From NCBI GenBank assembly GCA_038245785.1, contig JBBRSB010000022.1, positions 20,632 to 84,631 on the forward strand: a stretch of 64,000 nt of DNA, written 5' to 3'. Below the pieces are notes generated by a model. It did no database searches. It saw only the letters and a list, made by a program, of their open reading frames with translations, and was not told where the DNA came from. This document shows, piece after piece, positions 1 through 64,000 of the stretch. The stretch comes from Gloeobacterales cyanobacterium (lineage in GTDB: Bacteria > Cyanobacteriota > Cyanobacteriia > Gloeobacterales > PMM-0068). Numbering within the stretch: position 1 is the first letter of the stretch; each line of letters starts with the position of its first letter. The translations under genes and the position numbers were made by a program.

Positions 1-1
1 T

Positions 2-268
2 TGTGGTGCAGTAAAAGCTGCCTTATCGGGAGAAGCGGTGCCTGGTTCTATTGCTGCGGTCTTGGAGCAAATGAAACCTGCTGTCGCCATGGTCAAGGAT
101 AAAAAAGCTAAAGGGGCCTTGGATGAGGCAATCGCCAACAACGTCAAGCTTCAGGTAGCCAAGCTCAAAGAGTCTCCCGTCCTGGGGGCTTTGGTGAAAG
201 AAGGCAAGCTGAAAATTGTCGGCGCGGTCTATGACCTGGATGAAGGCAATGTAAAACTGCTGGCGTAG
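2..268 (+). CDS. beta-class carbonic anhydrase, 3' part (5' end outside window)
   Basis: Frame is open from base 2: CGAVKAA...AIANNVKLQVAKL...GKLKIVGAVYDLDEG, the typical beta-CA C-terminal half (Cys of HxxC zinc motif, GAxYD motif). Confidence 0.85.
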   Translation, partial: CGAVKAALSGEAVPGSIAAVLEQMKPAVAMVKDKKAKGALDEAIANNVKLQVAKLKESPVLGALVKEGKLKIVGAVYDLDEGNVKLLA

Positions 269-270
269 CT

Positions 271-518
271 ACCCCTCAGTCCCTTCGGGACAGCTCCCCT
301 TAGAAGGGAGCCTATTCGGGGGACAGAAGAGGCTCGGATTTAGATATAGATGCTGCCAAAGCGATAGCTCACTGCCTCTTGCGGACTCTAGAGATGAGAT
401 TGTTTGGGTTGTGAAGGTTATCACATTCCCTCAGTTCTATGCTCACACCTGCAGTTTTCTCTCCTCAAAAGGCCCAGGCTCCCCTTCGAGGGGAGCTGTC
501 CCGTAGGGACTGAGGGGT
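271..518. repeat. REP-doublet/MITE-like element with 43-bp imperfect terminal inverted repeats
   Basis: 271-313 acccctcagtcccttcgggacagctccccttagaagggagcct matches the reverse complement of 476-518 with few mismatches; each arm is itself a double hairpin. Confidence 0.8.
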
Positions 519-550
519 GGAAATCTTTTAACTTAACAAGGAGTCCTGAT

Positions 551-2557
551 ATGTCTGTATTTGTTGAAGTGGAGCAAATTGATAAGGTCTTCCCGCTTGC
601 AGATGGAGGGAGCTATGTTGCCCTTAAAAATATAGATCTGACTATCCGTAAGGGCGAGTTTGTTACGCTCATCGGTCATTCTGGCTGCGGTAAATCGACC
701 TTGCTCAATATTGTGGCCGGATTGGATAGTCCGACGGAGGGTGGCGTAGTTTTAGCAGGGCAGACCGTCACCGAACCTGGACCAGACCGGATGGTCGTTT
801 TTCAGAACTATTCACTTTTGCCCTGGCTAACAGTATACGAAAACATTGCTCTGGCTGTAGATGAGGTGATGACTACGCTCTCTAAGAGTGAACGGCAGAA
901 CTTGATTGAGCACTACATGAACCTAGTAGGACTCAAGGCCGCTGCGGATAAGCGACCTGGTCAGCTGTCTGGAGGGATGAAGCAGCGGGTGGCAATTGCA
1001 CGGGCTTTAGCCATTCGTCCGCAATTGCTGCTTTTGGATGAACCCTTTGGCGCTTTGGATGCGCTAACTAGAGGTAATTTACAAGAGCAGTTGATGAAAA
1101 TCTGCGAAGAAACTCAGGCTACATGCCTGATGGTTACCCATGATGTGGATGAAGCCTTACTCCTATCTGACCGCGTGGTCATGCTCACCAATGGACCAGA
1201 ATCTCATATCGGCCAGATTCTGGAAGTAGCCATTCCTCGACCCCGTGAACGCATGGAAGTAGTCAATCATCCTAGCTATTACAGTCTGCGCAGCGAGATT
1301 ATTTACTTCCTCAACCAGCAAAAGAAAGCCAAGCAGCGGGCTCGTAAACCCGCTCCTATCGCCCGTCATGGATTGGAAAAAATCAATCTGGAAATCGGCT
1401 TTCTACCCCTGACTGCCTGTGCTCCCCTCGTCGTCGCCAAGGAGAAAGGATTTTTCACCAAGCATGGCCTGGATGAAGTAAATCTAGTGCGCGAACCCAA
1501 CTGGCGAGCGATCACCGATGGCATGGTCACCAATGACTTAGATGCTGCTCAAATGCCTGCCGGGATGCCCTTGTGGTTCTCGCTGGGAGGCGTAGACGAA
1601 AAGCCCCTCTCCGTAGTGACCTCCCTGACGCTCACCCGAAATGGCAATGCCATTACTTTGGCGAAACGCCTCTATGACCGTGGAGTGCATACCCTGGCTG
1701 ATTTCAAGCGGGTATTACGTCAATCTCCTGAAGAGCGACACACCTTAGGCATGGTTCATCCGGCTTCGATGCACAATCTCTTGTTGCGCTATTGGCTGGC
1801 CGCTGGCGGTATCGATCCGGACCATGATGTGGATTTGACAACCATCCCTCCTGCTCAGATGGTTTCTAATCTTCAAGCCGGCAATATTGATGGCTACTGT
1901 GTCGGAGAGCCCTGGAATTTCCGGGCCGCTCTAGAAGGAATTGGTTTTACGGCGGCAACGGACCTGGAAATCTGGCCGGGACATCCGGGAAAAGTTCTTG
2001 GCGTAAGAGAAGACTGGGCTGCTGCTCATCCAAATACCCATTTGGCGCTGGTGAAAGCGCTCTTGGAAGCCTGTCAGTACTGTAACGACCAACAGAATGG
2101 CCCTGAAATTCGTGAACTGCTGTGCCGACCAGAATATCTGGACACTGAACCCCAATACATCCAATTGGCCGATTCTACACCCACGGTCTGTGATGCAAGC
2201 AACCCCGTTCAGTATGCCCACCATCTGTTTTTCGGAGATGGAGTCAATCGCCCAAGTCGCACAGAACAACTCTGGATCATGACCCAGATGGCTCGTTGGG
2301 GAACAGTGCCTTTTCCAAGAAATTGGGTGGAAATTCTCGAACGGCTCTGTCGGGTAGATGTCTTCAGTACCGCTGCGCGCGAAGTTGGGCTATCGGATAT
2401 CAGCTATACCCGTATTCCGATTCAACTCAATCTTCAAGAACCTCCAGAAGCGGCTTTCAATCCTGAGGACCCGATTAGCTACCTCAATAGCTTGGATATA
2501 AAGCATGAGGTCTATATCGCAGAAGTGATTGCCCCTAGCCTTGCCCGTTCTGCTTAG
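551..2557 (+). CDS. cmpC: bicarbonate ABC transporter ATP-binding/regulatory subunit CmpC
   Basis: Walker A GHSGCGKST, LSGGMKQR, LLLLDEPF, fused C-terminal NrtA/CmpA-like domain. YYSLRSEIIYFLNQQK, ARHGLEK, PLTACAPL and AQMPAGMP resemble CmpC more than NrtC. ATG 551 has an AGGAG RBS; the ORF extension to 404 runs through a repeat. Confidence 0.8.
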   Translation: MSVFVEVEQIDKVFPLADGGSYVALKNIDLTIRKGEFVTLIGHSGCGKSTLLNIVAGLDSPTEGGVVLAGQTVTEPGPDRMVVFQNYSLLPWLTVYENIALAVDEVMTTLSKSERQNLIEHYMNLVGLKAAADKRPGQLSGGMKQRVAIARALAIRPQLLLLDEPFGALDALTRGNLQEQLMKICEETQATCLMVTHDVDEALLLSDRVVMLTNGPESHIGQILEVAIPRPRERMEVVNHPSYYSLRSEIIYFLNQQKKAKQRARKPAPIARHGLEKINLEIGFLPLTACAPLVVAKEKGFFTKHGLDEVNLVREPNWRAITDGMVTNDLDAAQMPAGMPLWFSLGGVDEKPLSVVTSLTLTRNGNAITLAKRLYDRGVHTLADFKRVLRQSPEERHTLGMVHPASMHNLLLRYWLAAGGIDPDHDVDLTTIPPAQMVSNLQAGNIDGYCVGEPWNFRAALEGIGFTAATDLEIWPGHPGKVLGVREDWAAAHPNTHLALVKALLEACQYCNDQQNGPEIRELLCRPEYLDTEPQYIQLADSTPTVCDASNPVQYAHHLFFGDGVNRPSRTEQLWIMTQMARWGTVPFPRNWVEILERLCRVDVFSTAAREVGLSDISYTRIPIQLNLQEPPEAAFNPEDPISYLNSLDIKHEVYIAEVIAPSLARSA

Positions 2558-2575
2558 AAACCTCTAACTCTCTAA

Positions 2576-2693
2576 CGCCCCCTTTCGGCTGACGCTCAGG
2601 GAAGCCTAAATCCCCCAATACTGGTGGACTTTGAGTTACGTGCTCCGCACACGCAGACGACCAGAACCCCCAGAATTGGGGGGCAGGGGGGCG
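2576..2693. repeat. short dispersed inverted-repeat element (cyanobacterial CCCCCAATTCTGGGGG family) with a nested ~24-bp insert
   Basis: Left arm cgccccc[insert]taaatcccccaatactggtggactttgag, right arm cccccagaattggggggcaggggggcg; second copy at 14188-14287. Confidence 0.75.
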
Positions 2694-2741
2694 AAATCCA
2701 GCAATCTCCAACTCTTCACTTAACTAACAGGAGAATGAACC

Positions 2742-3584
2742 ATGCAAACCGAAACCAGTACATCAACACAATCTGTCAGCACTGCAGCTAACTCGACCCC
2801 ATTTCTAGTCGTTGAGAATGTCTCTAAGGTCTACCCCACAGCCAAAGGGTCCTACACCGTTTTGGAAGATGTGAACCTGACGGTCCAAGAGGGCGAGTTT
2901 ATCTGCATCATTGGTCACTCAGGCTGTGGCAAATCAACGCTGCTCAATATGGTTGCCGGATTTTCAGAACCCACAGAAGGATCGGTACGGCTCAAGAACC
3001 AGACGATTACCGAACCAGGGCCAGACCGGATGATGGTCTTTCAGAACTATTCATTGTTGCCTTGGCTAACCGTTGCCGAGAATGTTCTGCTAGCGGTCGA
3101 TTCTGTCTATCCTGATAAGCCCCTTTCCGAACAGATGGCTATTGTCCATGAGCATCTCGCGCTGGTGGGATTGTCAGAAGCCGCTCAGAAGAAACCAACC
3201 CAGCTATCAGGGGGAATGCGTCAGCGCTTGGGTATTGCCCGTGCCCTATCGATTCGCCCAGAAATCCTGATTTTGGATGAGCCCTTCGGCGCTCTAGATG
3301 CAATTACCAAGGAAGAACTGCAAGAAGAGTTGCTAAAAATCTGGAATGACCACAAGGCTACGGTCTTGATGATTACCCATGATATTGATGAAGCTCTATT
3401 CCTTGCAGACCGTCTGGTGATGATGACCAATGGCCCTTCGGCCCATATCGGAGAAGTCTTAGATATTCCATTTCGCCGTCCCCGCAATCGCACCCGCATT
3501 ATGGAAGACCCTGAGTACTACAACTTGCGCAACTATGCTTTGGACTTCCTCTATCGTCGCTATGCCCATGCCGTAGTTGATTAG
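2742..3584 (+). CDS. cmpD: bicarbonate ABC transporter ATP-binding subunit CmpD
   Basis: GHSGCGKST, LSGGMRQR, ILILDEPF; follows cmpC; C-terminal LDFLYRRYAH. Confidence 0.8.
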   Translation: MQTETSTSTQSVSTAANSTPFLVVENVSKVYPTAKGSYTVLEDVNLTVQEGEFICIIGHSGCGKSTLLNMVAGFSEPTEGSVRLKNQTITEPGPDRMMVFQNYSLLPWLTVAENVLLAVDSVYPDKPLSEQMAIVHEHLALVGLSEAAQKKPTQLSGGMRQRLGIARALSIRPEILILDEPFGALDAITKEELQEELLKIWNDHKATVLMITHDIDEALFLADRLVMMTNGPSAHIGEVLDIPFRRPRNRTRIMEDPEYYNLRNYALDFLYRRYAHAVVD

Positions 3585-3592
3585 CCGGAGGA

Positions 3593-3623
3593 GCTCGTTG
3601 CGCTGTGACACAGCGCAACGAGC
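3593..3623. terminator. perfect 15-bp inverted repeat between convergent genes, probable bidirectional terminator or REP-like hairpin
   Basis: gctcgttgcgctgtg-a-cacagcgcaacgagc. Confidence 0.6.
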
Positions 3624-3636
3624 ATAGGGAGGAAGG

Positions 3637-3993
3637 TTAAGTCGCGTAATAATAGCGCTCATGGACGACCTTTCCATCTTTCCACTTTTGCACAGAGACT
3701 TGATCATGGGTCTGCTTGCCCCACTCCTTGTGGGTATAGTCTGCAAACCACTCCGAGATAATCACATCTTCTCCAAAGGCAACATTCTTTAGAGCAATGC
3801 CTCGGAATTCAACAACCTTGGCCATAAAATCCAGCTCCCGCTCGCGGTTAGCCGCTTTTCCGACGGTTGGAGGATTTTCATTTTCTTGCATGACTACGTC
3901 ATCGCCGTAATACTTTTCAAAGGCCTCCATGGCCTTGCCTTCCATTACTAGATTCTTGATATCTTCAAAGGCAGTTTTCAGATCGGTACTCAT
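3637..3993 (-). CDS. SnoaL-like / NTF2-fold protein
   Basis: AFEKYYGDDVVMQEN...VSVQKWKDGKVVHERYY; ATG 3993 has a GAGGA RBS; divergent from MarR. Confidence 0.8.
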   Translation of the reverse strand: MSTDLKTAFEDIKNLVMEGKAMEAFEKYYGDDVVMQENENPPTVGKAANRERELDFMAKVVEFRGIALKNVAFGEDVIISEWFADYTHKEWGKQTHDQVSVQKWKDGKVVHERYYYAT

Positions 3994-4086
3994 TTTTGAA
4001 GTCCTCTTAAACATGAGTTGTGGCTGTGTTTCAGAGATTAAGCCCCTCATCTTGAGGCAATAATCTCTACTTTTTGTTCGAGGTTA

Positions 4087-4143
4087 GATAGTTGAAAATT
4101 CAACTATCCTCAGCTTAGACTGATCTAGTTGAAACTTCAACTA
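4087..4143. promoter_or_regulatory. two palindromic MarR operator sites
   Basis: gatagttgaa-aa-ttcaactatc (4087-4108) and tagttgaa-ac-ttcaacta (4126-4143) in the divergent intergenic region. Confidence 0.75.
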
Positions 4144-4164
4144 TTTTCTTGGATACTGAGTCCT

Positions 4165-4647
4165 GTGAACAATAAACCTAAATTAGATAGTCTACGAAGT
4201 TCCGTCTGGCGACTGTTTCTGACTACCCATAGCAAACTGCTGGAGCAGAATGAGGCCAAACTGGCTCAAGCAGAGCTGCCACCGTTGGAGTGGTACGATG
4301 TGCTGTTTACCCTCAAAGAAGCCTCAGAGCAACGTCTTCGGCTGAGTGAGTTAGCCGAGAAAGTCCTGTTAAGCCGCAGTAATCTCTCTCATCTGGTGGA
4401 TCGATTGGAGAAGGCTGGATTGCTGCGCCGTGAGTCCTGCCCAAGCGATCGCCGAGGGACCTTTGCTGTTTTGACCAAAGAAGGATTGGCGATGCAGGAG
4501 CGCATGTGGGCCGTATATGCCGAAAGCATTACAGAAACCTTTGCCAGTTACCTAGATGACGATGAAGTAAAAACCCTACAGCAAATTTTGAATCGCCTAA
4601 TGGCAGCAGCAGATGAGGCACAGGAAAGAGCCAAAATCCAGAATTGA
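4165..4647 (+). CDS. MarR-family transcriptional regulator
   Basis: LRLSELAEKVLLSRSNLSHLVDRLEKAGLLRRE...DRRGTFAVLT winged HTH; GTG 4165 preferred because the longer start overlaps the operators. Confidence 0.9.
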   Translation: MNNKPKLDSLRSSVWRLFLTTHSKLLEQNEAKLAQAELPPLEWYDVLFTLKEASEQRLRLSELAEKVLLSRSNLSHLVDRLEKAGLLRRESCPSDRRGTFAVLTKEGLAMQERMWAVYAESITETFASYLDDDEVKTLQQILNRLMAAADEAQERAKIQN

Positions 4648-4790
4648 GTAGAGCTCCTGCGTGAATCTTGAAAGGTAATACTAGATGATATTTATCCATT
4701 TTGAAAAAACGGTTTTGCATGTCAAAACATTAATCATTGGAACGTTTTGTTGAAATATTTTTGCCGATGGTGTGGTGGCATTTTCGGCGT

Positions 4791-4822
4791 TCGTAGGGGC
4801 GATTTGCAAATCGCCCCTACGA
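4791..4822. repeat. GTAG-type REP palindrome
   Basis: Perfect 32-bp palindrome tcgtaggggcgatttg|caaatcgcccctacga. Confidence 0.85.
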
Positions 4823-4941
4823 CGTTAGTGGTTTGATGCCACAATCCTGTGCATCGGGTTGGGCATGATTATCCATTCATCCAAACAACCATATAGATAA
4901 TATTTTGATAATCATCTTTGCGATTCACACATATTTTCATA

Positions 4942-5538
4942 TCAGGAAAGCGTAATTTGCCGCTTAGTCCGGGTGAGTATGCCTTCTCTCTCTAACTGAG
5001 CCAAGGTTCTGTACAGGACTTCACGACTCAAACCGAGATCATGGGCAATATCTTTTAGAGGAGTATTAAATTTCACTGTAGTCTCTCCAAACTGAGCGTG
5101 GCTAGCTAGATAGCGGATCACGCGCTCCCGAGCAGATGAAATACTTCGCAGCTCCAGTCGGTCTTCCAGCGTCTTGATTTGTTTGGCCATGGACCCAATG
5201 AAGCTTTCGGCTAAGTCAGGACGCTGCCGTAACGTTGCTAGAAGCGTTTGCTTAGGATAAATATGGACCTGAGAAGGAATTTCAGCGACGGCCTCATTGC
5301 CATAGACTTCTGAGAACAATGCTGCCGTCGCAAAACTTTCTCCTGGTGAGACTACCTGTAGGATGATAGCTTTGCCCGCAGGGTTACGGCGGATGATGCT
5401 TATCTGTCCTGTTTCCAGAACGAAGATGGCGCATGCACGGTCATCTTGACGATATAGCACCTGACCAGGTGCAAGGGCCCTCTGGAGCATTACTTCTCTC
5501 AAAGTATTGGCCAGTCTGCTGGAAAGTGAGAATTTCAT
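4942..5538 (-). CDS. Crp/Fnr-family transcriptional regulator (no FNR Cys cluster)
   Basis: cNMP-type beta-roll (PGQVLYRQDD...PGESFA) plus HTH DIAHDLGLSREVLYRTLAQL. Confidence 0.9.
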   Translation of the reverse strand: MKFSLSSRLANTLREVMLQRALAPGQVLYRQDDRACAIFVLETGQISIIRRNPAGKAIILQVVSPGESFATAALFSEVYGNEAVAEIPSQVHIYPKQTLLATLRQRPDLAESFIGSMAKQIKTLEDRLELRSISSARERVIRYLASHAQFGETTVKFNTPLKDIAHDLGLSREVLYRTLAQLEREGILTRTKRQITLS

Positions 5539-5592
5539 ATCTATTAAATAGAGAAGAGCAAAGCAAGCAATGTTTGGACATCATTGGCACTA

Positions 5593-5859
5593 TTAATGAC
5601 TAAGCATCCATGGGCGCTCATGGCGATGAGACTGCCTCACTTTTGGAGCTATTTCCTTAGGTTCACGGCTGACTAGACGCGGTTCCGTTTTTTCTTCTAT
5701 CCGCTTGGAGCGCGAACCCAAATGCACATTAGGGCTTGAGTAGATGCGTTTTGCGATGGTCTGACAGTTTGGGCAGAGCATCGGGTCACTGGATTCGCTG
5801 AATCCGCGCCACTGCTCAAAGAGTCCACAGCTCCTACACTGAAACTCATAAAGAGGCAT
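5593..5859 (-). CDS. fmdB: FmdB-family zinc-ribbon regulatory protein
   Basis: MPLYEFQCRSCG...CPNC...RPWMLSH, directly downstream of formamidase. Confidence 0.85.
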   Translation of the reverse strand: MPLYEFQCRSCGLFEQWRGFSESSDPMLCPNCQTIAKRIYSSPNVHLGSRSKRIEEKTEPRLVSREPKEIAPKVRQSHRHERPWMLSH

Positions 5860-5891
5860 AGGGATTTCCTTCTCCGAGGTGTTTTTGAGAT

Positions 5892-7067
5892 TTATTTGGG
5901 GAGGACGTTTTGTTCAAAGATGGCTGTCGGGACTGCAATCGTACAGCAGGCATTTGGGATATCAACAATGCCGCTGATCCTTCCCTCACAGGGCGCAGAC
6001 CCTAAAAGCAAATAGATCTGTTCGCCAGTGAAGCCAAAGTTTTTGAAATACTCAATCGCATTCAGGCAGGCTCTGCGATAGGCAATATGAGCGTCTAGAT
6101 AGTGCTGTTTGCCCGAAAATTCATCTACGGAAATGCCCTCAAAAACTAAGTACTCTGAGTAGCGAGGCTCGACGGGACCGGGTTTGAAGATTGGATTGGT
6201 CATGCCATACTTTGCGACTCCACCTTTAATGATGTCCACGCTAAGGTCGAGATAGCCTGCCATCTCAATCGCACCGCAGAAAGAAATTTCTCCATCCCCT
6301 TGAGAAAAGTGAATGTCTCCCATGGAGAGTTTGGCCCCTTTCACATAGACCGGGAAATAGACCTTGGAGCCTTTTGAAAGGTTCTTAATATCGCAGTTTC
6401 CACCATGCTCGCGGGGTGGGACCGTACGCGCTGCCTCCTTAGCCACTCGGTCAAACTCTGCCCCCTTCAACGAGCCAAGAATGGCATTGGTTGGATTCGG
6501 AAGGGCAGCAAGGGGCGGCACCCTATCTGGATTGGTCGCTACTAAATCTGCTTCTCGTTTATTCCAGGTTGCCAATAATTCATGGGAAGGAGCACAACCA
6601 ATCAAACCTGGATGGGGAATTCCCGCAAACTTGACCCCAGGGATATGACGGGAGGAAGCGTAAATTCCGTGAAGATCCCAGATTGCTTTTTGGGCAGTGG
6701 GATAGTGGTCGGTCAGAAAACCACCGCCATTCTCTTTAGAAAAAAGCCCCGTAAAGCCCCATTCATAATCGGGCAAAGTTCCCACATCTAAGATATCGAC
6801 CACAAGAATATCACCGGGTTCGGCTCCTTCTACGTGGATAGGTCCACTAAGCACATGGACAACCGTTAAATCGACATCGCGGACATCATCAGGACTGTCA
6901 TTGTTCTTGATTTGTCCATCGGTCCAGTCTTTGCACTCAATCCGAAATACAGCTCCAGGCTTAACAGAAATGATGGCGGGAATATCGGGATGCCAACGAT
7001 TGTGGCCAACCAGGTCCTGTTCGGTAAATGGTTTATTCAGGTCTACGTTGAATAGAACTTCAGGCAT
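5892..7067 (-). CDS. fmdA: formamidase (acetamidase/formamidase family)
   Basis: HNRWHPDIP, LSGPIHVEGAEPGD, PPREHGGNCDIKNL, GDIHFSQGDGEISFCGAIE. Confidence 0.92.
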   Translation of the reverse strand: MPEVLFNVDLNKPFTEQDLVGHNRWHPDIPAIISVKPGAVFRIECKDWTDGQIKNNDSPDDVRDVDLTVVHVLSGPIHVEGAEPGDILVVDILDVGTLPDYEWGFTGLFSKENGGGFLTDHYPTAQKAIWDLHGIYASSRHIPGVKFAGIPHPGLIGCAPSHELLATWNKREADLVATNPDRVPPLAALPNPTNAILGSLKGAEFDRVAKEAARTVPPREHGGNCDIKNLSKGSKVYFPVYVKGAKLSMGDIHFSQGDGEISFCGAIEMAGYLDLSVDIIKGGVAKYGMTNPIFKPGPVEPRYSEYLVFEGISVDEFSGKQHYLDAHIAYRRACLNAIEYFKNFGFTGEQIYLLLGSAPCEGRISGIVDIPNACCTIAVPTAIFEQNVLPK

Positions 7068-7129
7068 ATTTGTCTCCTCGTAGCGTATTGGATACCTATT
7101 GGATATTGAAAGCTATCTCTTCTTATTGC

Positions 7130-8767
7130 TTACGTCATTGCCGTTGTTTTACAGCTGTCATGACAGACAGCATCCAAACTGCAACAGAGAGAACAGATAG
7201 GTCCCTCATGGAAAGGACAATGGGCCATGTCTTCTTTTTCATAGGAGAGGTTGCATACGGAGCACTCCACCGCGCCGATATCACCAGCTAAACGATATTG
7301 AGTATCCTCACGGGCGATGTAGTACTTACCTTTGGTAAAGAAGGCAATCAGCGGTGATAGAACAAAAGCCAAACCTAGGGCAATAAATGTAGAGAATGCC
7401 TGCGCTACTGGACCCATAAATCCGAAGAAGGCAATGATTGATATCACCGAGGCAATAATCATTGAGCCAAAGCCAACGGGGTTGAAGTTATAGAGGTGAG
7501 CCCGTTTGAACTCGATATAGCTTGGACTAATCCCCAAAGGCTTATTGATAACAAGGTCTGCCACCAATGCCCCAATCCAGGCAATCGCCACATTGGAGTA
7601 GAACCCCAGTACATAGAGCAGGGTATCGAATACGCCCAGCAACATTAGGGACAGGGCAATCGCAACGTTGAAGACTAGCCAAACCACGCGGCCAGGGTGA
7701 GCATGGGTGAGGCGGGAAAAGAAGTTGGACCAGGACAGCGAACCAGAGTAGGCATTGGTGACATTGATTTTGACTTGGGACAGAATCACAAAGAACGTAG
7801 CTACCGCTAGGACCACTCCGGGATTGGAGAATACCGCTTGGAAACCACTGATATACATCTGGATGGGCTCATTTGCCTTTTCTAGAGGTATGCCTTTGCT
7901 CGCCGCTAGGGACGTGAAGAAGGACCCCCCCCACTGCTTAAAGGCTCCCAGAAATACCCAGCCTGGACCGGCAAGAATAACCGCTAGCCACCATTTGACC
8001 TTATTTTCCTGTGTCTCATCGGGCATAAACCGTAAATAGTCTACCTGCTCACCAATCTGAGCAATCAAAGACAGAGCAACACCACAGGCCGCTCCAAAGA
8101 GCAAGGGATCGAATGCCGCACCACTTTTGGACTTTCCTGCAAAGCTGAGCCAGTTGGACCAAGACTCTGGCTGCTTAGAAAGAACGAAAATAAAAGGCAG
8201 AATCATCAGCGTTAGCCAGACTGGCTGCGTCCAGACTTGAAGCTGTGAAAGCAGAGTCATTCCATAGACAACTAGGGGAATAATGACAATTGAAGAAACA
8301 ATATATCCAAGCCAAAGAGGTAAACCAAAATAAATCTCAAAAGCCTGGGCCATGATCGCCCCTTCTAAGGCAAAGAAGATAAAAGTAAAGGAAGCATATA
8401 CAAGAGAAGTGATTGTTGAGCCGATATAGCCAAAGCCCGCTCCTCGTGTTAGCAAATCCATATCAATACTGTACTTAGCTGAATAGTAAGCAATCGGTAA
8501 ACCCGTTAGAAATATAATGATGGCAGAAACTAAAATAGCCCAGAAAGCATTGGAGAAGCCGGAGCTAATCGCGATGGAGCCACCGATGGCAAAGTCTGCC
8601 AAGTAGGATATTCCACCCAACGCAGCTGTGGCTACCGTGTATTCTGACCATCTCCTGAATGACTTCGGTGCGTAACGCAAGGAATAGTCTTCCAGCATTT
8701 CATTATTAACCCAAGAATTGTACTTCCTCTTTGCTTTTACAGAGGGGGTTGTGCTTGCTTCTTGCAT
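7130..8767 (-). CDS. NCS1/purine-cytosine permease-like membrane protein with Cys-rich C-terminal tail
   Basis: About 12 hydrophobic segments, LEDYSLRYAP, DLLTRGAGFGY, QIGEQVDYLRFMP, NVTNAYSGSL; tail CSVC...CPFH..PICSLCCSLDAVCHDSC. Confidence 0.75.
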   Translation of the reverse strand: MQEASTTPSVKAKRKYNSWVNNEMLEDYSLRYAPKSFRRWSEYTVATAALGGISYLADFAIGGSIAISSGFSNAFWAILVSAIIIFLTGLPIAYYSAKYSIDMDLLTRGAGFGYIGSTITSLVYASFTFIFFALEGAIMAQAFEIYFGLPLWLGYIVSSIVIIPLVVYGMTLLSQLQVWTQPVWLTLMILPFIFVLSKQPESWSNWLSFAGKSKSGAAFDPLLFGAACGVALSLIAQIGEQVDYLRFMPDETQENKVKWWLAVILAGPGWVFLGAFKQWGGSFFTSLAASKGIPLEKANEPIQMYISGFQAVFSNPGVVLAVATFFVILSQVKINVTNAYSGSLSWSNFFSRLTHAHPGRVVWLVFNVAIALSLMLLGVFDTLLYVLGFYSNVAIAWIGALVADLVINKPLGISPSYIEFKRAHLYNFNPVGFGSMIIASVISIIAFFGFMGPVAQAFSTFIALGLAFVLSPLIAFFTKGKYYIAREDTQYRLAGDIGAVECSVCNLSYEKEDMAHCPFHEGPICSLCCSLDAVCHDSCKTTAMT

Positions 8768-8915
8768 GACATACCGCTCAAATCAAGGCACTAGAACCTT
8801 AATTTCTGAGAAATTTAAGTTCTGTCAAATCAAACACAAAAACACCAATTAGAACAAATTTTCTAGTTCATGAGAATATTGAGAGGAAGCAGTTAGTAGC
8901 AAAAATAAGTTATGC

Positions 8916-8931
8916 TGTATCTAGAGAAACA
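8916..8931. promoter_or_regulatory. possible NtcA/Crp-family box upstream of the formamidase operon
   Basis: TGT-N10-ACA (tgtatctagagaaaca), one mismatch from GTA-N8-TAC; no clean -10 box at the canonical spacing. Confidence 0.3.
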
Positions 8932-8979
8932 AACACAATATGATTCAAATCATATTTAGATTTCAGATTTTTTATTAGA

Positions 8980-10392
8980 TTACACTCTAGTTGGCTGCTT
9001 CTTGGAAAGCTCTTCTACGCAAATTCCTGCCACCATCGCCAAGGCCAGCCACCAGAGCAGTTGCACCTGCGGCCTATACCAAATGGTATCCACAAAACCT
9101 TGAACCATGAGCCCTACTAGAGATGTCAAGCAACAGGCCAACAAAACTGCTGTTTGCGGGCTTTTGTCTATCAGTTTGCGCCACATACTGATGCCCCAAA
9201 CGCCCGTAGTCCAGAGGATCCAAAGAAAAGAAGCTAAGCCCAAAATTCCAAGTTCGACAGCGATTTCCAGAGGAATAGAGTAGGCCCCTAAAGCGTCATA
9301 GCCCCCCCTCTGGTAGAAGGGATAGACCACCTTAAAGGTTCGGTCCCCTGGTCCAATACCGAACCACAAATTTTCTTTAAATATTTCGAAACTGGCCACC
9401 CAGACGTTCTTGCGATGTCCCGTACTAGAGTCACCCTGTGAGATAGAAGCAAATCGATCCACGACCGAGGGCACGGCAATAGCAATTACCAAGAGAGCAA
9501 GCACCCCCATTCCCAGAAGACCCGGCAACAGCCAAGGTCGCCATCGAGCTGGTAAGCGCTGACTTAAGGGCTGCAAAGCAAACAAGGCCAGCACAAGAAC
9601 CATAGCGCCTAAGCCCAGAAAGCCGCTCCGCGAGAAGGTCAGGAGGATACAGACAGTAGATAATCCAGTGGCCAAACCCGCCAAAGCTTTGGCACTCCAC
9701 GCCCGAAATAGAACGACCCCGGACAAGCCCAAAGGTACGGCTGGGATTAAATAACCGGAGAGAAGAATTGGGTTACCTAAGAAGCTGTAGATGCGGGTGG
9801 TATCAGCCAACGAAGATTCCGCATCTACCCATCCTGGCAGGGGTGGCACGCCAATAATCCATTGCCTGAGTCCTTCTGCACAGACGGGTAGAACAGCCAG
9901 TAGATAACAGCCTAGGAGGACGGTTCGATATTTAGAAGACTGGCATAGACGGGTAAAAAGAGAAAACGAAAGAATATAGAGCGTGAACTTGAGCAGCCCC
10001 TCAAGACTGGTCGCGGAGTGAATCGAAGCCGCTGTCGAAACTACTCCCGCTGCCCAAAAAGTCACCACCGGAAGCGTTAGAGGGGAGAGAGGCTGTTTCT
10101 TAGTTAAAAATAATCCAGCCCATAGTCCAGCCCCAATCAGAAGAAAGAGGCCTATTTGTTCTGTGGAAGAAAAAGGAGCAATCAACAATAGAGTTCCGGC
10201 CCATCCCAGGGCAAGCGGCGTCAGCCAAGAACCAAATGAACTTTGCAGCGCCCAGGGTTCTAAACAGCCCTGAAATCTTCCCAGGAGACTGCCTAGCCAC
10301 CAACTATTAAGATCAGACGAAACTAAGGCTAAGCGCCCAAGAAAACTGCCTTGTAGCCACCTGGGGCTAAATCGGTCACTCTGGACGGACAT
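8980..10392 (-). CDS. ictB: IctB-like O-antigen ligase/polymerase family membrane protein
   Basis: WVDAES...TRIYSFLGNP, LTFSRSG, DSS..HRKNVW, GIGPG, LGAYSIPLEIAVELG, DTIWYRPQV. Confidence 0.75.
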   Translation of the reverse strand: MSVQSDRFSPRWLQGSFLGRLALVSSDLNSWWLGSLLGRFQGCLEPWALQSSFGSWLTPLALGWAGTLLLIAPFSSTEQIGLFLLIGAGLWAGLFLTKKQPLSPLTLPVVTFWAAGVVSTAASIHSATSLEGLLKFTLYILSFSLFTRLCQSSKYRTVLLGCYLLAVLPVCAEGLRQWIIGVPPLPGWVDAESSLADTTRIYSFLGNPILLSGYLIPAVPLGLSGVVLFRAWSAKALAGLATGLSTVCILLTFSRSGFLGLGAMVLVLALFALQPLSQRLPARWRPWLLPGLLGMGVLALLVIAIAVPSVVDRFASISQGDSSTGHRKNVWVASFEIFKENLWFGIGPGDRTFKVVYPFYQRGGYDALGAYSIPLEIAVELGILGLASFLWILWTTGVWGISMWRKLIDKSPQTAVLLACCLTSLVGLMVQGFVDTIWYRPQVQLLWWLALAMVAGICVEELSKKQPTRV

Positions 10393-10873
10393 CGACGGTA
10401 CTCGCTTTGCTGCTGTACAAGTACGTTTCTATCTCTAGCGGAATTCCCACTTTCACTTTCGCTCCCCCAATCACGTAGCCATTGGGCGTCTTGCTTGCCT
10501 GAGCCTTCAGCGTAAGGGTAATGTTTTTACCAAAGGTTTTATCGGGGTCTGGGAAATTCTTAGGCACACCATTGATGGCAAGGGCTATCAGACGAGGCTC
10601 TATTTTGACCTTTTCAATAGTGGCTTCGCCCGCAGGCTGATTGCGGATATTGATATTGACCTTATCCCCGACCTTAAGAATGTCTGAATTGACGATACTG
10701 TTCTGGATAAGCATATCTATCTGAATCGTTTTGGTTTCAGTTTGCGTAACTTGTGCTTCAGAACGACCAGAACGAAACACAAAAAAACCCAACAGACCCA
10801 ACACTAAAAGAACCAAGGCTCCAGCATCAATGATGTTGACCTTCCCAAAAAGCTTTCCATTCTCATCAATCAT
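10376..10873 (-). CDS. DUF4330-family membrane-anchored protein (copy 1)
   Basis: MIDENGKLFGKVNIID, one TM helix, NIRNQPAG, KVKVGIPLEIET. Confidence 0.75.
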   Translation of the reverse strand: MIDENGKLFGKVNIIDAGALVLLVLGLLGFFVFRSGRSEAQVTQTETKTIQIDMLIQNSIVNSDILKVGDKVNINIRNQPAGEATIEKVKIEPRLIALAINGVPKNFPDPDKTFGKNITLTLKAQASKTPNGYVIGGAKVKVGIPLEIETYLYSSKASTVDVRPE

Positions 10874-10999
10874 GGCTTGGGGCCTGCAATAGACCCAGAG
10901 ATTGTATCATTCTCGAAAATACATTCGTGTGTCATCCTGAAAATCCAAATGACTATTCAGAACTTCCACGCGACCAGTGTATGGGGGTTCCGTGACGTT

Positions 11000-11025
11000 T
11001 GTAAACACTAGGTATAGTGTTTACA
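11000..11025. repeat. intergenic palindrome, REP-like
   Basis: tgtaaacacta-ggta-tagtgtttaca; flank gatcggtagggcatgat resembles the flank of the REP at about 4852. Confidence 0.5.
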
Positions 11026-11087
11026 GGATCGGTAGGGCATGATCAACATCGACATGAAAGCGGACTCTGTTAACCGAGTGTGGCCTT

Positions 11088-11582
11088 TCACGTCGATAGC
11101 AAATCTATAACCGTTCCGCCCCGCAGTTGGTACTTAGCGGTCTCAATCTCTAAAGGGATACCCACTTTCACCTTGGCTCCACCCACTGCATAGCCATTGG
11201 CGGTCTCACGGGCTTCAGCCTGAAAAGTTAAGACAACGTTCTTAGAATAAGGGTCGGCCGGGTCCGGAATACTCTTTACTTGCCCATTGATAGGCAATGT
11301 AATCAAATGGGGCATTACTTTAATATTTTGCAGGGTAGCCAGTCCTGCAGACTGATTGCGGATGGTGACATTCGCTTTATCCCCTACATGAAAAGAATTG
11401 AGGTCACGGATATTTATTTCAGGCAAAAGCAGACTTATTTGAATCGTTTTGGGACTTGCTTGAGTTTCAGGACGACCAGAACGAATCACAAAATAGCCTG
11501 CAAGAGCCAAAATCGCGAAGAACACTATCCCTACATCGATGATGCTCACTTTGCCAAACAGCTTTCCATTTTCATCCATCAT
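11088..11582 (-). CDS. DUF4330-family membrane-anchored protein (copy 2)
   Basis: MMDENGKLFGKVSIID...GGAKVKVGIPLEIET; clear paralogue of 10376-10873. Confidence 0.75.
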   Translation of the reverse strand: MMDENGKLFGKVSIIDVGIVFFAILALAGYFVIRSGRPETQASPKTIQISLLLPEINIRDLNSFHVGDKANVTIRNQSAGLATLQNIKVMPHLITLPINGQVKSIPDPADPYSKNVVLTFQAEARETANGYAVGGAKVKVGIPLEIETAKYQLRGGTVIDLLST

Positions 11583-11689
11583 GGCGTAGAGTCTGCGATC
11601 AACCCGGCAATCCTAGCACTTAAAAATTCAACGGTTCCCTGCCTTCAACCTCTTGCTCGTGGGTCGTTGAAGTTTTTTCGCATTTAGCC

Positions 11690-11720
11690 TTGACTTAGAG
11701 TGTGCTCTAAGACTTAGGCT
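11690..11720 (+). promoter_or_regulatory. MerR-type promoter/operator
   Basis: -35 TTGACT (11690), 19-bp spacer, -10 TAGGCT (11715); dyad CTTAGAG-tgtg-CTCTAAG (11694-11711). Confidence 0.85.
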
Positions 11721-11726
11721 TCAGAT

Positions 11727-12188
11727 ATGGAAACGGAACTCACCATTCAACAGGTCGCAAATTCTACAGGGTTAAGCGTACACACCCTGCGCTATTACGA
11801 ACGCAACGGTCTGATCGCACCGATTGATCGGGCTGCCAATGGTCATCGTCGATATTCGGACCAGAACATTGCCTGGATTGAATTTTTGACGAAGTTACGC
11901 ACCACGGGTATGCCGATTCGTCAGATGCAGCAATTTGCGGCCTTGGTGCGTGAACGTCCTGATGAGGTACAGGAACGCCGCATCTTACTGGAAGTTCATC
12001 GTTCCGCCGTGCAAAAACACATGGATCAACTTAGTCATCATCTGGCAGTTATTGACTGGAAGATTCAGCACTATCAAGAGCTGGAGAAAGCCAGAGGCAG
12101 TGACCAGGACTGTATCTATCCCGTACAGGAACAGCCCACTACGTCATCAATTTCTGAAAAACGCGCTAGGACTGGGTCCATTTCCTAG
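11727..12188 (+). CDS. MerR-family regulator (AdhR/NmlR-like)
   Basis: LTIQQVANSTGLSVHTLRYYERNGLI...NGHRRY...LRTTGMPI. Confidence 0.9.
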   Translation: METELTIQQVANSTGLSVHTLRYYERNGLIAPIDRAANGHRRYSDQNIAWIEFLTKLRTTGMPIRQMQQFAALVRERPDEVQERRILLEVHRSAVQKHMDQLSHHLAVIDWKIQHYQELEKARGSDQDCIYPVQEQPTTSSISEKRARTGSIS

Positions 12189-12276
12189 CCATCGTAGCAA
12201 CTGACTGGCTAAAGAAGGGCAGGAATCATAGCTGCTCACAGAATCACTTTGCTCAAAATATCGAGGCTCTACTCTT

Positions 12277-13161
12277 ATGAACACACAAAATGTCGTCTTA
12301 ATCACGGGCAGCAGTAGTGGCTTTGGCTATCTTGCAGCCCAAACGCTTGCCCGCAAAGGATATAGCGTTTATGCCACCATGCGCGATATAGAGGGGCGTA
12401 ACGCTGCTCCCACCGAACAACTACGCGCTGTAGCGAGGGAAGAAAATCTATCTTTGGAGGTAGTCGAACTGGATGTGACCAAGGATGCCTCTGTCGCCCT
12501 TGCCGTAGGCTCCGTCATCGAGCGTGCAGGGAAAATTGATGTCTTGGTTAACAACGCTGGGGTGATGTATTCCGGAGTCACAGAAGCCTATACTCTCGAG
12601 CAGGCGTACCAACAGTTTGAGCCAAACTTCTTTGGAGTGATACGCATGAATCGGGCTGTACTCCCGCATATGCGTCAGCAAAAAAGTGGTTTGCTGATTC
12701 ATCTAGGGTCTCTGGCTAGCGGGTTAATGTTTCCCTTCTATGGTCTCTACTGTGCAAGTAAGCACGCTGTGGAAGCTCTTGCATTGTCCTATCGCTATGA
12801 CTTATCCAGTCTTGGCATTGATTCTGTCGTCGTCGAACCTGGTCCCTTTGCCACAAATCTACTTGGGACTAACGACCCACCCCGCGACCAAGAGTGTCTT
12901 GCCGCCTATGGACCTGTGGCAGACATTCCGAGCAAGGTCACCCAAAACATCGAAGCAGGACTCCAAGACCCTCAGGTGGCGGTTGACAGTATCGTCAACC
13001 TGATTGAAAGTCCCACGGGAGAACGCCCCTTCAGAACCGTTCCTGGCTTTGACTTTGGCTTGAGGCCAGTCAACGCCGCCAAAGAAATAGCGCAGCAGGG
13101 TCTCCTGGAAGCCCTCGCTTTGCAAGAGCTGGAACCGTTAAAGACAACTGCACTCCATTAA
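12277..13161 (+). CDS. short-chain dehydrogenase/reductase
   Basis: TGSSSGFG, NNAG, YCASK. Confidence 0.92.
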   Translation: MNTQNVVLITGSSSGFGYLAAQTLARKGYSVYATMRDIEGRNAAPTEQLRAVAREENLSLEVVELDVTKDASVALAVGSVIERAGKIDVLVNNAGVMYSGVTEAYTLEQAYQQFEPNFFGVIRMNRAVLPHMRQQKSGLLIHLGSLASGLMFPFYGLYCASKHAVEALALSYRYDLSSLGIDSVVVEPGPFATNLLGTNDPPRDQECLAAYGPVADIPSKVTQNIEAGLQDPQVAVDSIVNLIESPTGERPFRTVPGFDFGLRPVNAAKEIAQQGLLEALALQELEPLKTTALH

Positions 13162-13185
13162 CTCCATCTACACGAGGAATGTCCT

Positions 13186-14172
13186 ATGAAAACGCGACAA
13201 TTAGGCAAAAATGGCCCTCAAGTCTCAGCGATCGGACTCGGCTGTATGGGCATGTCAGAATTCTATGGCAGCCGCAATGACCAAGATTCTATAGCCACCC
13301 TCCAGCGAGCCTTTGAACTGGGAATTACCTTCCTGGATACGGCTGATATGTATGGCCCACACCATAACGAAGAGCTAGTCGGTAAAGCAATTCAGGGCCA
13401 TCGTGAGCAGATCGTTTTAGCTACCAAGTTTGGCATTGTTCGTGGGGAAGACCCGACGGTTCGCAGCGTGAACGGTAAACCTGAATATGTTCGCCAGGCT
13501 TGTGATGCCAGTCTCAAACGTTTAGGCGTAGACGTAATAGACCTCTATTACCAGCATCGGGTAGACCCCCAAGTTCCGATTGAAGAGACCGTGGGCGCGA
13601 TGGCTGAACTGGTGAAAGAAGGAAAGGTTCGTTACCTGGGACTTTCTGAAGCGTCTCCCCAGACGCTGCGCCGCGCCTACGCCGTTCATCCGATTACAGC
13701 GCTACAAACGGAATATTCTTTATGGAGCCGCGATCCAGAAGATGAAATCCTGGCAACCTGCCGAGAATTGGGCATCGGCTTTGTCCCCTATAGTCCTTTA
13801 GGCCGGGGCTTCCTCACCGGACAGATCAAGCGCTTTGAAGACCTGGCCGAAGACGATTACCGTCGCTTTTCTCCTCGCTTTCAGGGCGAAAACTTCCAGC
13901 GCAATCTTGAGTTGGTCAAACAAATCGAGACAATGGCTACTGAAAAAGGCTGCCGTCCTTCTCAACTGGCCTTGGCCTGGGTCCTAGCTCAAGGAGAGGA
14001 CATTGTGCCCATCCCCGGAACCAAGCGCATTCCCTACCTGGAAGAAAATATCGGAGCTCTAGAGGTCAAACTGACGACTGACGACTTAGCCCGTATCGAT
14101 GCCATTGCCCCCAAAGGTTCCGCCGCCGGTACACGCTATCCCGAAAGCATGATGAGCGCGGTGAATGGTTGA
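13186..14172 (+). CDS. aldo/keto reductase
   Basis: [39 protein letters not shown]. Confidence 0.93.
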
Positions 14173-14187
14173 GATTTCTGTTAGTAA

Positions 14188-14287
14188 CACCTCCTAATCC
14201 CCCAATTCTGGGGGACTTTGAGTATAGGCTTATAGCTAAGTGCAAGAGAAGATGGCTTCCTGCCCAAAAAATCGGGGGATGGGAAGC
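14188..14287. repeat. second copy of the CCCCCAATTCTGGGGG dispersed repeat
   Basis: taatcccccaattctgggggactttgagt is near-identical to 2607-2636; degenerate right arm cccaaaaaatcggggg. Confidence 0.7.
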
Positions 14288-14468
14288 CATTTTAAATAGG
14301 TTCTTTACTCTTGGAAAGGGTAGAAAAATTCAATTGTGTATGGTGGACGAAGTTCAACTAAGTAAGCAAACTATGAAAAAGAGAGTACTACTCAAGTCAG
14401 AAATCTCTCTTGCGAGTTATTTCTGCTAAACCCACGTTGTGTCTAACCTAATCTACTCACTTCGAATT

Positions 14469-17400
14469 TTAAGTCAGGATAGGTTGTGAATCTTTCCATA
14501 TAGTAATCAATGTTTTAATTTCAGATCGTTGAATTGGCAACGCAGCAAACCTTTGCTGAATTTTTGAATCAAGCTGCTCACTAACTTTTATCATAGATCT
14601 ACCAGTCGAGAGAGCTTTAAGTAGCTCAAATATGAGACAATCTCGATCAACAGGAATAAGTACTTGGCCATAAAGTTTGTAGATAAACTGAGTAGAAATA
14701 TCTAAAGCATATTCCAGATTAGTACGGACATCTTTAATGATCTTAAGGATGGATATATAGTTAAATCCAATTTTAAAATTAGATTTTCGAACACTTTCAA
14801 AGAGCGTAGTATCATCAATAATAGTGTAATAAAATCCCAAATATACTAACTGGCAGACAGCATCATTATACTGAGATTGAGAAAGTGTATTCCGCTTCAG
14901 ACTGTGATGTAAAACTACCTGTGTCCAGACCCCTCTCACATTAGAATCTGATTGAGCATAATGTCGCAATAATTGGTCATCAGAATAAAGAACATGATTA
15001 GACTCACTAGCAATCAACATAGTATCAACGAAAGATTGACCAAAAATTCCATTACGCTTTTCTCGCTCACCACTATTTATGCTAAGTGCACGTCTGCAAG
15101 ATAAAATTTGACAATTTTTTCGAACCCAAGCAAGAACTTTTTCAATATAGCTCAAGCTTTTAAATACTTGTTCAGCAGTTGTGTCCTGTATAGCCAGAGA
15201 ACCATTTTCTAAGCTAATCGTTGAGAATCCATTTGATTGAAGTTCACGCCGCTCATTAGCGACATCTTCTAGAAGAAGAATAGTTGAACGAGCTATTCCA
15301 AATTTTCCAAGCATCTGTACAACTTCGTCAGCAATACCTAATTGATGTACTGTCAAAAGTGATGTTAAATCAATAACAACAAGCTCTCCTCGTGCAAGTG
15401 TAGTGAGACCTTCCTCAAATTCTTTTCCAGGCCCTTGCCAACAACATAACTTTGAGTCAGGACGTCGAATCAGTTCAAAAAACAGGTCAACAGGATTACG
15501 CTGGAGTAATTCAGCAAACATTCCAAAAGGTATTGTACCCTGTTGATAATACGCCGAAATCTGTTCAAATTTATTCATTCTCAGTTCAAGCACTGTCTGC
15601 ATATTTTTTATCCATTCAGGGTCGATATTATCGTTCTCTGAATCCAATATATTGAAAGTCCTAAATCCCTCCACTTCTGGACTATTTTCGATTATTTGAA
15701 TGCTCTTCATATATGCAGCATAGTATTTGCTTTTAATGTCTAAAACAATGACACTACTTTTACCAAAAATATCTTCTTTTATAATGATTTCATCACCAAC
15801 TTTCTTAGCTATCATTTTTTTTGCTAAGGAATCTTCTACAGACAATTCTTGATGCCCAATTGCATGAGATAATTTGTCTTCAATAATTTGCCAAGTTTTA
15901 ACTTCATGTTGATCTTTTAATAGAACTCCAGTATTGGGTATCACTCTCTCTGGATCTATATCAAGCAATTTAAAATTATTTTCTTCTTTGAGATAGAAAG
16001 TAGCATATATTTTATGAGCCTCCCAATTATCGTAAAAACGCTTTTGCAACTCATATAGAGTTTCCAATAAGTCTTGAAATCTATTTCGATTTCTATAAAG
16101 ATATATAAGAACTTTACATAAATCAAAAGACAGTCCGTTAAGACGAGGGTGCAAGTCAAGAAATTGGTCTAGCTCATCTAGATTATCCATTAAAAAATTA
16201 ATACGGGCTAAATGAATTTGCATTGAAATATCATTAGGAAATAATCGCAAATAATCTTTGCATACCGAATAAGCAGTATTAAGTTCATCTATGTCTATAT
16301 ATAGATTGACAGCCAAATCAGATATCTGATCAAGAGGGCCATATTTTTTAAGAAGACCTTCACATATGGGCAGAGCTTTTCCAAGGTCACCAGAACCCAG
16401 GTATGAGTTAAGTAGACTGCGTATAAAGCGAGTGTTCAAAGTTATATCAACAAATTTCTCATAAATCTCAGCTGCATCCTTGTAGTGTTTTAGTTCATTT
16501 AGCAAATCAGCTAGCATAATTTGGTCACGGAGACATGCATTCTCACCCAAAGAAGCTTTTGCTTGGGCTATATACGACTCAACTCCACTAGCATCTTGCG
16601 CTTTTAACGCAGCACGAACTGCAATTATCAACGTAACGGTATCACATGTGTATTCAGCAAGTAGACTCTTTATTAAAACTTTAGTCTGTTCATAATCATC
16701 TTCTTGTAAACTCAATTGCATGAGCAAATGATTAGCTTCTTTTCTGTATGAATCGTTATCTGTTTGAAATTGCTCAAGTACTTTTTTGGCATCTTTAAAT
16801 CGTCCTTCATCCATCATCCATGCAGCAGTCAGAATCGACGCCTCAGGTGTGGAAGGGTTAGTGATAATTTCCTCTAGATAAGTAATGGCTTGAGATTTTT
16901 CATTCCTGGTATAAGCAAGTAGAGCACGTTGCTTAATTAGTTGGGGATTATGAGGTTTTATTCTTAGAGCAATATCTGTATCGCGAATGGCTTCATCTAT
17001 CCTGTTTAGCCATCTCAAAGCGCTGCCTCTATTAGCAAGTGGTACTAACAAGCCCGAATGTAAGTTCTGCGGATAATCCCCACCTATAATTTCGGTTAGT
17101 ATCTCTATTGCCCGCTCCAGCGCAAGTTGCTGATCAGCTGTGATTTGTCCTGCCAAGAGTAATGAGAAGTTCTTAAGTATGGGTTCCATTATTGCCACGG
17201 CCAGCAAGACCTTAATATTGCTTAGATCTCCAGCTTCACCATTTTTGATGGCTGTTTGAAACCATTTCTTAGCAAGCTCATAAGACTTGCGATTGAGAGC
17301 AGCCTCTCCTATAGCTGCTGCCACTTCTGCATTAGACCTATATTGGGCTGGAGCCAGATTGATTATTGTTTCAAGTACTTCATCCCGAGGGGCCATTTGA

Positions 17401-18647
17401 ATCCTTATAGCATAAGCTGTGCAATTAGCTGGATTCTTCTGCAATACTGTCTGAACAAGTTCCTCAGCCTTTATATGCTCTCCCTGAAACATGTAACCTA
17501 TGGCTGCATGGACTATAGCTCTTTCATCATCTGGCTTATACTGCAAGGCTTCGAGGAAAGATACTGCTGCATTCGCAGTTTGATCGAGTGAAAGATAGGC
17601 CATTCCGATGTTACTCAACAAGCGAAACTTATGTACGGGATCAGCTTTTGTCCATAGCTCCTTCTTAAGATCACTTAAGTAATCCAGTGCTTCCTTAGGC
17701 TTACCTCGATTAATGAACGTTCCTCCATTTGTAATTCGGGCGTTCCTTTCATCATTCAAGTCTGATTTGTTCTCGGTTAGAGTGACTAGCATGGCGTGCA
17801 TATGGGGAATAAGTTTCGCCTGTTCTTCAATATTCTCTTGAAATCCAATACTTAATTGAACTGGATCTGGATTAGGAAGCTTCCCATAGCGTATTAGTGA
17901 GATTACAAATGCAGCAGCAGCATTCGCCGCATAAGAATGCCATCTATCATCCTTTTTTATATCAGCTAGATCTGAAATACCTCTTACTTCTAGAAAACTT
18001 GGCGGAGGATTGTGATTAGAAGCTGCACTAGCCACGCCATATCCTTCCATTGCCACAGCAAGCAATTTCGGGCACTGGTTAACTAAATTATCTATGTTAG
18101 TCTGATTGGCAATAACTTTCTCTCCACTTGCAATGGGGCCATAATGCAACTTTGGGAGCTGAGTCTTTTTTTTACCCTTTCCTGGACGGGTTGTAACAAT
18201 GCTGTTAGACCAGTTGGAAAGTTCTGGGTTCTTTGAACGACCATAAAGCAAGCGATCCGAAGGTAATTGTTTTACTCTGTTTTCAGACCCCTTATCTGTG
18301 ATCTTTGCTAATTCGTAGTAGTGAACAAACTCAGCCACTACTACATCACCTAGATCTACTTTTCCTTTAACACCACCTGCGATCCCTACCATGAAGACGT
18401 ACTTTGGTTGGTAACGTTTAATCATCTGTTGAGTACTAAGTGAGGCTTCATTGTTACCCATGCCAAGAAGCATTACTAGAACTACACGATAACGGCGGTC
18501 GCTGTCTGCAATAGAAATATAGCCACAAAAATAAGTAGTAGGGTCGCTGTCATCGTGTTCGGTTGTGTATTCTTCAAGTCTTGCAAGGATTGCATCTCGT
18601 TCAACTGGCAGGGCTGTTACAATTCCGATGTCTGATTTCACCTCCAC
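14469..18647 (-). CDS. nucleoside phosphorylase (PNP/MTAN) + TPR + GreA/B-C-like + PIN multidomain protein, putative anti-phage/conflict protein
   Basis: N-term GIVTALPVE, GMGN, VGIAGG, GPIASGEKVI, AMEG, RGISD; long TPR array; ELSVEDSLAKKMIAKKVGDEIII (GreA/B C-terminal-like); VVIDLTS...LYSDDQLLR (PIN acidic motifs); visibly AT-rich. Confidence 0.75.
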   Translation of the reverse strand: MEVKSDIGIVTALPVERDAILARLEEYTTEHDDSDPTTYFCGYISIADSDRRYRVVLVMLLGMGNNEASLSTQQMIKRYQPKYVFMVGIAGGVKGKVDLGDVVVAEFVHYYELAKITDKGSENRVKQLPSDRLLYGRSKNPELSNWSNSIVTTRPGKGKKKTQLPKLHYGPIASGEKVIANQTNIDNLVNQCPKLLAVAMEGYGVASAASNHNPPPSFLEVRGISDLADIKKDDRWHSYAANAAAAFVISLIRYGKLPNPDPVQLSIGFQENIEEQAKLIPHMHAMLVTLTENKSDLNDERNARITNGGTFINRGKPKEALDYLSDLKKELWTKADPVHKFRLLSNIGMAYLSLDQTANAAVSFLEALQYKPDDERAIVHAAIGYMFQGEHIKAEELVQTVLQKNPANCTAYAIRIQMAPRDEVLETIINLAPAQYRSNAEVAAAIGEAALNRKSYELAKKWFQTAIKNGEAGDLSNIKVLLAVAIMEPILKNFSLLLAGQITADQQLALERAIEILTEIIGGDYPQNLHSGLLVPLANRGSALRWLNRIDEAIRDTDIALRIKPHNPQLIKQRALLAYTRNEKSQAITYLEEIITNPSTPEASILTAAWMMDEGRFKDAKKVLEQFQTDNDSYRKEANHLLMQLSLQEDDYEQTKVLIKSLLAEYTCDTVTLIIAVRAALKAQDASGVESYIAQAKASLGENACLRDQIMLADLLNELKHYKDAAEIYEKFVDITLNTRFIRSLLNSYLGSGDLGKALPICEGLLKKYGPLDQISDLAVNLYIDIDELNTAYSVCKDYLRLFPNDISMQIHLARINFLMDNLDELDQFLDLHPRLNGLSFDLCKVLIYLYRNRNRFQDLLETLYELQKRFYDNWEAHKIYATFYLKEENNFKLLDIDPERVIPNTGVLLKDQHEVKTWQIIEDKLSHAIGHQELSVEDSLAKKMIAKKVGDEIIIKEDIFGKSSVIVLDIKSKYYAAYMKSIQIIENSPEVEGFRTFNILDSENDNIDPEWIKNMQTVLELRMNKFEQISAYYQQGTIPFGMFAELLQRNPVDLFFELIRRPDSKLCCWQGPGKEFEEGLTTLARGELVVIDLTSLLTVHQLGIADEVVQMLGKFGIARSTILLLEDVANERRELQSNGFSTISLENGSLAIQDTTAEQVFKSLSYIEKVLAWVRKNCQILSCRRALSINSGEREKRNGIFGQSFVDTMLIASESNHVLYSDDQLLRHYAQSDSNVRGVWTQVVLHHSLKRNTLSQSQYNDAVCQLVYLGFYYTIIDDTTLFESVRKSNFKIGFNYISILKIIKDVRTNLEYALDISTQFIYKLYGQVLIPVDRDCLIFELLKALSTGRSMIKVSEQLDSKIQQRFAALPIQRSEIKTLITIWKDSQPILT

Positions 18648-18865
18648 ACAGCCTCTTGCCAGATACTGATCAAGTTATACCCTTAATCTCAGTGATTTAT
18701 TACTGCCATAAGACTTGAATCAAAAGGACTGGATAGAAAACCAGACAGTACCTGCTTAATCAAACAAACGCGAATAGCCAAAAGTCGATAATAAACTTAT
18801 TAAAGAAGACTCTTTCTCAATTCCATAGCCAGATAGAATACAAGTCTAGCCAGAAAGAAAATCAA

Positions 18866-20176
18866 CTACAAAGCCTGAAAACGCACCTTCAATCCATCTT
18901 TTGGCCGACGGGTCGGGATAATAACAGGCTCCAAACTCTGTCCAGGTAAGAGATCCCAGCGATAACTCCGCAGCAGATGGGACACAATAATCTTCATTTC
19001 CATCTTGGCAAAAGCGATTCCGACGCAAACTCGGGGACCACCGCCAAAACCAATCAGGCTAAAGGGCTGACGCTTAGGCTGCTGGTCTACACTCCAACGG
19101 TCGGGATCGAAGCGTTCCGGCTCAGGATAAACCGTGGATAGACGATGGGTTATCAAAATAGAGTACTGGGCCAACCAACCAGCGGGAATGTGAAAGCCGT
19201 TAAATTCAAAGGGTTTAATTACACCCCGAAATCCACCAGCCACCGGAGGATGGAGCCGCTCTACTTCACACATAATTTGGTCTAGGTAGGGCATCTGTCC
19301 CATCTGTTCTAAACTCAACGGTCCTTTTACGGTCAGCGACCCCTGCTCTGCTCGTGCTCGTTCCAAAACTTCAGGATGACGGCCCATCTCCAAACAAATC
19401 CAGGTCAGCATCGCCGTAGTTGTCTCGTGACCCGCAAAAAGCATCAGCATCGCCTGCGCTTTCAGTTCTTTCAGGCTCAGACGATTGCCTTCTTCATCCT
19501 GTGCCTGAATCAAAAGGCTCAGTGCATCTTGGGTGGGCCTTTTCTGGCGCTCCTCAATCACGGCTTCCAGATGTTCAAAAATCTGGTTACGGGCTTCCAC
19601 CCCTCGTCCTAAAGAAGTCCAGGGAAAAGGAACCGGACTCAGGGAGAATAAGCCATCGGTCAAGGTAGTGAATAGCTTGCTCAAGCGTTCGACTTCAGGC
19701 CCGGAACTGGTCCCTAACAGAAGCTGACTGGCAATGTCAAAGGTCAACTGTTTGTACTGATCGAACCAAACGAACTCCCTTTGCTGCTCCCATTTTTTGA
19801 AATATTGGAAGGCAATCGTTTCCATAGTTGAGAAATAACTAGCCAAAGCCGGACCATGCAAAGCAGGCATGATTAGGCGGCGATTGCGACGATGTTCTTC
19901 CCCTTCCTGGAGAAAAAGGGATTCGCCGAGCAACGTTTTAAAAGTATCGGGCCAGCCATCACGCCAGGAAAAGTGGTCCATATGGCTGGAGAGAACAAAT
20001 TCCACTGCTTCCAGGCCAACCATAAATACCGTGGGTCTACCGATAATGTTGGACTTGAAAACGGGTCCATAGGCTTCATAGCGCTTAGAAATGAATTCAG
20101 GATTAAACAAGAACTCCAGGGACTCTCCAACAAGCGGAAGCCCCGTAGTCCCAGGAGGCAGTTTTAGATTTGGCAT
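18866..20176 (-). CDS. cytochrome P450 (CYP120-like)
   Basis: AGHETT, EVER, PERFDP, FGGGPRVCVG heme motif. Confidence 0.93.
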   Translation of the reverse strand: MPNLKLPPGTTGLPLVGESLEFLFNPEFISKRYEAYGPVFKSNIIGRPTVFMVGLEAVEFVLSSHMDHFSWRDGWPDTFKTLLGESLFLQEGEEHRRNRRLIMPALHGPALASYFSTMETIAFQYFKKWEQQREFVWFDQYKQLTFDIASQLLLGTSSGPEVERLSKLFTTLTDGLFSLSPVPFPWTSLGRGVEARNQIFEHLEAVIEERQKRPTQDALSLLIQAQDEEGNRLSLKELKAQAMLMLFAGHETTTAMLTWICLEMGRHPEVLERARAEQGSLTVKGPLSLEQMGQMPYLDQIMCEVERLHPPVAGGFRGVIKPFEFNGFHIPAGWLAQYSILITHRLSTVYPEPERFDPDRWSVDQQPKRQPFSLIGFGGGPRVCVGIAFAKMEMKIIVSHLLRSYRWDLLPGQSLEPVIIPTRRPKDGLKVRFQAL

Positions 20177-20281
20177 TGAAGTTTTTCATGAGTCTCCAAC
20201 TTCCATGTAACACCCTAGAGCATGTAGGCTTAGCATTTTTCATAGGTTAGTCTGGGGAACGAACCTCAAAGAGAACGTCGG

Positions 20282-21247
20282 ATGAAAACACGGACCCTCG
20301 GCACCTCTGGAATTCAGATCTCCCCGATCCTGATGGGCACCTGGCAAGCAGGCAAACGCATGTGGGTTGGGATTGAAGATGCAGACACGATCAAAGCGAT
20401 CCGGGCGGCGGTAGAGGCAGGAATTACGACAATTGATACCGCTGAAGTCTATGGGGAAGGGCACTCAGAGCGTATTGTCGGGGAAGCCCTCCAGGATGTA
20501 CGGGACCGTGTTGTTTATGCCACCAAAGTTTTTGCCAATCATCTGCAACATGACCAGGTAATCGCAGCCTGTGAGCAGTCGTTAAAAAACCTGCGCACAG
20601 ATTACATTGACCTCTATCAGATACACTGGCCTGCCGGTGCTTTTGGTAACGCCCTCGTGCCAATTGAAGAAACGATGTCAGCCCTAAGTGAACTCAAGAA
20701 ACAAGGCAAGATTCGAGCAATCGGGGTATCCAATTTTTCACAAGAACAGCTAAAAGAAGCGGCTCAGTATGGACGAATTGATAGCGTGCAACCGCCCTAC
20801 TCCCTCTTTTGGCGCAAGATTGAAAAAGATCTCATGCCGTACTGTGTCGAGCACCAAATTTCTATCTTGGCCTACTCTTCCCTGGCCCAAGGGCTGCTCA
20901 CGGGCAAGTTTAGTCCAGAGCACCAGTTTGACTCAGCCGATAACCGGGCGAAGAATCAACTCTTTCAAGGAGAAACCTATCAGCGGGCTCAGCAAGCTTT
21001 AGCTCGATTACGCCCTCTGGCTGAATATCATCAGACTACCCTCGGCAATCTTGCTTTGGCCTGGTTGCTCGCCCAGCCTCAAGCGAATGCGATCGTGGGC
21101 GCACGCAAGGCCGAACAGGCTATCCAGAATGCAAAAGCGGCTGACCTTCTATTATCGTCTGAGGAATTAGCTGAAATCGATAGGATTGGACGCACGGTCA
21201 CGGACCATTTGGATGACAATCCGATTATGTGGATCTGGAGTGCGTAG
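20282..21247 (+). CDS. aldo/keto reductase
   Basis: DTAEVYG, YATKV, IDLYQIHWP, IGVSNF. Confidence 0.92.
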   Translation: MKTRTLGTSGIQISPILMGTWQAGKRMWVGIEDADTIKAIRAAVEAGITTIDTAEVYGEGHSERIVGEALQDVRDRVVYATKVFANHLQHDQVIAACEQSLKNLRTDYIDLYQIHWPAGAFGNALVPIEETMSALSELKKQGKIRAIGVSNFSQEQLKEAAQYGRIDSVQPPYSLFWRKIEKDLMPYCVEHQISILAYSSLAQGLLTGKFSPEHQFDSADNRAKNQLFQGETYQRAQQALARLRPLAEYHQTTLGNLALAWLLAQPQANAIVGARKAEQAIQNAKAADLLLSSEELAEIDRIGRTVTDHLDDNPIMWIWSA

Positions 21248-21374
21248 AGTCTGCCGTTAATCTTGCATCGCAACTATAAAACAGAACAGGAGGTTAAGGC
21301 TTTTGGAGGATAGCCTGTACTCGGCACATCTACGGATAACATGAGCTTCAAGCGTCTCGTCCCAGGAAATTACT

Positions 21375-23912
21375 ATGCAAACCGTACCTGATCCAAAAGC
21401 TGAATCTTTAGCCATGAAAGTAGAAGATGACCGTACAGGTTTGAGCACCGAAACCATCAAACGAGCCATCCTCGATAACCTTTTTTATGTTCAGGGCAAG
21501 TTTCCAACCATTGCCACCACCCATGACTACTACATGGCTCTGGCCTATACCGTGCGCGACCGATTGCTCCAACACTGGATTAACTCTGCCGTAGCCTATA
21601 CGAAAGAAGGTTCACGGACTGTGGCCTATCTCTCCGCAGAATTTTTGATGGGACCCCACCTAGGCAATAACTTGATTAACCTGGGGCTCTATGACCAGGT
21701 AAAAGCAGCGGTCCAAGAACTGGGCTTAGACTTTGATGAATTGCTGGACCTCGAAGAAGAACCTGGATTAGGGAATGGTGGTCTGGGTCGTTTGGCGGCC
21801 TGCTATCTCGACTCTATGGCGACCTTGGAAATTCCATCCCTTGGTTATGGTATTCGCTACGAATTTGGCATTTTCAAGCAAGATATCCGAGACGGTTGGC
21901 AAGTCGAAGTCACAGATAAATGGTTGCGCTACGGCAATCCCTGGGAAGTTGCTCGTCCTGAGTGGGCGGTAGAAGTGAAACTGGGTGGTCACACAGAAGG
22001 CTACACCGATGAACGGGGCCGCTATCGCGTCCGTTGGGTGCCCTATCAAGTCGTGATGGGAATTCCCCACGACACACCGATTTTGGGCTACAAAGTCAAC
22101 ACGGCCAATACTCTCAGACTCTGGAAGGCAGAAGCAGCGGAATCCTTCGATTTTGCGGCCTTCAACTCTGGGGATTATCTAGGCGCAGTCCAGGAAAAGA
22201 TGGTCTCAGAAAATCTTTCCAAGGTGCTCTATCCCAATGACGATTCCTCCCAAGGCAAGCGCCTACGTTTAGCCCAGCAAATATTCTTCGTATCCTGCTC
22301 CCTGCAAGACATGATCCGGATCATGTCCCGCCAAAATCTTGCGCTAGAGCGATTCCATGAGAAGTTCGTTATTCAATTGAACGATACCCACCCAGCTATC
22401 GCTGTTGCTGAGCTAATGCGTCTCTTGATCGACGAGCATGGCCTGTCCTGGGATACAGCCTGGAATATTACCACTAAAACCTTTGCCTATACCAACCACA
22501 CCCTGCTCCCAGAAGCCCTAGAGCGTTGGCCGATCGGTTTATTTGGGGAACTGCTGCCCAGACATTTGGAAATCATCTACGAAATCAACAGCCGTTTTCT
22601 CGATGATGTCCGCATCAAATTCCCAGAGGATGACGGTCGCATTGAACGGATGTCGATTATTGAAGAGCATGGAGAGCGCTATGTGCGCATGGCCCATTTA
22701 GCCTGTGTAGGTAGCAAGGCAATAAATGGTGTCGCCGCTCTGCACAGTGAACTGATGAAACAGGATGTGCTGCGCGATTTCTATGAAATGTATCCTGCCA
22801 AATTCAGCAATAAGACCAATGGTGTAACACCCCGTCGTTTCATGGTCTTGGGCAATCCCAGACTAACCAAGCTGATCACCAGCAAGATTGGTGATAGCTG
22901 GATCAAGCATCTCGATGAACTCAAGCAATTAGAAGCTTTTGTGGATGACCCAGAATTCTGCCGTGAATTCAAAAACATCAAACACGCCATCAAGCAGGAC
23001 CTCGCCACCTATGTTCAAAAGAACTACGGCCTGGAACTAGATCCCAACTCTCTCTTCGATATGCAATCCAAACGGATTCATGAATACAAGCGTCAGCATT
23101 TGAACGCCCTCCACATCATTACGCTCTACAACCGCATCAAAGCCAATCCTGATATCGACATCACGCCCCGGACATTCCTTTTCGGTGGGAAAGCAGCTCC
23201 TGGCTACCACATGGCAAAGTTGATCATCAAACTGATCACCTCGATTGGCGATGTCGTAAACCGAGACCCGGATGTGCGCGGAAGGCTGAAAGTACTGTTC
23301 TTGAAAAATTACAGCGTCAAGTTTGCCCAATGGGTTTACCCAGCTGCTGACCTCTCTGAACAAATATCCACTGCGGGCAAGGAAGCTTCCGGCACGGGCA
23401 ACATGAAGTTTGCGATGAATGGAGCACTGACGATTGGGACCTTAGATGGGGCCAATGTGGAAATTAGAGAAGAAGTGGGTGCAGAGAATTTCTTCCTCTT
23501 TGGTTTGACAGAAGAAGAAGTCGTGGCGAAGAAGGCGGCAGGATACCGTCCTCGGGACTACTACGAGAACAATGCCGAATTAAAGCGTGTGATTGACCGT
23601 ATTGCCTCCGGTTTCTTCTCCCACGGTGACTCTCATCTATTCACACCGATAGTAGACCACCTCTTGAATTACGATTCCTACATGCTCTTGGCGGATTATC
23701 AGTCCTACATAGAGTGTCAAGACAGGGTCAGCCAAGCCTACAAAGACCAGGACCAGTGGACCCGGATGGCGATTCTCAATGTGGCGCGTATGGGTAAGTT
23801 CTCCTCAGACCGTTCCATTCGTGATTACTGCGAAGATTTCTGGGCAGTGAAGCCCGTTAAGATCTCGCTCGAAGATTACATTTGGGAATCAGGGGTGCGG
23901 AGACAGCCGTAG
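21375..23912 (+). CDS. glgP: glycogen/alpha-glucan phosphorylase
   Basis: GLGNGGLGRLAAC, QLNDTHP, KRIHEYKRQ, EASGTGNMK. Confidence 0.96.
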   Translation: MQTVPDPKAESLAMKVEDDRTGLSTETIKRAILDNLFYVQGKFPTIATTHDYYMALAYTVRDRLLQHWINSAVAYTKEGSRTVAYLSAEFLMGPHLGNNLINLGLYDQVKAAVQELGLDFDELLDLEEEPGLGNGGLGRLAACYLDSMATLEIPSLGYGIRYEFGIFKQDIRDGWQVEVTDKWLRYGNPWEVARPEWAVEVKLGGHTEGYTDERGRYRVRWVPYQVVMGIPHDTPILGYKVNTANTLRLWKAEAAESFDFAAFNSGDYLGAVQEKMVSENLSKVLYPNDDSSQGKRLRLAQQIFFVSCSLQDMIRIMSRQNLALERFHEKFVIQLNDTHPAIAVAELMRLLIDEHGLSWDTAWNITTKTFAYTNHTLLPEALERWPIGLFGELLPRHLEIIYEINSRFLDDVRIKFPEDDGRIERMSIIEEHGERYVRMAHLACVGSKAINGVAALHSELMKQDVLRDFYEMYPAKFSNKTNGVTPRRFMVLGNPRLTKLITSKIGDSWIKHLDELKQLEAFVDDPEFCREFKNIKHAIKQDLATYVQKNYGLELDPNSLFDMQSKRIHEYKRQHLNALHIITLYNRIKANPDIDITPRTFLFGGKAAPGYHMAKLIIKLITSIGDVVNRDPDVRGRLKVLFLKNYSVKFAQWVYPAADLSEQISTAGKEASGTGNMKFAMNGALTIGTLDGANVEIREEVGAENFFLFGLTEEEVVAKKAAGYRPRDYYENNAELKRVIDRIASGFFSHGDSHLFTPIVDHLLNYDSYMLLADYQSYIECQDRVSQAYKDQDQWTRMAILNVARMGKFSSDRSIRDYCEDFWAVKPVKISLEDYIWESGVRRQP

Positions 23913-23995
23913 ATCCATCAGGCGTCGGATCGGGTTTTGATCGGCCTGCGGTTAGGGCGGATTGGGATTCCAATCCATAACCATCACGATCGGGG

Positions 23996-24031
23996 GTCCC
24001 TAGAGACGCGATATATTGCGTCTCTAGGGAC
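23996..24031. repeat. REP-like palindrome
   Basis: gtccctagagacgcgata|tattgcgtctctagggac, one mismatch; TAGAGACGCG...GCGTCTCTA core of GTAG-family REPs. Confidence 0.75.
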
Positions 24032-24229
24032 GTTATGGGGTGATTCCATCGATTGGTGAATGACCATAATTCCATCCAATTGAATTGGATAAATGGGTAT
24101 AGTGAAAAATTTTGATTCGGGGCCTCATACTTACAAAAAATGGACAACGGGCTTATTCCAGATAGATGCACTAGACTCAAGTAGAGGGGTGTGTTGAGCT
24201 ATTTGCCACGTATCGCTGGAGGGCTAACT

Positions 24230-26200
24230 ATGCCCGTTGAAACAGATGGTAAGCCGACGAAAGATATTAAACCTAAACAATTCGGCAGCAGTCTACTCCT
24301 TCTGTTGGGAGCCCTGCTCATTTTAAACCTGACGATTATTCCTAGCTTTATTCCTCGTCCACAACCAGTGGAATCTTCCTACAGTGATTTTGTCTCCAAG
24401 GTGCAGGCTGGAGAAGTAGACCGGGCGCTGATAGCTCCCGACCGTATCCAGTACGTGCTCAAATCTGACCGGAAAGCAGAGCCTGGTTCACCGGCTGCAA
24501 CCGATAAAAAAATCGAGTCTTACGCCAAGGTTTACAACACTACTCCTGTAGCCATAGACCTAGATTTGCCAAAGATTTTGCGAGAAAACAAAGTCGACTT
24601 CTCTGCACCTCCTCCTAGTAGTGACGGCTGGATCTCTACCCTGATTGGTTGGGTAGCCCCTCCCTTGATCTTCTTTGGCATCTGGTTTTGGTTGATGAGC
24701 CGCACACAGGCGGGAGGACCGGCAGCACTAACCGTGGGCAAGAGCAAAGCCCGTATTTATTCTGAAGGCAGCACAGGTGTCACTTTTGCCAATGTAGCGG
24801 GCGTCGATGAAGCGAAGGCCGAACTGCAAGAAATTATTGATTTTCTGAAAAATGCGGGTAAATACACGCGTTTAGGAGCCAAAATCCCAAAAGGAGTACT
24901 GCTTGTTGGGCCTCCAGGTACGGGTAAAACGCTATTAGCGAAAGCCGTTGCTGGGGAAGCGGGCGTGCCGTTCTTTAGTATTTCTGGATCGGAATTTATT
25001 GAACTGTTTGTCGGTATTGGGGCCGCTAGAGTGCGAGACCTTTTTGAGCAAGCAAAACAGCAAGCGCCCTGCATCGTATTTATCGATGAATTGGATGCCC
25101 TGGGTAAATCGCGGGGTGGTCCTGGTCCTTTTATGGGCGGGAATGATGAGCGAGAACAGACGCTGAATCAGCTTCTGGCAGAGATGGATGGCTTCGATAC
25201 CAATGTAGGAGTTATTCTCCTCGCCGCCACCAACCGTCCAGAAGTGCTGGACCCGGCCCTCCGTCGCCCTGGCCGCTTTGACCGGATGGTCGTGGTAGAC
25301 CGCCCCGATAAGATTGGCCGCGAAGCGATTCTCAAAGTCCATGCTTCCAAGGTCAAGCTCGCGCCGGATGTGGATCTAGGCATCATTGCTGTCCGCACTC
25401 CAGGATTTGCTGGGGCAGACTTAGCGAACTTGGTTAATGAAGCAGCCCTCTTAGCTGCCCGACGCAATGCTGATACCGTCATGACGGCAGACCTTAATGA
25501 AGCGATTGAGCGGGTCATCGGGGGACTGGAGAAAAAGTCTCGTATCCTCAACGAGATCGAGAAAAAGACCGTTGCCTATCACGAAGTAGGCCATGCGCTG
25601 GTGGCCGCAATCATGCCTGGAGCAGGCAAAGTGGAGAAAATCTCGATTGTGCCGCGCGGTGTTGGCGCTTTGGGCTATACGCTCCAGCTGCCGGAAGAAG
25701 ACCGCTTCCTAATGGTGGAAGATGAGATTCGAGGCCGGATTGCAACGCTCTTGGGAGGCCGTTCAGCCGAAGAAGTTATCTTTGGAAAAGTATCCACGGG
25801 CGCTAGTGATGACATTCAGAAAGCTACAGACTTGGCAGAACGGACCGTCACCATCTATGGCATGAGTGATGATCTCGGACCGATAGCTTATGAAAAGACA
25901 CAGCAACAATTTCTAGAAGGCTATTCCAATCCTCGTCGCTCTGTTGGCGCTAAACTGGCCGAAGAGATTGATCGGGAAGTAAAAGAGATTATTGATGGAG
26001 CCCACCATATGGCCCTCTTCATCTTAAAGAGCAATCAGAAGCTGTTAGAAGAAACAGCCCAGATACTCTTACAGAAGGAAGTTCTAGAAGGTCCAGAATT
26101 GCGCAAACAGCTCAATCAAGTAGCAATTCCAGAACATCTAGACCTTTGGTTACAGACGGGCAAGCTATCAGAAGAAACTCAGTTGCGGATACTGCGCTGA
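24230..26200 (+). CDS. ftsH: ATP-dependent zinc metalloprotease FtsH (FtsH4-like)
   Basis: Two TM helices, [40 protein letters not shown] 24230 has a GGAGG RBS. Confidence 0.95.
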
Positions 26201-26226
26201 CTTAAGGGACATAAGGGGAAAAGCCA

Positions 26227-27366
26227 TCATTTCTGAACAGTGAACCATTTGTCGTAGAGCCTTTGATACGTTCCATTTTCTTTAAGGGTCAACAGGGCTT
26301 TATTCACGAGTTCACGGTACGGGCTATTCGTAGGGAAAACAATGCCGTAATTCTCTTCCCGAAACACCGGACCTACTACCTGGACCTTTCCTTTTCCACC
26401 GTGGGCAGAGTAGTAGAGAAGGACAGGAGCATCAAAAACGACTGCATCCGCTCGCCCTTTCGCAAGAGCTTCATAGGCTTGCTCAATGCGAGGAAACTTC
26501 AGTGTTTGAATGTTCTGTTTCTGTAAGAAGGCTGATGATGTACTACCAGCAATGGTGGCAACAGGCTTGCCGGGAAGGTCTTGTGGCCCTTGGATATTTC
26601 CTTGCAGCTGCTGTACGGTAAGTTCTGTAGTCACGGTAGCAGTGAAAAGCGCGACAAAAATTACGCTAGTAAACATCCAAATGATAGCAACTACTCGACC
26701 GAGAGCACTCCTTGGCATCGCATCCGCTTGCGTAGCCAAGGTAGAAGCAGCCCACCAGACCGCTTCGAAAATACCAGGGAAATAGGACTTGCTTACAACC
26801 ATTCCCTCTGCTCTTCCTCGCTCGGAAAAATAGACCAGGTGAGCGGGTATCAGCACAATCAGGAAAAAGACCCCAACGAGTTGAAGTAGGGCTGGAGAGG
26901 CGATAATTGTCCATAGACTGGGACTGTTACTGACAGAATCACCAGGCACTAAAATCTGAAGTCCTGAATCAAAAATAGGCTGAGAGAAATCAAAATCCTG
27001 TTCTCGCTCGGCAGTAATTGAGATGGCAGCAATTCCCATATCTGCTTTCCCCGTTTTAGTCGCAGCAAGTAGCTCTGCCACGGTACTTTTTACCGCAAAC
27101 TCAGATTTCATATTCAGTTGTTCAGCGATACTCTGCCATAGATCAACGCTAAATCCAACCAATTGGCCCTCTTGTTCAAAGACAAAGGGGGGAACGATTC
27201 GGGTGGCTACTTGTAAAGGCTCTGTATTTTTTTGAGAATATACAGGATTCACCATCACTAGTAGCATCAAAAAGACACATGCCAAATTCAAAAATAGCTT
27301 TAGCCTTTGGTTTTTACAGATTTGAAGCTTCCAAATATTCAGATTCATATCTTTTGAGAGATGCAA
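26227..27366 (-). CDS. GluR0-like protein: split amino-acid-binding domain with an inserted 2TM pore module
   Basis: PPFVF...GFSVDLW...AAISITAEREQDFDFSQP; M1, pore helix EAVWWAAST, M2 FTATVTT; YGIVFP...NGTYQRLYDKWF; start uncertain. Confidence 0.8.
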   Translation of the reverse strand: MHLSKDMNLNIWKLQICKNQRLKLFLNLACVFLMLLVMVNPVYSQKNTEPLQVATRIVPPFVFEQEGQLVGFSVDLWQSIAEQLNMKSEFAVKSTVAELLAATKTGKADMGIAAISITAEREQDFDFSQPIFDSGLQILVPGDSVSNSPSLWTIIASPALLQLVGVFFLIVLIPAHLVYFSERGRAEGMVVSKSYFPGIFEAVWWAASTLATQADAMPRSALGRVVAIIWMFTSVIFVALFTATVTTELTVQQLQGNIQGPQDLPGKPVATIAGSTSSAFLQKQNIQTLKFPRIEQAYEALAKGRADAVVFDAPVLLYYSAHGGKGKVQVVGPVFREENYGIVFPTNSPYRELVNKALLTLKENGTYQRLYDKWFTVQK

Positions 27367-27419
27367 TTTCCAGGATAGTACGTTTAAGTTAGCTCTAAAG
27401 CAGCAAATCCTTCAGCCAA

Positions 27420-28466
27420 CTAGGCTACATAAGCCTTTAAAGCATTAATCAACTGGATATTTTGTTCATGTGTCCGTATAGAAACTCGGAAGTAGGCATC
27501 ACCCAGTAGAGCAAAACTACCACAGTGACGAATCAAAACATGTGCATCCTTTAATAGTTGTTCTTGCAGGGAATGAGTAGAGAATTGGCTATGGATTAAA
27601 AGGAAATTGACAACACTCGGCAAAGGAGTTAGTCTCTTCAATTTAGCGATTTCTGTAGATAAAAAAGCCCGTTCTTCCTGAAGCCAAGTCAAAGTTTTTA
27701 CGCAGAAATCTGTATTTTCTAAAACTAAGACGCCCAGTCTTTGCGCCAAGCCATTGACGGCCCAAGGGTCACGCCAAGCTTGCCAGCGGGCTAAGCGGTC
27801 AGGATGGGCAATGGCATAGCCTAATCGGATCCCAGCCAAAGAGTAAAACTTCGTCAAAGAACGGAGGACAACTAAGTTGGGATATTGGGCCACCAGGGGG
27901 ATAAAACTTTGGGTTTCACCGCCAGGGACAAAATCCAGAAAAGCTTCGTCCACCAGAACGAGATCATAGTTCTCCAGAAGCGATTCCAGGTGCTTTCGGG
28001 CGAAGAGTTTTCCTGAAGGATTATGGGGGTTATTCAGGATGAGCCCCATGCCTCCTGCTAAATCCGGCAAATCAAATAGGGGAATCGTCATGTCCAGGGT
28101 AACTAGCGGCACCTCAAAACTATCTAAAGCTCTTTGGTAATCAGCAAAAGCTGGCCTGACCAGCGTGACCGTCCCCCCCTGCCGAGCAAAATCACGAGCC
28201 ATCCAGGTGAGCAGTTCTGCCGCTCCATTACCGGGCAAAATCCAGTCAGGGTCGAGGCCATGATGTTGAGCTAAAGCTTTGCGCAGTTCCCAGGCTTCCG
28301 GGTCGGGATAATCGGTTAGGAGTGCAGGTTCTCGGCGCAGCAGTTCCTCTACATCCACCGGAGGACCGAAAGGATTGATACTGGCGGAAAAATCTAGGAT
28401 TTCCTCAGGCACGCATCCAGCTCTAAGGCTAGCCTGGTACCGATTGCCACCGTGTCTGGGAATCAT
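27420..28466 (-). CDS. cobD: L-threonine-O-3-phosphate decarboxylase (cobalamin synthesis)
   Basis: HGGN, DFSASINP, GNGAAEL, NNPHNPSG, VDEAF, RSLTKFYSLAGIRLGY. Confidence 0.85.
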   Translation of the reverse strand: MIPRHGGNRYQASLRAGCVPEEILDFSASINPFGPPVDVEELLRREPALLTDYPDPEAWELRKALAQHHGLDPDWILPGNGAAELLTWMARDFARQGGTVTLVRPAFADYQRALDSFEVPLVTLDMTIPLFDLPDLAGGMGLILNNPHNPSGKLFARKHLESLLENYDLVLVDEAFLDFVPGGETQSFIPLVAQYPNLVVLRSLTKFYSLAGIRLGYAIAHPDRLARWQAWRDPWAVNGLAQRLGVLVLENTDFCVKTLTWLQEERAFLSTEIAKLKRLTPLPSVVNFLLIHSQFSTHSLQEQLLKDAHVLIRHCGSFALLGDAYFRVSIRTHEQNIQLINALKAYVA

Positions 28467-28473
28467 AAAGACC

Positions 28474-28554
28474 TGCGGACGAAAGGACTTGAACCTTCAC
28501 GAGTTACCCCACTGGCTCCTAAGACCAGCGCGTCTACCATTCCGCCACGTCCGC
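28474..28554 (-). tRNA. trnL: tRNA-Leu(TAG), CCA not encoded
   Basis: GCGGACGTGGCGGAATGGTAGACGCGCTGGTCTTAGGAGCCAGTGGGGTAACTCGTGAAGGTTCAAGTCCTTTCGTCCGCA; long variable arm, anticodon loop CTTAGGA. Confidence 0.97.
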
Positions 28555-28563
28555 TCAGACTCA

Positions 28564-29328
28564 CTATTCTATGTCAAAAGGGTCCATCGCATATCCAACA
28601 TTTGTAAGACATAGACCAACTGGAGGAGCAGCAAAATTGGTGGTTGCCCGACTGCGACTGCGCCAACGCTGCTCAAATTCTTCTACATTGCAGGTTCCTC
28701 GCCCTACCTCTTGCACCAAAGTCCCTACCAGCAAGCGCATCATGCCGTAGAGGAAACCACTGGCGCGAACGCGAATTTGAATCAGGTCTCCCTGTCGTTC
28801 ACAGCCGACCATCAATACTTCTAGCTTAGAATGTGTCCTCTTACTCCCCGCCCGGCGGAAGGTTTCCAGTTCCTGCAGCCCAAGCAGGGTTTCAAGAGCT
28901 TCAGCGATCAAGGAGGCATCTAGGGGCTGATAGTAAAACCAGGCTCTGTCTCTCAGAAAGAGATTAGGAGTACTGCTGTTATGGATGGTGTAGCAATATT
29001 CCCGCCACAAAGCATTAAAACGACTGTGCCAATCGGGGGGAACCTCCGCCGCCGCCCGTACCAAGATATCTGCGGGCAGACGAGCATTGAGCGGGCGAGG
29101 CCAGCGATAGGCAGGAATAGGACTTTTTGTATCAAAATGAACTACCTGACCAGCAGCATGAACGCCCGCGTCGGTTCTGCCCGCACCGTGAATGCGAGAA
29201 AACTCGCCCGTCATTTCTAGAACGGCGCCCTCTAGCTCTTCCTGGACAGAACGAGCCTTCTCCTGATGTTGAAAGCCATGAATATGAGTGCCCAGATACT
29301 GGACCTTAAGTGCGATGCGGGTAGACAT
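28564..29328 (-). CDS. truA: tRNA pseudouridine(38-40) synthase
   Basis: GAGRTDAGVHA, FLYGMMRLLVG, APPVGLCL. Confidence 0.95.
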   Translation of the reverse strand: MSTRIALKVQYLGTHIHGFQHQEKARSVQEELEGAVLEMTGEFSRIHGAGRTDAGVHAAGQVVHFDTKSPIPAYRWPRPLNARLPADILVRAAAEVPPDWHSRFNALWREYCYTIHNSSTPNLFLRDRAWFYYQPLDASLIAEALETLLGLQELETFRRAGSKRTHSKLEVLMVGCERQGDLIQIRVRASGFLYGMMRLLVGTLVQEVGRGTCNVEEFEQRWRSRSRATTNFAAPPVGLCLTNVGYAMDPFDIE

Positions 29329-29378
29329 AGATCAGACGCTGTTCAGCATTCGGGCCGTGAATGCACTTATAGCATCAA

Positions 29379-29987
29379 CTAGTGATGCATAGAGGAGTAG
29401 CCTAATGCTGCAACACCCACATGCAGTAAGACAAATAAGCCACGGAAAATCCAGGTTCCGAAAGGGATAGAGTTTTCCAACTTAGGCAGGAATGGGAGCG
29501 CAAACAACAGAAGAGGAACACCCGACATCAGCGCTAAACCAATAATCTTCATCGGAGAAGCGAGGACTACACCGAAGGCGGGGAGCATATACCACTCAGG
29601 CAATACCTTCACAGGAGTGGCAAACACGTTGAAGATATCTCCCAGCGTTGGGGGATAAAAAACTGTCAGCGCGGCAGCAAACACGACGCAGAATAGGACT
29701 GTACACGCCACATCAAAAAAAGTTCTAGAAAATTTTATGGGCTCTTGTGCATTCTGAGGAGTCGTTTCCATGACCATCTTGGGAGTCCTCTCAACTTGGT
29801 TTACTGGAAGTTCAGCCATGACTGTAGGTTCTAATACTGCTGCCAAAGGAGTCGGAACGTTAGGAACAGGCTGAGTTTGTGGGGCATCAGGCTGAGAAAG
29901 TCCTGCACGGATCATTGCCTCACGGACCCTATTGCTTACCTGGGTTTCCCCACCTTGGCCCTGCGATAAGTCCGATGAGTTGTCCAT
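29379..29987 (-). CDS. divergent cytochrome b6f subunit IV (PetD)-like protein with a novel N-terminal extension
   Basis: TM-PPTLGDIFNVFATPVKVLPEWYMLPAF...KIIGLALMSGVPLLLFALPF-TM aligns by eye with PetD GEPADPFATPLEILPEWY...KLLGVLLMASVP. Confidence 0.75.
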   Translation of the reverse strand: MDNSSDLSQGQGGETQVSNRVREAMIRAGLSQPDAPQTQPVPNVPTPLAAVLEPTVMAELPVNQVERTPKMVMETTPQNAQEPIKFSRTFFDVACTVLFCVVFAAALTVFYPPTLGDIFNVFATPVKVLPEWYMLPAFGVVLASPMKIIGLALMSGVPLLLFALPFLPKLENSIPFGTWIFRGLFVLLHVGVAALGYSSMHH

Positions 29988-30079
29988 GAGGCTAAGTCTC
30001 TGTTACATATCTATACGATTGTAACCAGGCCTTCTCAGATGCGCACAGCGCTTTAGTAATTTTTTTCAATATATCTCAA

Positions 30080-30661
30080 CTATTCTTTAGCATCCAGATG
30101 GTCTGCTAAAAGGCGTAGCTCCTTAGCGGCCTGCTCTCTCGGCGTCTTCACCAGCCAATCTGAGAGGGTATCGACCAAATTCGCTGCTTTAACTTCCTGA
30201 CTGGGTGCCTTAAGTTCTTTCTGGGGAGCACTAACATTGCATCCCATGCATCCGGCGACGGCCAACTGGTCTGCCCGTTCATTACCAGCATTGCCTGAGT
30301 GGCCTTCCACCCAGGTCCACCTAATCGAGCGTCCTTTTGCAAGCCGGATTAATTCTTCCCATAGGTCCTGATTGGCAACAGGGGCTCCTTTACTATTTTT
30401 CCAACCTTTTCTTTGCCAACCCGCTACCCAAGACTGCATCCCTTTGACCAGATAACTGCTATCGGTGCGAATCTCTAAGGGTCCCTGCGACTCCTGAAGG
30501 GCACGAGCGGCTGCCCAAAGTTCTGCCCGCTGATTGGTGGCAACACCCGGTAAGGGTTCAGAAATCTCTTTGACTGAGTCCGGGAAATAGACTCCAATTC
30601 CGGCCACGGCCCGGGCAGTGCCATTTCCCTGACAGGCTCCATCGGTATAGGCAACCATCAT
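30080..30661 (-). CDS. rnhA: ribonuclease HI
   Basis: YTDGAC, TNQRAEL, TDSSY, WVEGHSG..GNERADQLA; ATG 30661 overlaps the upstream stop (ATGA). Confidence 0.92.
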   Translation of the reverse strand: MMVAYTDGACQGNGTARAVAGIGVYFPDSVKEISEPLPGVATNQRAELWAAARALQESQGPLEIRTDSSYLVKGMQSWVAGWQRKGWKNSKGAPVANQDLWEELIRLAKGRSIRWTWVEGHSGNAGNERADQLAVAGCMGCNVSAPQKELKAPSQEVKAANLVDTLSDWLVKTPREQAAKELRLLADHLDAKE

Positions 30662-31083
30662 GCTCGTTTCACAGAGAGCCACAATGCTTTTAGTTTGGGG
30701 GGAAGCTCTAGGGCTAAGTCTCGCACTTGGTCATCCGACAAGTAGGCCTTAGTGGCGGCAAAAACAGCTTCCAGTGCTTTTCTTGGGCTGCTAACACCCA
30801 AAAGATAATCCTCTTCCTCTTCCAACCGTTCCAGCACTTCAGCCAAGTCAGTCTTGGTTTCATCTTGCTCTAGATGTTCTAGCCAGGCAATCAGGGGGTT
30901 TTCAGCCCAGGCATCTTCCAGGTCTTCTGCTAAGAACTCTCCCTCTTCATAGGGACTGGGGAACAGCTCCTTCAAGGCCATAGAGACGGCTTCGGCTACT
31001 CTTAGGGCATCGTCTTTACTTTCTAAACGAGCAAACTGTTGAATACGGCCTAGAAAATCTTGCACACTGTAGACTGGACTCAT
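30658..31083 (-). CDS. DUF2267-like protein
   Basis: FLGRIQ...DALRVAEAV...AVFAATKAYLSDDQVRDLALELPPKLKALW. Confidence 0.55.
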   Translation of the reverse strand: MSPVYSVQDFLGRIQQFARLESKDDALRVAEAVSMALKELFPSPYEEGEFLAEDLEDAWAENPLIAWLEHLEQDETKTDLAEVLERLEEEEDYLLGVSSPRKALEAVFAATKAYLSDDQVRDLALELPPKLKALWLSVKRA

Positions 31084-31193
31084 TCGCTATCCCTGCAATA
31101 CTAGAAAGAACATTCAAAACCTTGCCTGTCCCCTGCATTTCCAATGTATGATAACGCGCCTGTGCATGATGAAATAGCATTCTCACAACCGAT

Positions 31194-32009
31194 ATGAATT
31201 TTACCTCTGCCGCCCGGCAAAATTTTTACGCCATCCTTCACCAACCGGAACCAAGCATCAATCTTGCCGAGGCAGCGCTCTATATTGCACAGGAAGAATA
31301 TCCTGCCTTGGATGTAGAAGAGTATCTCAATGCTTTGAATACTATGGCGATGGAAGTGCAAGAACGATTGGGGTCCGAGACTTACCCGCTACGCATTATT
31401 CATAAGATTAATCAGTATCTCTATGAGGATTTGGATTTTCAAGGAGAAAACTACGATGATCCCCGCAATAGTTTTCTAAATGATGTCATCGAACGAAGAA
31501 GGGGAATACCTCTTACCCTTTCCATCGTTTATTTAGAAATCGCCAAACGCATTGAATTTCCAATGGTGGGTATAGGAATGCCTGGCCATTTTTTAATCCA
31601 GCCAGACCAGAATGAAATCGAAATCTTTGTGGACCCTTTTCAAAGAGGAGAAATTCTTTTTGCAGAAGACTGTCAACAAAAACTAAATGCTATCTATGGC
31701 AAGTCGATGCCTTTTAGAGCAGAGTTTCTAGCTCCTGTCGGCCCACTTCAAATCCTAGCTCGGATGTTGACCAACCTTAAGCATATCTACTTGAAGCAAG
31801 GTGATATCGATAAAACTTTAGCCGCAATCGACCGTATTCTCTTGGTTTTCCCTGAAGCCTCCCGTGAACTGAGAGACCGAGGATTTCTTTATCACCAGAT
31901 GGAGCGATGGGTCGAAGCAAAGAGAGATTTAGAACTCTATTTGACAAAAAATCCACGTCTAGAAGACATCATGCTAGTCCGCCGTCTACTGGAGCAAATT
32001 CCTCCTTAA
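31194..32009 (+). CDS. SirB1-like transglutaminase/TPR protein
   Basis: YDDPRNSFLNDVIERRRGIPLTLS, GMPGHF, ILARMLTNLK, ELRDRG. Confidence 0.88.
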   Translation: MNFTSAARQNFYAILHQPEPSINLAEAALYIAQEEYPALDVEEYLNALNTMAMEVQERLGSETYPLRIIHKINQYLYEDLDFQGENYDDPRNSFLNDVIERRRGIPLTLSIVYLEIAKRIEFPMVGIGMPGHFLIQPDQNEIEIFVDPFQRGEILFAEDCQQKLNAIYGKSMPFRAEFLAPVGPLQILARMLTNLKHIYLKQGDIDKTLAAIDRILLVFPEASRELRDRGFLYHQMERWVEAKRDLELYLTKNPRLEDIMLVRRLLEQIPP

Positions 32010-32572
32010 TCGGCAGCGATATCTCGGAAAACAAGCCTTCCATAACCCAAAAACTGTTTCACCATATTTTCACCTGCTGGAACAGCATGGATTTCTAATA
32101 AATAGGTGCCTGCCTGTTCGGGATTGCGCATTTTGGCAAACTCAATCGTGACCGTCTGATCCGGGCTAAGGGGCGGCTCAAAATCAAGGATTAAGGTCCT
32201 TTTTTGTAGCGTAATCCGTGCTGGAATCTTCTGAGCCGGATAGTGAGGGAGTAGACTTTCAGGTTCTGTAGGATTGAATACCAAAATATTTTTGGGCTCT
32301 GGTAACTCCATGCCAAAAGCGGCATTATCTTCTGGAATATCAAGCGTCAATTGTGCTAAAGACTGTTTAACAGAACTAGGAATTTGGATAGTGAACTGAT
32401 AGGAGGCGGGATAGTAGTTCACCGTATCGTAGATGGCATAGGCTCTAGTTAGCTTTAGTGCAGCGTCAAAGGACTTAGACTCAGCTGGTCTAGACTCTAT
32501 AGCGCTGACAGCAGGCACTAGCATGACCAAACCTATCGATACTAAGAGATTCAACCATATCTGTTTATGCAT
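32006..32572 (-). CDS. DUF2808-family exported protein
   Basis: Signal peptide, YQFTI, FEPPLSP, RNP..AGTYL, QFLGYGRL. Confidence 0.7.
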   Translation of the reverse strand: MHKQIWLNLLVSIGLVMLVPAVSAIESRPAESKSFDAALKLTRAYAIYDTVNYYPASYQFTIQIPSSVKQSLAQLTLDIPEDNAAFGMELPEPKNILVFNPTEPESLLPHYPAQKIPARITLQKRTLILDFEPPLSPDQTVTIEFAKMRNPEQAGTYLLEIHAVPAGENMVKQFLGYGRLVFRDIAAD

Positions 32573-32580
32573 GAACCCTC

Positions 32581-33411
32581 CTAAATTTTTAGCGTCACCT
32601 CATCCACTATTTTGCCCTCGGTATCGATAGCCTGAACGTAAAGTATCTTATCGGTATTCTTAACAGATAAGAAATGACGAATTGAGGCACTGTAGGCCGT
32701 GAAGGATGACTTATCTACCGGTCGAATATTAGCGCCGCCTCCACAAGTAATATAAACAGTGCCATCCATTGATTTGGTACGTTCATAGTTGTGGTCATGA
32801 CCATTGATATAAAGCTGCACTCCATACTTTTTCAGCAAAGGGGGCAAGGAGCTGAGCAGCTTTGGATCACCCCCATGCATGCCGGATGAGTAGACCGGAT
32901 GATGACCATAGACCACCTTCCACGGAGTCTTGGCTTGAGCCAAAGCTTGATCTAACCAGCGGAGTTGAGCTTCATCTACATCGTTGGTATCCAAGGCAAA
33001 AAAGCTGACTGCGCCTTTCGTGAAGCTGTAGTAGTTCCCTGGCATCTGAAAGTACTTAATTTCGTCTTTACCTTGATGGGTGCGAATATCGTGGTTTCCC
33101 AAGACGGCATAGAACTTAACGCCTGTGGAGAGGAGCGGTTGGTAAGGTTTTTCAAAAACAGCCCCGATCTTTTCGATTTCGCCATTGTTATAGATGTTGT
33201 CTCCACCCAATAGGGCAAAATCAAATTTATTTTGGCTGTTCATAGTAGCCATCGCTTTGGCCACTGCATATTGGCCCTTATCGCCTGTACCAAAATCAGC
33301 GGTCACAGCCCAATGTTGGGCATTCGCCCCAAGAGCTGAATCGGGCCAAATAATGCTTTTCGGAACCATCGACAAAACAGAGAGTAAAGCGAGGGCTTGC
33401 CTTCTACGCAT
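32581..33411 (-). CDS. calcineurin-like metallophosphoesterase, possible Tat export
   Basis: ADFG, GDNIY, LGNHD, GHHP, NGHDH; N-terminal RRRQAL. Confidence 0.88.
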   Translation of the reverse strand: MRRRQALALLSVLSMVPKSIIWPDSALGANAQHWAVTADFGTGDKGQYAVAKAMATMNSQNKFDFALLGGDNIYNNGEIEKIGAVFEKPYQPLLSTGVKFYAVLGNHDIRTHQGKDEIKYFQMPGNYYSFTKGAVSFFALDTNDVDEAQLRWLDQALAQAKTPWKVVYGHHPVYSSGMHGGDPKLLSSLPPLLKKYGVQLYINGHDHNYERTKSMDGTVYITCGGGANIRPVDKSSFTAYSASIRHFLSVKNTDKILYVQAIDTEGKIVDEVTLKI

Positions 33412-33544
33412 AGAGAAATACTCCTGATTTAGCTTTGTCTTGTTCCTGCAATTCTACGGAAGTTTATTTAATCTTCACCAAAACCTCAGCGTTCCTTGTG
33501 TTTTCATCCGTATTCTCTCGGCATTCTAAAGGAAGCCCCCATGC

Positions 33545-34384
33545 TTGATTCACGCAGAGGTTCCTACGGTGAGCGAAGCCAGAATTCTTGTTGTAGACCA
33601 TAAACAAAGTAATCCAGACCTCTACACAAAACTTGCAGAGCGCGGCTACAAAGTTTACGTTCATCTGAGCTCTGATGATATTGATGAACAGGTACAGAAT
33701 GTCCGTCCTCAGTCCCTGATTCTGGATGCATCCTTGCCTGGTTTTAACGCACTAGAATATTGCCGGGCCCACAGTGAAAAAATGCCCCATGTTCCCGCAC
33801 TCCTGATGGCTGACCGGGTAGAGCCGATGCTGCGGGAATGGGCGCACAGCATGGGTGTACTAGATCTGCTCAGCCGCAATTCGGATGAATTGGCCTCTCT
33901 GGTCTGGCGGGTCGATGGCATTATCCGGGAGCGTTTCCCTGAGGTAAATCTTCAGGAGAATGATGGAGAAATTCTCTGGTCTGTGGGGGGAGGCACCTTC
34001 GTACCGAGGGTAAGTAAACCACAAAAGCAAGTTGAACCCGCGCAAGTATCTAATACCCAAGCGCTCTTGGATGGCGTAGAAGGAATTCTGGCCTTCAGCG
34101 CTGAGGGGAAAATCCTGAAAATGTCCGGAGTAGTAGAAGATAATCCCCTGTGGATCAAAGGCTTGCTATTTAGCTTGAACCTTTGTGGGTCTATATCTTC
34201 TGTCCTATCTGTTGGAAGCTTGAAGCATCTCATTATTCGTCATCAGTTTTCTGCTTCAAAAGCATCAGAAGTACTCTTGGTGAAGCGCAGCTTTGGCTAC
34301 TTAGCCATCGTCGCTAAAGATGCACAAAAGTTTTCAGACGATGTTTTCAGCTGGGCACAGAACGGGGCTGTCTTAGATAGCTAA
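33545..34384 (+). CDS. atypical response-regulator receiver fused to a roadblock/LC7-like domain
   Basis: RILVVD...SLILDASLPG (phospho-Asp kept, conserved Thr/Ser and Lys absent); C-term DGVEGILAFSAEGKIL...LKHLIIRH...VLLVKRSFGYLAIVA; start may be GTG about 33569. Confidence 0.6.
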   Translation: MIHAEVPTVSEARILVVDHKQSNPDLYTKLAERGYKVYVHLSSDDIDEQVQNVRPQSLILDASLPGFNALEYCRAHSEKMPHVPALLMADRVEPMLREWAHSMGVLDLLSRNSDELASLVWRVDGIIRERFPEVNLQENDGEILWSVGGGTFVPRVSKPQKQVEPAQVSNTQALLDGVEGILAFSAEGKILKMSGVVEDNPLWIKGLLFSLNLCGSISSVLSVGSLKHLIIRHQFSASKASEVLLVKRSFGYLAIVAKDAQKFSDDVFSWAQNGAVLDS

Positions 34385-34498
34385 TTTGACAAATCTTTAG
34401 ATATAGATTCACCGAGATTGAGTAAATCGGAGTGAGTTTGGGAATCCTGTTTATATAGCCAAGTCTGATACCTAACTATTCTTTCCGAGCGTATTTTC

Positions 34499-34981
34499 AT
34501 GGTCAAGCGTGTCAAAATTGAGCCTTTAGCTACAGAAACTGAGGTTTTGACGAATAGCAACCTCCTGTCCGCCTTGATGGAACAGGAACTGCACGTTATC
34601 AAAGCCTGCGGTGGTCGTGGCTTGTGTGCGACTTGCCATGTCTTTGTCCGCAAAGGTCAAGATTCTCTCAGCCCCGCTAGTTCCCGTGAGTCTCGGACGC
34701 TACAGGTGATCACAGGGGCCAATGAATACTCCCGTCTCGCCTGCCAAGCCCGTGTTGTAGGCGAAGGGGTGGTGGTTGAGCTGCCTGTTGGTATGTACGT
34801 AACTTCTCTGGCCGATATCTTCGTGCTGGTGGGTCGTCGGGCTGAAGAACCTCTTCTTCACCCAGTTACAGGACGCACTCTAGTAGAACAGGGCAAGATC
34901 ATTACCCGTTCCATACTTAAGCAATTGGAAGGGGAAGATTTTAGTATCGGAGAAACTCTCTCTGGTACGACAAAAGCGTAA
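34499..34981 (+). CDS. 2Fe-2S ferredoxin-like protein with C-terminal extension
   Basis: CGGRGLCATCH...SRLACQ; C-term LVGRRAEEPLLHPVTG..LV..GKIITRS. Confidence 0.88.
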   Translation: MVKRVKIEPLATETEVLTNSNLLSALMEQELHVIKACGGRGLCATCHVFVRKGQDSLSPASSRESRTLQVITGANEYSRLACQARVVGEGVVVELPVGMYVTSLADIFVLVGRRAEEPLLHPVTGRTLVEQGKIITRSILKQLEGEDFSIGETLSGTTKA

Positions 34982-34997
34982 AGTTTGAACTCATTTA

Positions 34998-35672
34998 TTG
35001 GAGATGACCATCGTGGTAGCTTCACTGCCCAAAAATCTAAAGAAACATAACCACTACAGCCGTCGTGATTTCTTCACCTTCAACCCTGAAGAAGGGAGCA
35101 TTATTGACTGGAATGGCTCCCAGAATCTTCTCGTAAGTGAAGATTTTATTTTCGGGTTACAGAAAGGTTTAGAAGAAGAAGTAGGAGATGCCTCTGCTGC
35201 TGTCATGTATAGCATCGGCATGGATTGGGGTATCAAAGACGCTGTGGTCTTCGGCCAATGGTTTGAGAAAGAATTTAATATGAAGCCCACCCAGGCCAAT
35301 GTTTTGTTTCTGTTAGAAACCTGGTGGTGGCCCTTTACGGCTCAGGGTTGGGGAAAGTGGGAAGTGGACATGGATCAGCGGAAGCAGGGGTTCATTTTCA
35401 TCAATCTCTTTGATTCTGCCGTTGCAAAGACCTTAGGCGATGTGGGCAAGCCTGTTTGTCATCTCTATGCCGGACTTTTCTCTGGTTTCTTCACCTCCAT
35501 GGTTTCTCGCTCTTTGAGCTGTATCGAAGTCCAGTGCTATGCCATGGGCGAAACCTATTGCAAGTTCCTGATTGCCTCTCAGCAGCGTATTGATGCGGCA
35601 ACCTTCTGGCTCAATGAAGGAGCTTCGGCCAAGGAAATCTCTCGCCGCTTAGAAAGTGGAGAGCGCAAATGA
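34998..35672 (+). CDS. V4R (4-vinyl reductase-like) domain protein
   Basis: QGWGKW, KPVCHLYAGLFSGFF, CIEVQCYAMGETYCKF. Confidence 0.85.
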   Translation: MEMTIVVASLPKNLKKHNHYSRRDFFTFNPEEGSIIDWNGSQNLLVSEDFIFGLQKGLEEEVGDASAAVMYSIGMDWGIKDAVVFGQWFEKEFNMKPTQANVLFLLETWWWPFTAQGWGKWEVDMDQRKQGFIFINLFDSAVAKTLGDVGKPVCHLYAGLFSGFFTSMVSRSLSCIEVQCYAMGETYCKFLIASQQRIDAATFWLNEGASAKEISRRLESGERK

Positions 35673-35935
35673 TGGTAGAAACCGTTGGGACTTTCTTCCG
35701 GGGAATTAATTGGGAGGATATCGCTATCGCTCTTCCCTCTGTACCCACCATGCTCGTTGAGCAGGTCGTTCAGTCTTTGAAAGATATGGACCGCAATCAA
35801 AGTGTTGCCCATTTTTTCAGCCAAATCTGCTGGGAAGATGACGGTTCTGCTGGAACGGTAGCGGTAGCGAGCCCTGCACCTCAAAAGTCGGGCATGTCTT
35901 TAGATGACCTGGGTGATTTTTTTAGTGATCTTTAA
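35669..35935 (+). CDS. small acidic protein with two FFxxIxWED repeats
   Basis: ATGA-coupled to the V4R gene; TVGTFFRGINWED and SVAHFFSQICWED. Confidence 0.7.
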   Translation: MMVETVGTFFRGINWEDIAIALPSVPTMLVEQVVQSLKDMDRNQSVAHFFSQICWEDDGSAGTVAVASPAPQKSGMSLDDLGDFFSDL

Positions 35936-35946
35936 GGAGATACTCC

Positions 35947-36414
35947 ATGCACACTGTATTAGAAAAGATGATTGAGCAAGGTGATGGTAAGTACCTTGGG
36001 AATAAAGATGTCCAAGTTTTATTGGACTATGCCCAATCAGTACAACTAAGAATTGAAACCTATCAAGCTATTCAGAGTCAAGAAGCCCAGCTTATTGCTT
36101 TGGCCCTGGAAAAAGTTCATGTAGAGCCTGTTTACACAAGCCGTTACATCAACACAGAGAACGGCAAATGTTCACGGGATATGTCAGCAACTCTACGATA
36201 TTGCACTACTGCTATGTTGCTGAACGATGAGCAATTTCTCAGAGAAGAATATCTAATCTGGTTGGAAACTATCATCCGGTCACTCAAGCACAAGGACTTG
36301 ACTTTAGTCTCCATGGAAGCTTTAGGGAAAGCGCTTTCTGAGCTGTTGCCTCAAGCTCAATCTAAACTTATGGCTCCCTATTTCAACTTAGTCTGTGACA
36401 CTTTCAGAATGTAA
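35947..36414 (+). CDS. phycobiliprotein/globin-fold protein with the bilin-attachment-like Cys retained
   Basis: GDGKYL, GKCSRDMSATLRY..AMLLND..L resembles the phycobiliprotein xxCxRD motif; AGGAG RBS. Confidence 0.75.
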   Translation: MHTVLEKMIEQGDGKYLGNKDVQVLLDYAQSVQLRIETYQAIQSQEAQLIALALEKVHVEPVYTSRYINTENGKCSRDMSATLRYCTTAMLLNDEQFLREEYLIWLETIIRSLKHKDLTLVSMEALGKALSELLPQAQSKLMAPYFNLVCDTFRM

Positions 36415-36463
36415 CCGCGTATTCTGACCACCAACTTCAACCATTTGTTCAGGAGTGTATCCG

Positions 36464-36919
36464 ATGAATTCAGTCATAGAGCGCATTGTAGAAGAAGGTC
36501 AGGGGACTGCTGGCCAAGGCCAATATGTGGATGCTGAGGTTCTTAGTGCCCTTAGTATCTTTGCGGACTCCATGGCAGCGCGCAGTGCAGCCTACGAGGC
36601 TATTCAAAATCAAGAAAAATCGATTGTCGAAGAGGCTTGTCAGTCGGTCAATGGTTATGCCGATCCTGAAAAGCTTATCCAGGAAATGACTTTGCTCCTC
36701 CGTCACAGCGCTTTAGCGATGCTTATGGATGATGCTACCGTCCTCATGGAAGGAGGGTTGTCCTGGGTGCGTGCAATAGCAGAAGCGCAACAACAACAAG
36801 AACTCTATGTAGCGATTTCTGAAAAATTGATGGCGGCTACGCTACGAGCTTTGCCAGCTGATCAAGGCTCTCTGCTCCAGCCATTTCTTTCGATGATTCC
36901 CCAAACCCTGAAATCTTAA
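36464..36919 (+). CDS. phycobiliprotein/globin-fold protein lacking the CxRD Cys
   Basis: Paralogue of the upstream gene (AYEAIQNQE..IV; EKLIQEMTLLLRHSALAMLMDD...LSW); AGGAG RBS favours ATG 36464. Confidence 0.7.
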   Translation: MNSVIERIVEEGQGTAGQGQYVDAEVLSALSIFADSMAARSAAYEAIQNQEKSIVEEACQSVNGYADPEKLIQEMTLLLRHSALAMLMDDATVLMEGGLSWVRAIAEAQQQQELYVAISEKLMAATLRALPADQGSLLQPFLSMIPQTLKS

Positions 36920-36937
36920 TCCCTGAGGCTTTCTTCC

Positions 36938-37600
36938 ATGATGACCCGCGAACCCCCGATCGCCAAAACCAACGGCCATATCCCTGCAAACCTGTTCAAT
37001 CCCAAGCTCTATGTTCGTTCTGAAATAGAGAGTGGACTTCTGGAAACCCGTCAGGGTCGTCGGTTGATCAGCCTGCCCGATACGCTCATTCATGCTATGT
37101 ACTCTGCCCTGGAGCGGGAAACAGGCCAGGCGGCTCGGCTCGTACTTTTCAACGTTGGCCTGTGGTGGGGCAAAGAGTTTTACAAGCGGCTGAATAGCGA
37201 AATACAGGATTACTACGGTCAATCCATTGCTCAGATGAGCATGACCATGTTTGAGTTACTCCTCTCCCAAGCTTGGATTGCTCACGGTTGGGGACGGATT
37301 CATCTTGACATGTCTCTTAAGGATAGAGGCTTAATCCAAGTAACTTTGAGGCATTCCACTCTCCCTGGAGCAGCCAATCGCACCGAACCCACGAGTTATC
37401 TAGAGCAGGGAATCCTCAAGTCCTTCTTTGCAGAGTTGACGGGTCGTGACTTGGGCTGCGTTCAATCCGAATGTACCTCTACAGGACATCCTCACAATCG
37501 GTTCATCATCACCCTTGCTAAACGCCTGGACAAAGCAGAAGCCTGGATGAGTGAAGGAATTAGCCATGATGAGATGATCGGTCGACTGACTGCTTCATAG
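36938..37600 (+). CDS. second V4R domain protein
   Basis: GLLETRQGRRLISLP, WIAHGWGRI, FFAELTGRDLGCVQSEC. Confidence 0.85.
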   Translation: MMTREPPIAKTNGHIPANLFNPKLYVRSEIESGLLETRQGRRLISLPDTLIHAMYSALERETGQAARLVLFNVGLWWGKEFYKRLNSEIQDYYGQSIAQMSMTMFELLLSQAWIAHGWGRIHLDMSLKDRGLIQVTLRHSTLPGAANRTEPTSYLEQGILKSFFAELTGRDLGCVQSECTSTGHPHNRFIITLAKRLDKAEAWMSEGISHDEMIGRLTAS

Positions 37601-37638
37601 ACCTGACCCATAAAAGTGCAGTCGTATCTGAGAACATA

Positions 37639-37701
37639 ACCCCCTATAGTCCCCCACCCTCCGGGAAGGCTACGCCTAGTGCCGAGGAGACTATAGGGGG
37701 T
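37639..37701. terminator. hairpin after the V4R cluster with a short repeat nested in the loop
   Basis: accccctatagtccc ... ggagactatagggggt; loop holds ccctccgggaaggctacgcc. Confidence 0.5.
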
Positions 37702-37759
37702 CTTCTATTTAATTCTACCTAGCAACTTAGGTACTATCCCAGCCTTCAATTTTTCTATC

Positions 37760-37807
37760 TTTCCACCATCGTCGTTCCCTCACAAATGGGAATGATGATG
37801 GTGGAAA
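37760..37807. other. long imperfect hairpin upstream of typA
   Basis: tttccaccatcgtcgttccc ... gggaatgatgatggtggaaa; the mismatches are G-U compatible on the + strand. Confidence 0.55.
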
Positions 37808-37933
37808 TTTGTGCGCAGATAAAGTTTCTCCGCTAGCCAGATACCAGCTCTGTTCCTAAAAATGCTACGCTGGGAAAGCTTAACGTTTTGTTACCTTCCT
37901 TTTCCCCTTCCCTCCCAAAAAAGCATTTTCCCC

Positions 37934-39727
37934 ATGACCATCAAACACATTCGTAACGTCGCTATCATTGCCCACGTTGACCACGGTAAGACCACGCTGG
38001 TTGACGCTTTGCTGAGACAGTCAGGGGTCTTTCGGGCCAACGAGTTGCTCGTTACCTGTGTCATGGACTCCAATGAACTGGAGCGTGAGCGCGGCATCAC
38101 CATTCTTTCAAAAAATACCGCTGTGTACTACGGCGAAACCCTGATCAATATCGTAGACACCCCAGGACACGCTGACTTTGGCGGAGAAGTAGAACGGGTT
38201 CTAGGCATGGTGGACGGCTGTTTGCTGATTGTCGATGCCAATGAGGGGCCGATGCCTCAGACGCGCTTTGTTCTGAAGAAAGCGCTAGAGAAAGGCTTAA
38301 AGCCGATTGTGTTCGTCAATAAAATTGATCGTCCCCAAGCGGACTCTCCACGAGCTGTGGACAAAGTTTTGGACTTGTTTATTGAACTTGGCGCTGATGA
38401 TGACCAGATTGAATTCCCTGTATTCTATGGGTCAGGGCTGGCGGGTTACGCGGTAGCAGAGCCTGAAGATAAATCCGAAGACATGAAAATTCTGTTTGAA
38501 GGTATTCTTCAGCACGTACCACCCCCTGTCGGAGATGTCAGCAAGCCCTTCCAGCTCCAGGTAACCACCCTCGACTACTCCGATTATCTAGGCCGAATTG
38601 TGATTGGCAAGATTCACAATGGCACCGTCCGAGCGGGTGAGCAGATTGCTCTACTGCGAGAAGACGGCAGTGTTAGCAAGGGCAAAATCACCAAGCTTCT
38701 AGGCTTCCAAGGACTCTCTCGTGTGGAATTGGAAGAATCCAGTGCTGGTAATCTAGTGGCGATTGCAGGGTTTGCCGATGCCAACATTGGCGAGACTTTG
38801 GCCTGTGCTCAGAACCCAGAAGCACTGCCTTTGATCCGGGTTGACGAACCAACGCTACAGATGACCTTTTCGATTAATGATTCTCCTTTTGCAGGGCAGG
38901 AAGGCAAGTTTGTCACCTCCCGTCAGCTTAGAGACCGTCTGTTCCGTGAATTAGAAACGAACATTGCCCTCAGGGTTGAAGAAACCGATTCTACGGATAG
39001 CTTTGTTGTCTCCGGTCGGGGAGAGCTGCACCTGGGAATTTTGATTGAAACCATGCGTCGCGAAGGCTATGAGTTCCAGGTTTCCAAACCCAAGGTTATC
39101 TTCCGGCAAGTGGATGGTCACGTCTATGAGCCTTTTGAAATGCTGGTCTTAGATGTGCCTAATGATGGTTCTGGCTCTGCTATCGAGAACCTGGGTCGTC
39201 GCAAGGCCGAGATGCAAAATATGATTGCCTTTGATAATGGCCGTACGCAGCTGGATTTTGTCATCCCTGCCCGTGGTTTGATTGGCTTTCGTTCTGAATT
39301 TATTCGCTACACCAAAGGCGAAGGAATCATGAACCACTCCTTCCTGGACTATCGTCCTTCAATCGGAGACATTGGTGGTCTGCGCAATGGAGTTCTGGTT
39401 TCCTTTGAAGAAGGTGAAGCCACCTACTATGCACTCCAAGGCTTTGAAGACCGAGGCGTCTTTTTCATTACACCCGGTACAAGAGTCTACTCTGGGATGA
39501 TTATTGGTGAAAATAACCGGAACCAAGATCTAGAGCTGAATGTCTGCAAAGCCAAGAAGCTAACCAACATGCGGGCTTCTTCTGGAGAAGAACTCGTTCA
39601 ACTGAAATCTCCGATCCAAATGAGTTTAGAGCGAGCGTTGGAGTACATCTCAGATGATGAACTCGTCGAAGTTACCCCCAAATCAATCCGTCTGCGCAAG
39701 CAAAAGGTTAAAGCCGGGAAGCGTTAG
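37934..39727 (+). CDS. typA: translational GTPase TypA/BipA
   Basis: [60 protein letters not shown]. Confidence 0.97.
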
Positions 39728-39771
39728 AAGCCCGTGGGACAATGGACATTCCTATATAGGGGTTCATTGTC

Positions 39772-41037
39772 TTGCCTGAACCTTGGGATGCTCTGATTCT
39801 CTCTAATGGCCCTGGTGAATTAGCGACCTGGGTGCGTCCTGTAGTGGCAGAACTCAAGGCGCGTCACCCTGAAGCTCGGGTATCGGTGGTCCTATCACCC
39901 TGTTCCAATGCTTCAGGTCAGGAAGCTCAATTTGCCCAGAGTATGATAGGCGTAGACCGCGTGCAAGCCGCTAAACACTACCGCCGATTTTTGCTTACGG
40001 GTAAAACAGCAGGGACCTGGGACTGGTATGCCAAGGGCATTACGGTATTTCTAGGAGGAGACCAGGGATTTTCTGCCCTGATTAGCCGTCGCTTAGGCTA
40101 TCCGATCTTGGTCTATGCCGAATTGATGGCTCGCTGGCCCAGATTTGTTAATCGCTATGGTCTCAAGGCTGAAACGGTTCGTGACAGCAAGAGTTCTCAC
40201 AGGGAACGTTTCAAGGGCCAATTTAAGGTGATTGGAGATTTGATGGCCGATGGAGTGCACGTAGGTTCGCAGGATACCGCTTACGTCGAAAAAGTCCTAG
40301 ACCTCCAGCTTGGTCAAACTTTGATCGGTCTGATGCCTGGTTCTAAAGCAATGAAGCTTTCCCAAGGTGTTCCTATGATTATGGGAGCTGCCGAATATAT
40401 GCAGTCCCTTGATCCAACCCTACGTTTTGTGGTTCCGGTTGCACCCACGACTTCTCTGGAATATCTCGCCTCTTTTGGAGATCCCAAAAATGTAGATATT
40501 GAGGCCACCTTTGGTACCAGCGCGGCTCTGATTCAAGATCAATCAGGAGCGAAACTAGTCACGCCAAAAGGCACTGCCGTCCATCTCTGGACAGAGTCCC
40601 CTGCCTATGACCTGCTGGCTCGCTGTGCTCTTTGTATCACCACAATTGGCGCGAATACCGCCGAGTTGGGTTTCCTTGGAATCCCGATGGTCGTCTGCCT
40701 GCCGAATAATCGCTTGGAAGCAATGCGCGCCTGGGACGGGCTCCCTGGCCTTTTAGTAAATCTTCCTGGGGTCGGCACTTTGGCCGCTAAAGCAATCAAT
40801 GGCTATGTGGAGAACCGATTAGGACTCCTGGCCTGGCCCAATATGCGGGCTAAGGAAGAGTTAGTCCCCGAATTACACGGACGCTTAACGCCTCAAATCA
40901 TTGGGGACGTAGCCCTAGAACTCTTAGCCGATGCTCCTCGCCGGACGGAAATGAGCCACAGGTTGAAAATGGTAATGGGTTTACCTGGGGCGGCGAAGGG
41001 TCTAGTAGATCTTGTAGATGAAATGGCTCCTCTCTAG
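39772..41037 (+). CDS. LpxB-like (lipid-A-disaccharide synthase-related) glycosyltransferase
   Basis: ILSNGPGEL.TWVRPV, FLGGDQ, GLMPGSK, TTIGANTAEL...PM, WPN. Confidence 0.7.
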   Translation: MPEPWDALILSNGPGELATWVRPVVAELKARHPEARVSVVLSPCSNASGQEAQFAQSMIGVDRVQAAKHYRRFLLTGKTAGTWDWYAKGITVFLGGDQGFSALISRRLGYPILVYAELMARWPRFVNRYGLKAETVRDSKSSHRERFKGQFKVIGDLMADGVHVGSQDTAYVEKVLDLQLGQTLIGLMPGSKAMKLSQGVPMIMGAAEYMQSLDPTLRFVVPVAPTTSLEYLASFGDPKNVDIEATFGTSAALIQDQSGAKLVTPKGTAVHLWTESPAYDLLARCALCITTIGANTAELGFLGIPMVVCLPNNRLEAMRAWDGLPGLLVNLPGVGTLAAKAINGYVENRLGLLAWPNMRAKEELVPELHGRLTPQIIGDVALELLADAPRRTEMSHRLKMVMGLPGAAKGLVDLVDEMAPL

Positions 41038-41058
41038 AGAAGGGAGGAGCCATTTCAC

Positions 41059-43326
41059 TTAGCGCTTAGCGGGGGATGGACTCGACGAACGGCGCGAACC
41101 CACCAGTTCGGGCGTACGGTCGTTAGTCATGTCAGGAAGTTTGATATTCCAAGCAGACACAGCCTGACCGTAGCCACCGGGAGCGACGGCTTGAGCCATT
41201 TCAAGGAAGGCTGCCTTATCGCCAGCCTTGACTTCTTCACGAATGGTGTAGTTCTCCAGTGCCGCACGCCAGCCAATGAGCACAATCGGCCCTGTATAGC
41301 GCTGACCAGGACGAAGTTGGTCAGGCTGCTTGGAGCGCCACTCATAATCGAAACGAGGCGTGGTCAGATTGTAGGGCTGACTCAGCTGGCGGAGCTGATA
41401 GGGCAGGGTATCGCTACCAAAGGTTTCACGATACTCTTCGCTATCGACTAAGGCATCGATGAAGGCGAGATAGCCTTTCTGGGCAATGATGATCGAGTAT
41501 TTAATCGTCTCCTGCTTACCGTAGGGCTCCCGACCTAAGAAGCGTTTGAGGCTGACCTCAACGAATCGGTAGTTATTGTTGGGTTCTAAGACTAAGCGAC
41601 GATAGACATCAGACTTACCGAGGCCCCGCACAAAGTCTTGAACGCTGATCGCCCCATTCCGCAACTGAGATTCAAGAGCGGTTTGGCGGTTGCTGTCAAT
41701 AAACAGGTGTTCGCTAAAGATCTGGCGATAGGCCGCATAGATGAAGTTCTGGAACTCCTGTTCGTCCTTCATGTCGTAACGGTTGAAGCTCAGAGGCTTA
41801 TCTTCTCCCGCCATCTGGGGCACGGAAGCGACTCGATGGGGCCTGGTGGCGTACTTAGTATCCAGCAAGGGGAGTAACCCTTTGGCAACATCCGCAGGGT
41901 TGTAGCTGGAGGATTGCTTGTAGGGAATAGGTTCTTTGGTCGTGCCATAGGTTGGGATGTTGATGTTGGCCGTAGCCCCTGCCGTCCCAAAACCGACCAT
42001 AGGTCCAGCGTAGAAATCGCTTGGACGGCGCTGGTCGAGCTGTCTAGAGAGCCAATCTGCACCAAAGCGAGGCGTAATCAAGTTGTAGGGCTGACTCAGC
42101 TGGCGGAGCTGATAGGGCAGGGTATCGCTACCAAAGGTTTCACGATACTCTTCGCTATCGACTAAGGCATCGATGAAAGCGTGATAACCCTTCTGGGCAA
42201 TGATAATCGAGAGCTTAATTGTTTCCTGCTTAGAATAAGATTCACGGCCTAGGAAACGCTTCAGACAGACATCTACAAACCGATAGTTGTTGTTCGGTTC
42301 TAAGACTAAGCGACGGAAAACGTCGGACTTGCCGAGGCCTCGCACAAAGTCTTGGACGCTGATCGCTCCGTTACGCAACTGGGATTCCAGGTTGGTTTGA
42401 CGGTTGCTGTCAATAATCAGCTGTTCGGCAAAGATCTGGCGATAGGCCGCATAGACAAAGTTCTGGAACTCTCGTTCGTCCTTCATGTCGTAGCGGTTGA
42501 AGCTGAGGGGCTTATCTTCTCCTTCCATTTGGGGGACAGAAGCGACCCTGTGCGGTCTGGTGACGTACTTGGTATCCAGTAAAGGAATTAACCCTTTGGC
42601 GACATCGTCTGGGTTGTAGCTGGAGTATTCTGTGTAGCCAGCGCCTGAAGCGTAGGTAGGGGCAACATAGGTACTAGGTGCAGTGTAGGAAGGAGCAGCA
42701 CTAGCGGCAACCGCAGCTCCGAAGCCAAGCATCGGACCGGCATAAGCTTCACCGGGACGGCGTTGGTCAGATTTTCTAGGCAACCAATCCGCAGCATGGC
42801 TAGGCGTGACTAAGTTATAGGGCTGGCTCAACGGACGAAGCTGATAGGGTAAGGTATCTGCTCCAAAGGCTTCAGCATACTCAGCGCTGTCTACGACCGC
42901 ATCAATGAAAGCGTGGTAGCCCTTCTCCCCAATTACAATTGCCCACTTGATGGTTTCCTGCTTGGAATATGGCTCCCGTCCTAGGAAGCGCTTTAGGGTA
43001 ATCTCTACAAACCGATAGTTGCTATTCGGCTCCAGAATCAAGCGGCGATAGACTTCGGATTTCCCCATCCCCCGGACGAAATCTTGGACGCTGAGCGCTC
43101 CATTGCGCAATTGGGATTCCAGGCCGACCTGGCGGTTACTTTCAAGAATTAGCTGTTCGCCCAAAATTTGACGATAGGCTGCATACACAAAATTCTGAAA
43201 TTCCCGCTCGTCCTTCATGTCGTAGCGGTTGTAGGCTATGGGTTCATCTTCGAAGCCCATCTGGGGGATAGAAGCCACCCGGTGCGGCCTAGTTACATAC
43301 TTGGTCTCAAGTAAGGGAATACCCAT
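41059..43326 (-). CDS. phycobilisome linker with three tandem CpcG-like linker domains (CpcJ/Glr2806-like)
   Basis: Three repeats, each starting IPLL.TKY.TRPHRV and containing AAYRQI..E...LESQLRNG..SVQDFVRG.GKS...KRFLGR...DS.EY...FG.DTLPYQ; CpcG-type C-terminus GD..AFLEMA...IKLPDMT. Confidence 0.85.
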   Translation of the reverse strand: MGIPLLETKYVTRPHRVASIPQMGFEDEPIAYNRYDMKDEREFQNFVYAAYRQILGEQLILESNRQVGLESQLRNGALSVQDFVRGMGKSEVYRRLILEPNSNYRFVEITLKRFLGREPYSKQETIKWAIVIGEKGYHAFIDAVVDSAEYAEAFGADTLPYQLRPLSQPYNLVTPSHAADWLPRKSDQRRPGEAYAGPMLGFGAAVAASAAPSYTAPSTYVAPTYASGAGYTEYSSYNPDDVAKGLIPLLDTKYVTRPHRVASVPQMEGEDKPLSFNRYDMKDEREFQNFVYAAYRQIFAEQLIIDSNRQTNLESQLRNGAISVQDFVRGLGKSDVFRRLVLEPNNNYRFVDVCLKRFLGRESYSKQETIKLSIIIAQKGYHAFIDALVDSEEYRETFGSDTLPYQLRQLSQPYNLITPRFGADWLSRQLDQRRPSDFYAGPMVGFGTAGATANINIPTYGTTKEPIPYKQSSSYNPADVAKGLLPLLDTKYATRPHRVASVPQMAGEDKPLSFNRYDMKDEQEFQNFIYAAYRQIFSEHLFIDSNRQTALESQLRNGAISVQDFVRGLGKSDVYRRLVLEPNNNYRFVEVSLKRFLGREPYGKQETIKYSIIIAQKGYLAFIDALVDSEEYRETFGSDTLPYQLRQLSQPYNLTTPRFDYEWRSKQPDQLRPGQRYTGPIVLIGWRAALENYTIREEVKAGDKAAFLEMAQAVAPGGYGQAVSAWNIKLPDMTNDRTPELVGSRRSSSPSPAKR

Positions 43327-43544
43327 AAACTGCGTCTCTCTTTCGGGATACTTGGTTTTGTATTGTAAAGAGAATTAATCTGGCAATGCCCTAAAAGTTG
43401 GATTTCGTAAACAAAAGTCACAATGGGCATCCGTTCTGTGGGCTTGGCTGGTTGTCAAAGAAGCCCTGAAATCATTATCCAGAAGCGCCACATATCCCTC
43501 TAGCAGAGGATTAGGAGCCCATAGGACGAACTTTTGCGATGGAT

Positions 43545-44753
43545 TCAAGGTTGCTGATTCAACATTTCATGCAGCGTGAACACTTTTTCTAATATCTCCG
43601 ATACCACCCGATCAGGCGTAGACGCCCCAGAAGTGATCCCAATCGTCACTGGATGAGCAGGCAGCCAGTTTTCATCCACCACAAAAGGACCGCGATGAGA
43701 AGCTTCCAGCGGTTTATGCTCAATGCGATTGCCTGGTCCAATGCGGCTCGAACTGTCGATATGGTACGAACGCAACCCCTGGTGGAGGCCAATTTCGTGG
43801 AGATGACTGGTATTCGATGAATTAAAACCACCGACGACCAACATCAGGTCCAGAGGCTCGTCTACTAACTTGAGCATGGCATCTTGGCGCTCTTGCGTAG
43901 CGTTGCAGATCGTATCGCCCGCACTCATGTAATGCTCGGAAAGCACCTGTGGACCATATTTTTCGAGCATGGTACGCTCGAAGAGTTTACCAATCTGCTC
44001 GGTTTCGCCCTTGAGCATCGTGGTCTGATTGGCAACGCCAACACGCTCTAGATGAACATCCGGGTCAAAATCTGGTGAGTGCGCATGTTCGAATTTAGTG
44101 TAGAAGGTCGCTTTGTCCCCACCCTGCAGGATGTAATCACAGACCCATTGCGCTTCTTTCAAATTCAATACCGTCAGGTAACAGTGTGCACGGGAAGCGG
44201 TTGCAATCGTTTCTTCGTGGGCATATTTGCCGTGAATAATGGCTGTGAAATCAGCACTTTCGTACTTGGCGACCCGACTCCAGACACGAGAGACCCAAGG
44301 GCAGGTGGTATCGACAATAGCAATATCTCGATTTTCTAAGGCTTCCATTTCCTTAACGGCTGCTCCAAAAGCAGGAAGGATCACCACATCCCCCTCGCCA
44401 ACGATACCTAGGTCCTTAGTTTTAGGATTGCCCTTTTCATCTAAATCTAGAAATTGAATCCCCATCTCTTTTAACTTGGCATTGACCATTGGGTTATGAA
44501 TGATCTCATTGGTAATCCAGATCGTTTTGTCCGGATAGTGCCGACGGGTTTCATAGGCCATAGAGACAGCTCTATCCACGCCCCAGCAAAAACCAAAGGC
44601 CTCTGCCAGGCGGACGGTCACATTTCCTCGCTGATACTTATATCCCTGTTCGCGAATTTGGGGAATGAGGCCTCCATCGTACTCCGCTACAATTTCAGGA
44701 CGCACTTGGTCTTTGAGGCCGAAGCCTTTGCGGTTGTAACTGGGATTTGCCAT
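43545..44753 (-). CDS. ispH: 4-hydroxy-3-methylbut-2-enyl diphosphate reductase
   Basis: [46 protein letters not shown]. Confidence 0.97.
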
Positions 44754-44847
44754 CGGGGGTAAAGTCTCTAAGAGGTCTAAATTGAGCCTACTTTAAATAT
44801 TCTAAGGCTCCTTATCCCTCTCCCGATGCTTAAGCTAGGCTAAAAGC

Positions 44848-45309
44848 ATGGACATCCTTGCACCTGTGCCCCTTTGGCTTTTCTTTGGACTATTGCTTTG
44901 GGTACTAGAGCTTTTCACCCCAGCCTTAGTCGCAGGATCTATGGGAACCGCCGCTCTTTTAATAGCGGCGACAGTAGGATGGGTTCCTAGCTTGGCTATT
45001 CAGTTTTTCTTGTTCGCGGTACTTTCTGGAATTTTTGTCTGGTTTTCCTGCCGTTTAGTCCCCAAGGCCAGTCGCAAACTAGACAATCCCTACTATCAAG
45101 CCCAAGCCGTTGTTACCAGCGCTATTTTGCCTAGTTCCATGGGCCGAATTGCACTGCAAGGAAGTACCTGGAACGCTTACTGTGATCTTCCCGGTAGCAA
45201 ACTCCAAGTAGGCCAGAAAGTTATGGTAGTAGGAAGAGAGGGAACAGTACTAAAAGTAGTTCCCTTAGATCTCTCAGAACAACTCGAATCAGGTCATCTC
45301 GAACCTTAA
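44848..45309 (+). CDS. NfeD-like membrane protein
   Basis: Hydrophobic N-terminus, [26 protein letters not shown]; upstream of SPFH gene. Confidence 0.85.
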
Positions 45310-45322
45310 GGATGGAAATTAT

Positions 45323-46282
45323 ATGGAATTCTTTTTACTTGTCCTTGGTGTTTTTATCTTGGTCACGCTAGTTGCCGGGGTAAAAATCATTAATCAGGGA
45401 GATGAAGCTCTAGTAGAACGGTTAGGACGCTTTCATGCCAAGCTATCACCTGGCCTCAGTATTGTGATTCCCTACATCGATCAGATGGTTTTCAAAGAAA
45501 CGATCCGGGAACAAGTGATTGATATTCAGCCCCAGCAATGCATCACCAAAGATAACGTTTCACTTGAAGCCGATGCCGTGATTTACTGGCGAATTGTAGA
45601 CATGAAGCGCACGTATTATGCAGTTGCCAATGTTCGCCAGGCAATGAGCAATTTGGTCCTAACAGCCTTGAGAGCAGAAATTGGCAAATTAGAATTAGAC
45701 CAAACTTTTGCTTCTAGAGCAGAAATTAATCAAGCCTTACTGCTGGAGTTGGACGAATCGACAGACCCTTGGGGAATCAAGGTAATGCGGGTAGAGGTGA
45801 AAAATATTGCTCCTTCCAAAACCGTCCTCGATTCCATGGAGCAACAAATGGCTGCAGAGCGCCGCAAACGGGCTGTTATCCTCAATTCTGAAGGAGAGCG
45901 TCAGTCCGCCATGAACAGTGCCGAAGGAGAAGCACAAGCTCAGATTACCCGTGCACAAGCAGCCCGTCAGCAACAAGCACTCCAAGCTGAGGGAACGGCT
46001 ATGGCTCTGCGAACGATTGCAGAGACGCTCCGCGACCCAAAGGCCGCAGAGGCGCTACAGTTTTACCTTACACAGCAGTATTTGGAAGTTTCGAACAAAA
46101 TTGGAAGCAGTCCGAGCAGCAAAGTATTTTTCCTGGACCCAAACTCGATCACAGGTTCTCTAAACGCTCTACTCTCTATGAATCAAGTCAAGACCGAGGA
46201 GCCGACCGACGCTGTCAAAAAGCTACCCCCCCTGCCCTTGAATCTGCAAAACCGGATGTTGAACAAGCAGGAACCTAGCTAG
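45323..46282 (+). CDS. SPFH/band 7 (stomatin-like) protein
   Basis: [37 protein letters not shown]. Confidence 0.92.
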
Positions 46283-46956
46283 TTTCTATAAGAAGTCGAA
46301 TCAGAAAGAAGTTAAATCAGACTAGTCCAGCCTCCACTCACCTCTGTGTCTGGAGTTCGTGAATACGACAAGATATGTTCTCTTTGCTACCAAATTAGTT
46401 GCACATATAAGAGTCAATACATTAACGGACAGCAAGTATTGATCGCAAACCGATGCAAACCAAAATAGGAACAGCAATGCGATAGTATGAGGGCAAGTTA
46501 TGTGAGTAGGCTTTGAAGGTTTGTAATCTCAGCCTCTCCTCCGCAACCTCTTGCATGAGGCCGTAGCGCAGAGAATGGTCTATCTCTGGAACACGCATCA
46601 CACTCTACGATGTGATGCGTGACACGACAGAATACTAGAGAGAACACAAAGCGTAAGGGTTTTCACTGTAGACATATAGTTGCAGGAACACAAGTATATA
46701 TTTATTCGTCTTAGAATTAGAAAGCTCACATACGGTTAATGCTTCCTGTGTATATAACAGTTGCAGATGATACACAATCTGCTCGAAAGAGCAGATCCCA
46801 GGCGCACCCATTTGTTTATAGCCAGATTCTCTGTAAAATATGGGTCAGGGATTCCATAGGCAGCCTGTCCAAAGCAAACTTAATTGGGACATATCCGCTC
46901 GATTAAGGGGTGAGCCCATCCTGACTGTTAACTACCTACTTTTCAAGAGTGCCTTG

Positions 46957-49140
46957 ATGGAAACAAACTACACCGAATCTTCTGAATCTATAAACTTTCA
47001 AAAATATTGGTCAGTGGTTAGAAGACGCTGGTTGACGGCCACAGGTGTGTTCACCCTTGTTTTTGGTTCGGTTGCTACTTTTACCTTTTTGCAGCAACCC
47101 TCCTACGAGGCCATTGGCAAGGTTCTGTTGAAACGGAAGGATTCAATCTCTTCTCTGACCGGGCTTGGGGGAGAAAACCGGGGAGAGCTGCAATCATTGG
47201 CCCTGGAGAAAGATCCTATCGATACCGAAGCAGAAGTGGTAGCCTCTGCGCCCTTAGCTCAACAGACGATTAAGGCTTTTGACCTCAGAGATAAGGACAA
47301 TGAGCCATTAACAGTCGACGATTTCTTGAGGAAGTTGACGGTGAAGAGCATTCGAGGGGCTGACGTTCTGAAGGTTTCTTACATTGACAAGAACCCCGCC
47401 CGTTCGGCAGCGGTCGTCAACTTTTTGATGAAGTCTTACATGCAGAACAACCTTTACAGCAACCGAGCTGAAGCTGTTGCTGCTCGAAAATTTATCGAGG
47501 CTCAGCTCCCAAAAATTGAAAACACCGTCCGTCGATCTGACGCCGCGCTGCGTAAGTTCAAGGAAGCCAACAAGGTAGTGGCCCTAAAGGAAGAAGCGCA
47601 GTCAGCGATTACTGTTATTGCTGACCTGGAGAATCAAGGAGCGAGAGCGCAGGCTGAATTAGATGATGCTGCTGCTCGCTCTAGTGCCCTGCGCAGCAGG
47701 CTAGGCATGAGTTCGCAAGATGCTATGATTTTAGGCTCTATTAGCCAATCTCCCGCAGTCCAGAGAGCCTTAGAAGAGCTACAAAAGGTTCAAGGAGATA
47801 TTGCTATCCAGTCTGCTCGCTATTCTGAAAATCACCCTACGGTGGTCAACCTAAGAAGCAAAGAGGCAGCCTTGAAGTCTCTTCTGAAAGGTCGTGTCAA
47901 AGGTGTCCTCGGGAAGGGGAAACAAGACATTGGCGATAACCTGCAAGTGGGTGAGCTTAGGATAAAAATGACAGAAGACTTAGTTAAGTCAGAAGTTGAT
48001 CGCCTAGGTTTAGCAAGTCGAGTAGCAGCGCTGGAAGGTAGACAAGCTTCATACAAGAACAGAGTGAGCGATATCCCAAGGCTGGAGCAGGGCGAACGGG
48101 AACTAACACGGGGTTTGGAAGTATCTCAAAATACTTATGAACTCATGCTCAAGAAACTCCAGGAAATCCAGGTGACGGAAAATCAGAACATTGGCAATGC
48201 TCGTGTTCTTGAGACAGCGATCATTCCTGAAATACCTGTCAGTCCAAAAATTCCTTTGAACCTAGCAGCAGGAGCTTTTCTGGGAGGTATCCTTGCCCTA
48301 GGGACCATCTCCATTTTAGAAGCACGCGATAAATCAATTAAAACAGTCAAAGAAGCTAGACAGTTACTCGGATATACCCTTCTGGGTGCTATTCCCGCTT
48401 CTGAGTACAAAGCACTCCCAGCAGACACTTCAGGGGCTTCCCTGCCTTTGGGAAGTAGGACCCCTGCCGCAATTGCCTCCCCCCAATCGCCAGCAGGCGG
48501 AGCCTACCGTATGCTCCAAGCCAATTTGAGATTCATGCGTTCTGAAAAGGATCTGAAAACAGTCGTCATTAGCAGCTCTGTACCGAGAGAAGGTAAATCA
48601 ACGGTAGCAGCCAACTTAGCGGCAGCCCTTGCGCAGGTGGGTCGTAGAGCGCTCCTGATCGATGCCGACTTGCACCGTCCTCGCCAGCATGAAATATGGA
48701 ACCTCTCCAACCGGATTGGTCTGAGCGAAGTGATTATGGGACAGGCAACAACAGAGGTGGCCGTACAGCAAGTAATGCCTTATCTTGATGTCCTAACGTC
48801 TGGGACGCAACCCCCCAGTCCGCTAGCATTACTAGATAGTGAGGCTATGTCCTTCTTCCTCGAACAAGTTTCTGAAATCTATGACCTGATCATCCTAGAT
48901 ACTCCTCCGCTTGTATTTGAAGCTGATGCAACCATTCTTGGCAAAATGTGCGATGGACTGCTTTTGGTGGTGCGTCCTGGCGTGGTTGACTCTGTGAGCG
49001 GTGCAATGGCCAAAGAGTTTCTAGAGCAATCAGGACAAAACGTCTTGGGGCAAGTGGTTAATGGCGTCATTGTAGAGAATGAGCCCTCCGCTTACTATCG
49101 ACAAGCAGGAAGTTATTACACGGGCGGCGTTAGATCTTAG
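46957..49140 (+). CDS. Wzc/GumC polysaccharide co-polymerase tyrosine autokinase
   Basis: Two TM helices with periplasmic coiled coils, SSVPREGKS, IDADL, ILDTPP, C-terminal Tyr residues; start set to ATG 46957. Confidence 0.9.
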   Translation: METNYTESSESINFQKYWSVVRRRWLTATGVFTLVFGSVATFTFLQQPSYEAIGKVLLKRKDSISSLTGLGGENRGELQSLALEKDPIDTEAEVVASAPLAQQTIKAFDLRDKDNEPLTVDDFLRKLTVKSIRGADVLKVSYIDKNPARSAAVVNFLMKSYMQNNLYSNRAEAVAARKFIEAQLPKIENTVRRSDAALRKFKEANKVVALKEEAQSAITVIADLENQGARAQAELDDAAARSSALRSRLGMSSQDAMILGSISQSPAVQRALEELQKVQGDIAIQSARYSENHPTVVNLRSKEAALKSLLKGRVKGVLGKGKQDIGDNLQVGELRIKMTEDLVKSEVDRLGLASRVAALEGRQASYKNRVSDIPRLEQGERELTRGLEVSQNTYELMLKKLQEIQVTENQNIGNARVLETAIIPEIPVSPKIPLNLAAGAFLGGILALGTISILEARDKSIKTVKEARQLLGYTLLGAIPASEYKALPADTSGASLPLGSRTPAAIASPQSPAGGAYRMLQANLRFMRSEKDLKTVVISSSVPREGKSTVAANLAAALAQVGRRALLIDADLHRPRQHEIWNLSNRIGLSEVIMGQATTEVAVQQVMPYLDVLTSGTQPPSPLALLDSEAMSFFLEQVSEIYDLIILDTPPLVFEADATILGKMCDGLLLVVRPGVVDSVSGAMAKEFLEQSGQNVLGQVVNGVIVENEPSAYYRQAGSYYTGGVRS

Positions 49141-49317
49141 GGGTGTTTCCTATGCATCCGATTAGACTACGCTTAATGGGCACCATGGGGTATTTTTATT
49201 GCGTGTACGCTGAATTTGGTGCTGGGATCTCCACAATCTGTTGCGATAGACAGATTTGCTTACCCAGACAACCCATAAAGAGCCAACTAAATAGTCTGCA
49301 ATAGGTATTTAGCCGCA

Positions 49318-50256
49318 ATGAACATCAATATTTTAATGGCAACTTATAACGGAGAGAAATATCTAGCAGAGCAGTTAGAAAGCTTGCAAGCACAAACCTA
49401 TCAAGATTGGACCTTGCACGTTAGAGATGATGGCTCTCAAGACAATACTTTAGATATACTCCATCGCCATGCTACGCAGGATAGTCGTATCTCCATTTTA
49501 GATAACAATGGAGAGCATCTTGGCTCTTGTGGTAGTTTTTCTTTCTTGATGGAGCAAAGTCTAGACGCTGAATACGTTATGTTCTGTGACCAGGATGATG
49601 TATGGATGCCTAACAAAATCCAGCTAACCCTTGAAGCTATGCTCGATTTAGAAGCAAAATACGGCAATATACCTCTTATGATCTACACCGATCTACAGGT
49701 CGTAGATGATCAGTTGAATACCATTGCTAATTCTTTTCTAGCCTATCAATCGATTGATCCCAAAAGGAATAATCTCCATGATATTTTAGTTACCAATCCT
49801 GTAGCAGGTTGCACTGCTCTGCTCAACAGAGTCCTAGTAAAATTAGCTGCTCCTATACCTACTGAGGCCCTTGGCCATGATTGCTGGTGCTCCCTGGTAG
49901 CCAGTGCTTTTGGCAAACTGGAACATTTAAGCAAACCGCTTATATACTATCGGCAGCATGGCAGAAATGATGTCGGGGCTTATAGTTTCAACTTTCGCTA
50001 TATTGTCAAGAGAACACTGTCAATTATCGACCTAAGTGGCAATGAACTTAGAGCTACTATGATTCGCTCGATCATACAAGCAAAAAGTTTTTTGTCTCGC
50101 TATTCTGGCAAGTTAGATGTTGATTCGCTCCATATCATTCAAATGTATACCTCTCTCTTAGAAGATACATTCTGGGAGAGAAGAATAAAGATCATTAAGT
50201 ATAAATTTTTCCGGCATGGCCTAGTGAGGAATCTTGGGCTGATGTTGAGAGCTTAA
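49318..50256 (+). CDS. GT2 glycosyltransferase (rhamnosyltransferase-like)
   Basis: ILMATYNGEKY, RDDGS, FCDQDDVW, HD.W, YRQH. Confidence 0.9.
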   Translation: MNINILMATYNGEKYLAEQLESLQAQTYQDWTLHVRDDGSQDNTLDILHRHATQDSRISILDNNGEHLGSCGSFSFLMEQSLDAEYVMFCDQDDVWMPNKIQLTLEAMLDLEAKYGNIPLMIYTDLQVVDDQLNTIANSFLAYQSIDPKRNNLHDILVTNPVAGCTALLNRVLVKLAAPIPTEALGHDCWCSLVASAFGKLEHLSKPLIYYRQHGRNDVGAYSFNFRYIVKRTLSIIDLSGNELRATMIRSIIQAKSFLSRYSGKLDVDSLHIIQMYTSLLEDTFWERRIKIIKYKFFRHGLVRNLGLMLRA

Positions 50257-50373
50257 GTCTTTGCAGCACCATGAAAAAGTCGTGTTGTGCAAATCATATT
50301 TACTGACCACGGATAATGCTTATTTGTCAAAAATACCTGTCCTGTAGTGTATCTCTGAAGAGTTAGATCGCTG

Positions 50374-51615
50374 ATGAATAAACTTCGCAATCCTTCGAGC
50401 CTTATACGAAGTTTCTGGGCTTTATCTGATCAAGGGATCGTTAGCTTAGGAAACTTTTTCACCACTATTCTCCTCGCTCGGGCGTTACCCCAAGCAGAAT
50501 ATGCCATATACGCCCTTACCCTTGGGATTTTGCTCAGTGCCAACAGTTTGCATGCTGCACTGATCACTTATCCACTCTCGGTGAAAGGAGCGGCAATCGA
50601 TAAAGAGGTTCTCAAGCGCTTTACAGGAGGGTCTTTAGTACTCACTACCGGGCTGGTCCTCGCGCTCAACCTTGCCCTATTTGCAGCCCTATCAGTCCTA
50701 GGCAGGCCGCAGCTGGCTCCTTGGGTATTTGGGGTTTCTCTCTTCTGGCAGCTTCAAGAAACTCTCCGGCGGGCGTTAATATCTCAGTTGCGCCACAACG
50801 AAGTCGTATGGGGAGACGGGATCAGCTATCTGGGTCAAGCCGTGATGGTCTGGCTGTTGACTCAAGGGAAATGGTTATCTTTAGATACAGTTTTTGTGGC
50901 CATGATGCTTACTTCTGCCGCTGCTGCTGCGGTACAAGCGATACAACTAGGTATCAAATCCATGAATTTTGCAGAACTAAGGGTTCTGATTAAAGATTTT
51001 TGGAGTTTCGGGCGCTGGATATTACTAACTAATTTGTTGGGTTCCTTGTCGATACAAGTCTTTCCCTGGTCTTTAAAGTTTTTTCATGGACTCCAAGCTA
51101 CAGCTTCCTTTCAGGTGGTCGCTAACGTTTTAGGGGTTTCCCATCCCGTTCTATTCAGTTTAGGAAGTCTGATCATGCCTGCTGTCGTGCAAGCCCATCT
51201 CAAGGGGAATATGCAGGATGTTTGGAAAGCAACCTGGAAGTATGCGTTTCTAGGGGGAGCTCTGGTACTACCCTACTATGCTGTGCTGTTTTGCTGGCCA
51301 AGAGAGATGCTTACCGCCTTTTATGGCTCAAACTCTCCCTACCTAAACCTGGGTCTAGAAACACCATTGCGTATCTATGTTCTGTCTTATGCCCTCATGT
51401 ATTTTTCATTAGTATTACAGGCTTTGCTCTATGGCCTTGAGGACAGCCGAGCTGTTTCATCGGTCCAAGTCATAAGTACTGTTACTAGTATCATTTTGGG
51501 CATTCCTTTAGTTCTGTACAATGGGGTTTTAGGAGCTGCTTTAGGAACTGTTTGCATTAGTATAAGCAGTCTTATCAGTTTTAGTTTATTGATACGAAGA
51601 AAGAGTTTGGCTTAA
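50374..51615 (+). CDS. Wzx-like polysaccharide flippase
   Basis: WALSDQGIVSLGNF...LARAL; multi-TM; EPS cluster context. Confidence 0.75.
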   Translation: MNKLRNPSSLIRSFWALSDQGIVSLGNFFTTILLARALPQAEYAIYALTLGILLSANSLHAALITYPLSVKGAAIDKEVLKRFTGGSLVLTTGLVLALNLALFAALSVLGRPQLAPWVFGVSLFWQLQETLRRALISQLRHNEVVWGDGISYLGQAVMVWLLTQGKWLSLDTVFVAMMLTSAAAAAVQAIQLGIKSMNFAELRVLIKDFWSFGRWILLTNLLGSLSIQVFPWSLKFFHGLQATASFQVVANVLGVSHPVLFSLGSLIMPAVVQAHLKGNMQDVWKATWKYAFLGGALVLPYYAVLFCWPREMLTAFYGSNSPYLNLGLETPLRIYVLSYALMYFSLVLQALLYGLEDSRAVSSVQVISTVTSIILGIPLVLYNGVLGAALGTVCISISSLISFSLLIRRKSLA

Positions 51616-51701
51616 ATCCTACAAAGTATTAATGAAATTACGAATAGCAGGAACAAGATAAATTTTCTTTGTGTCAAAAGGTTAGAAAGGTAAAACTCTG
51701 A

Positions 51702-52841
51702 ATGCGCATAGCTCTTTTTGACTATAGAGTTATTCCAACCAATCCGACAGGGGGGTGCAATCTCCGCATTGCAAAGGGACTTTCTGACAGCCATGAACTT
51801 ACTGTTTTCGCTGTAGAATTTGAGAATCCTGCTCCTGGCCGAATTCGTTGGGTGCGCATTCCCGCTCCCATTCGCCCGTTAGCCTTACTTTTTGTTGTCT
51901 ATTACGTCTTGGCTCCTTTGTACTATTGGATGCACTGTCTCCGTAACCAGGCGCATTTTGATGCCGTACTTATGGTTGAGAGCAAGATCGCTTTTGGTGA
52001 TATTTCCTATGCACACTTCTGCCATCGGGCTTATCTAAAAAATCATTGGCAGCAGTCAAAACTTGGAGGGGCACGCGGTTGGCTCCGATGGTTGGATTAC
52101 AATCTCCACGCATTCTTTGAGCCTTGGACTTATCGTAGGGTCAAATCAATCATTGTCCCTTCCCAGGGACTGGCACGAGAACTACAAGAGGAATATCCCT
52201 ATACCAGAGGCAAAATACACGTTTTGCCCAATCCTGTTGATATCGATCGTATGCGTCCGCCCGAAAAGGCTCGAGAATATTTTCGCCAAGAATTTGGCAT
52301 TCACGAAGAAGATTTATTTTTGGTATTTACCGCTTTGGGACAATTTGAGCGTAAGGGGCTCCCCTTGCTGCTTGAAGCTTTAACTCAATTGAAAAATCCC
52401 CGCTTAAAGCTTTTTGTGGTAGGAGGAGAAGCTGACCTAGTATCCCTATACAAAGAACGTATCCAGCAAATGGGACTAGAAAAACAAGTAACTCTTGTGG
52501 GTATGCAAAAAGATGTGAGGCCCTACCTCTGGGCTGCGGATTGCTTTGTATTGCCTTCATACTATGAAGTGTTTCCCTTGGTGGTGCTAGAAGCAGCAGC
52601 GGCTGGACTACTTGTAGTTTCAACACCCCTCAATGGAGTTGAAGAGTTCTTAAAGGATGGCGAGAATGGCATCCTTGTGGAGCGCACCGCTACCGATGTC
52701 GCTCGGGGAATCAGCAGTATTCTTGCGATGACACCACCCATACGCCAAAGTATTCAAAATCAACTGCAGCACGATATAAAAAATTATTCCACAGAGAACT
52801 TTGTAGCTACTTGGTCAAAATTCTTTGAAGGTGGCACCTAA
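51702..52841 (+). CDS. GT4 glycosyltransferase
   Basis: PNPVD, RKG, VLPSYYEVFPLVVLEA. Confidence 0.88.
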   Translation: MRIALFDYRVIPTNPTGGCNLRIAKGLSDSHELTVFAVEFENPAPGRIRWVRIPAPIRPLALLFVVYYVLAPLYYWMHCLRNQAHFDAVLMVESKIAFGDISYAHFCHRAYLKNHWQQSKLGGARGWLRWLDYNLHAFFEPWTYRRVKSIIVPSQGLARELQEEYPYTRGKIHVLPNPVDIDRMRPPEKAREYFRQEFGIHEEDLFLVFTALGQFERKGLPLLLEALTQLKNPRLKLFVVGGEADLVSLYKERIQQMGLEKQVTLVGMQKDVRPYLWAADCFVLPSYYEVFPLVVLEAAAAGLLVVSTPLNGVEEFLKDGENGILVERTATDVARGISSILAMTPPIRQSIQNQLQHDIKNYSTENFVATWSKFFEGGT

Positions 52842-52844
52842 ACT

Positions 52845-54224
52845 ATGGAACAAGCATTTCTGGTTGCAAAAGTCCTATTTTGGATACTCGCGCTTGGAGT
52901 AGTTGTTCTACCCAAAAGATGGGCGTTGTTGAGCTATCTGGTGGTCATGCACATTGACCTCTCGGGACCCTTATTTGCCTCTTCTTCGTCCGTAGGTTTA
53001 GAAAATCTACTCAAAGTTATCGGACTACCCCTTATCTTATTAATTCGGACCCAATTCAAACCTTTAACAAATACCAAGATAACCTGGGCCTTTATTCTTT
53101 GGAGCATATTGATCTTATATGCTACTTTAACAACCTTTTGGAGTCCGTTTCTACTGTCTGGCATTAAGATGGTTTTCTATCTTTATGCCTATCTTTTTAT
53201 CTTCTTAATTTTTGTTCACGGTTGGTCAGAAGGTTGGATAGATGATTCACTTGTAGTTATGAGCTTATGGCTCGTTTTGGGTTTAGCCATACTGCAGACC
53301 TATATCCTGGGTAATCCTTTTGGTGCATTCAAAATTGTTAAAGAATTTCGATTTACTTCCTTTACCCATGCGCAAGGATTTGCAGGTTATCTAATCGCAG
53401 TTTTAGCCATTATTCTATTTTCTGGGCGCACAAGTTTTCTCAAGGCAGCCAGTATAGGAGCCATTTTGATCGGGATCATCCTGACAGGGAGTCGCTATGT
53501 TTTCTTTGGAATGGTCTTTCTGTTTTTCTTTGCTTGGCTCAGTCTCTTTTTCAAAAAGAATAGTTCACGACCACAGAATCGTTTACTGGACTTGACGAAG
53601 AAGTTTTTAGCGCCAGCCTGCGTAGTGACGGCTCTACTCGCTATAGCTAACTTTGCTCCCGACAATCGATTGAGCCAGCTTGCAGAATCGAACAATGGTG
53701 GCAGTGAAAAAGGAGTAGGTACCTTTATCTGGCGTCTTGGAATCTATGAAAGAGCTTTGACTACAATGCCTGACCGAGATATCTTCCCCTTGATCTTTGG
53801 TTCGGGAACAAGTAGTGGCGCCCAATTAGTCTTGGGTTATGATTCTCGCTATAGTGAGGAAGGAATAGATGCCAATCGAGTGGTTCATAGTGACTTCATC
53901 CGTACTTTCTATGAATGGGGATTACTCGGTGGTTTTATCTTTCTTAGCTTTCTGGGAGCTAGCTTAGTTAGTTATCTCAACTTGGCCATAGTGAAAAAAT
54001 CTACCACTGCGCTAGCTTTCATCGGACTTTTCCCAAATCTATTATTTGGTCTTGCTATAGAGAACATCCTTACGGCGTCCAGTTCACCAGATGGCATAGG
54101 GATAGTCTTAGTTATGGCCTATGGGGCTGCTACAAGAAAGAATGGTGAGGAGAATGCGATAATCTTTAAGAGCAAAAACAAGGCCCCTCGGCTCAGCAGT
54201 GAACTCCTTGGGAACGGAAGATGA
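52845..54224 (+). CDS. Wzy/O-antigen ligase-family membrane protein
   Basis: Multi-TM, LTGSR, WRLGIY, FGSG, VHSDFIRTFYEWG. Confidence 0.75.
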   Translation: MEQAFLVAKVLFWILALGVVVLPKRWALLSYLVVMHIDLSGPLFASSSSVGLENLLKVIGLPLILLIRTQFKPLTNTKITWAFILWSILILYATLTTFWSPFLLSGIKMVFYLYAYLFIFLIFVHGWSEGWIDDSLVVMSLWLVLGLAILQTYILGNPFGAFKIVKEFRFTSFTHAQGFAGYLIAVLAIILFSGRTSFLKAASIGAILIGIILTGSRYVFFGMVFLFFFAWLSLFFKKNSSRPQNRLLDLTKKFLAPACVVTALLAIANFAPDNRLSQLAESNNGGSEKGVGTFIWRLGIYERALTTMPDRDIFPLIFGSGTSSGAQLVLGYDSRYSEEGIDANRVVHSDFIRTFYEWGLLGGFIFLSFLGASLVSYLNLAIVKKSTTALAFIGLFPNLLFGLAIENILTASSSPDGIGIVLVMAYGAATRKNGEENAIIFKSKNKAPRLSSELLGNGR

Positions 54225-55594
54225 GTCTATATCAAAAAGCTTATTACCAAGCCTTTATTATTTCATTATTGATCTGCTGGTCCCCTATCAAGATTCTCGC
54301 ATATACGGCCCCTTTTGTTGCTCTAGGCTGGTTCATTCTAATGACTAAAAGCAGCATAGTTCTGCGCAATTTTCTGATTTGGATATTTTTGTTTTCTTCT
54401 ATTATCAGTCTGCACGTTATTTTCAACTTCAATTTCGTTCTTTTTAGTGCATTACTATCAATATTGACCTACAGCTCTTTTGGTTTCATTTTTGCAATAC
54501 CTAGTCACTATTTAGCAGGACCAGACTTACTGAGAAGCATGTTGCGCACTATCCAGTGGGTTGTTCTTTTTGAAGGTGCTTTAGGAATCTTGCAAGCGAT
54601 CTATGGTTTTACAATCAATAAGAGTTTTGATGCAGGCAATGGGGACTTTGTACAAGGGACTATCAATCTTAGCTTTCAGACAGGTCTTGCCTTCTCTAAC
54701 CCTATGTATGCGGTCAATATGACCCTGCTGGTGCTGGGACTGTTTACCTACTTTATCCTGGCAAGGAAAGGGTTTCTTTCCTTTTTCATAGGCTGCATAG
54801 CTCTAATTGTTGCTTCTGTAGTACATGTTTTAGTCTTCCTGTTTACTGCTATTCTTTTATCCTTACTTATCTTTAGACCTGCCATACTTAAAAGCACTGC
54901 TAGTTTAGTAATTATTAGCACTTTGCTAGTTATAGTTCCGACTCTTTCTTTTATCGTTCTCTACTCCAACTTTCAGTCTTTCTCTGCAATCTATGAAGGA
55001 GCAGCGCGAGGCGATTCTCCCCGCGTTCAAATAACGGAGCGAACATTCGCTACCATGCCCACCCAGTATCCTTTAATGCCCTACATTGGCCTGGGACCAG
55101 GCCAATTTTCTAGTAGAGCAGCTCTGATTGGCACAGGGCTCTACTTTGGAGGACCAAGCGATCCTACGCCTCTGCCCTTACCCAAGGCAATGCCCAATGC
55201 TCTAGAAAAATATCTATTAGATCTTTGGTTGATAGCAGCATCCAACAAATTCTATGGTTCTACACAGCAACCTTTCTATTCTTGGTTGAGTGTCTACACG
55301 GAGATGGGAGCACCCATTTTTCTAATAGTTCCCGTGATCGGTTTAGCACTGATACTCAAAGTAAAGTCAAAAGTCGAAAACTATCAACAGGAAGTTATGG
55401 CCATCACTTTTAGTATTGGCATTATCTTTATCTTTCTGCTCGGATTACAAGAAAACTATTGGGAAGTTCCACAGGCAATATTCTTGGGCTGTATGCTATT
55501 GAAAGTTATGTATGCCTGTATCATTCATGCTAAGGCAATCCCTAGGGTTCGTCCTGTTGCTAAGATAAGAGAAATGGAAGCAGTTAAATATTAA
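54221..55594 (+). CDS. second Wzy-like polytopic membrane protein
   Basis: Multi-TM, GLGPGQF, SVYTEMG; ATGA overlap with the upstream gene. Confidence 0.55.
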   Translation: MSLYQKAYYQAFIISLLICWSPIKILAYTAPFVALGWFILMTKSSIVLRNFLIWIFLFSSIISLHVIFNFNFVLFSALLSILTYSSFGFIFAIPSHYLAGPDLLRSMLRTIQWVVLFEGALGILQAIYGFTINKSFDAGNGDFVQGTINLSFQTGLAFSNPMYAVNMTLLVLGLFTYFILARKGFLSFFIGCIALIVASVVHVLVFLFTAILLSLLIFRPAILKSTASLVIISTLLVIVPTLSFIVLYSNFQSFSAIYEGAARGDSPRVQITERTFATMPTQYPLMPYIGLGPGQFSSRAALIGTGLYFGGPSDPTPLPLPKAMPNALEKYLLDLWLIAASNKFYGSTQQPFYSWLSVYTEMGAPIFLIVPVIGLALILKVKSKVENYQQEVMAITFSIGIIFIFLLGLQENYWEVPQAIFLGCMLLKVMYACIIHAKAIPRVRPVAKIREMEAVKY

Positions 55595-55671
55595 ATTATG
55601 CATATACTTTATGTCATCAAAAACTAGAGACCAAGCCATTTTTCCATTATCAATTCTTTGGAGATGACGCT

Positions 55672-56835
55672 ATGAAGGTTCTCTCTGTACACAACCATTA
55701 TCAGCAATTTGGAGGTGAAGATAAAGTCTTTGCCAATGAAACAGAACTCTTGGAAGCGCATGGAGATCAGGTAATTCGTTTTACGATCAGCAATGATCAA
55801 GCATCAGATTCAAGCCCCATTGACTTAGCAAAAGCGACTATATGGAATGCGGATATCTATCAAGAGCTGCGCAGTATAATCCGCAAAGAGCGACCACAAG
55901 TAGCACATTTCTACAATACTTTTCTGCTTATTTCTCCTGCGGCTTACCACGCAGCTAAAGCGGAGGGAATACCTGTAGTTCAATCTCTCCAGAATTATCG
56001 TCTGCTTTGCCCCAATAAGGGTCTGCTTTTCCGAGAGAACAAAATTTGCGAAGAGTGTGTTGGCAAGTTTTTTCCTTGGCCAGGGGTCGTTCATGGTTGT
56101 TATCGTGACAGCAGACCCCAAACGGCAGTCATCGCTGCCATGCTCACGTTCCATCGGGCCTTGCAGACCTACCAAAATAAGATTGATATTTTTATGCCTA
56201 CCATAGATTTTGTGGGAGAGAAACATGTGGAAGGAGGCTTCCCTGCTGAGAAAATGATGGTAAAACCAAATTTCCTCGATCCAGATCCTGGCGCAGGGGC
56301 TGGAGAAGGAGACTTCGTTCTTTATGTGGGCCGCCTGACTGAAGAGAAGGGGATTCTCACCCTTTTAAAAGCTTGGGAAACACTGGGGTCGCATATTCCT
56401 TTGAAGCTCATTGGCAGTGGTCCTTTAACTGAGTATACAGAGCAGGCAGCCAGACGGAATCCTGGCGTAGAGTACTTAGGATTTAAACCGATGGAGGAAA
56501 TCTATGAACTCATGGGAAAAGCCCGTGCGTTGGTCTGTCCTTCGGAATGGTATGAACCTTTCGGTCTTGTAGTTATAGAAGCTTATGCCAAAGGAACCCC
56601 CGTTATTGCCGGTAAAGAGGGGTCTCTAAAAACTCTTGTAGAGCATCAGCGTACTGGGCTACATTTTGCTCCAGGACAGGCTGATAAACTGGTGAAAGCG
56701 GTGGAGTGGATGTTAGCCCACCCTCAAGAGTGGCAACAGATGCGAAAAGCAGTGCGGGCAGAATTTGAACAGAAGTACACGGCTGAGCAGAATTATCAAA
56801 GGCTTATCCATATCTACAAAACCGCCATTGGCTAG
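55672..56835 (+). CDS. GT4 glycosyltransferase with Cys-rich insert
   Basis: VHNHYQQFGGED, NYRLLCP...CEEC, VGRLTEEKG, PSEWYEPFG. Confidence 0.9.
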   Translation: MKVLSVHNHYQQFGGEDKVFANETELLEAHGDQVIRFTISNDQASDSSPIDLAKATIWNADIYQELRSIIRKERPQVAHFYNTFLLISPAAYHAAKAEGIPVVQSLQNYRLLCPNKGLLFRENKICEECVGKFFPWPGVVHGCYRDSRPQTAVIAAMLTFHRALQTYQNKIDIFMPTIDFVGEKHVEGGFPAEKMMVKPNFLDPDPGAGAGEGDFVLYVGRLTEEKGILTLLKAWETLGSHIPLKLIGSGPLTEYTEQAARRNPGVEYLGFKPMEEIYELMGKARALVCPSEWYEPFGLVVIEAYAKGTPVIAGKEGSLKTLVEHQRTGLHFAPGQADKLVKAVEWMLAHPQEWQQMRKAVRAEFEQKYTAEQNYQRLIHIYKTAIG

Positions 56836-56946
56836 GATAGATAAAGTGGAACTTTCTTTTTTATCCAGGGTCTATCAAAATAGCAACGAAAAATTGCATA
56901 GCGCTTTGGCGAACAATTTTTCAGTGAGCAATCCTAGTAAAACACT

Positions 56947-57756
56947 ATGTCCATAAAACCATCAGTTCAAGTCAATACTATGCAAAAGACTGCCATGAGC
57001 TCCCAACTGGAACACCGTTCTATTCTGAAGATGCGTGTAGATGCTACAAGCTACTTTGACGCCACAGAAAGAATTATCTCTTGGGCTAAAGATGGCCAGT
57101 CAGAGTATGTTTGCGTGGCGAATGTCCATATGGCGATGGAAGTATACGATGACCCAAACTTTGCTCAATTGGTCAACGAAGCAGCCTTAGTCACTCCCGA
57201 CGGTATGCCTCTTGTGTGGGGACTACGTGCGTTTGGTTTGCAACAAGCTTCCAGGGTTTATGGACCAACCTTAACCTTACATGTGTGCGAAGCAGCTGCG
57301 AAACAGGGGGTTCCTGTGGGCTTGTACGGAGGGACTCCAGAAAGTTTGGTGGCCTTCACCCAATTTCTGCACGATCGATTTCCAGGCATCCAAGTAGTTT
57401 GTCAAATTTCTCCACCTTTTAGGCCTTTATCAGCAATAGAAGACGCTACCTATACCCAACAAATTGTAGAATCTGGAGCACATATCCTGCTGGTGGGAAT
57501 TGGTTGTCCAAAGCAGGAACGTTGGATGGCGGACCATTGGAAACAGATTCCAGCGGTCATGTTAGGGGTGGGCGCTGCTTTCGATTTTCACTCGGGACGG
57601 GTAAAGCAATCTCCTTCATGGTTACAAAAGGTAGGTTTAGAGTGGGCTTTTCGACTATTTATGGAACCCAATCGACTCTGGAAGCGCTACTTTAAGCATA
57701 ATCCGCGATTCGTAGTCTTTTTTGCTCAGCAGTATTTAGGGTTGCGCAAATTTTAG
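56947..57756 (+). CDS. WecB/TagA/CpsF glycosyltransferase
   Basis: ANVH, PDGMPLVW, RVYGP, GIGCPKQE, GVGAAFDF, GLEWAFRL; start may be a downstream Met. Confidence 0.92.
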   Translation: MSIKPSVQVNTMQKTAMSSQLEHRSILKMRVDATSYFDATERIISWAKDGQSEYVCVANVHMAMEVYDDPNFAQLVNEAALVTPDGMPLVWGLRAFGLQQASRVYGPTLTLHVCEAAAKQGVPVGLYGGTPESLVAFTQFLHDRFPGIQVVCQISPPFRPLSAIEDATYTQQIVESGAHILLVGIGCPKQERWMADHWKQIPAVMLGVGAAFDFHSGRVKQSPSWLQKVGLEWAFRLFMEPNRLWKRYFKHNPRFVVFFAQQYLGLRKF

Positions 57757-57971
57757 ACTTGTAGAATTCCCAACAATTGCGAGATATCACTGACTACCGG
57801 ACATCCATAAAGATCTATAATGCGTAGACGAATTGATTTTGCCTCTGAGACTTGGTTTTAAATAGTTTCGCCTTAGGCTATGCTATTTTTCTCACTGTTC
57901 TTTTCATAATTTCTCTTGGGTGTTAGTTAAATAGACGCAATCCATGACAACACTATTGAGCAACTTTAATT

Positions 57972-59198
57972 ATGAAAAAACGACTGCTTGTACTCTCTCC
58001 CTATGCAGTTTTTCCACCCCAGTACGGTGGTCCAATGAGAGTTTACAACCTTTTTCATCACGTATCTCAAGACTATCAGGTCACCCAATTTTCGCAGCAG
58101 GTACAGAGGGATAAAATAAGATTGTCTTTGACACCTGAAATTGAGCAAATAACACCAAGCTATCAAGAATATAGTTCCCGCAACCCGCTCAATCTTTTAC
58201 TTTATGCCCTAACAAGTTTGAAATGGAATTGTCCACCTATATGGCAAAGTAAAGCACTCCAGCTTTCTGCCCCCCGATGGCTTCATGAGCAGATCCATCT
58301 TGCTGACTTTGTTCACGTAGAAAGTCCATGGCAATTCGAGTGGGCCTATCAACAAGTCGGGAAAAAGAAACCAATATTCTTCACTGCTCAGAATGTTGAA
58401 GTTGACCTTTATTCTACAGACCAAATCGCGGCACCGACTCCTATTGCGAATTCGATCATGCAAGAACTCAAACGACTGGAACATTTTGCTGTGAATCATG
58501 CTTCCCTTATTCTGACAATGTCTGGTGATGATTCTGCTCGACTGAGTGAATACTATGGAATCTCTCCTGATAAATGTGTCGTAATTGCCAACGGCACGGA
58601 TACTACTGAGTTCCTACCCGCAGCGCCTGCGCTTAAAGAGAAGCGCAAGAAAGAATTTGGGCTTACCGGAAAAAAAGTAGTGGCATTTTCTGGTTCAATG
58701 CACCGTCCAAATATTGAAGCTGTAGAAAAAATTGTAGAGTGGGCACAAGACTGGCCTGATCAAGACATTTGCTTCCTTATTATCGGAAAGGTGAGTCGCC
58801 TTTTCACCCATGTGCAACATCCCAATATCAAGTTTACAGGAGGCGTAGAACAGGTACGCCCCTATCTGGAAGCCACTGATATAGCCATTAACCCCATGCT
58901 TTCCGGTAGTGGTACAAACCTTAAACAACTTGAATTCATGGCCATGGGTCTGCCAACCTTAGCAACGGCTATAGGAGGCCGTGGGATACCGATAGAGGAT
59001 GGAATCCATGGTTATATCCGCACGTTAGAAGAGTTCCCTGTTTTCTTGCGTTCCATGCTCGACAATTTAGAATGCCATGAATCTATTGGAATCCAAGGTC
59101 GTACGCTGATCGAAAAGCAATTTGCTTGGTCTGTAATTGGAGATCAGCTGCTAAAAGCTTACGAAAAGCTAGAGACACACATACCTGCTAAAAGCTAG
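57972..59198 (+). CDS. GT4 glycosyltransferase
   Basis: [34 protein letters not shown]. Confidence 0.85.
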
Positions 59199-59986
59199 GA
59201 TTTAGGAAAGTCACGTTCTCGAACTTCTTCTCCCCAACGTAAAACGGCTTGTTGAATCTGGGTTCTGAGGTTGAGGTAATCAGGGGCAAAAGGGGGCCGT
59301 GTTTCGGTTAAGCCCAAAAAATCATGGGTAACTAGAACTTGGCCATCACAATCATGACCAGCTCCTATACCGATCGTTGGAATCGTCAACTTATCGGTAA
59401 TTTGTTTAGCCAATTCACTGGGGATATGCTCCAGTACTAGGGCAAAGGCTCCAGCTTGTTCCACCTTAAGGGCTTCTTCCAACAAGCGGTCCTGTTCCTC
59501 TATTTTCTTACCCCGTTGGCTGAAACTTCCTAATTGGTGAATAGATTGGGGGGTAAGGCCAAGGTGAGCCATCACCGGAATACCCGCTTGGGTCAATTTT
59601 GCAATTGTCAAAACCATGGCTTCCGACCCACCCTCCAACTTGACAGCTTGCATTCCCGCTTCTTTTAGAAAGCGTCCTGCCGTGTTCAAGGCTTGTTCTG
59701 GGGAGCTTTGATAGCTTAGAAAAGGCAAGTCTGCTACGAGAAACGCCCGTTCACTTCCGCGACGCACGGCTTTGCAGTGATGAAGCATCTCTTCCACTGT
59801 TACAGGCAAAGTAGAGTCGTACCCCAGCGCCACCATGCCTAAGCTATCTCCTACCATGAGAATGTCCACCCCTGCCTGGTCTAGAATGCGGCTGATGCTG
59901 TATTCACAAGCCGTAAGGACAACCAGCGGCATGCTCTGCTTTTTGGCTTTGCGGATATGGTTGAGGGTGATTCGGGTAGGCTGCAT
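59195..59986 (-). CDS. panB: 3-methyl-2-oxobutanoate hydroxymethyltransferase
   Basis: MVGDSLG, VADLPF.SY, VKLEGG, HLGLTPQ, IGIGAG..CDGQVLV. Confidence 0.95.
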
Positions 59987-60047
59987 ACTCTGGATCGTAC
60001 TACCGCGCGCGTGCCTCTAGCTAGCTAGAACATTTTTAGGACACCCC

Positions 60048-60911
60048 ATGGACCTCTTGCGGAGTTTACCGATTGGGCTTTATATCGAGAAGCCTCAAAC
60101 CTGGATCCATCGCTTAGACCCACGCACCAAACTCTTATGGGCAGTAGGTATTCTGCTCGTTTGCATTTTAGCGGAGTGGCCCTTTCGTTGGGCCATGGTT
60201 GGCGTATTTTTTCTAGCCAATCTCTTTAGTGGTTTACCCGCCCGATTGTTAATCAAGCAATGGGGTGGCTTGCTGTGGTTTAGCGCATTTGTTTTAGCTA
60301 GCGCTATTCTGGCTCCAGATGGTCTTTTGGTAGATCCCCAGCCGCGCAGTCCAGTAGTAATACCTAACCTTCCCCAGCCCACTGATTATCAATATGAACT
60401 GCTCAAGCTGGGTGTGTTTTCCATTACGCGTTACTCTATAGAATTTGGTTTACAGGTTACAGCCTCTTTGCTGCTTCTATTTGTCGGGTCTAACCTGCTT
60501 TTGACAACCACTGCTCCAGAAGAGTTAGCTCTGGGTGTAGAAAAGTTTCTTTCGCCCTTGAAGCGCTGGGGCTTCAATGTAGATGAAGTAGTCTTGACCC
60601 TAGCCTTAGCCCTGCGGTTTTTTCCTCTGGTCGTAGAAGAAGTCCAGAATTTAGTGCGCTCTGTGCGTACACGAGGGATTAATTGGAAGAGATTTTCCTA
60701 TGGCAAACAGGCTCGCTTCCTCCTGATGGTGAGTTCCACCCTTGTAGAAAACCTTTTCACACGCTCGGGACAGATCGCCCAAGCGATGTATACGCGAGGC
60801 TACACAGGCCCTAAAAATAGACTCGCTGGACGAACGCTTTCTTTCTCTTCGCAAGACTACTGGGCTTTTGGGGCCTTTGGCTTGTGCTTGGTGGGACGAT
60901 TTTTGATTTGA
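60048..60911 (+). CDS. ECF transporter transmembrane component T (CbiQ-like)
   Basis: HRLDPRTK, TTTAPEEL, LALRFFPLVVEE, AMYTRG. Confidence 0.85.
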   Translation: MDLLRSLPIGLYIEKPQTWIHRLDPRTKLLWAVGILLVCILAEWPFRWAMVGVFFLANLFSGLPARLLIKQWGGLLWFSAFVLASAILAPDGLLVDPQPRSPVVIPNLPQPTDYQYELLKLGVFSITRYSIEFGLQVTASLLLLFVGSNLLLTTTAPEELALGVEKFLSPLKRWGFNVDEVVLTLALALRFFPLVVEEVQNLVRSVRTRGINWKRFSYGKQARFLLMVSSTLVENLFTRSGQIAQAMYTRGYTGPKNRLAGRTLSFSSQDYWAFGAFGLCLVGRFLI

Positions 60912-61069
60912 AGATCAGCGGCTTTGAAGTAGTGGGGTCAAAAAAGGCAACTAATGGCCAAATTCAGGGTGTCCAGTTTTGTAATTAATCCGATACTACC
61001 GACGATGAGAGCGTGTGGGCTTCAGGCCAATCGCTTGTAAGATAGCAGGGTATTGTCCGAGTCAGTATT

Positions 61070-62503
61070 ATGCGGCTGGAAAAAGATTCCATGGGTACCC
61101 GCGAAGTTCCAGATCAGTTTTACTGGGGCATTCAGACGTTACGCGCCGTTGAGAATTTTCCGATTAGTGGCCTAAAACCACAACCCCTTTTTGTCAAAGC
61201 GATAGTCTTGATCAAAAAGGCTGCAGCCCAAGTTAACCAGGAGTTAGGCTGCATTCCTCCTCAGATTGCTGGGGCTATTATCCAGAGCTGTGATCAAGTT
61301 TTAGCAGGGGAGCTAGCCGACCAATTTGTCGTGGATGTATTTCAGGCCGGAGCAGGCACTTCCTTGCACATGAATGTCAATGAGGTGTTGGCCAACCGCA
61401 GCTTGGAACTGCTCGGTCATCCCAAGGGAGCCTACGAACATCTCAGCCCCAATGATCATGTAAACTATGGCCAGTCTACCAACGACGTCATTCCGACGGC
61501 TATCCGAATAGCAGCGATCCTGGCCCTGCGCGATTTTCTCCCAGTTTTAGAATATTTGGCAGAAGCTTTTGAAGAGAAGGGCGAAGAGTTTTTAACGATC
61601 ATTAAAGCAGGGCGGACTCATCTACAAGATGCAGTGCCCGTGCGCTTGGGAGAGGAATTTCGAGCCTATGCGCAGATCCTCAGAGATCATGATCAAAGAT
61701 TGGAACAGGCTGCACTTGGGCTACGCACCCTCGGAATTGGGGGATCGGCAGTCGGCACTGGATTGAATACCCACCCATTCTATGCCCCGCGTATGGCCGA
61801 AGTCCTCTCAGTATATGTAGGGCTTACCTTAGAACCCGCCCCTCATCTGATGGCTTCGATGATGAGTTTGGCACCCTTTGTTCATACTTCTGGGACCTTA
61901 AGAAACTTAGCTCAAGATCTGACTAAAATCGCCAATGATTTAAGGCTGATGGATTCTGGGCCAACTACAGGCTTGAAAGAAATTAAGCTCCCACCCGTGC
62001 AACCGGGGTCATCGATCATGCCCGGTAAATACAATCCCGTAATGGCAGAAATGCTGAACATGGTCTGCTACCAGGTCATGGGCTTAGACCAAGCAATTAT
62101 GTTAGCCGCTCAGGCTGGTCAATTAGAACTGAATGTGATGATACCTCTAGTAGCCTATGACTTGCTTCATCAGATTCAGATTTTGACCAACAGTTTGAGC
62201 GTATTCAGAACCCACTGCGTTGAAGCCATTGAAGCCAATCCAGAGCGCTGTCTCGCCTACGCAGAAGGTTCTCTTTCTCTTGTCACTGCCCTCAATAACC
62301 ACATTGGCTATCTCAAAGCGGCTGAAGTGGCCAAAGAGTCTTTAGAAACTGGAATGAGCATTCCCAAAATTGTTTTAGCTAAAGGCTATCTTTCTGAAGA
62401 AAAACTCAGTCAGGTCCTTAATCTAATGGAAATGAGTGAATTGAAACCCCAACAAGAAATGGTTGGAGCAGAGACTCCCGTTATCAATGGATACTCAATT
62501 TAG
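61070..62503 (+). CDS. aspartate ammonia-lyase / class II fumarase family
   Basis: GAGTS..MN.NEV, QSTND, GRTHLQDAVP, GSSIMPGKYNP; aspA and fumC cannot be separated by eye. Confidence 0.9.
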   Translation: MRLEKDSMGTREVPDQFYWGIQTLRAVENFPISGLKPQPLFVKAIVLIKKAAAQVNQELGCIPPQIAGAIIQSCDQVLAGELADQFVVDVFQAGAGTSLHMNVNEVLANRSLELLGHPKGAYEHLSPNDHVNYGQSTNDVIPTAIRIAAILALRDFLPVLEYLAEAFEEKGEEFLTIIKAGRTHLQDAVPVRLGEEFRAYAQILRDHDQRLEQAALGLRTLGIGGSAVGTGLNTHPFYAPRMAEVLSVYVGLTLEPAPHLMASMMSLAPFVHTSGTLRNLAQDLTKIANDLRLMDSGPTTGLKEIKLPPVQPGSSIMPGKYNPVMAEMLNMVCYQVMGLDQAIMLAAQAGQLELNVMIPLVAYDLLHQIQILTNSLSVFRTHCVEAIEANPERCLAYAEGSLSLVTALNNHIGYLKAAEVAKESLETGMSIPKIVLAKGYLSEEKLSQVLNLMEMSELKPQQEMVGAETPVINGYSI

Positions 62504-62561
62504 CTGCGGTGTATTCGTATGGCTATAATTTGCTAGGGCTGAGATAGCGAGAATCTATACA

Positions 62562-62884
62562 TCAACACGTGAACAAATTGAGGCAGCTATCCTTGCACTC
62601 TGAATCTTCACCAACATACCTAGAGTTTCTAGACTTTTAAGATGTCCAATCATTCTCAAACTCGTTTACGAGATTTACTCCAGAAAAACCGTGATACCAG
62701 TCTAAATTCCTTGGAAACAGCTGAACTTAATCTTTGTGAACAGCTTGATGCCCTGGTGTGCCTATTGAAGGTAAGAGCCCATGCTGCTGCAAAAACCACC
62801 TCGAATAGCTAAATCTACACATGACGCGCAAGAAGATCAGACTGCCTCGCTTCCGAGCTATCTTGTTGAGCAACTTCATCCGTT
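62562..62884 (+). pseudogene. cluster of decayed small-gene remnants, probably toxin-antitoxin
   Basis: Fragments STREQIEAAILAL* (62562-62603), SPTYLEFLDF*, ORF 62642-62812 (SQTRLRDLLQKNR..LE.AEL...EQLD..V.LLKVRA) and MTRKKI.. (62821); resemble small cyanobacterial antitoxin/HNH-associated families from memory. Confidence 0.35.
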
Positions 62885-62894
62885 GATTTTGTTC

Positions 62895-63281
62895 TTATCC
62901 CTCTTCATAATTATCATCTCCTTCTAGCTGATATCCACGCTCTAACCAATAATGCCAATCGGCAATGGCCTCTAAGGTCGGAGCATCTGCTTCGAGGGGG
63001 TCAAGATTTGTGAGCGGAACGGTAAAAACGTCTGTTGTATCGAGTTCCCGATAGCGAATCTGTACAAACATATCGGTCTCACACTCTTCTTCCTCTGCCA
63101 TATCAATAACCTCAACCACCTCTCCAGATCTTGAACTGTACTTAGCCTGGAAGGGAAAGTTGATTTTGTCTGCCAGATAGTAATACCAACCCATTGCCTG
63201 TTCTTCAGGAGTATAGGCATCGACCACAATTTCCATGTCGATGCGCTCTTCACGATCAGGATCTAGTTCGATACGAGACAT
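62895..63281 (-). CDS. ccbP: calcium-binding protein CcbP-like
   Basis: REERIDMEIVVDAY..EEQAMGWYYYL...FPFQA...AIADWHYW...GY; highly acidic. Confidence 0.75.
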   Translation of the reverse strand: MSRIELDPDREERIDMEIVVDAYTPEEQAMGWYYYLADKINFPFQAKYSSRSGEVVEVIDMAEEEECETDMFVQIRYRELDTTDVFTVPLTNLDPLEADAPTLEAIADWHYWLERGYQLEGDDNYEEG

Positions 63282-63576
63282 AAGTAATAATCTGCAGGTT
63301 TAGAGACTACTTACGGGTACTTGCTCAGAGTATAACTATAAGCCATAAAAATCTGGACCAGATCCTTCATAGGTTGGATTTACTCGGAGATTCACGCGAG
63401 GGCAGACGATTTCGCAGGCTATTTTGCGCCGCATGCTTCGACAAGGCTCAGCAGCCGAGCGGTGAGGAATTGACCTGCAGAAATTAAATCTGATTCCTCT
63501 GGCAAGAGGAGCTGGGTGGATAAGATATATCGACTTTGATAAGATCTGTCCATATAGAGTAATGGGGCCTGACTAT

Positions 63577-63789
63577 ATGGAAGATACCCTCACAATCACA
63601 CTTACCCCAGAACTCAGGGCGACCCTTGACAATCTAACCCATACTGAAGGCATTTCCCCAGAGAACCTGGTTCAAGCAGCCATTCAAGACTATTTGTTCA
63701 TTCGTCAATTCCGAACATTGCGCTCCCAACTAATGCAGAAAGCGCAGATTCCCTACACAGATGACGATATTTTTGAAATGGTGTCATGA
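63577..63789 (+). CDS. ribbon-helix-helix (CopG-like) antitoxin
   Basis: TLTITLTPELRATLD...EGIS...LVQAAIQDYL...TDDDIFEMVS; ATGA-coupled to a PIN gene. Confidence 0.7.
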   Translation: MEDTLTITLTPELRATLDNLTHTEGISPENLVQAAIQDYLFIRQFRTLRSQLMQKAQIPYTDDDIFEMVS

Positions 63790-63866
63790 ATTTAGTGTTG
63801 GACACCAATGTTCTGATCGCTGCCTTTATCGCTAAAGGATTTTGCCACATCCTCGTGGAACAATAG
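63786..63866 (+). pseudogene. PIN-domain toxin truncated by IS insertion
   Basis: MNLVLDTNVLIAAFIAKGFCHILVEQ* carries the PIN N-terminal VLDTNVL motif; the stop coincides with the IS end. Confidence 0.8.
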
Positions 63867-64000
63867 AGCTCTTGCACGAATAGAATAGGCCGAGTCCATA
63901 GGGTAGGTTAGGGATGGTAGACGGATAGACCTATGACCTACGACCGTATCAAAGACCTTAAACCCAGTGAGTTCAAGCGTTTGACCGGGGTCCGCCCCGA
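63864..64000 (+). mobile_element. IS5-family (IS702/ISL2-like) insertion sequence, left end and transposase start
   Basis: Putative end tagagctcttgcacgaat; ATG 63933 gives MTYDRIKDLKPSEFKRLTGVRP, an IS702-type N-terminus; runs off the window. Confidence 0.75.

Follow-up and report, generated by a model that had tools for sequence, protein, structure and literature searches.

The window, a stretch of 64,000 nucleotides from a Gloeobacterales cyanobacterium, carries an intact TGP protein (TPR, GreA/B-C and PIN) with a nucleosidase-fold head. We somewhat favor the reading that it is an anti-phage protein acting by abortive infection, in which the core would sense infection, cluster and switch on a predicted ATP-cleaving head. 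The data support its domains, the intact PNP and PIN motifs, the strain-variable insertion, the PNP-SAVED origin of the head and the swapping of heads across the family. The PNP-TPR-GreA/B-C-PIN combination is not new, as it was catalogued by Kaur 2021 (eLife, PMC8195603; Kaur, Iyer, Burroughs, Aravind). New are the PNP-SAVED origin of the head and a group of degenerate-head relatives with intact-PNP neighbors.

The gene starts with GTG and has zero internal stops. Its GC content is 38.1%, compared with 47.9% for the genome, and its GC3 is 29.0%, a value undercut by only 15 of 1724 long ORFs. The first-pass annotation, made from the letters alone, had described a visibly AT-rich gene and proposed a GC profile against the genome as a check; the description agrees with these numbers. 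The motifs that it quoted were all present in the translation. They are TALPVE (aa 11–16), GIAGG (88–92), SGEKVI (174–179), AVAMEG (197–202), RGISD (222–226), SVEDSL (936–941), VVIDLTS (1090–1096) and YSDDQ (1221–1225). Positions 13100–20400 were identical in one public contig; the run behind that contig may be the source. A promoter and terminator scan gave counts not above those of shuffles, and no RNA data set was listed as carrying the sequence.

Table 1. Features of the gene and its insertion site (positions in the window)
Feature	Position	Strand	Evidence
Whole gene, PNP-TPR-GreA/B-C-PIN-helical tail (TGP family), 1392 aa	14469..18647	-	ORF, Pfam, GC
PNP/MTAN-fold nucleosidase head, aa 1-258, PNP-SAVED lineage; E16, M200, E201, R222, D226 intact	17874..18647	-	Pfam, MTAN alignment, model, trees
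Variable linker, aa 259-298, likely fusion joint	17754..17873	-	Matched by P0003 alone of 57 other proteins compared
TPR solenoid, about aa 299-890	15978..17753	-	Pfam TPR families; 28-73% identity across TGP homologues
GreA/B C-terminal-like domain, about aa 894-974	15726..15968	-	Weak Pfam, Foldseek, VIA-align
TGP-type PIN domain, about aa 1085-1272	14832..15395	-	PF20698, conservation, fold
C-terminal helical bundle, about aa 1276-1390, MA3/HEAT-like	14478..14822	-	AlphaFold2 model
Strain-variable insertion	14205..18865		Relatives' contigs join aldo-keto reductase gene end to P450 stop codon
Dispersed palindromic repeat, left edge of insertion	14196..14227	+	About 20 other genome copies

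PNP, TPR, GreA/B-C and PIN, the four parts named at first pass, were recovered by Pfam, and PNP, GreA/B-C and PIN also by fold matches of structure models, whereas the helical tail after the PIN domain had been overlooked. The TPR repeat region was covered by Pfam families over about aa 285–816, with TPR_1, TPR_2, TPR_8, TPR_14 and TPR_19 above cut-off. Downstream of it, the Pfam GreA_GreB C-terminal family matched aa 900–957 weakly (E 0.043, under cut-off). The AlphaFold2 model of aa 890–1392 (pLDDT 87.9) matched GreA (1grj) in VIA-align with Z 10.4 and rmsd 2.4 over 73 aligned residues, GreB with Z 9.5 and Gfh1 with Z 9.4. With Foldseek, the same region gave no PDB match at E 0.001 or better, and the top seven rows were Gre-type at E about 0.01. 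A Gre-like fold alone is no proof of function. W919, E934, K948 and K974 in this domain are nearly invariant. No other gene of the host genome matched Gre-C, and cyanobacteria are described as lacking Gre factors in the part of PMC7026648 used here.

The family model PIN-TPR-GreABC (PF20698) matched aa 1091–1232 with 103.5 bits against a cut-off of 27.8. D1093, D1208 and D1223 of this family-specific PIN are found in 49 of 49 cores and D1224 in 48. Its fold matched SSO1118 (Z 10.1, rmsd 2.8, 118 aligned) and also AF0591. The terminal helical bundle matched assorted helical repeats with Z 8–9, which may reflect merely a common arrangement.

At the N-terminus, PNP_UDP_1 covers aa 6–250 (E 1e-19). 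The best fold match of the head model (pLDDT 90.4) was an MTAN (Z 29.8, rmsd 2.2, 222 aligned), and the nearest solved folds were MTA/SAH nucleosidases throughout. In the alignment to MTAN, E16, E201, R222 and D226 fall on the MTAN motifs, in which we take E12, E174, R193 and D197 to be the catalytic residues; PDB titles among the fold matches name Glu12Gln and Asp197Asn mutants. The intact catalytic acid expected of the Cap17 clade would be D226 in RGISD, presumably the counterpart of Cap17 D472. A PADLOC check, also proposed at first pass, returned the effector model PDLC00759 with 111.5 bits. The fold and catalytic motifs are shared with housekeeping MtnN, but identity is only 20–24%, the scores fall below the housekeeping MTAN NCBIfam cut-offs (90.4 bits against 169, and 52.4 against 73.8), so the head is outside the MtnN equivalog of stand-alone enzymes, and here the enzyme is rare and mobile and is joined to a sensor core. 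The genome has a separate PNP-family gene of 263 aa, which both same-genus genomes share. The first-pass annotation had remarked on AME where EME is usual. AME is indeed there, but it is no oddity: of the 123 relatives of this PNP outside TGP, 115 have A at this position, and P0003, the closest full-length homologue, has E. As the norm of its lineage, AME was rejected as a mark of a damaged or special site.

The head is 51–57% identical to PNP-SAVED proteins but 25–33% identical to other PNP-TGP heads, with the 86% identical head of P0003 as the exception. The TPR cores are 30–44% identical to those of the PNP-TGP homologues whose heads share 25–33%. PNP-SAVED proteins made up 110 of the best 120 relatives listed for the head (293 matches, 4160 candidates). 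Two of the three PNP-SAVED loci read lay in a cyclase-HORMA/hypothetical-AAA operon, which makes them type III CBASS effectors; the third had no annotated cyclase within 5 kb. In trees that took in neither Cap17 nor DtcC sequences, the head nested among CBASS-linked PNP-SAVED proteins, far from the housekeeping-type PNP of the host. Judged by sequence comparison, the head stems from the PNP-SAVED lineage and not from other PNP-TGPs, and its closer identity to the former indicates that the fusion arose independently. A single origin of PNP-TGP was rejected by an AU test (p 8.6e-6 for 23 TGP heads held together; 51 rows, with 6 long or near-duplicate rows dropped), in which the group was without P0047 and P0049, removed after the first tree had been seen. 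Full-length Cap17-like proteins were sought in 301 genomes of the phylum; all that turned up were PNP-domain matches, in 3 of the genomes.

The gene, first described as isolated among housekeeping genes, is flanked by MerR, SDR, aldo-keto reductase, P450 and second aldo-keto reductase genes. Relatives' contigs in runs X2, X4 and X8, which come from one study, have the site without the gene; the evidence from X3 is weak. The joint runs from 14204 to 18866 in X2, with 69 letters on the short side and 31 other letters between, and from 14172 to 18866 in X3, where it is weak with 27 letters. Runs X5, X6 and X10 gave no joint spanning the gene. Among 401 genomes of the class, 4 pass the PF20698 cut-off, and the full gene was present in 0 of 30 relatives. 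Because the gene is rare and skipped by contigs of close relatives, we conclude, from these alignments, that it is a mobile insertion. In same-genus G001 and G002, searches at E 1e-50 located neither the flanking P450 gene nor the aldo-keto reductase gene, so no empty site can show there. A scan of the genome collection with a single-sequence query gave 62 pattern matches, 0 confirmed. Patchiness and a defence-island neighborhood had been proposed as checks; the distribution is patchy, but metabolic genes surround this gene and no defence island was seen around it.

In relatives, the N-terminal slot holds caspase, bDLD3, EAD10 or PNP+TIR. In 23 of 36 PNP-TGP heads, which form a group, the catalytic residues are lost. 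At 7 of 8 degenerate-head loci an intact-PNP gene lay within 2 kb, compared with 1 of 19 controls. Degenerate heads showed no sign of co-evolving with the neighbors at their own loci (own 46–52%, those of other loci 44–55%). Two heads that were degenerate by motif test, OUC14796.1 and WP_067776912.1 (Nostoc NIES-3756, with WP_082727426.1 as neighbor), are rows of the Kaur 2021 table; the passages of that paper used here do not mention degenerate heads. The degenerate heads and their intact-PNP neighbors suggest that the core clusters its N-terminal part, and works by clustering whatever occupies the N-terminus. We can tentatively extend this suggestion, with rather more doubt than confidence. 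TGP cores might be platforms that cluster and that have an N-terminal slot for exchangeable parts, into which a CBASS-type ATP nucleosidase was plugged independently here, passing from SAVED cyclic-nucleotide control to surveillance of the transcription machinery. The likely dead PNP of the larger cyanobacterial branch might be a homotypic adaptor that recruits and activates the intact PNP within 2 kb. This pseudo-enzyme adaptor, which would resemble TIR or death-domain adaptors, is a testable prediction. The independent origin of the head shows effector traffic among CBASS, NACHT-HEAT and TGP systems.

Kaur 2021 lists PNPase among 13 heads of the TGP conflict system. Within the first 30 of 32 places in the Figure 2 source data (PMC8195603), eight cyanobacterial rows of 1385–1399 aa are given as PNPase+TPR+GreAB-C+PIN; some members in the Kaur 2021 table are annotated without a head. 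Our gene shares the core, order and size of this PNPase-headed form (PF20698), its PNPase is one of the listed variable effectors, and it too is a stand-alone, sporadic gene. However, its head differs from the other PNP-TGP heads except P0003 and nests with PNP-SAVED. The proposed placement in the TGP family with a PNP effector is therefore supported by the domains and the Kaur 2021 listing. The statement that no example of the combination had been characterized stands as to experiments, none being found in the literature searched, but not as to the architecture, which was already catalogued. Literature searches, with most subscription journals outside their coverage, found no tested PNP-TGP, no paper on 'PNP-SAVED' and no inactive-PNP adaptor for nucleosidases. 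Of 141 sequence matches, the best 60 included no solved TGP protein.

The only experimentally tested TGP member found in the literature searched is Agp. According to the parts of bioRxiv 2024.11.07.622273 used here, Bab/Agp of E. coli ECOR25 is anti-phage and has a TGP core; Agp GreA/B-C mutants, modelled on GreA-polymerase contact residues, lose T5 resistance; no Bab-independent protection by Agp against T5 or T145 phages was found; and an Agp PIN mutant was destabilized. Both proteins thus share the TGP core, whose GreA/B-C domain is required for defence in Agp. Agp, however, passes its signal through an amyloid motif at its N-terminus to a second, membrane-targeting protein, whereas here an enzyme is fused in the slot: there is no adjacent Bell-domain gene or amyloid motif, PNP begins at aa 6, and the neighbors are P450 and aldo-keto reductase genes.

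For the head, the closest tested counterparts are the PNP domains of Cap17 (CBASS) and DtcC (Detocs), which, in the parts of bioRxiv 2023.01.24.525353 used here, cleave ATP and dATP; Cap17 was inactive on other adenine compounds, and the legend to the Cap17-clade tree mentions SAVED. The likeness consists of PNP_UDP_1 as effector, the PDLC00759 match and nearest relatives fused to SAVED in CBASS operons. The difference is that a TGP core would gate the head here, in place of a cyclic-nucleotide sensor or a phosphorelay.

In the mechanism that we propose, sensing would require the GreA/B-C domain, as in Agp, and this domain probably docks on the rim of the RNA polymerase secondary channel, free of host Gre competitors. 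On sensing infection the core would cluster, as its architecture suggests, and clustering would activate the head by proximity. Proximity activation is consistent with the variable N-terminal slot (amyloid seed in Agp, EAD10 and bDLD3 adaptors, caspase, TIR, intact or degenerate PNP) and with the fact that MTAN-fold enzymes work as dimers. The activated head is predicted to cleave ATP to adenine and ribose-5'-triphosphate, with ATP/dATP as likely substrate by analogy with Cap17 and DtcC. The predicted ATP specificity draws on the context of the lineage.

The order of events could be different, as put forward in section 7 of PMC8195603: GreA/B-C would sit on polymerase transcribing phage DNA, PIN would cleave the emerging transcript as a first, non-lethal line of defence, and PNP would be a back-up suicide module. 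The PIN aspartates are invariant even with a degenerate or replaced head, which argues for catalytic work by PIN, a role left undefined when the head is the effector, and the headless rows of the Kaur 2021 table also fit. We nevertheless consider this order unlikely, as Agp showed no protection of its own; its destabilized PIN mutant is uninformative on PIN catalysis. One sensor gating two effectors, as proposed at first pass, remains a hypothesis: since Agp showed no activity without its N-terminally linked effector and its PIN mutant is unstable, PIN may by analogy be a sensor part and not a second killer. Polymerase docking can also be questioned. The TPR solenoid might bind a phage protein directly, like Avs-type sensors, with the Gre-like domain as bait or structural part. 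The Gre-like region is 50–61% identical to the two closest homologues, compared with 70–73% for the TPR and 66–67% for the PIN region; despite this divergence the RpoC2 region is 70–98% conserved across relatives. There are also archaeal members (Methanospirillum row, L038), and archaeal polymerases use other factors. Yet the Agp mutations at modelled GreA-polymerase contacts abolish defence and the four Gre-domain positions hardly vary, and we give direct binding little credence.

The head might deplete, or signal with, SAM/MTA, NAD, AMP or a cyclic nucleotide instead of ATP, as its closest solved folds, the AME of its lineage where MTAN has EME, and the lack of a PNP-SAVED paper in the literature searched would allow. 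Against the substrate range of Cap17 and DtcC and the SAVED entry in the Cap17-clade legend, we find this improbable. The metabolic neighborhood would suit an enzyme of nucleoside salvage, or an inert relic of horizontal transfer, but the frame of 1392 codons is intact with conserved active sites, the genome has a separate housekeeping PNP, the nearest head relatives lie in CBASS operons, and the family member Agp is anti-phage; such a role is very improbable. The defence reading made at first pass is instead supported by the patchy distribution, the empty sites and these CBASS relatives.

TGP proteins are widespread, and the only tested member found depends on a partner and on an amyloid relay. 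The gene described here is self-contained, and its predicted output, ATP loss and adenine release, is easily assayed. Its host lacks Gre factors. With this gene one could test cleanly whether TGP proteins monitor RNA polymerase and what purpose PIN serves; that the architecture is already published limits the surprise. In viral contigs, 31 pattern matches to the PNP head gave 0 confirmed. Phage records held only 2 partial PNP matches, and the TGP core was found in 1 plasmid record.

The gene at 14469-18647 (minus strand) contains 1392 codons with no internal stops, and all motifs quoted in the first-pass annotation were present. The parts proposed there, a PNP/MTAN fold at the N-terminus, TPR helices, a GreA/B-C-like domain and a C-terminal PIN domain, were all recovered by Pfam, as shown in the table. 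The model of the head (aa 1-258) has the MTA/SAH nucleosidase (MTAN) fold (pLDDT 90.4). The AlphaFold2 model of aa 890-1392, built from 46 sequences (pLDDT 87.9), resembles GreA (Z 10.4, rmsd 2.4, 73 aligned), GreB and Gfh1, and also matches archaeal PIN proteins (Z 10.1, rmsd 2.8, 118 aligned). Foldseek ranked Gre-type proteins first, but with an E of only about 0.01. The gene is AT-rich as first described: its GC is 38.1% against 47.9% for the genome, and only 32 and 15 of 1724 long ORFs have lower GC and GC3, respectively.

Features of the gene and of loci of its homologues
Feature	Position	Evidence or description
PNP_UDP_1	aa 6-250	Pfam, E 1e-19
TPR families	between PNP and Gre-like domain	Pfam
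GreA_GreB C-terminal	aa 900-957	Pfam, weak match, E 0.043
PF20698 (PIN defined for the TPR-GreAB-C-PIN system)		Pfam, 103.5 bits against cut-off 27.8
Further helical bundle	about aa 1276-1390	AlphaFold2 model
PNP-SAVED locus, type III CBASS layout	L116:8710-13239	cyclase, HORMA or hypothetical, AAA ATPase after effector
PNP-SAVED locus, type III CBASS layout	L120:4983-9422	cyclase, HORMA or hypothetical, AAA ATPase after effector
Degenerate-head loci with intact-PNP neighbour	L016, L017, L019, L021, L046, L049, L113	co-oriented, within 2 kb

Head residues E16, M200, E201, R222 and D226 fall at the positions of the MTAN motifs, in which E12, E174, R193 and D197 are the catalytic residues. The AME at aa 199-201, noted earlier as a departure from the usual EME, turned out to be the norm of this PNP lineage (115/123). 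In the PIN domain, D1093, D1208 and D1223 are kept in 49/49 aligned cores (the protein without its head) and D1224 in 48/49.

Kaur et al. 2021 (PMC8195603) describe the TPR-GreA/B-C-PIN (TGP) system with PNPase among its 13 heads. The gene is a further member of this described kind, and the earlier interpretation is supported in part. PF01048 and PF20698 occurred together in 32/56 non-self matches of the gene (7996 best candidates scored). Literature searches found no experimentally tested PNP-headed TGP (PNP-TGP), in agreement with the earlier statement that no example is characterised.

The predicted patchy distribution was borne out. The full gene was found in 0/30 related genomes, with partial PNP or TPR matches in 8/30. 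The PF20698 cut-off was passed in 4/401 genomes of the class, this one included, and matches at E 0.001 occurred in 10/401. Eight public sequencing runs were compared over the region. One of them, X1, is possibly the source itself; what follows concerns the other seven. Contigs of X2 join the flanks across the gene (14204 to 18866; the shorter side spans 69 letters), and those of X4 and X8, from the same study as X2, join about 14170-14214 to 20232, skipping the P450 gene too (169 letters). A joint in X3 was weak (27 letters), and none across the gene was found in X5, X6 or X10. The joints therefore give a site in three states: empty, P450 only, and P450 with the gene. The insertion is bordered on its left by a dispersed palindromic repeat (14196-14227); similar copies lie at 2612, 2667 and 61728, with about 20 more in the genome. 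Relatives' contigs likewise skip the SDR gene (12135-13173) and the P450 gene (18866-20231), which makes this a site of variable cassettes. Low-depth contigs of X3 and X5 include a PNP that matches 17875-18690 at about 85%; in the listed pieces the match ends at 17875, the PNP domain end. The neighbours are metabolic, and no defence island surrounds the gene. An ordinary polysaccharide export and glycosyltransferase cluster of lower GC occupies 46840-56835.

The head is 86% identical to that of the full-length homologue P0003 and 74% to the PNP of P0053, a 1328-aa PNP-NACHT-HEAT protein in which this module is joined to an NLR-like sensor. It is only 25-33% identical to full-length heads of other PNP-TGPs, against 30-44% for the TPR regions of those proteins. 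When the head was searched by itself, 293 proteins came up; fusions of this PNP lineage to SAVED (PNP-SAVED) account for 110 of the 120 best listed, with identities of 51-57% for the topmost. In a 46-row PNP tree, with bootstrap not fully settled and a long-branch warning, the window's head groups with P0003 and P0053 (100/100) within the PNP-SAVED group (100/99), and other cyanobacterial TGP heads branch apart (100/100). A 57-row mixture-model tree agrees on this placement. Constraining 23 TGP heads to a single group was rejected (p-AU 8.6e-6). In the core tree, the window's gene and P0003 are sister to the cyanobacterial group, and heads swap among close cores. By sequence comparison, the head is of separate origin from other PNP-TGP heads; the identities and trees are compatible with either direction of transfer between systems. 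Downstream of PNP-SAVED at 2/3 loci read come genes for a cyclase, a HORMA or hypothetical protein and an AAA ATPase, while the third locus differs; a literature search for "PNP-SAVED" found no paper. This CBASS-type head of independent origin is one of two parts worth following. The same lineage is fused to a dCTP deaminase/dUTPase-family domain in P0129, P0130 and P0150, possibly a double nucleotide-depletion effector.

Anatomy, intact motifs, mobility, head lineage and head swapping were observed. From these we infer, with somewhat better than even confidence in the whole, that the core would sense infection and cluster, and that the heads would then dimerise and deplete ATP, aborting infection. 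The Gre-like domain likely docks on RNA polymerase. The study 10.1101/2023.01.24.525353 reports ATP cleavage by the immune nucleosidases Cap17 and DtcC; its main text lacks the word PIN, and its supplementary tables may list proteins of the present kind. Another substrate for the MTAN-like head is improbable. Kaur et al. proposed that TGP docks on RNA polymerase and PIN cleaves, with suicide as back-up. RNA cleavage by PIN first, which the conserved aspartates would permit, is unlikely but the foremost alternative; in 10.1101/2024.11.07.622273, the E. coli ECOR25 TGP protein Agp showed no detected activity without its effector, and its PIN mutant was unstable.

Agp confers T5 resistance and requires its GreA/B-C domain (same source). 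Gre factors are absent from cyanobacteria according to PMC7026648, and this gene is the sole Gre-C match in the host genome; the split rpoC1/rpoC2 identify the host as a cyanobacterium. Sensing without polymerase is improbable too, and ranks behind both PIN-first cleavage and another substrate. A gene with no defence role, as its metabolic surroundings might suggest, is very improbable beside the resistance given by Agp.

The other part worth following is a pattern of degenerate heads. A PNP domain is present in 36 TGP proteins (the window's included). Of these, 11 keep all of E16/E201/R222/D226 and 25 do not; a single degenerate motif type is common to 23 of the 25, and its members that entered the trees fall together on one branch (99 with 57 rows; 100/100 with 46). 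At 7/8 distinct loci with such a head (one obtained twice, counted once), a co-oriented intact-PNP gene lies within 2 kb; at the eighth, L050, upstream DNA is missing. The neighbouring PNP stands alone or is fused to AAA, TIR/SEFIR, CHASE2, WD40 or TPR domains. Among the remaining TGP loci for which 2.5 kb or more was present to either side, many of them not cyanobacterial, 1/19 had a PNP neighbour (L051), and none was present beside the window's gene or at L018, an intact-head locus. The pairing is a candidate for a pseudo-enzyme adaptor; no such degenerate-PNP adaptor appeared in literature searches or in passages of PMC8195603. PNP genes may instead simply cluster in conflict islands. The counts are small and the loci related, with 91% identity between the L019 and L049 heads. 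The degenerate heads' own neighbours are no closer than those from other loci. The 1612-aa TGP at L018:4659-9494 has two heads, an intact PNP and a TIR. At L023, an EAD10-headed TGP gene comes after a caspase gene and a large gene that bears EAD10; L024, L028 and L033 share this layout of ORF lengths, the TGP frame of L033 appearing broken.
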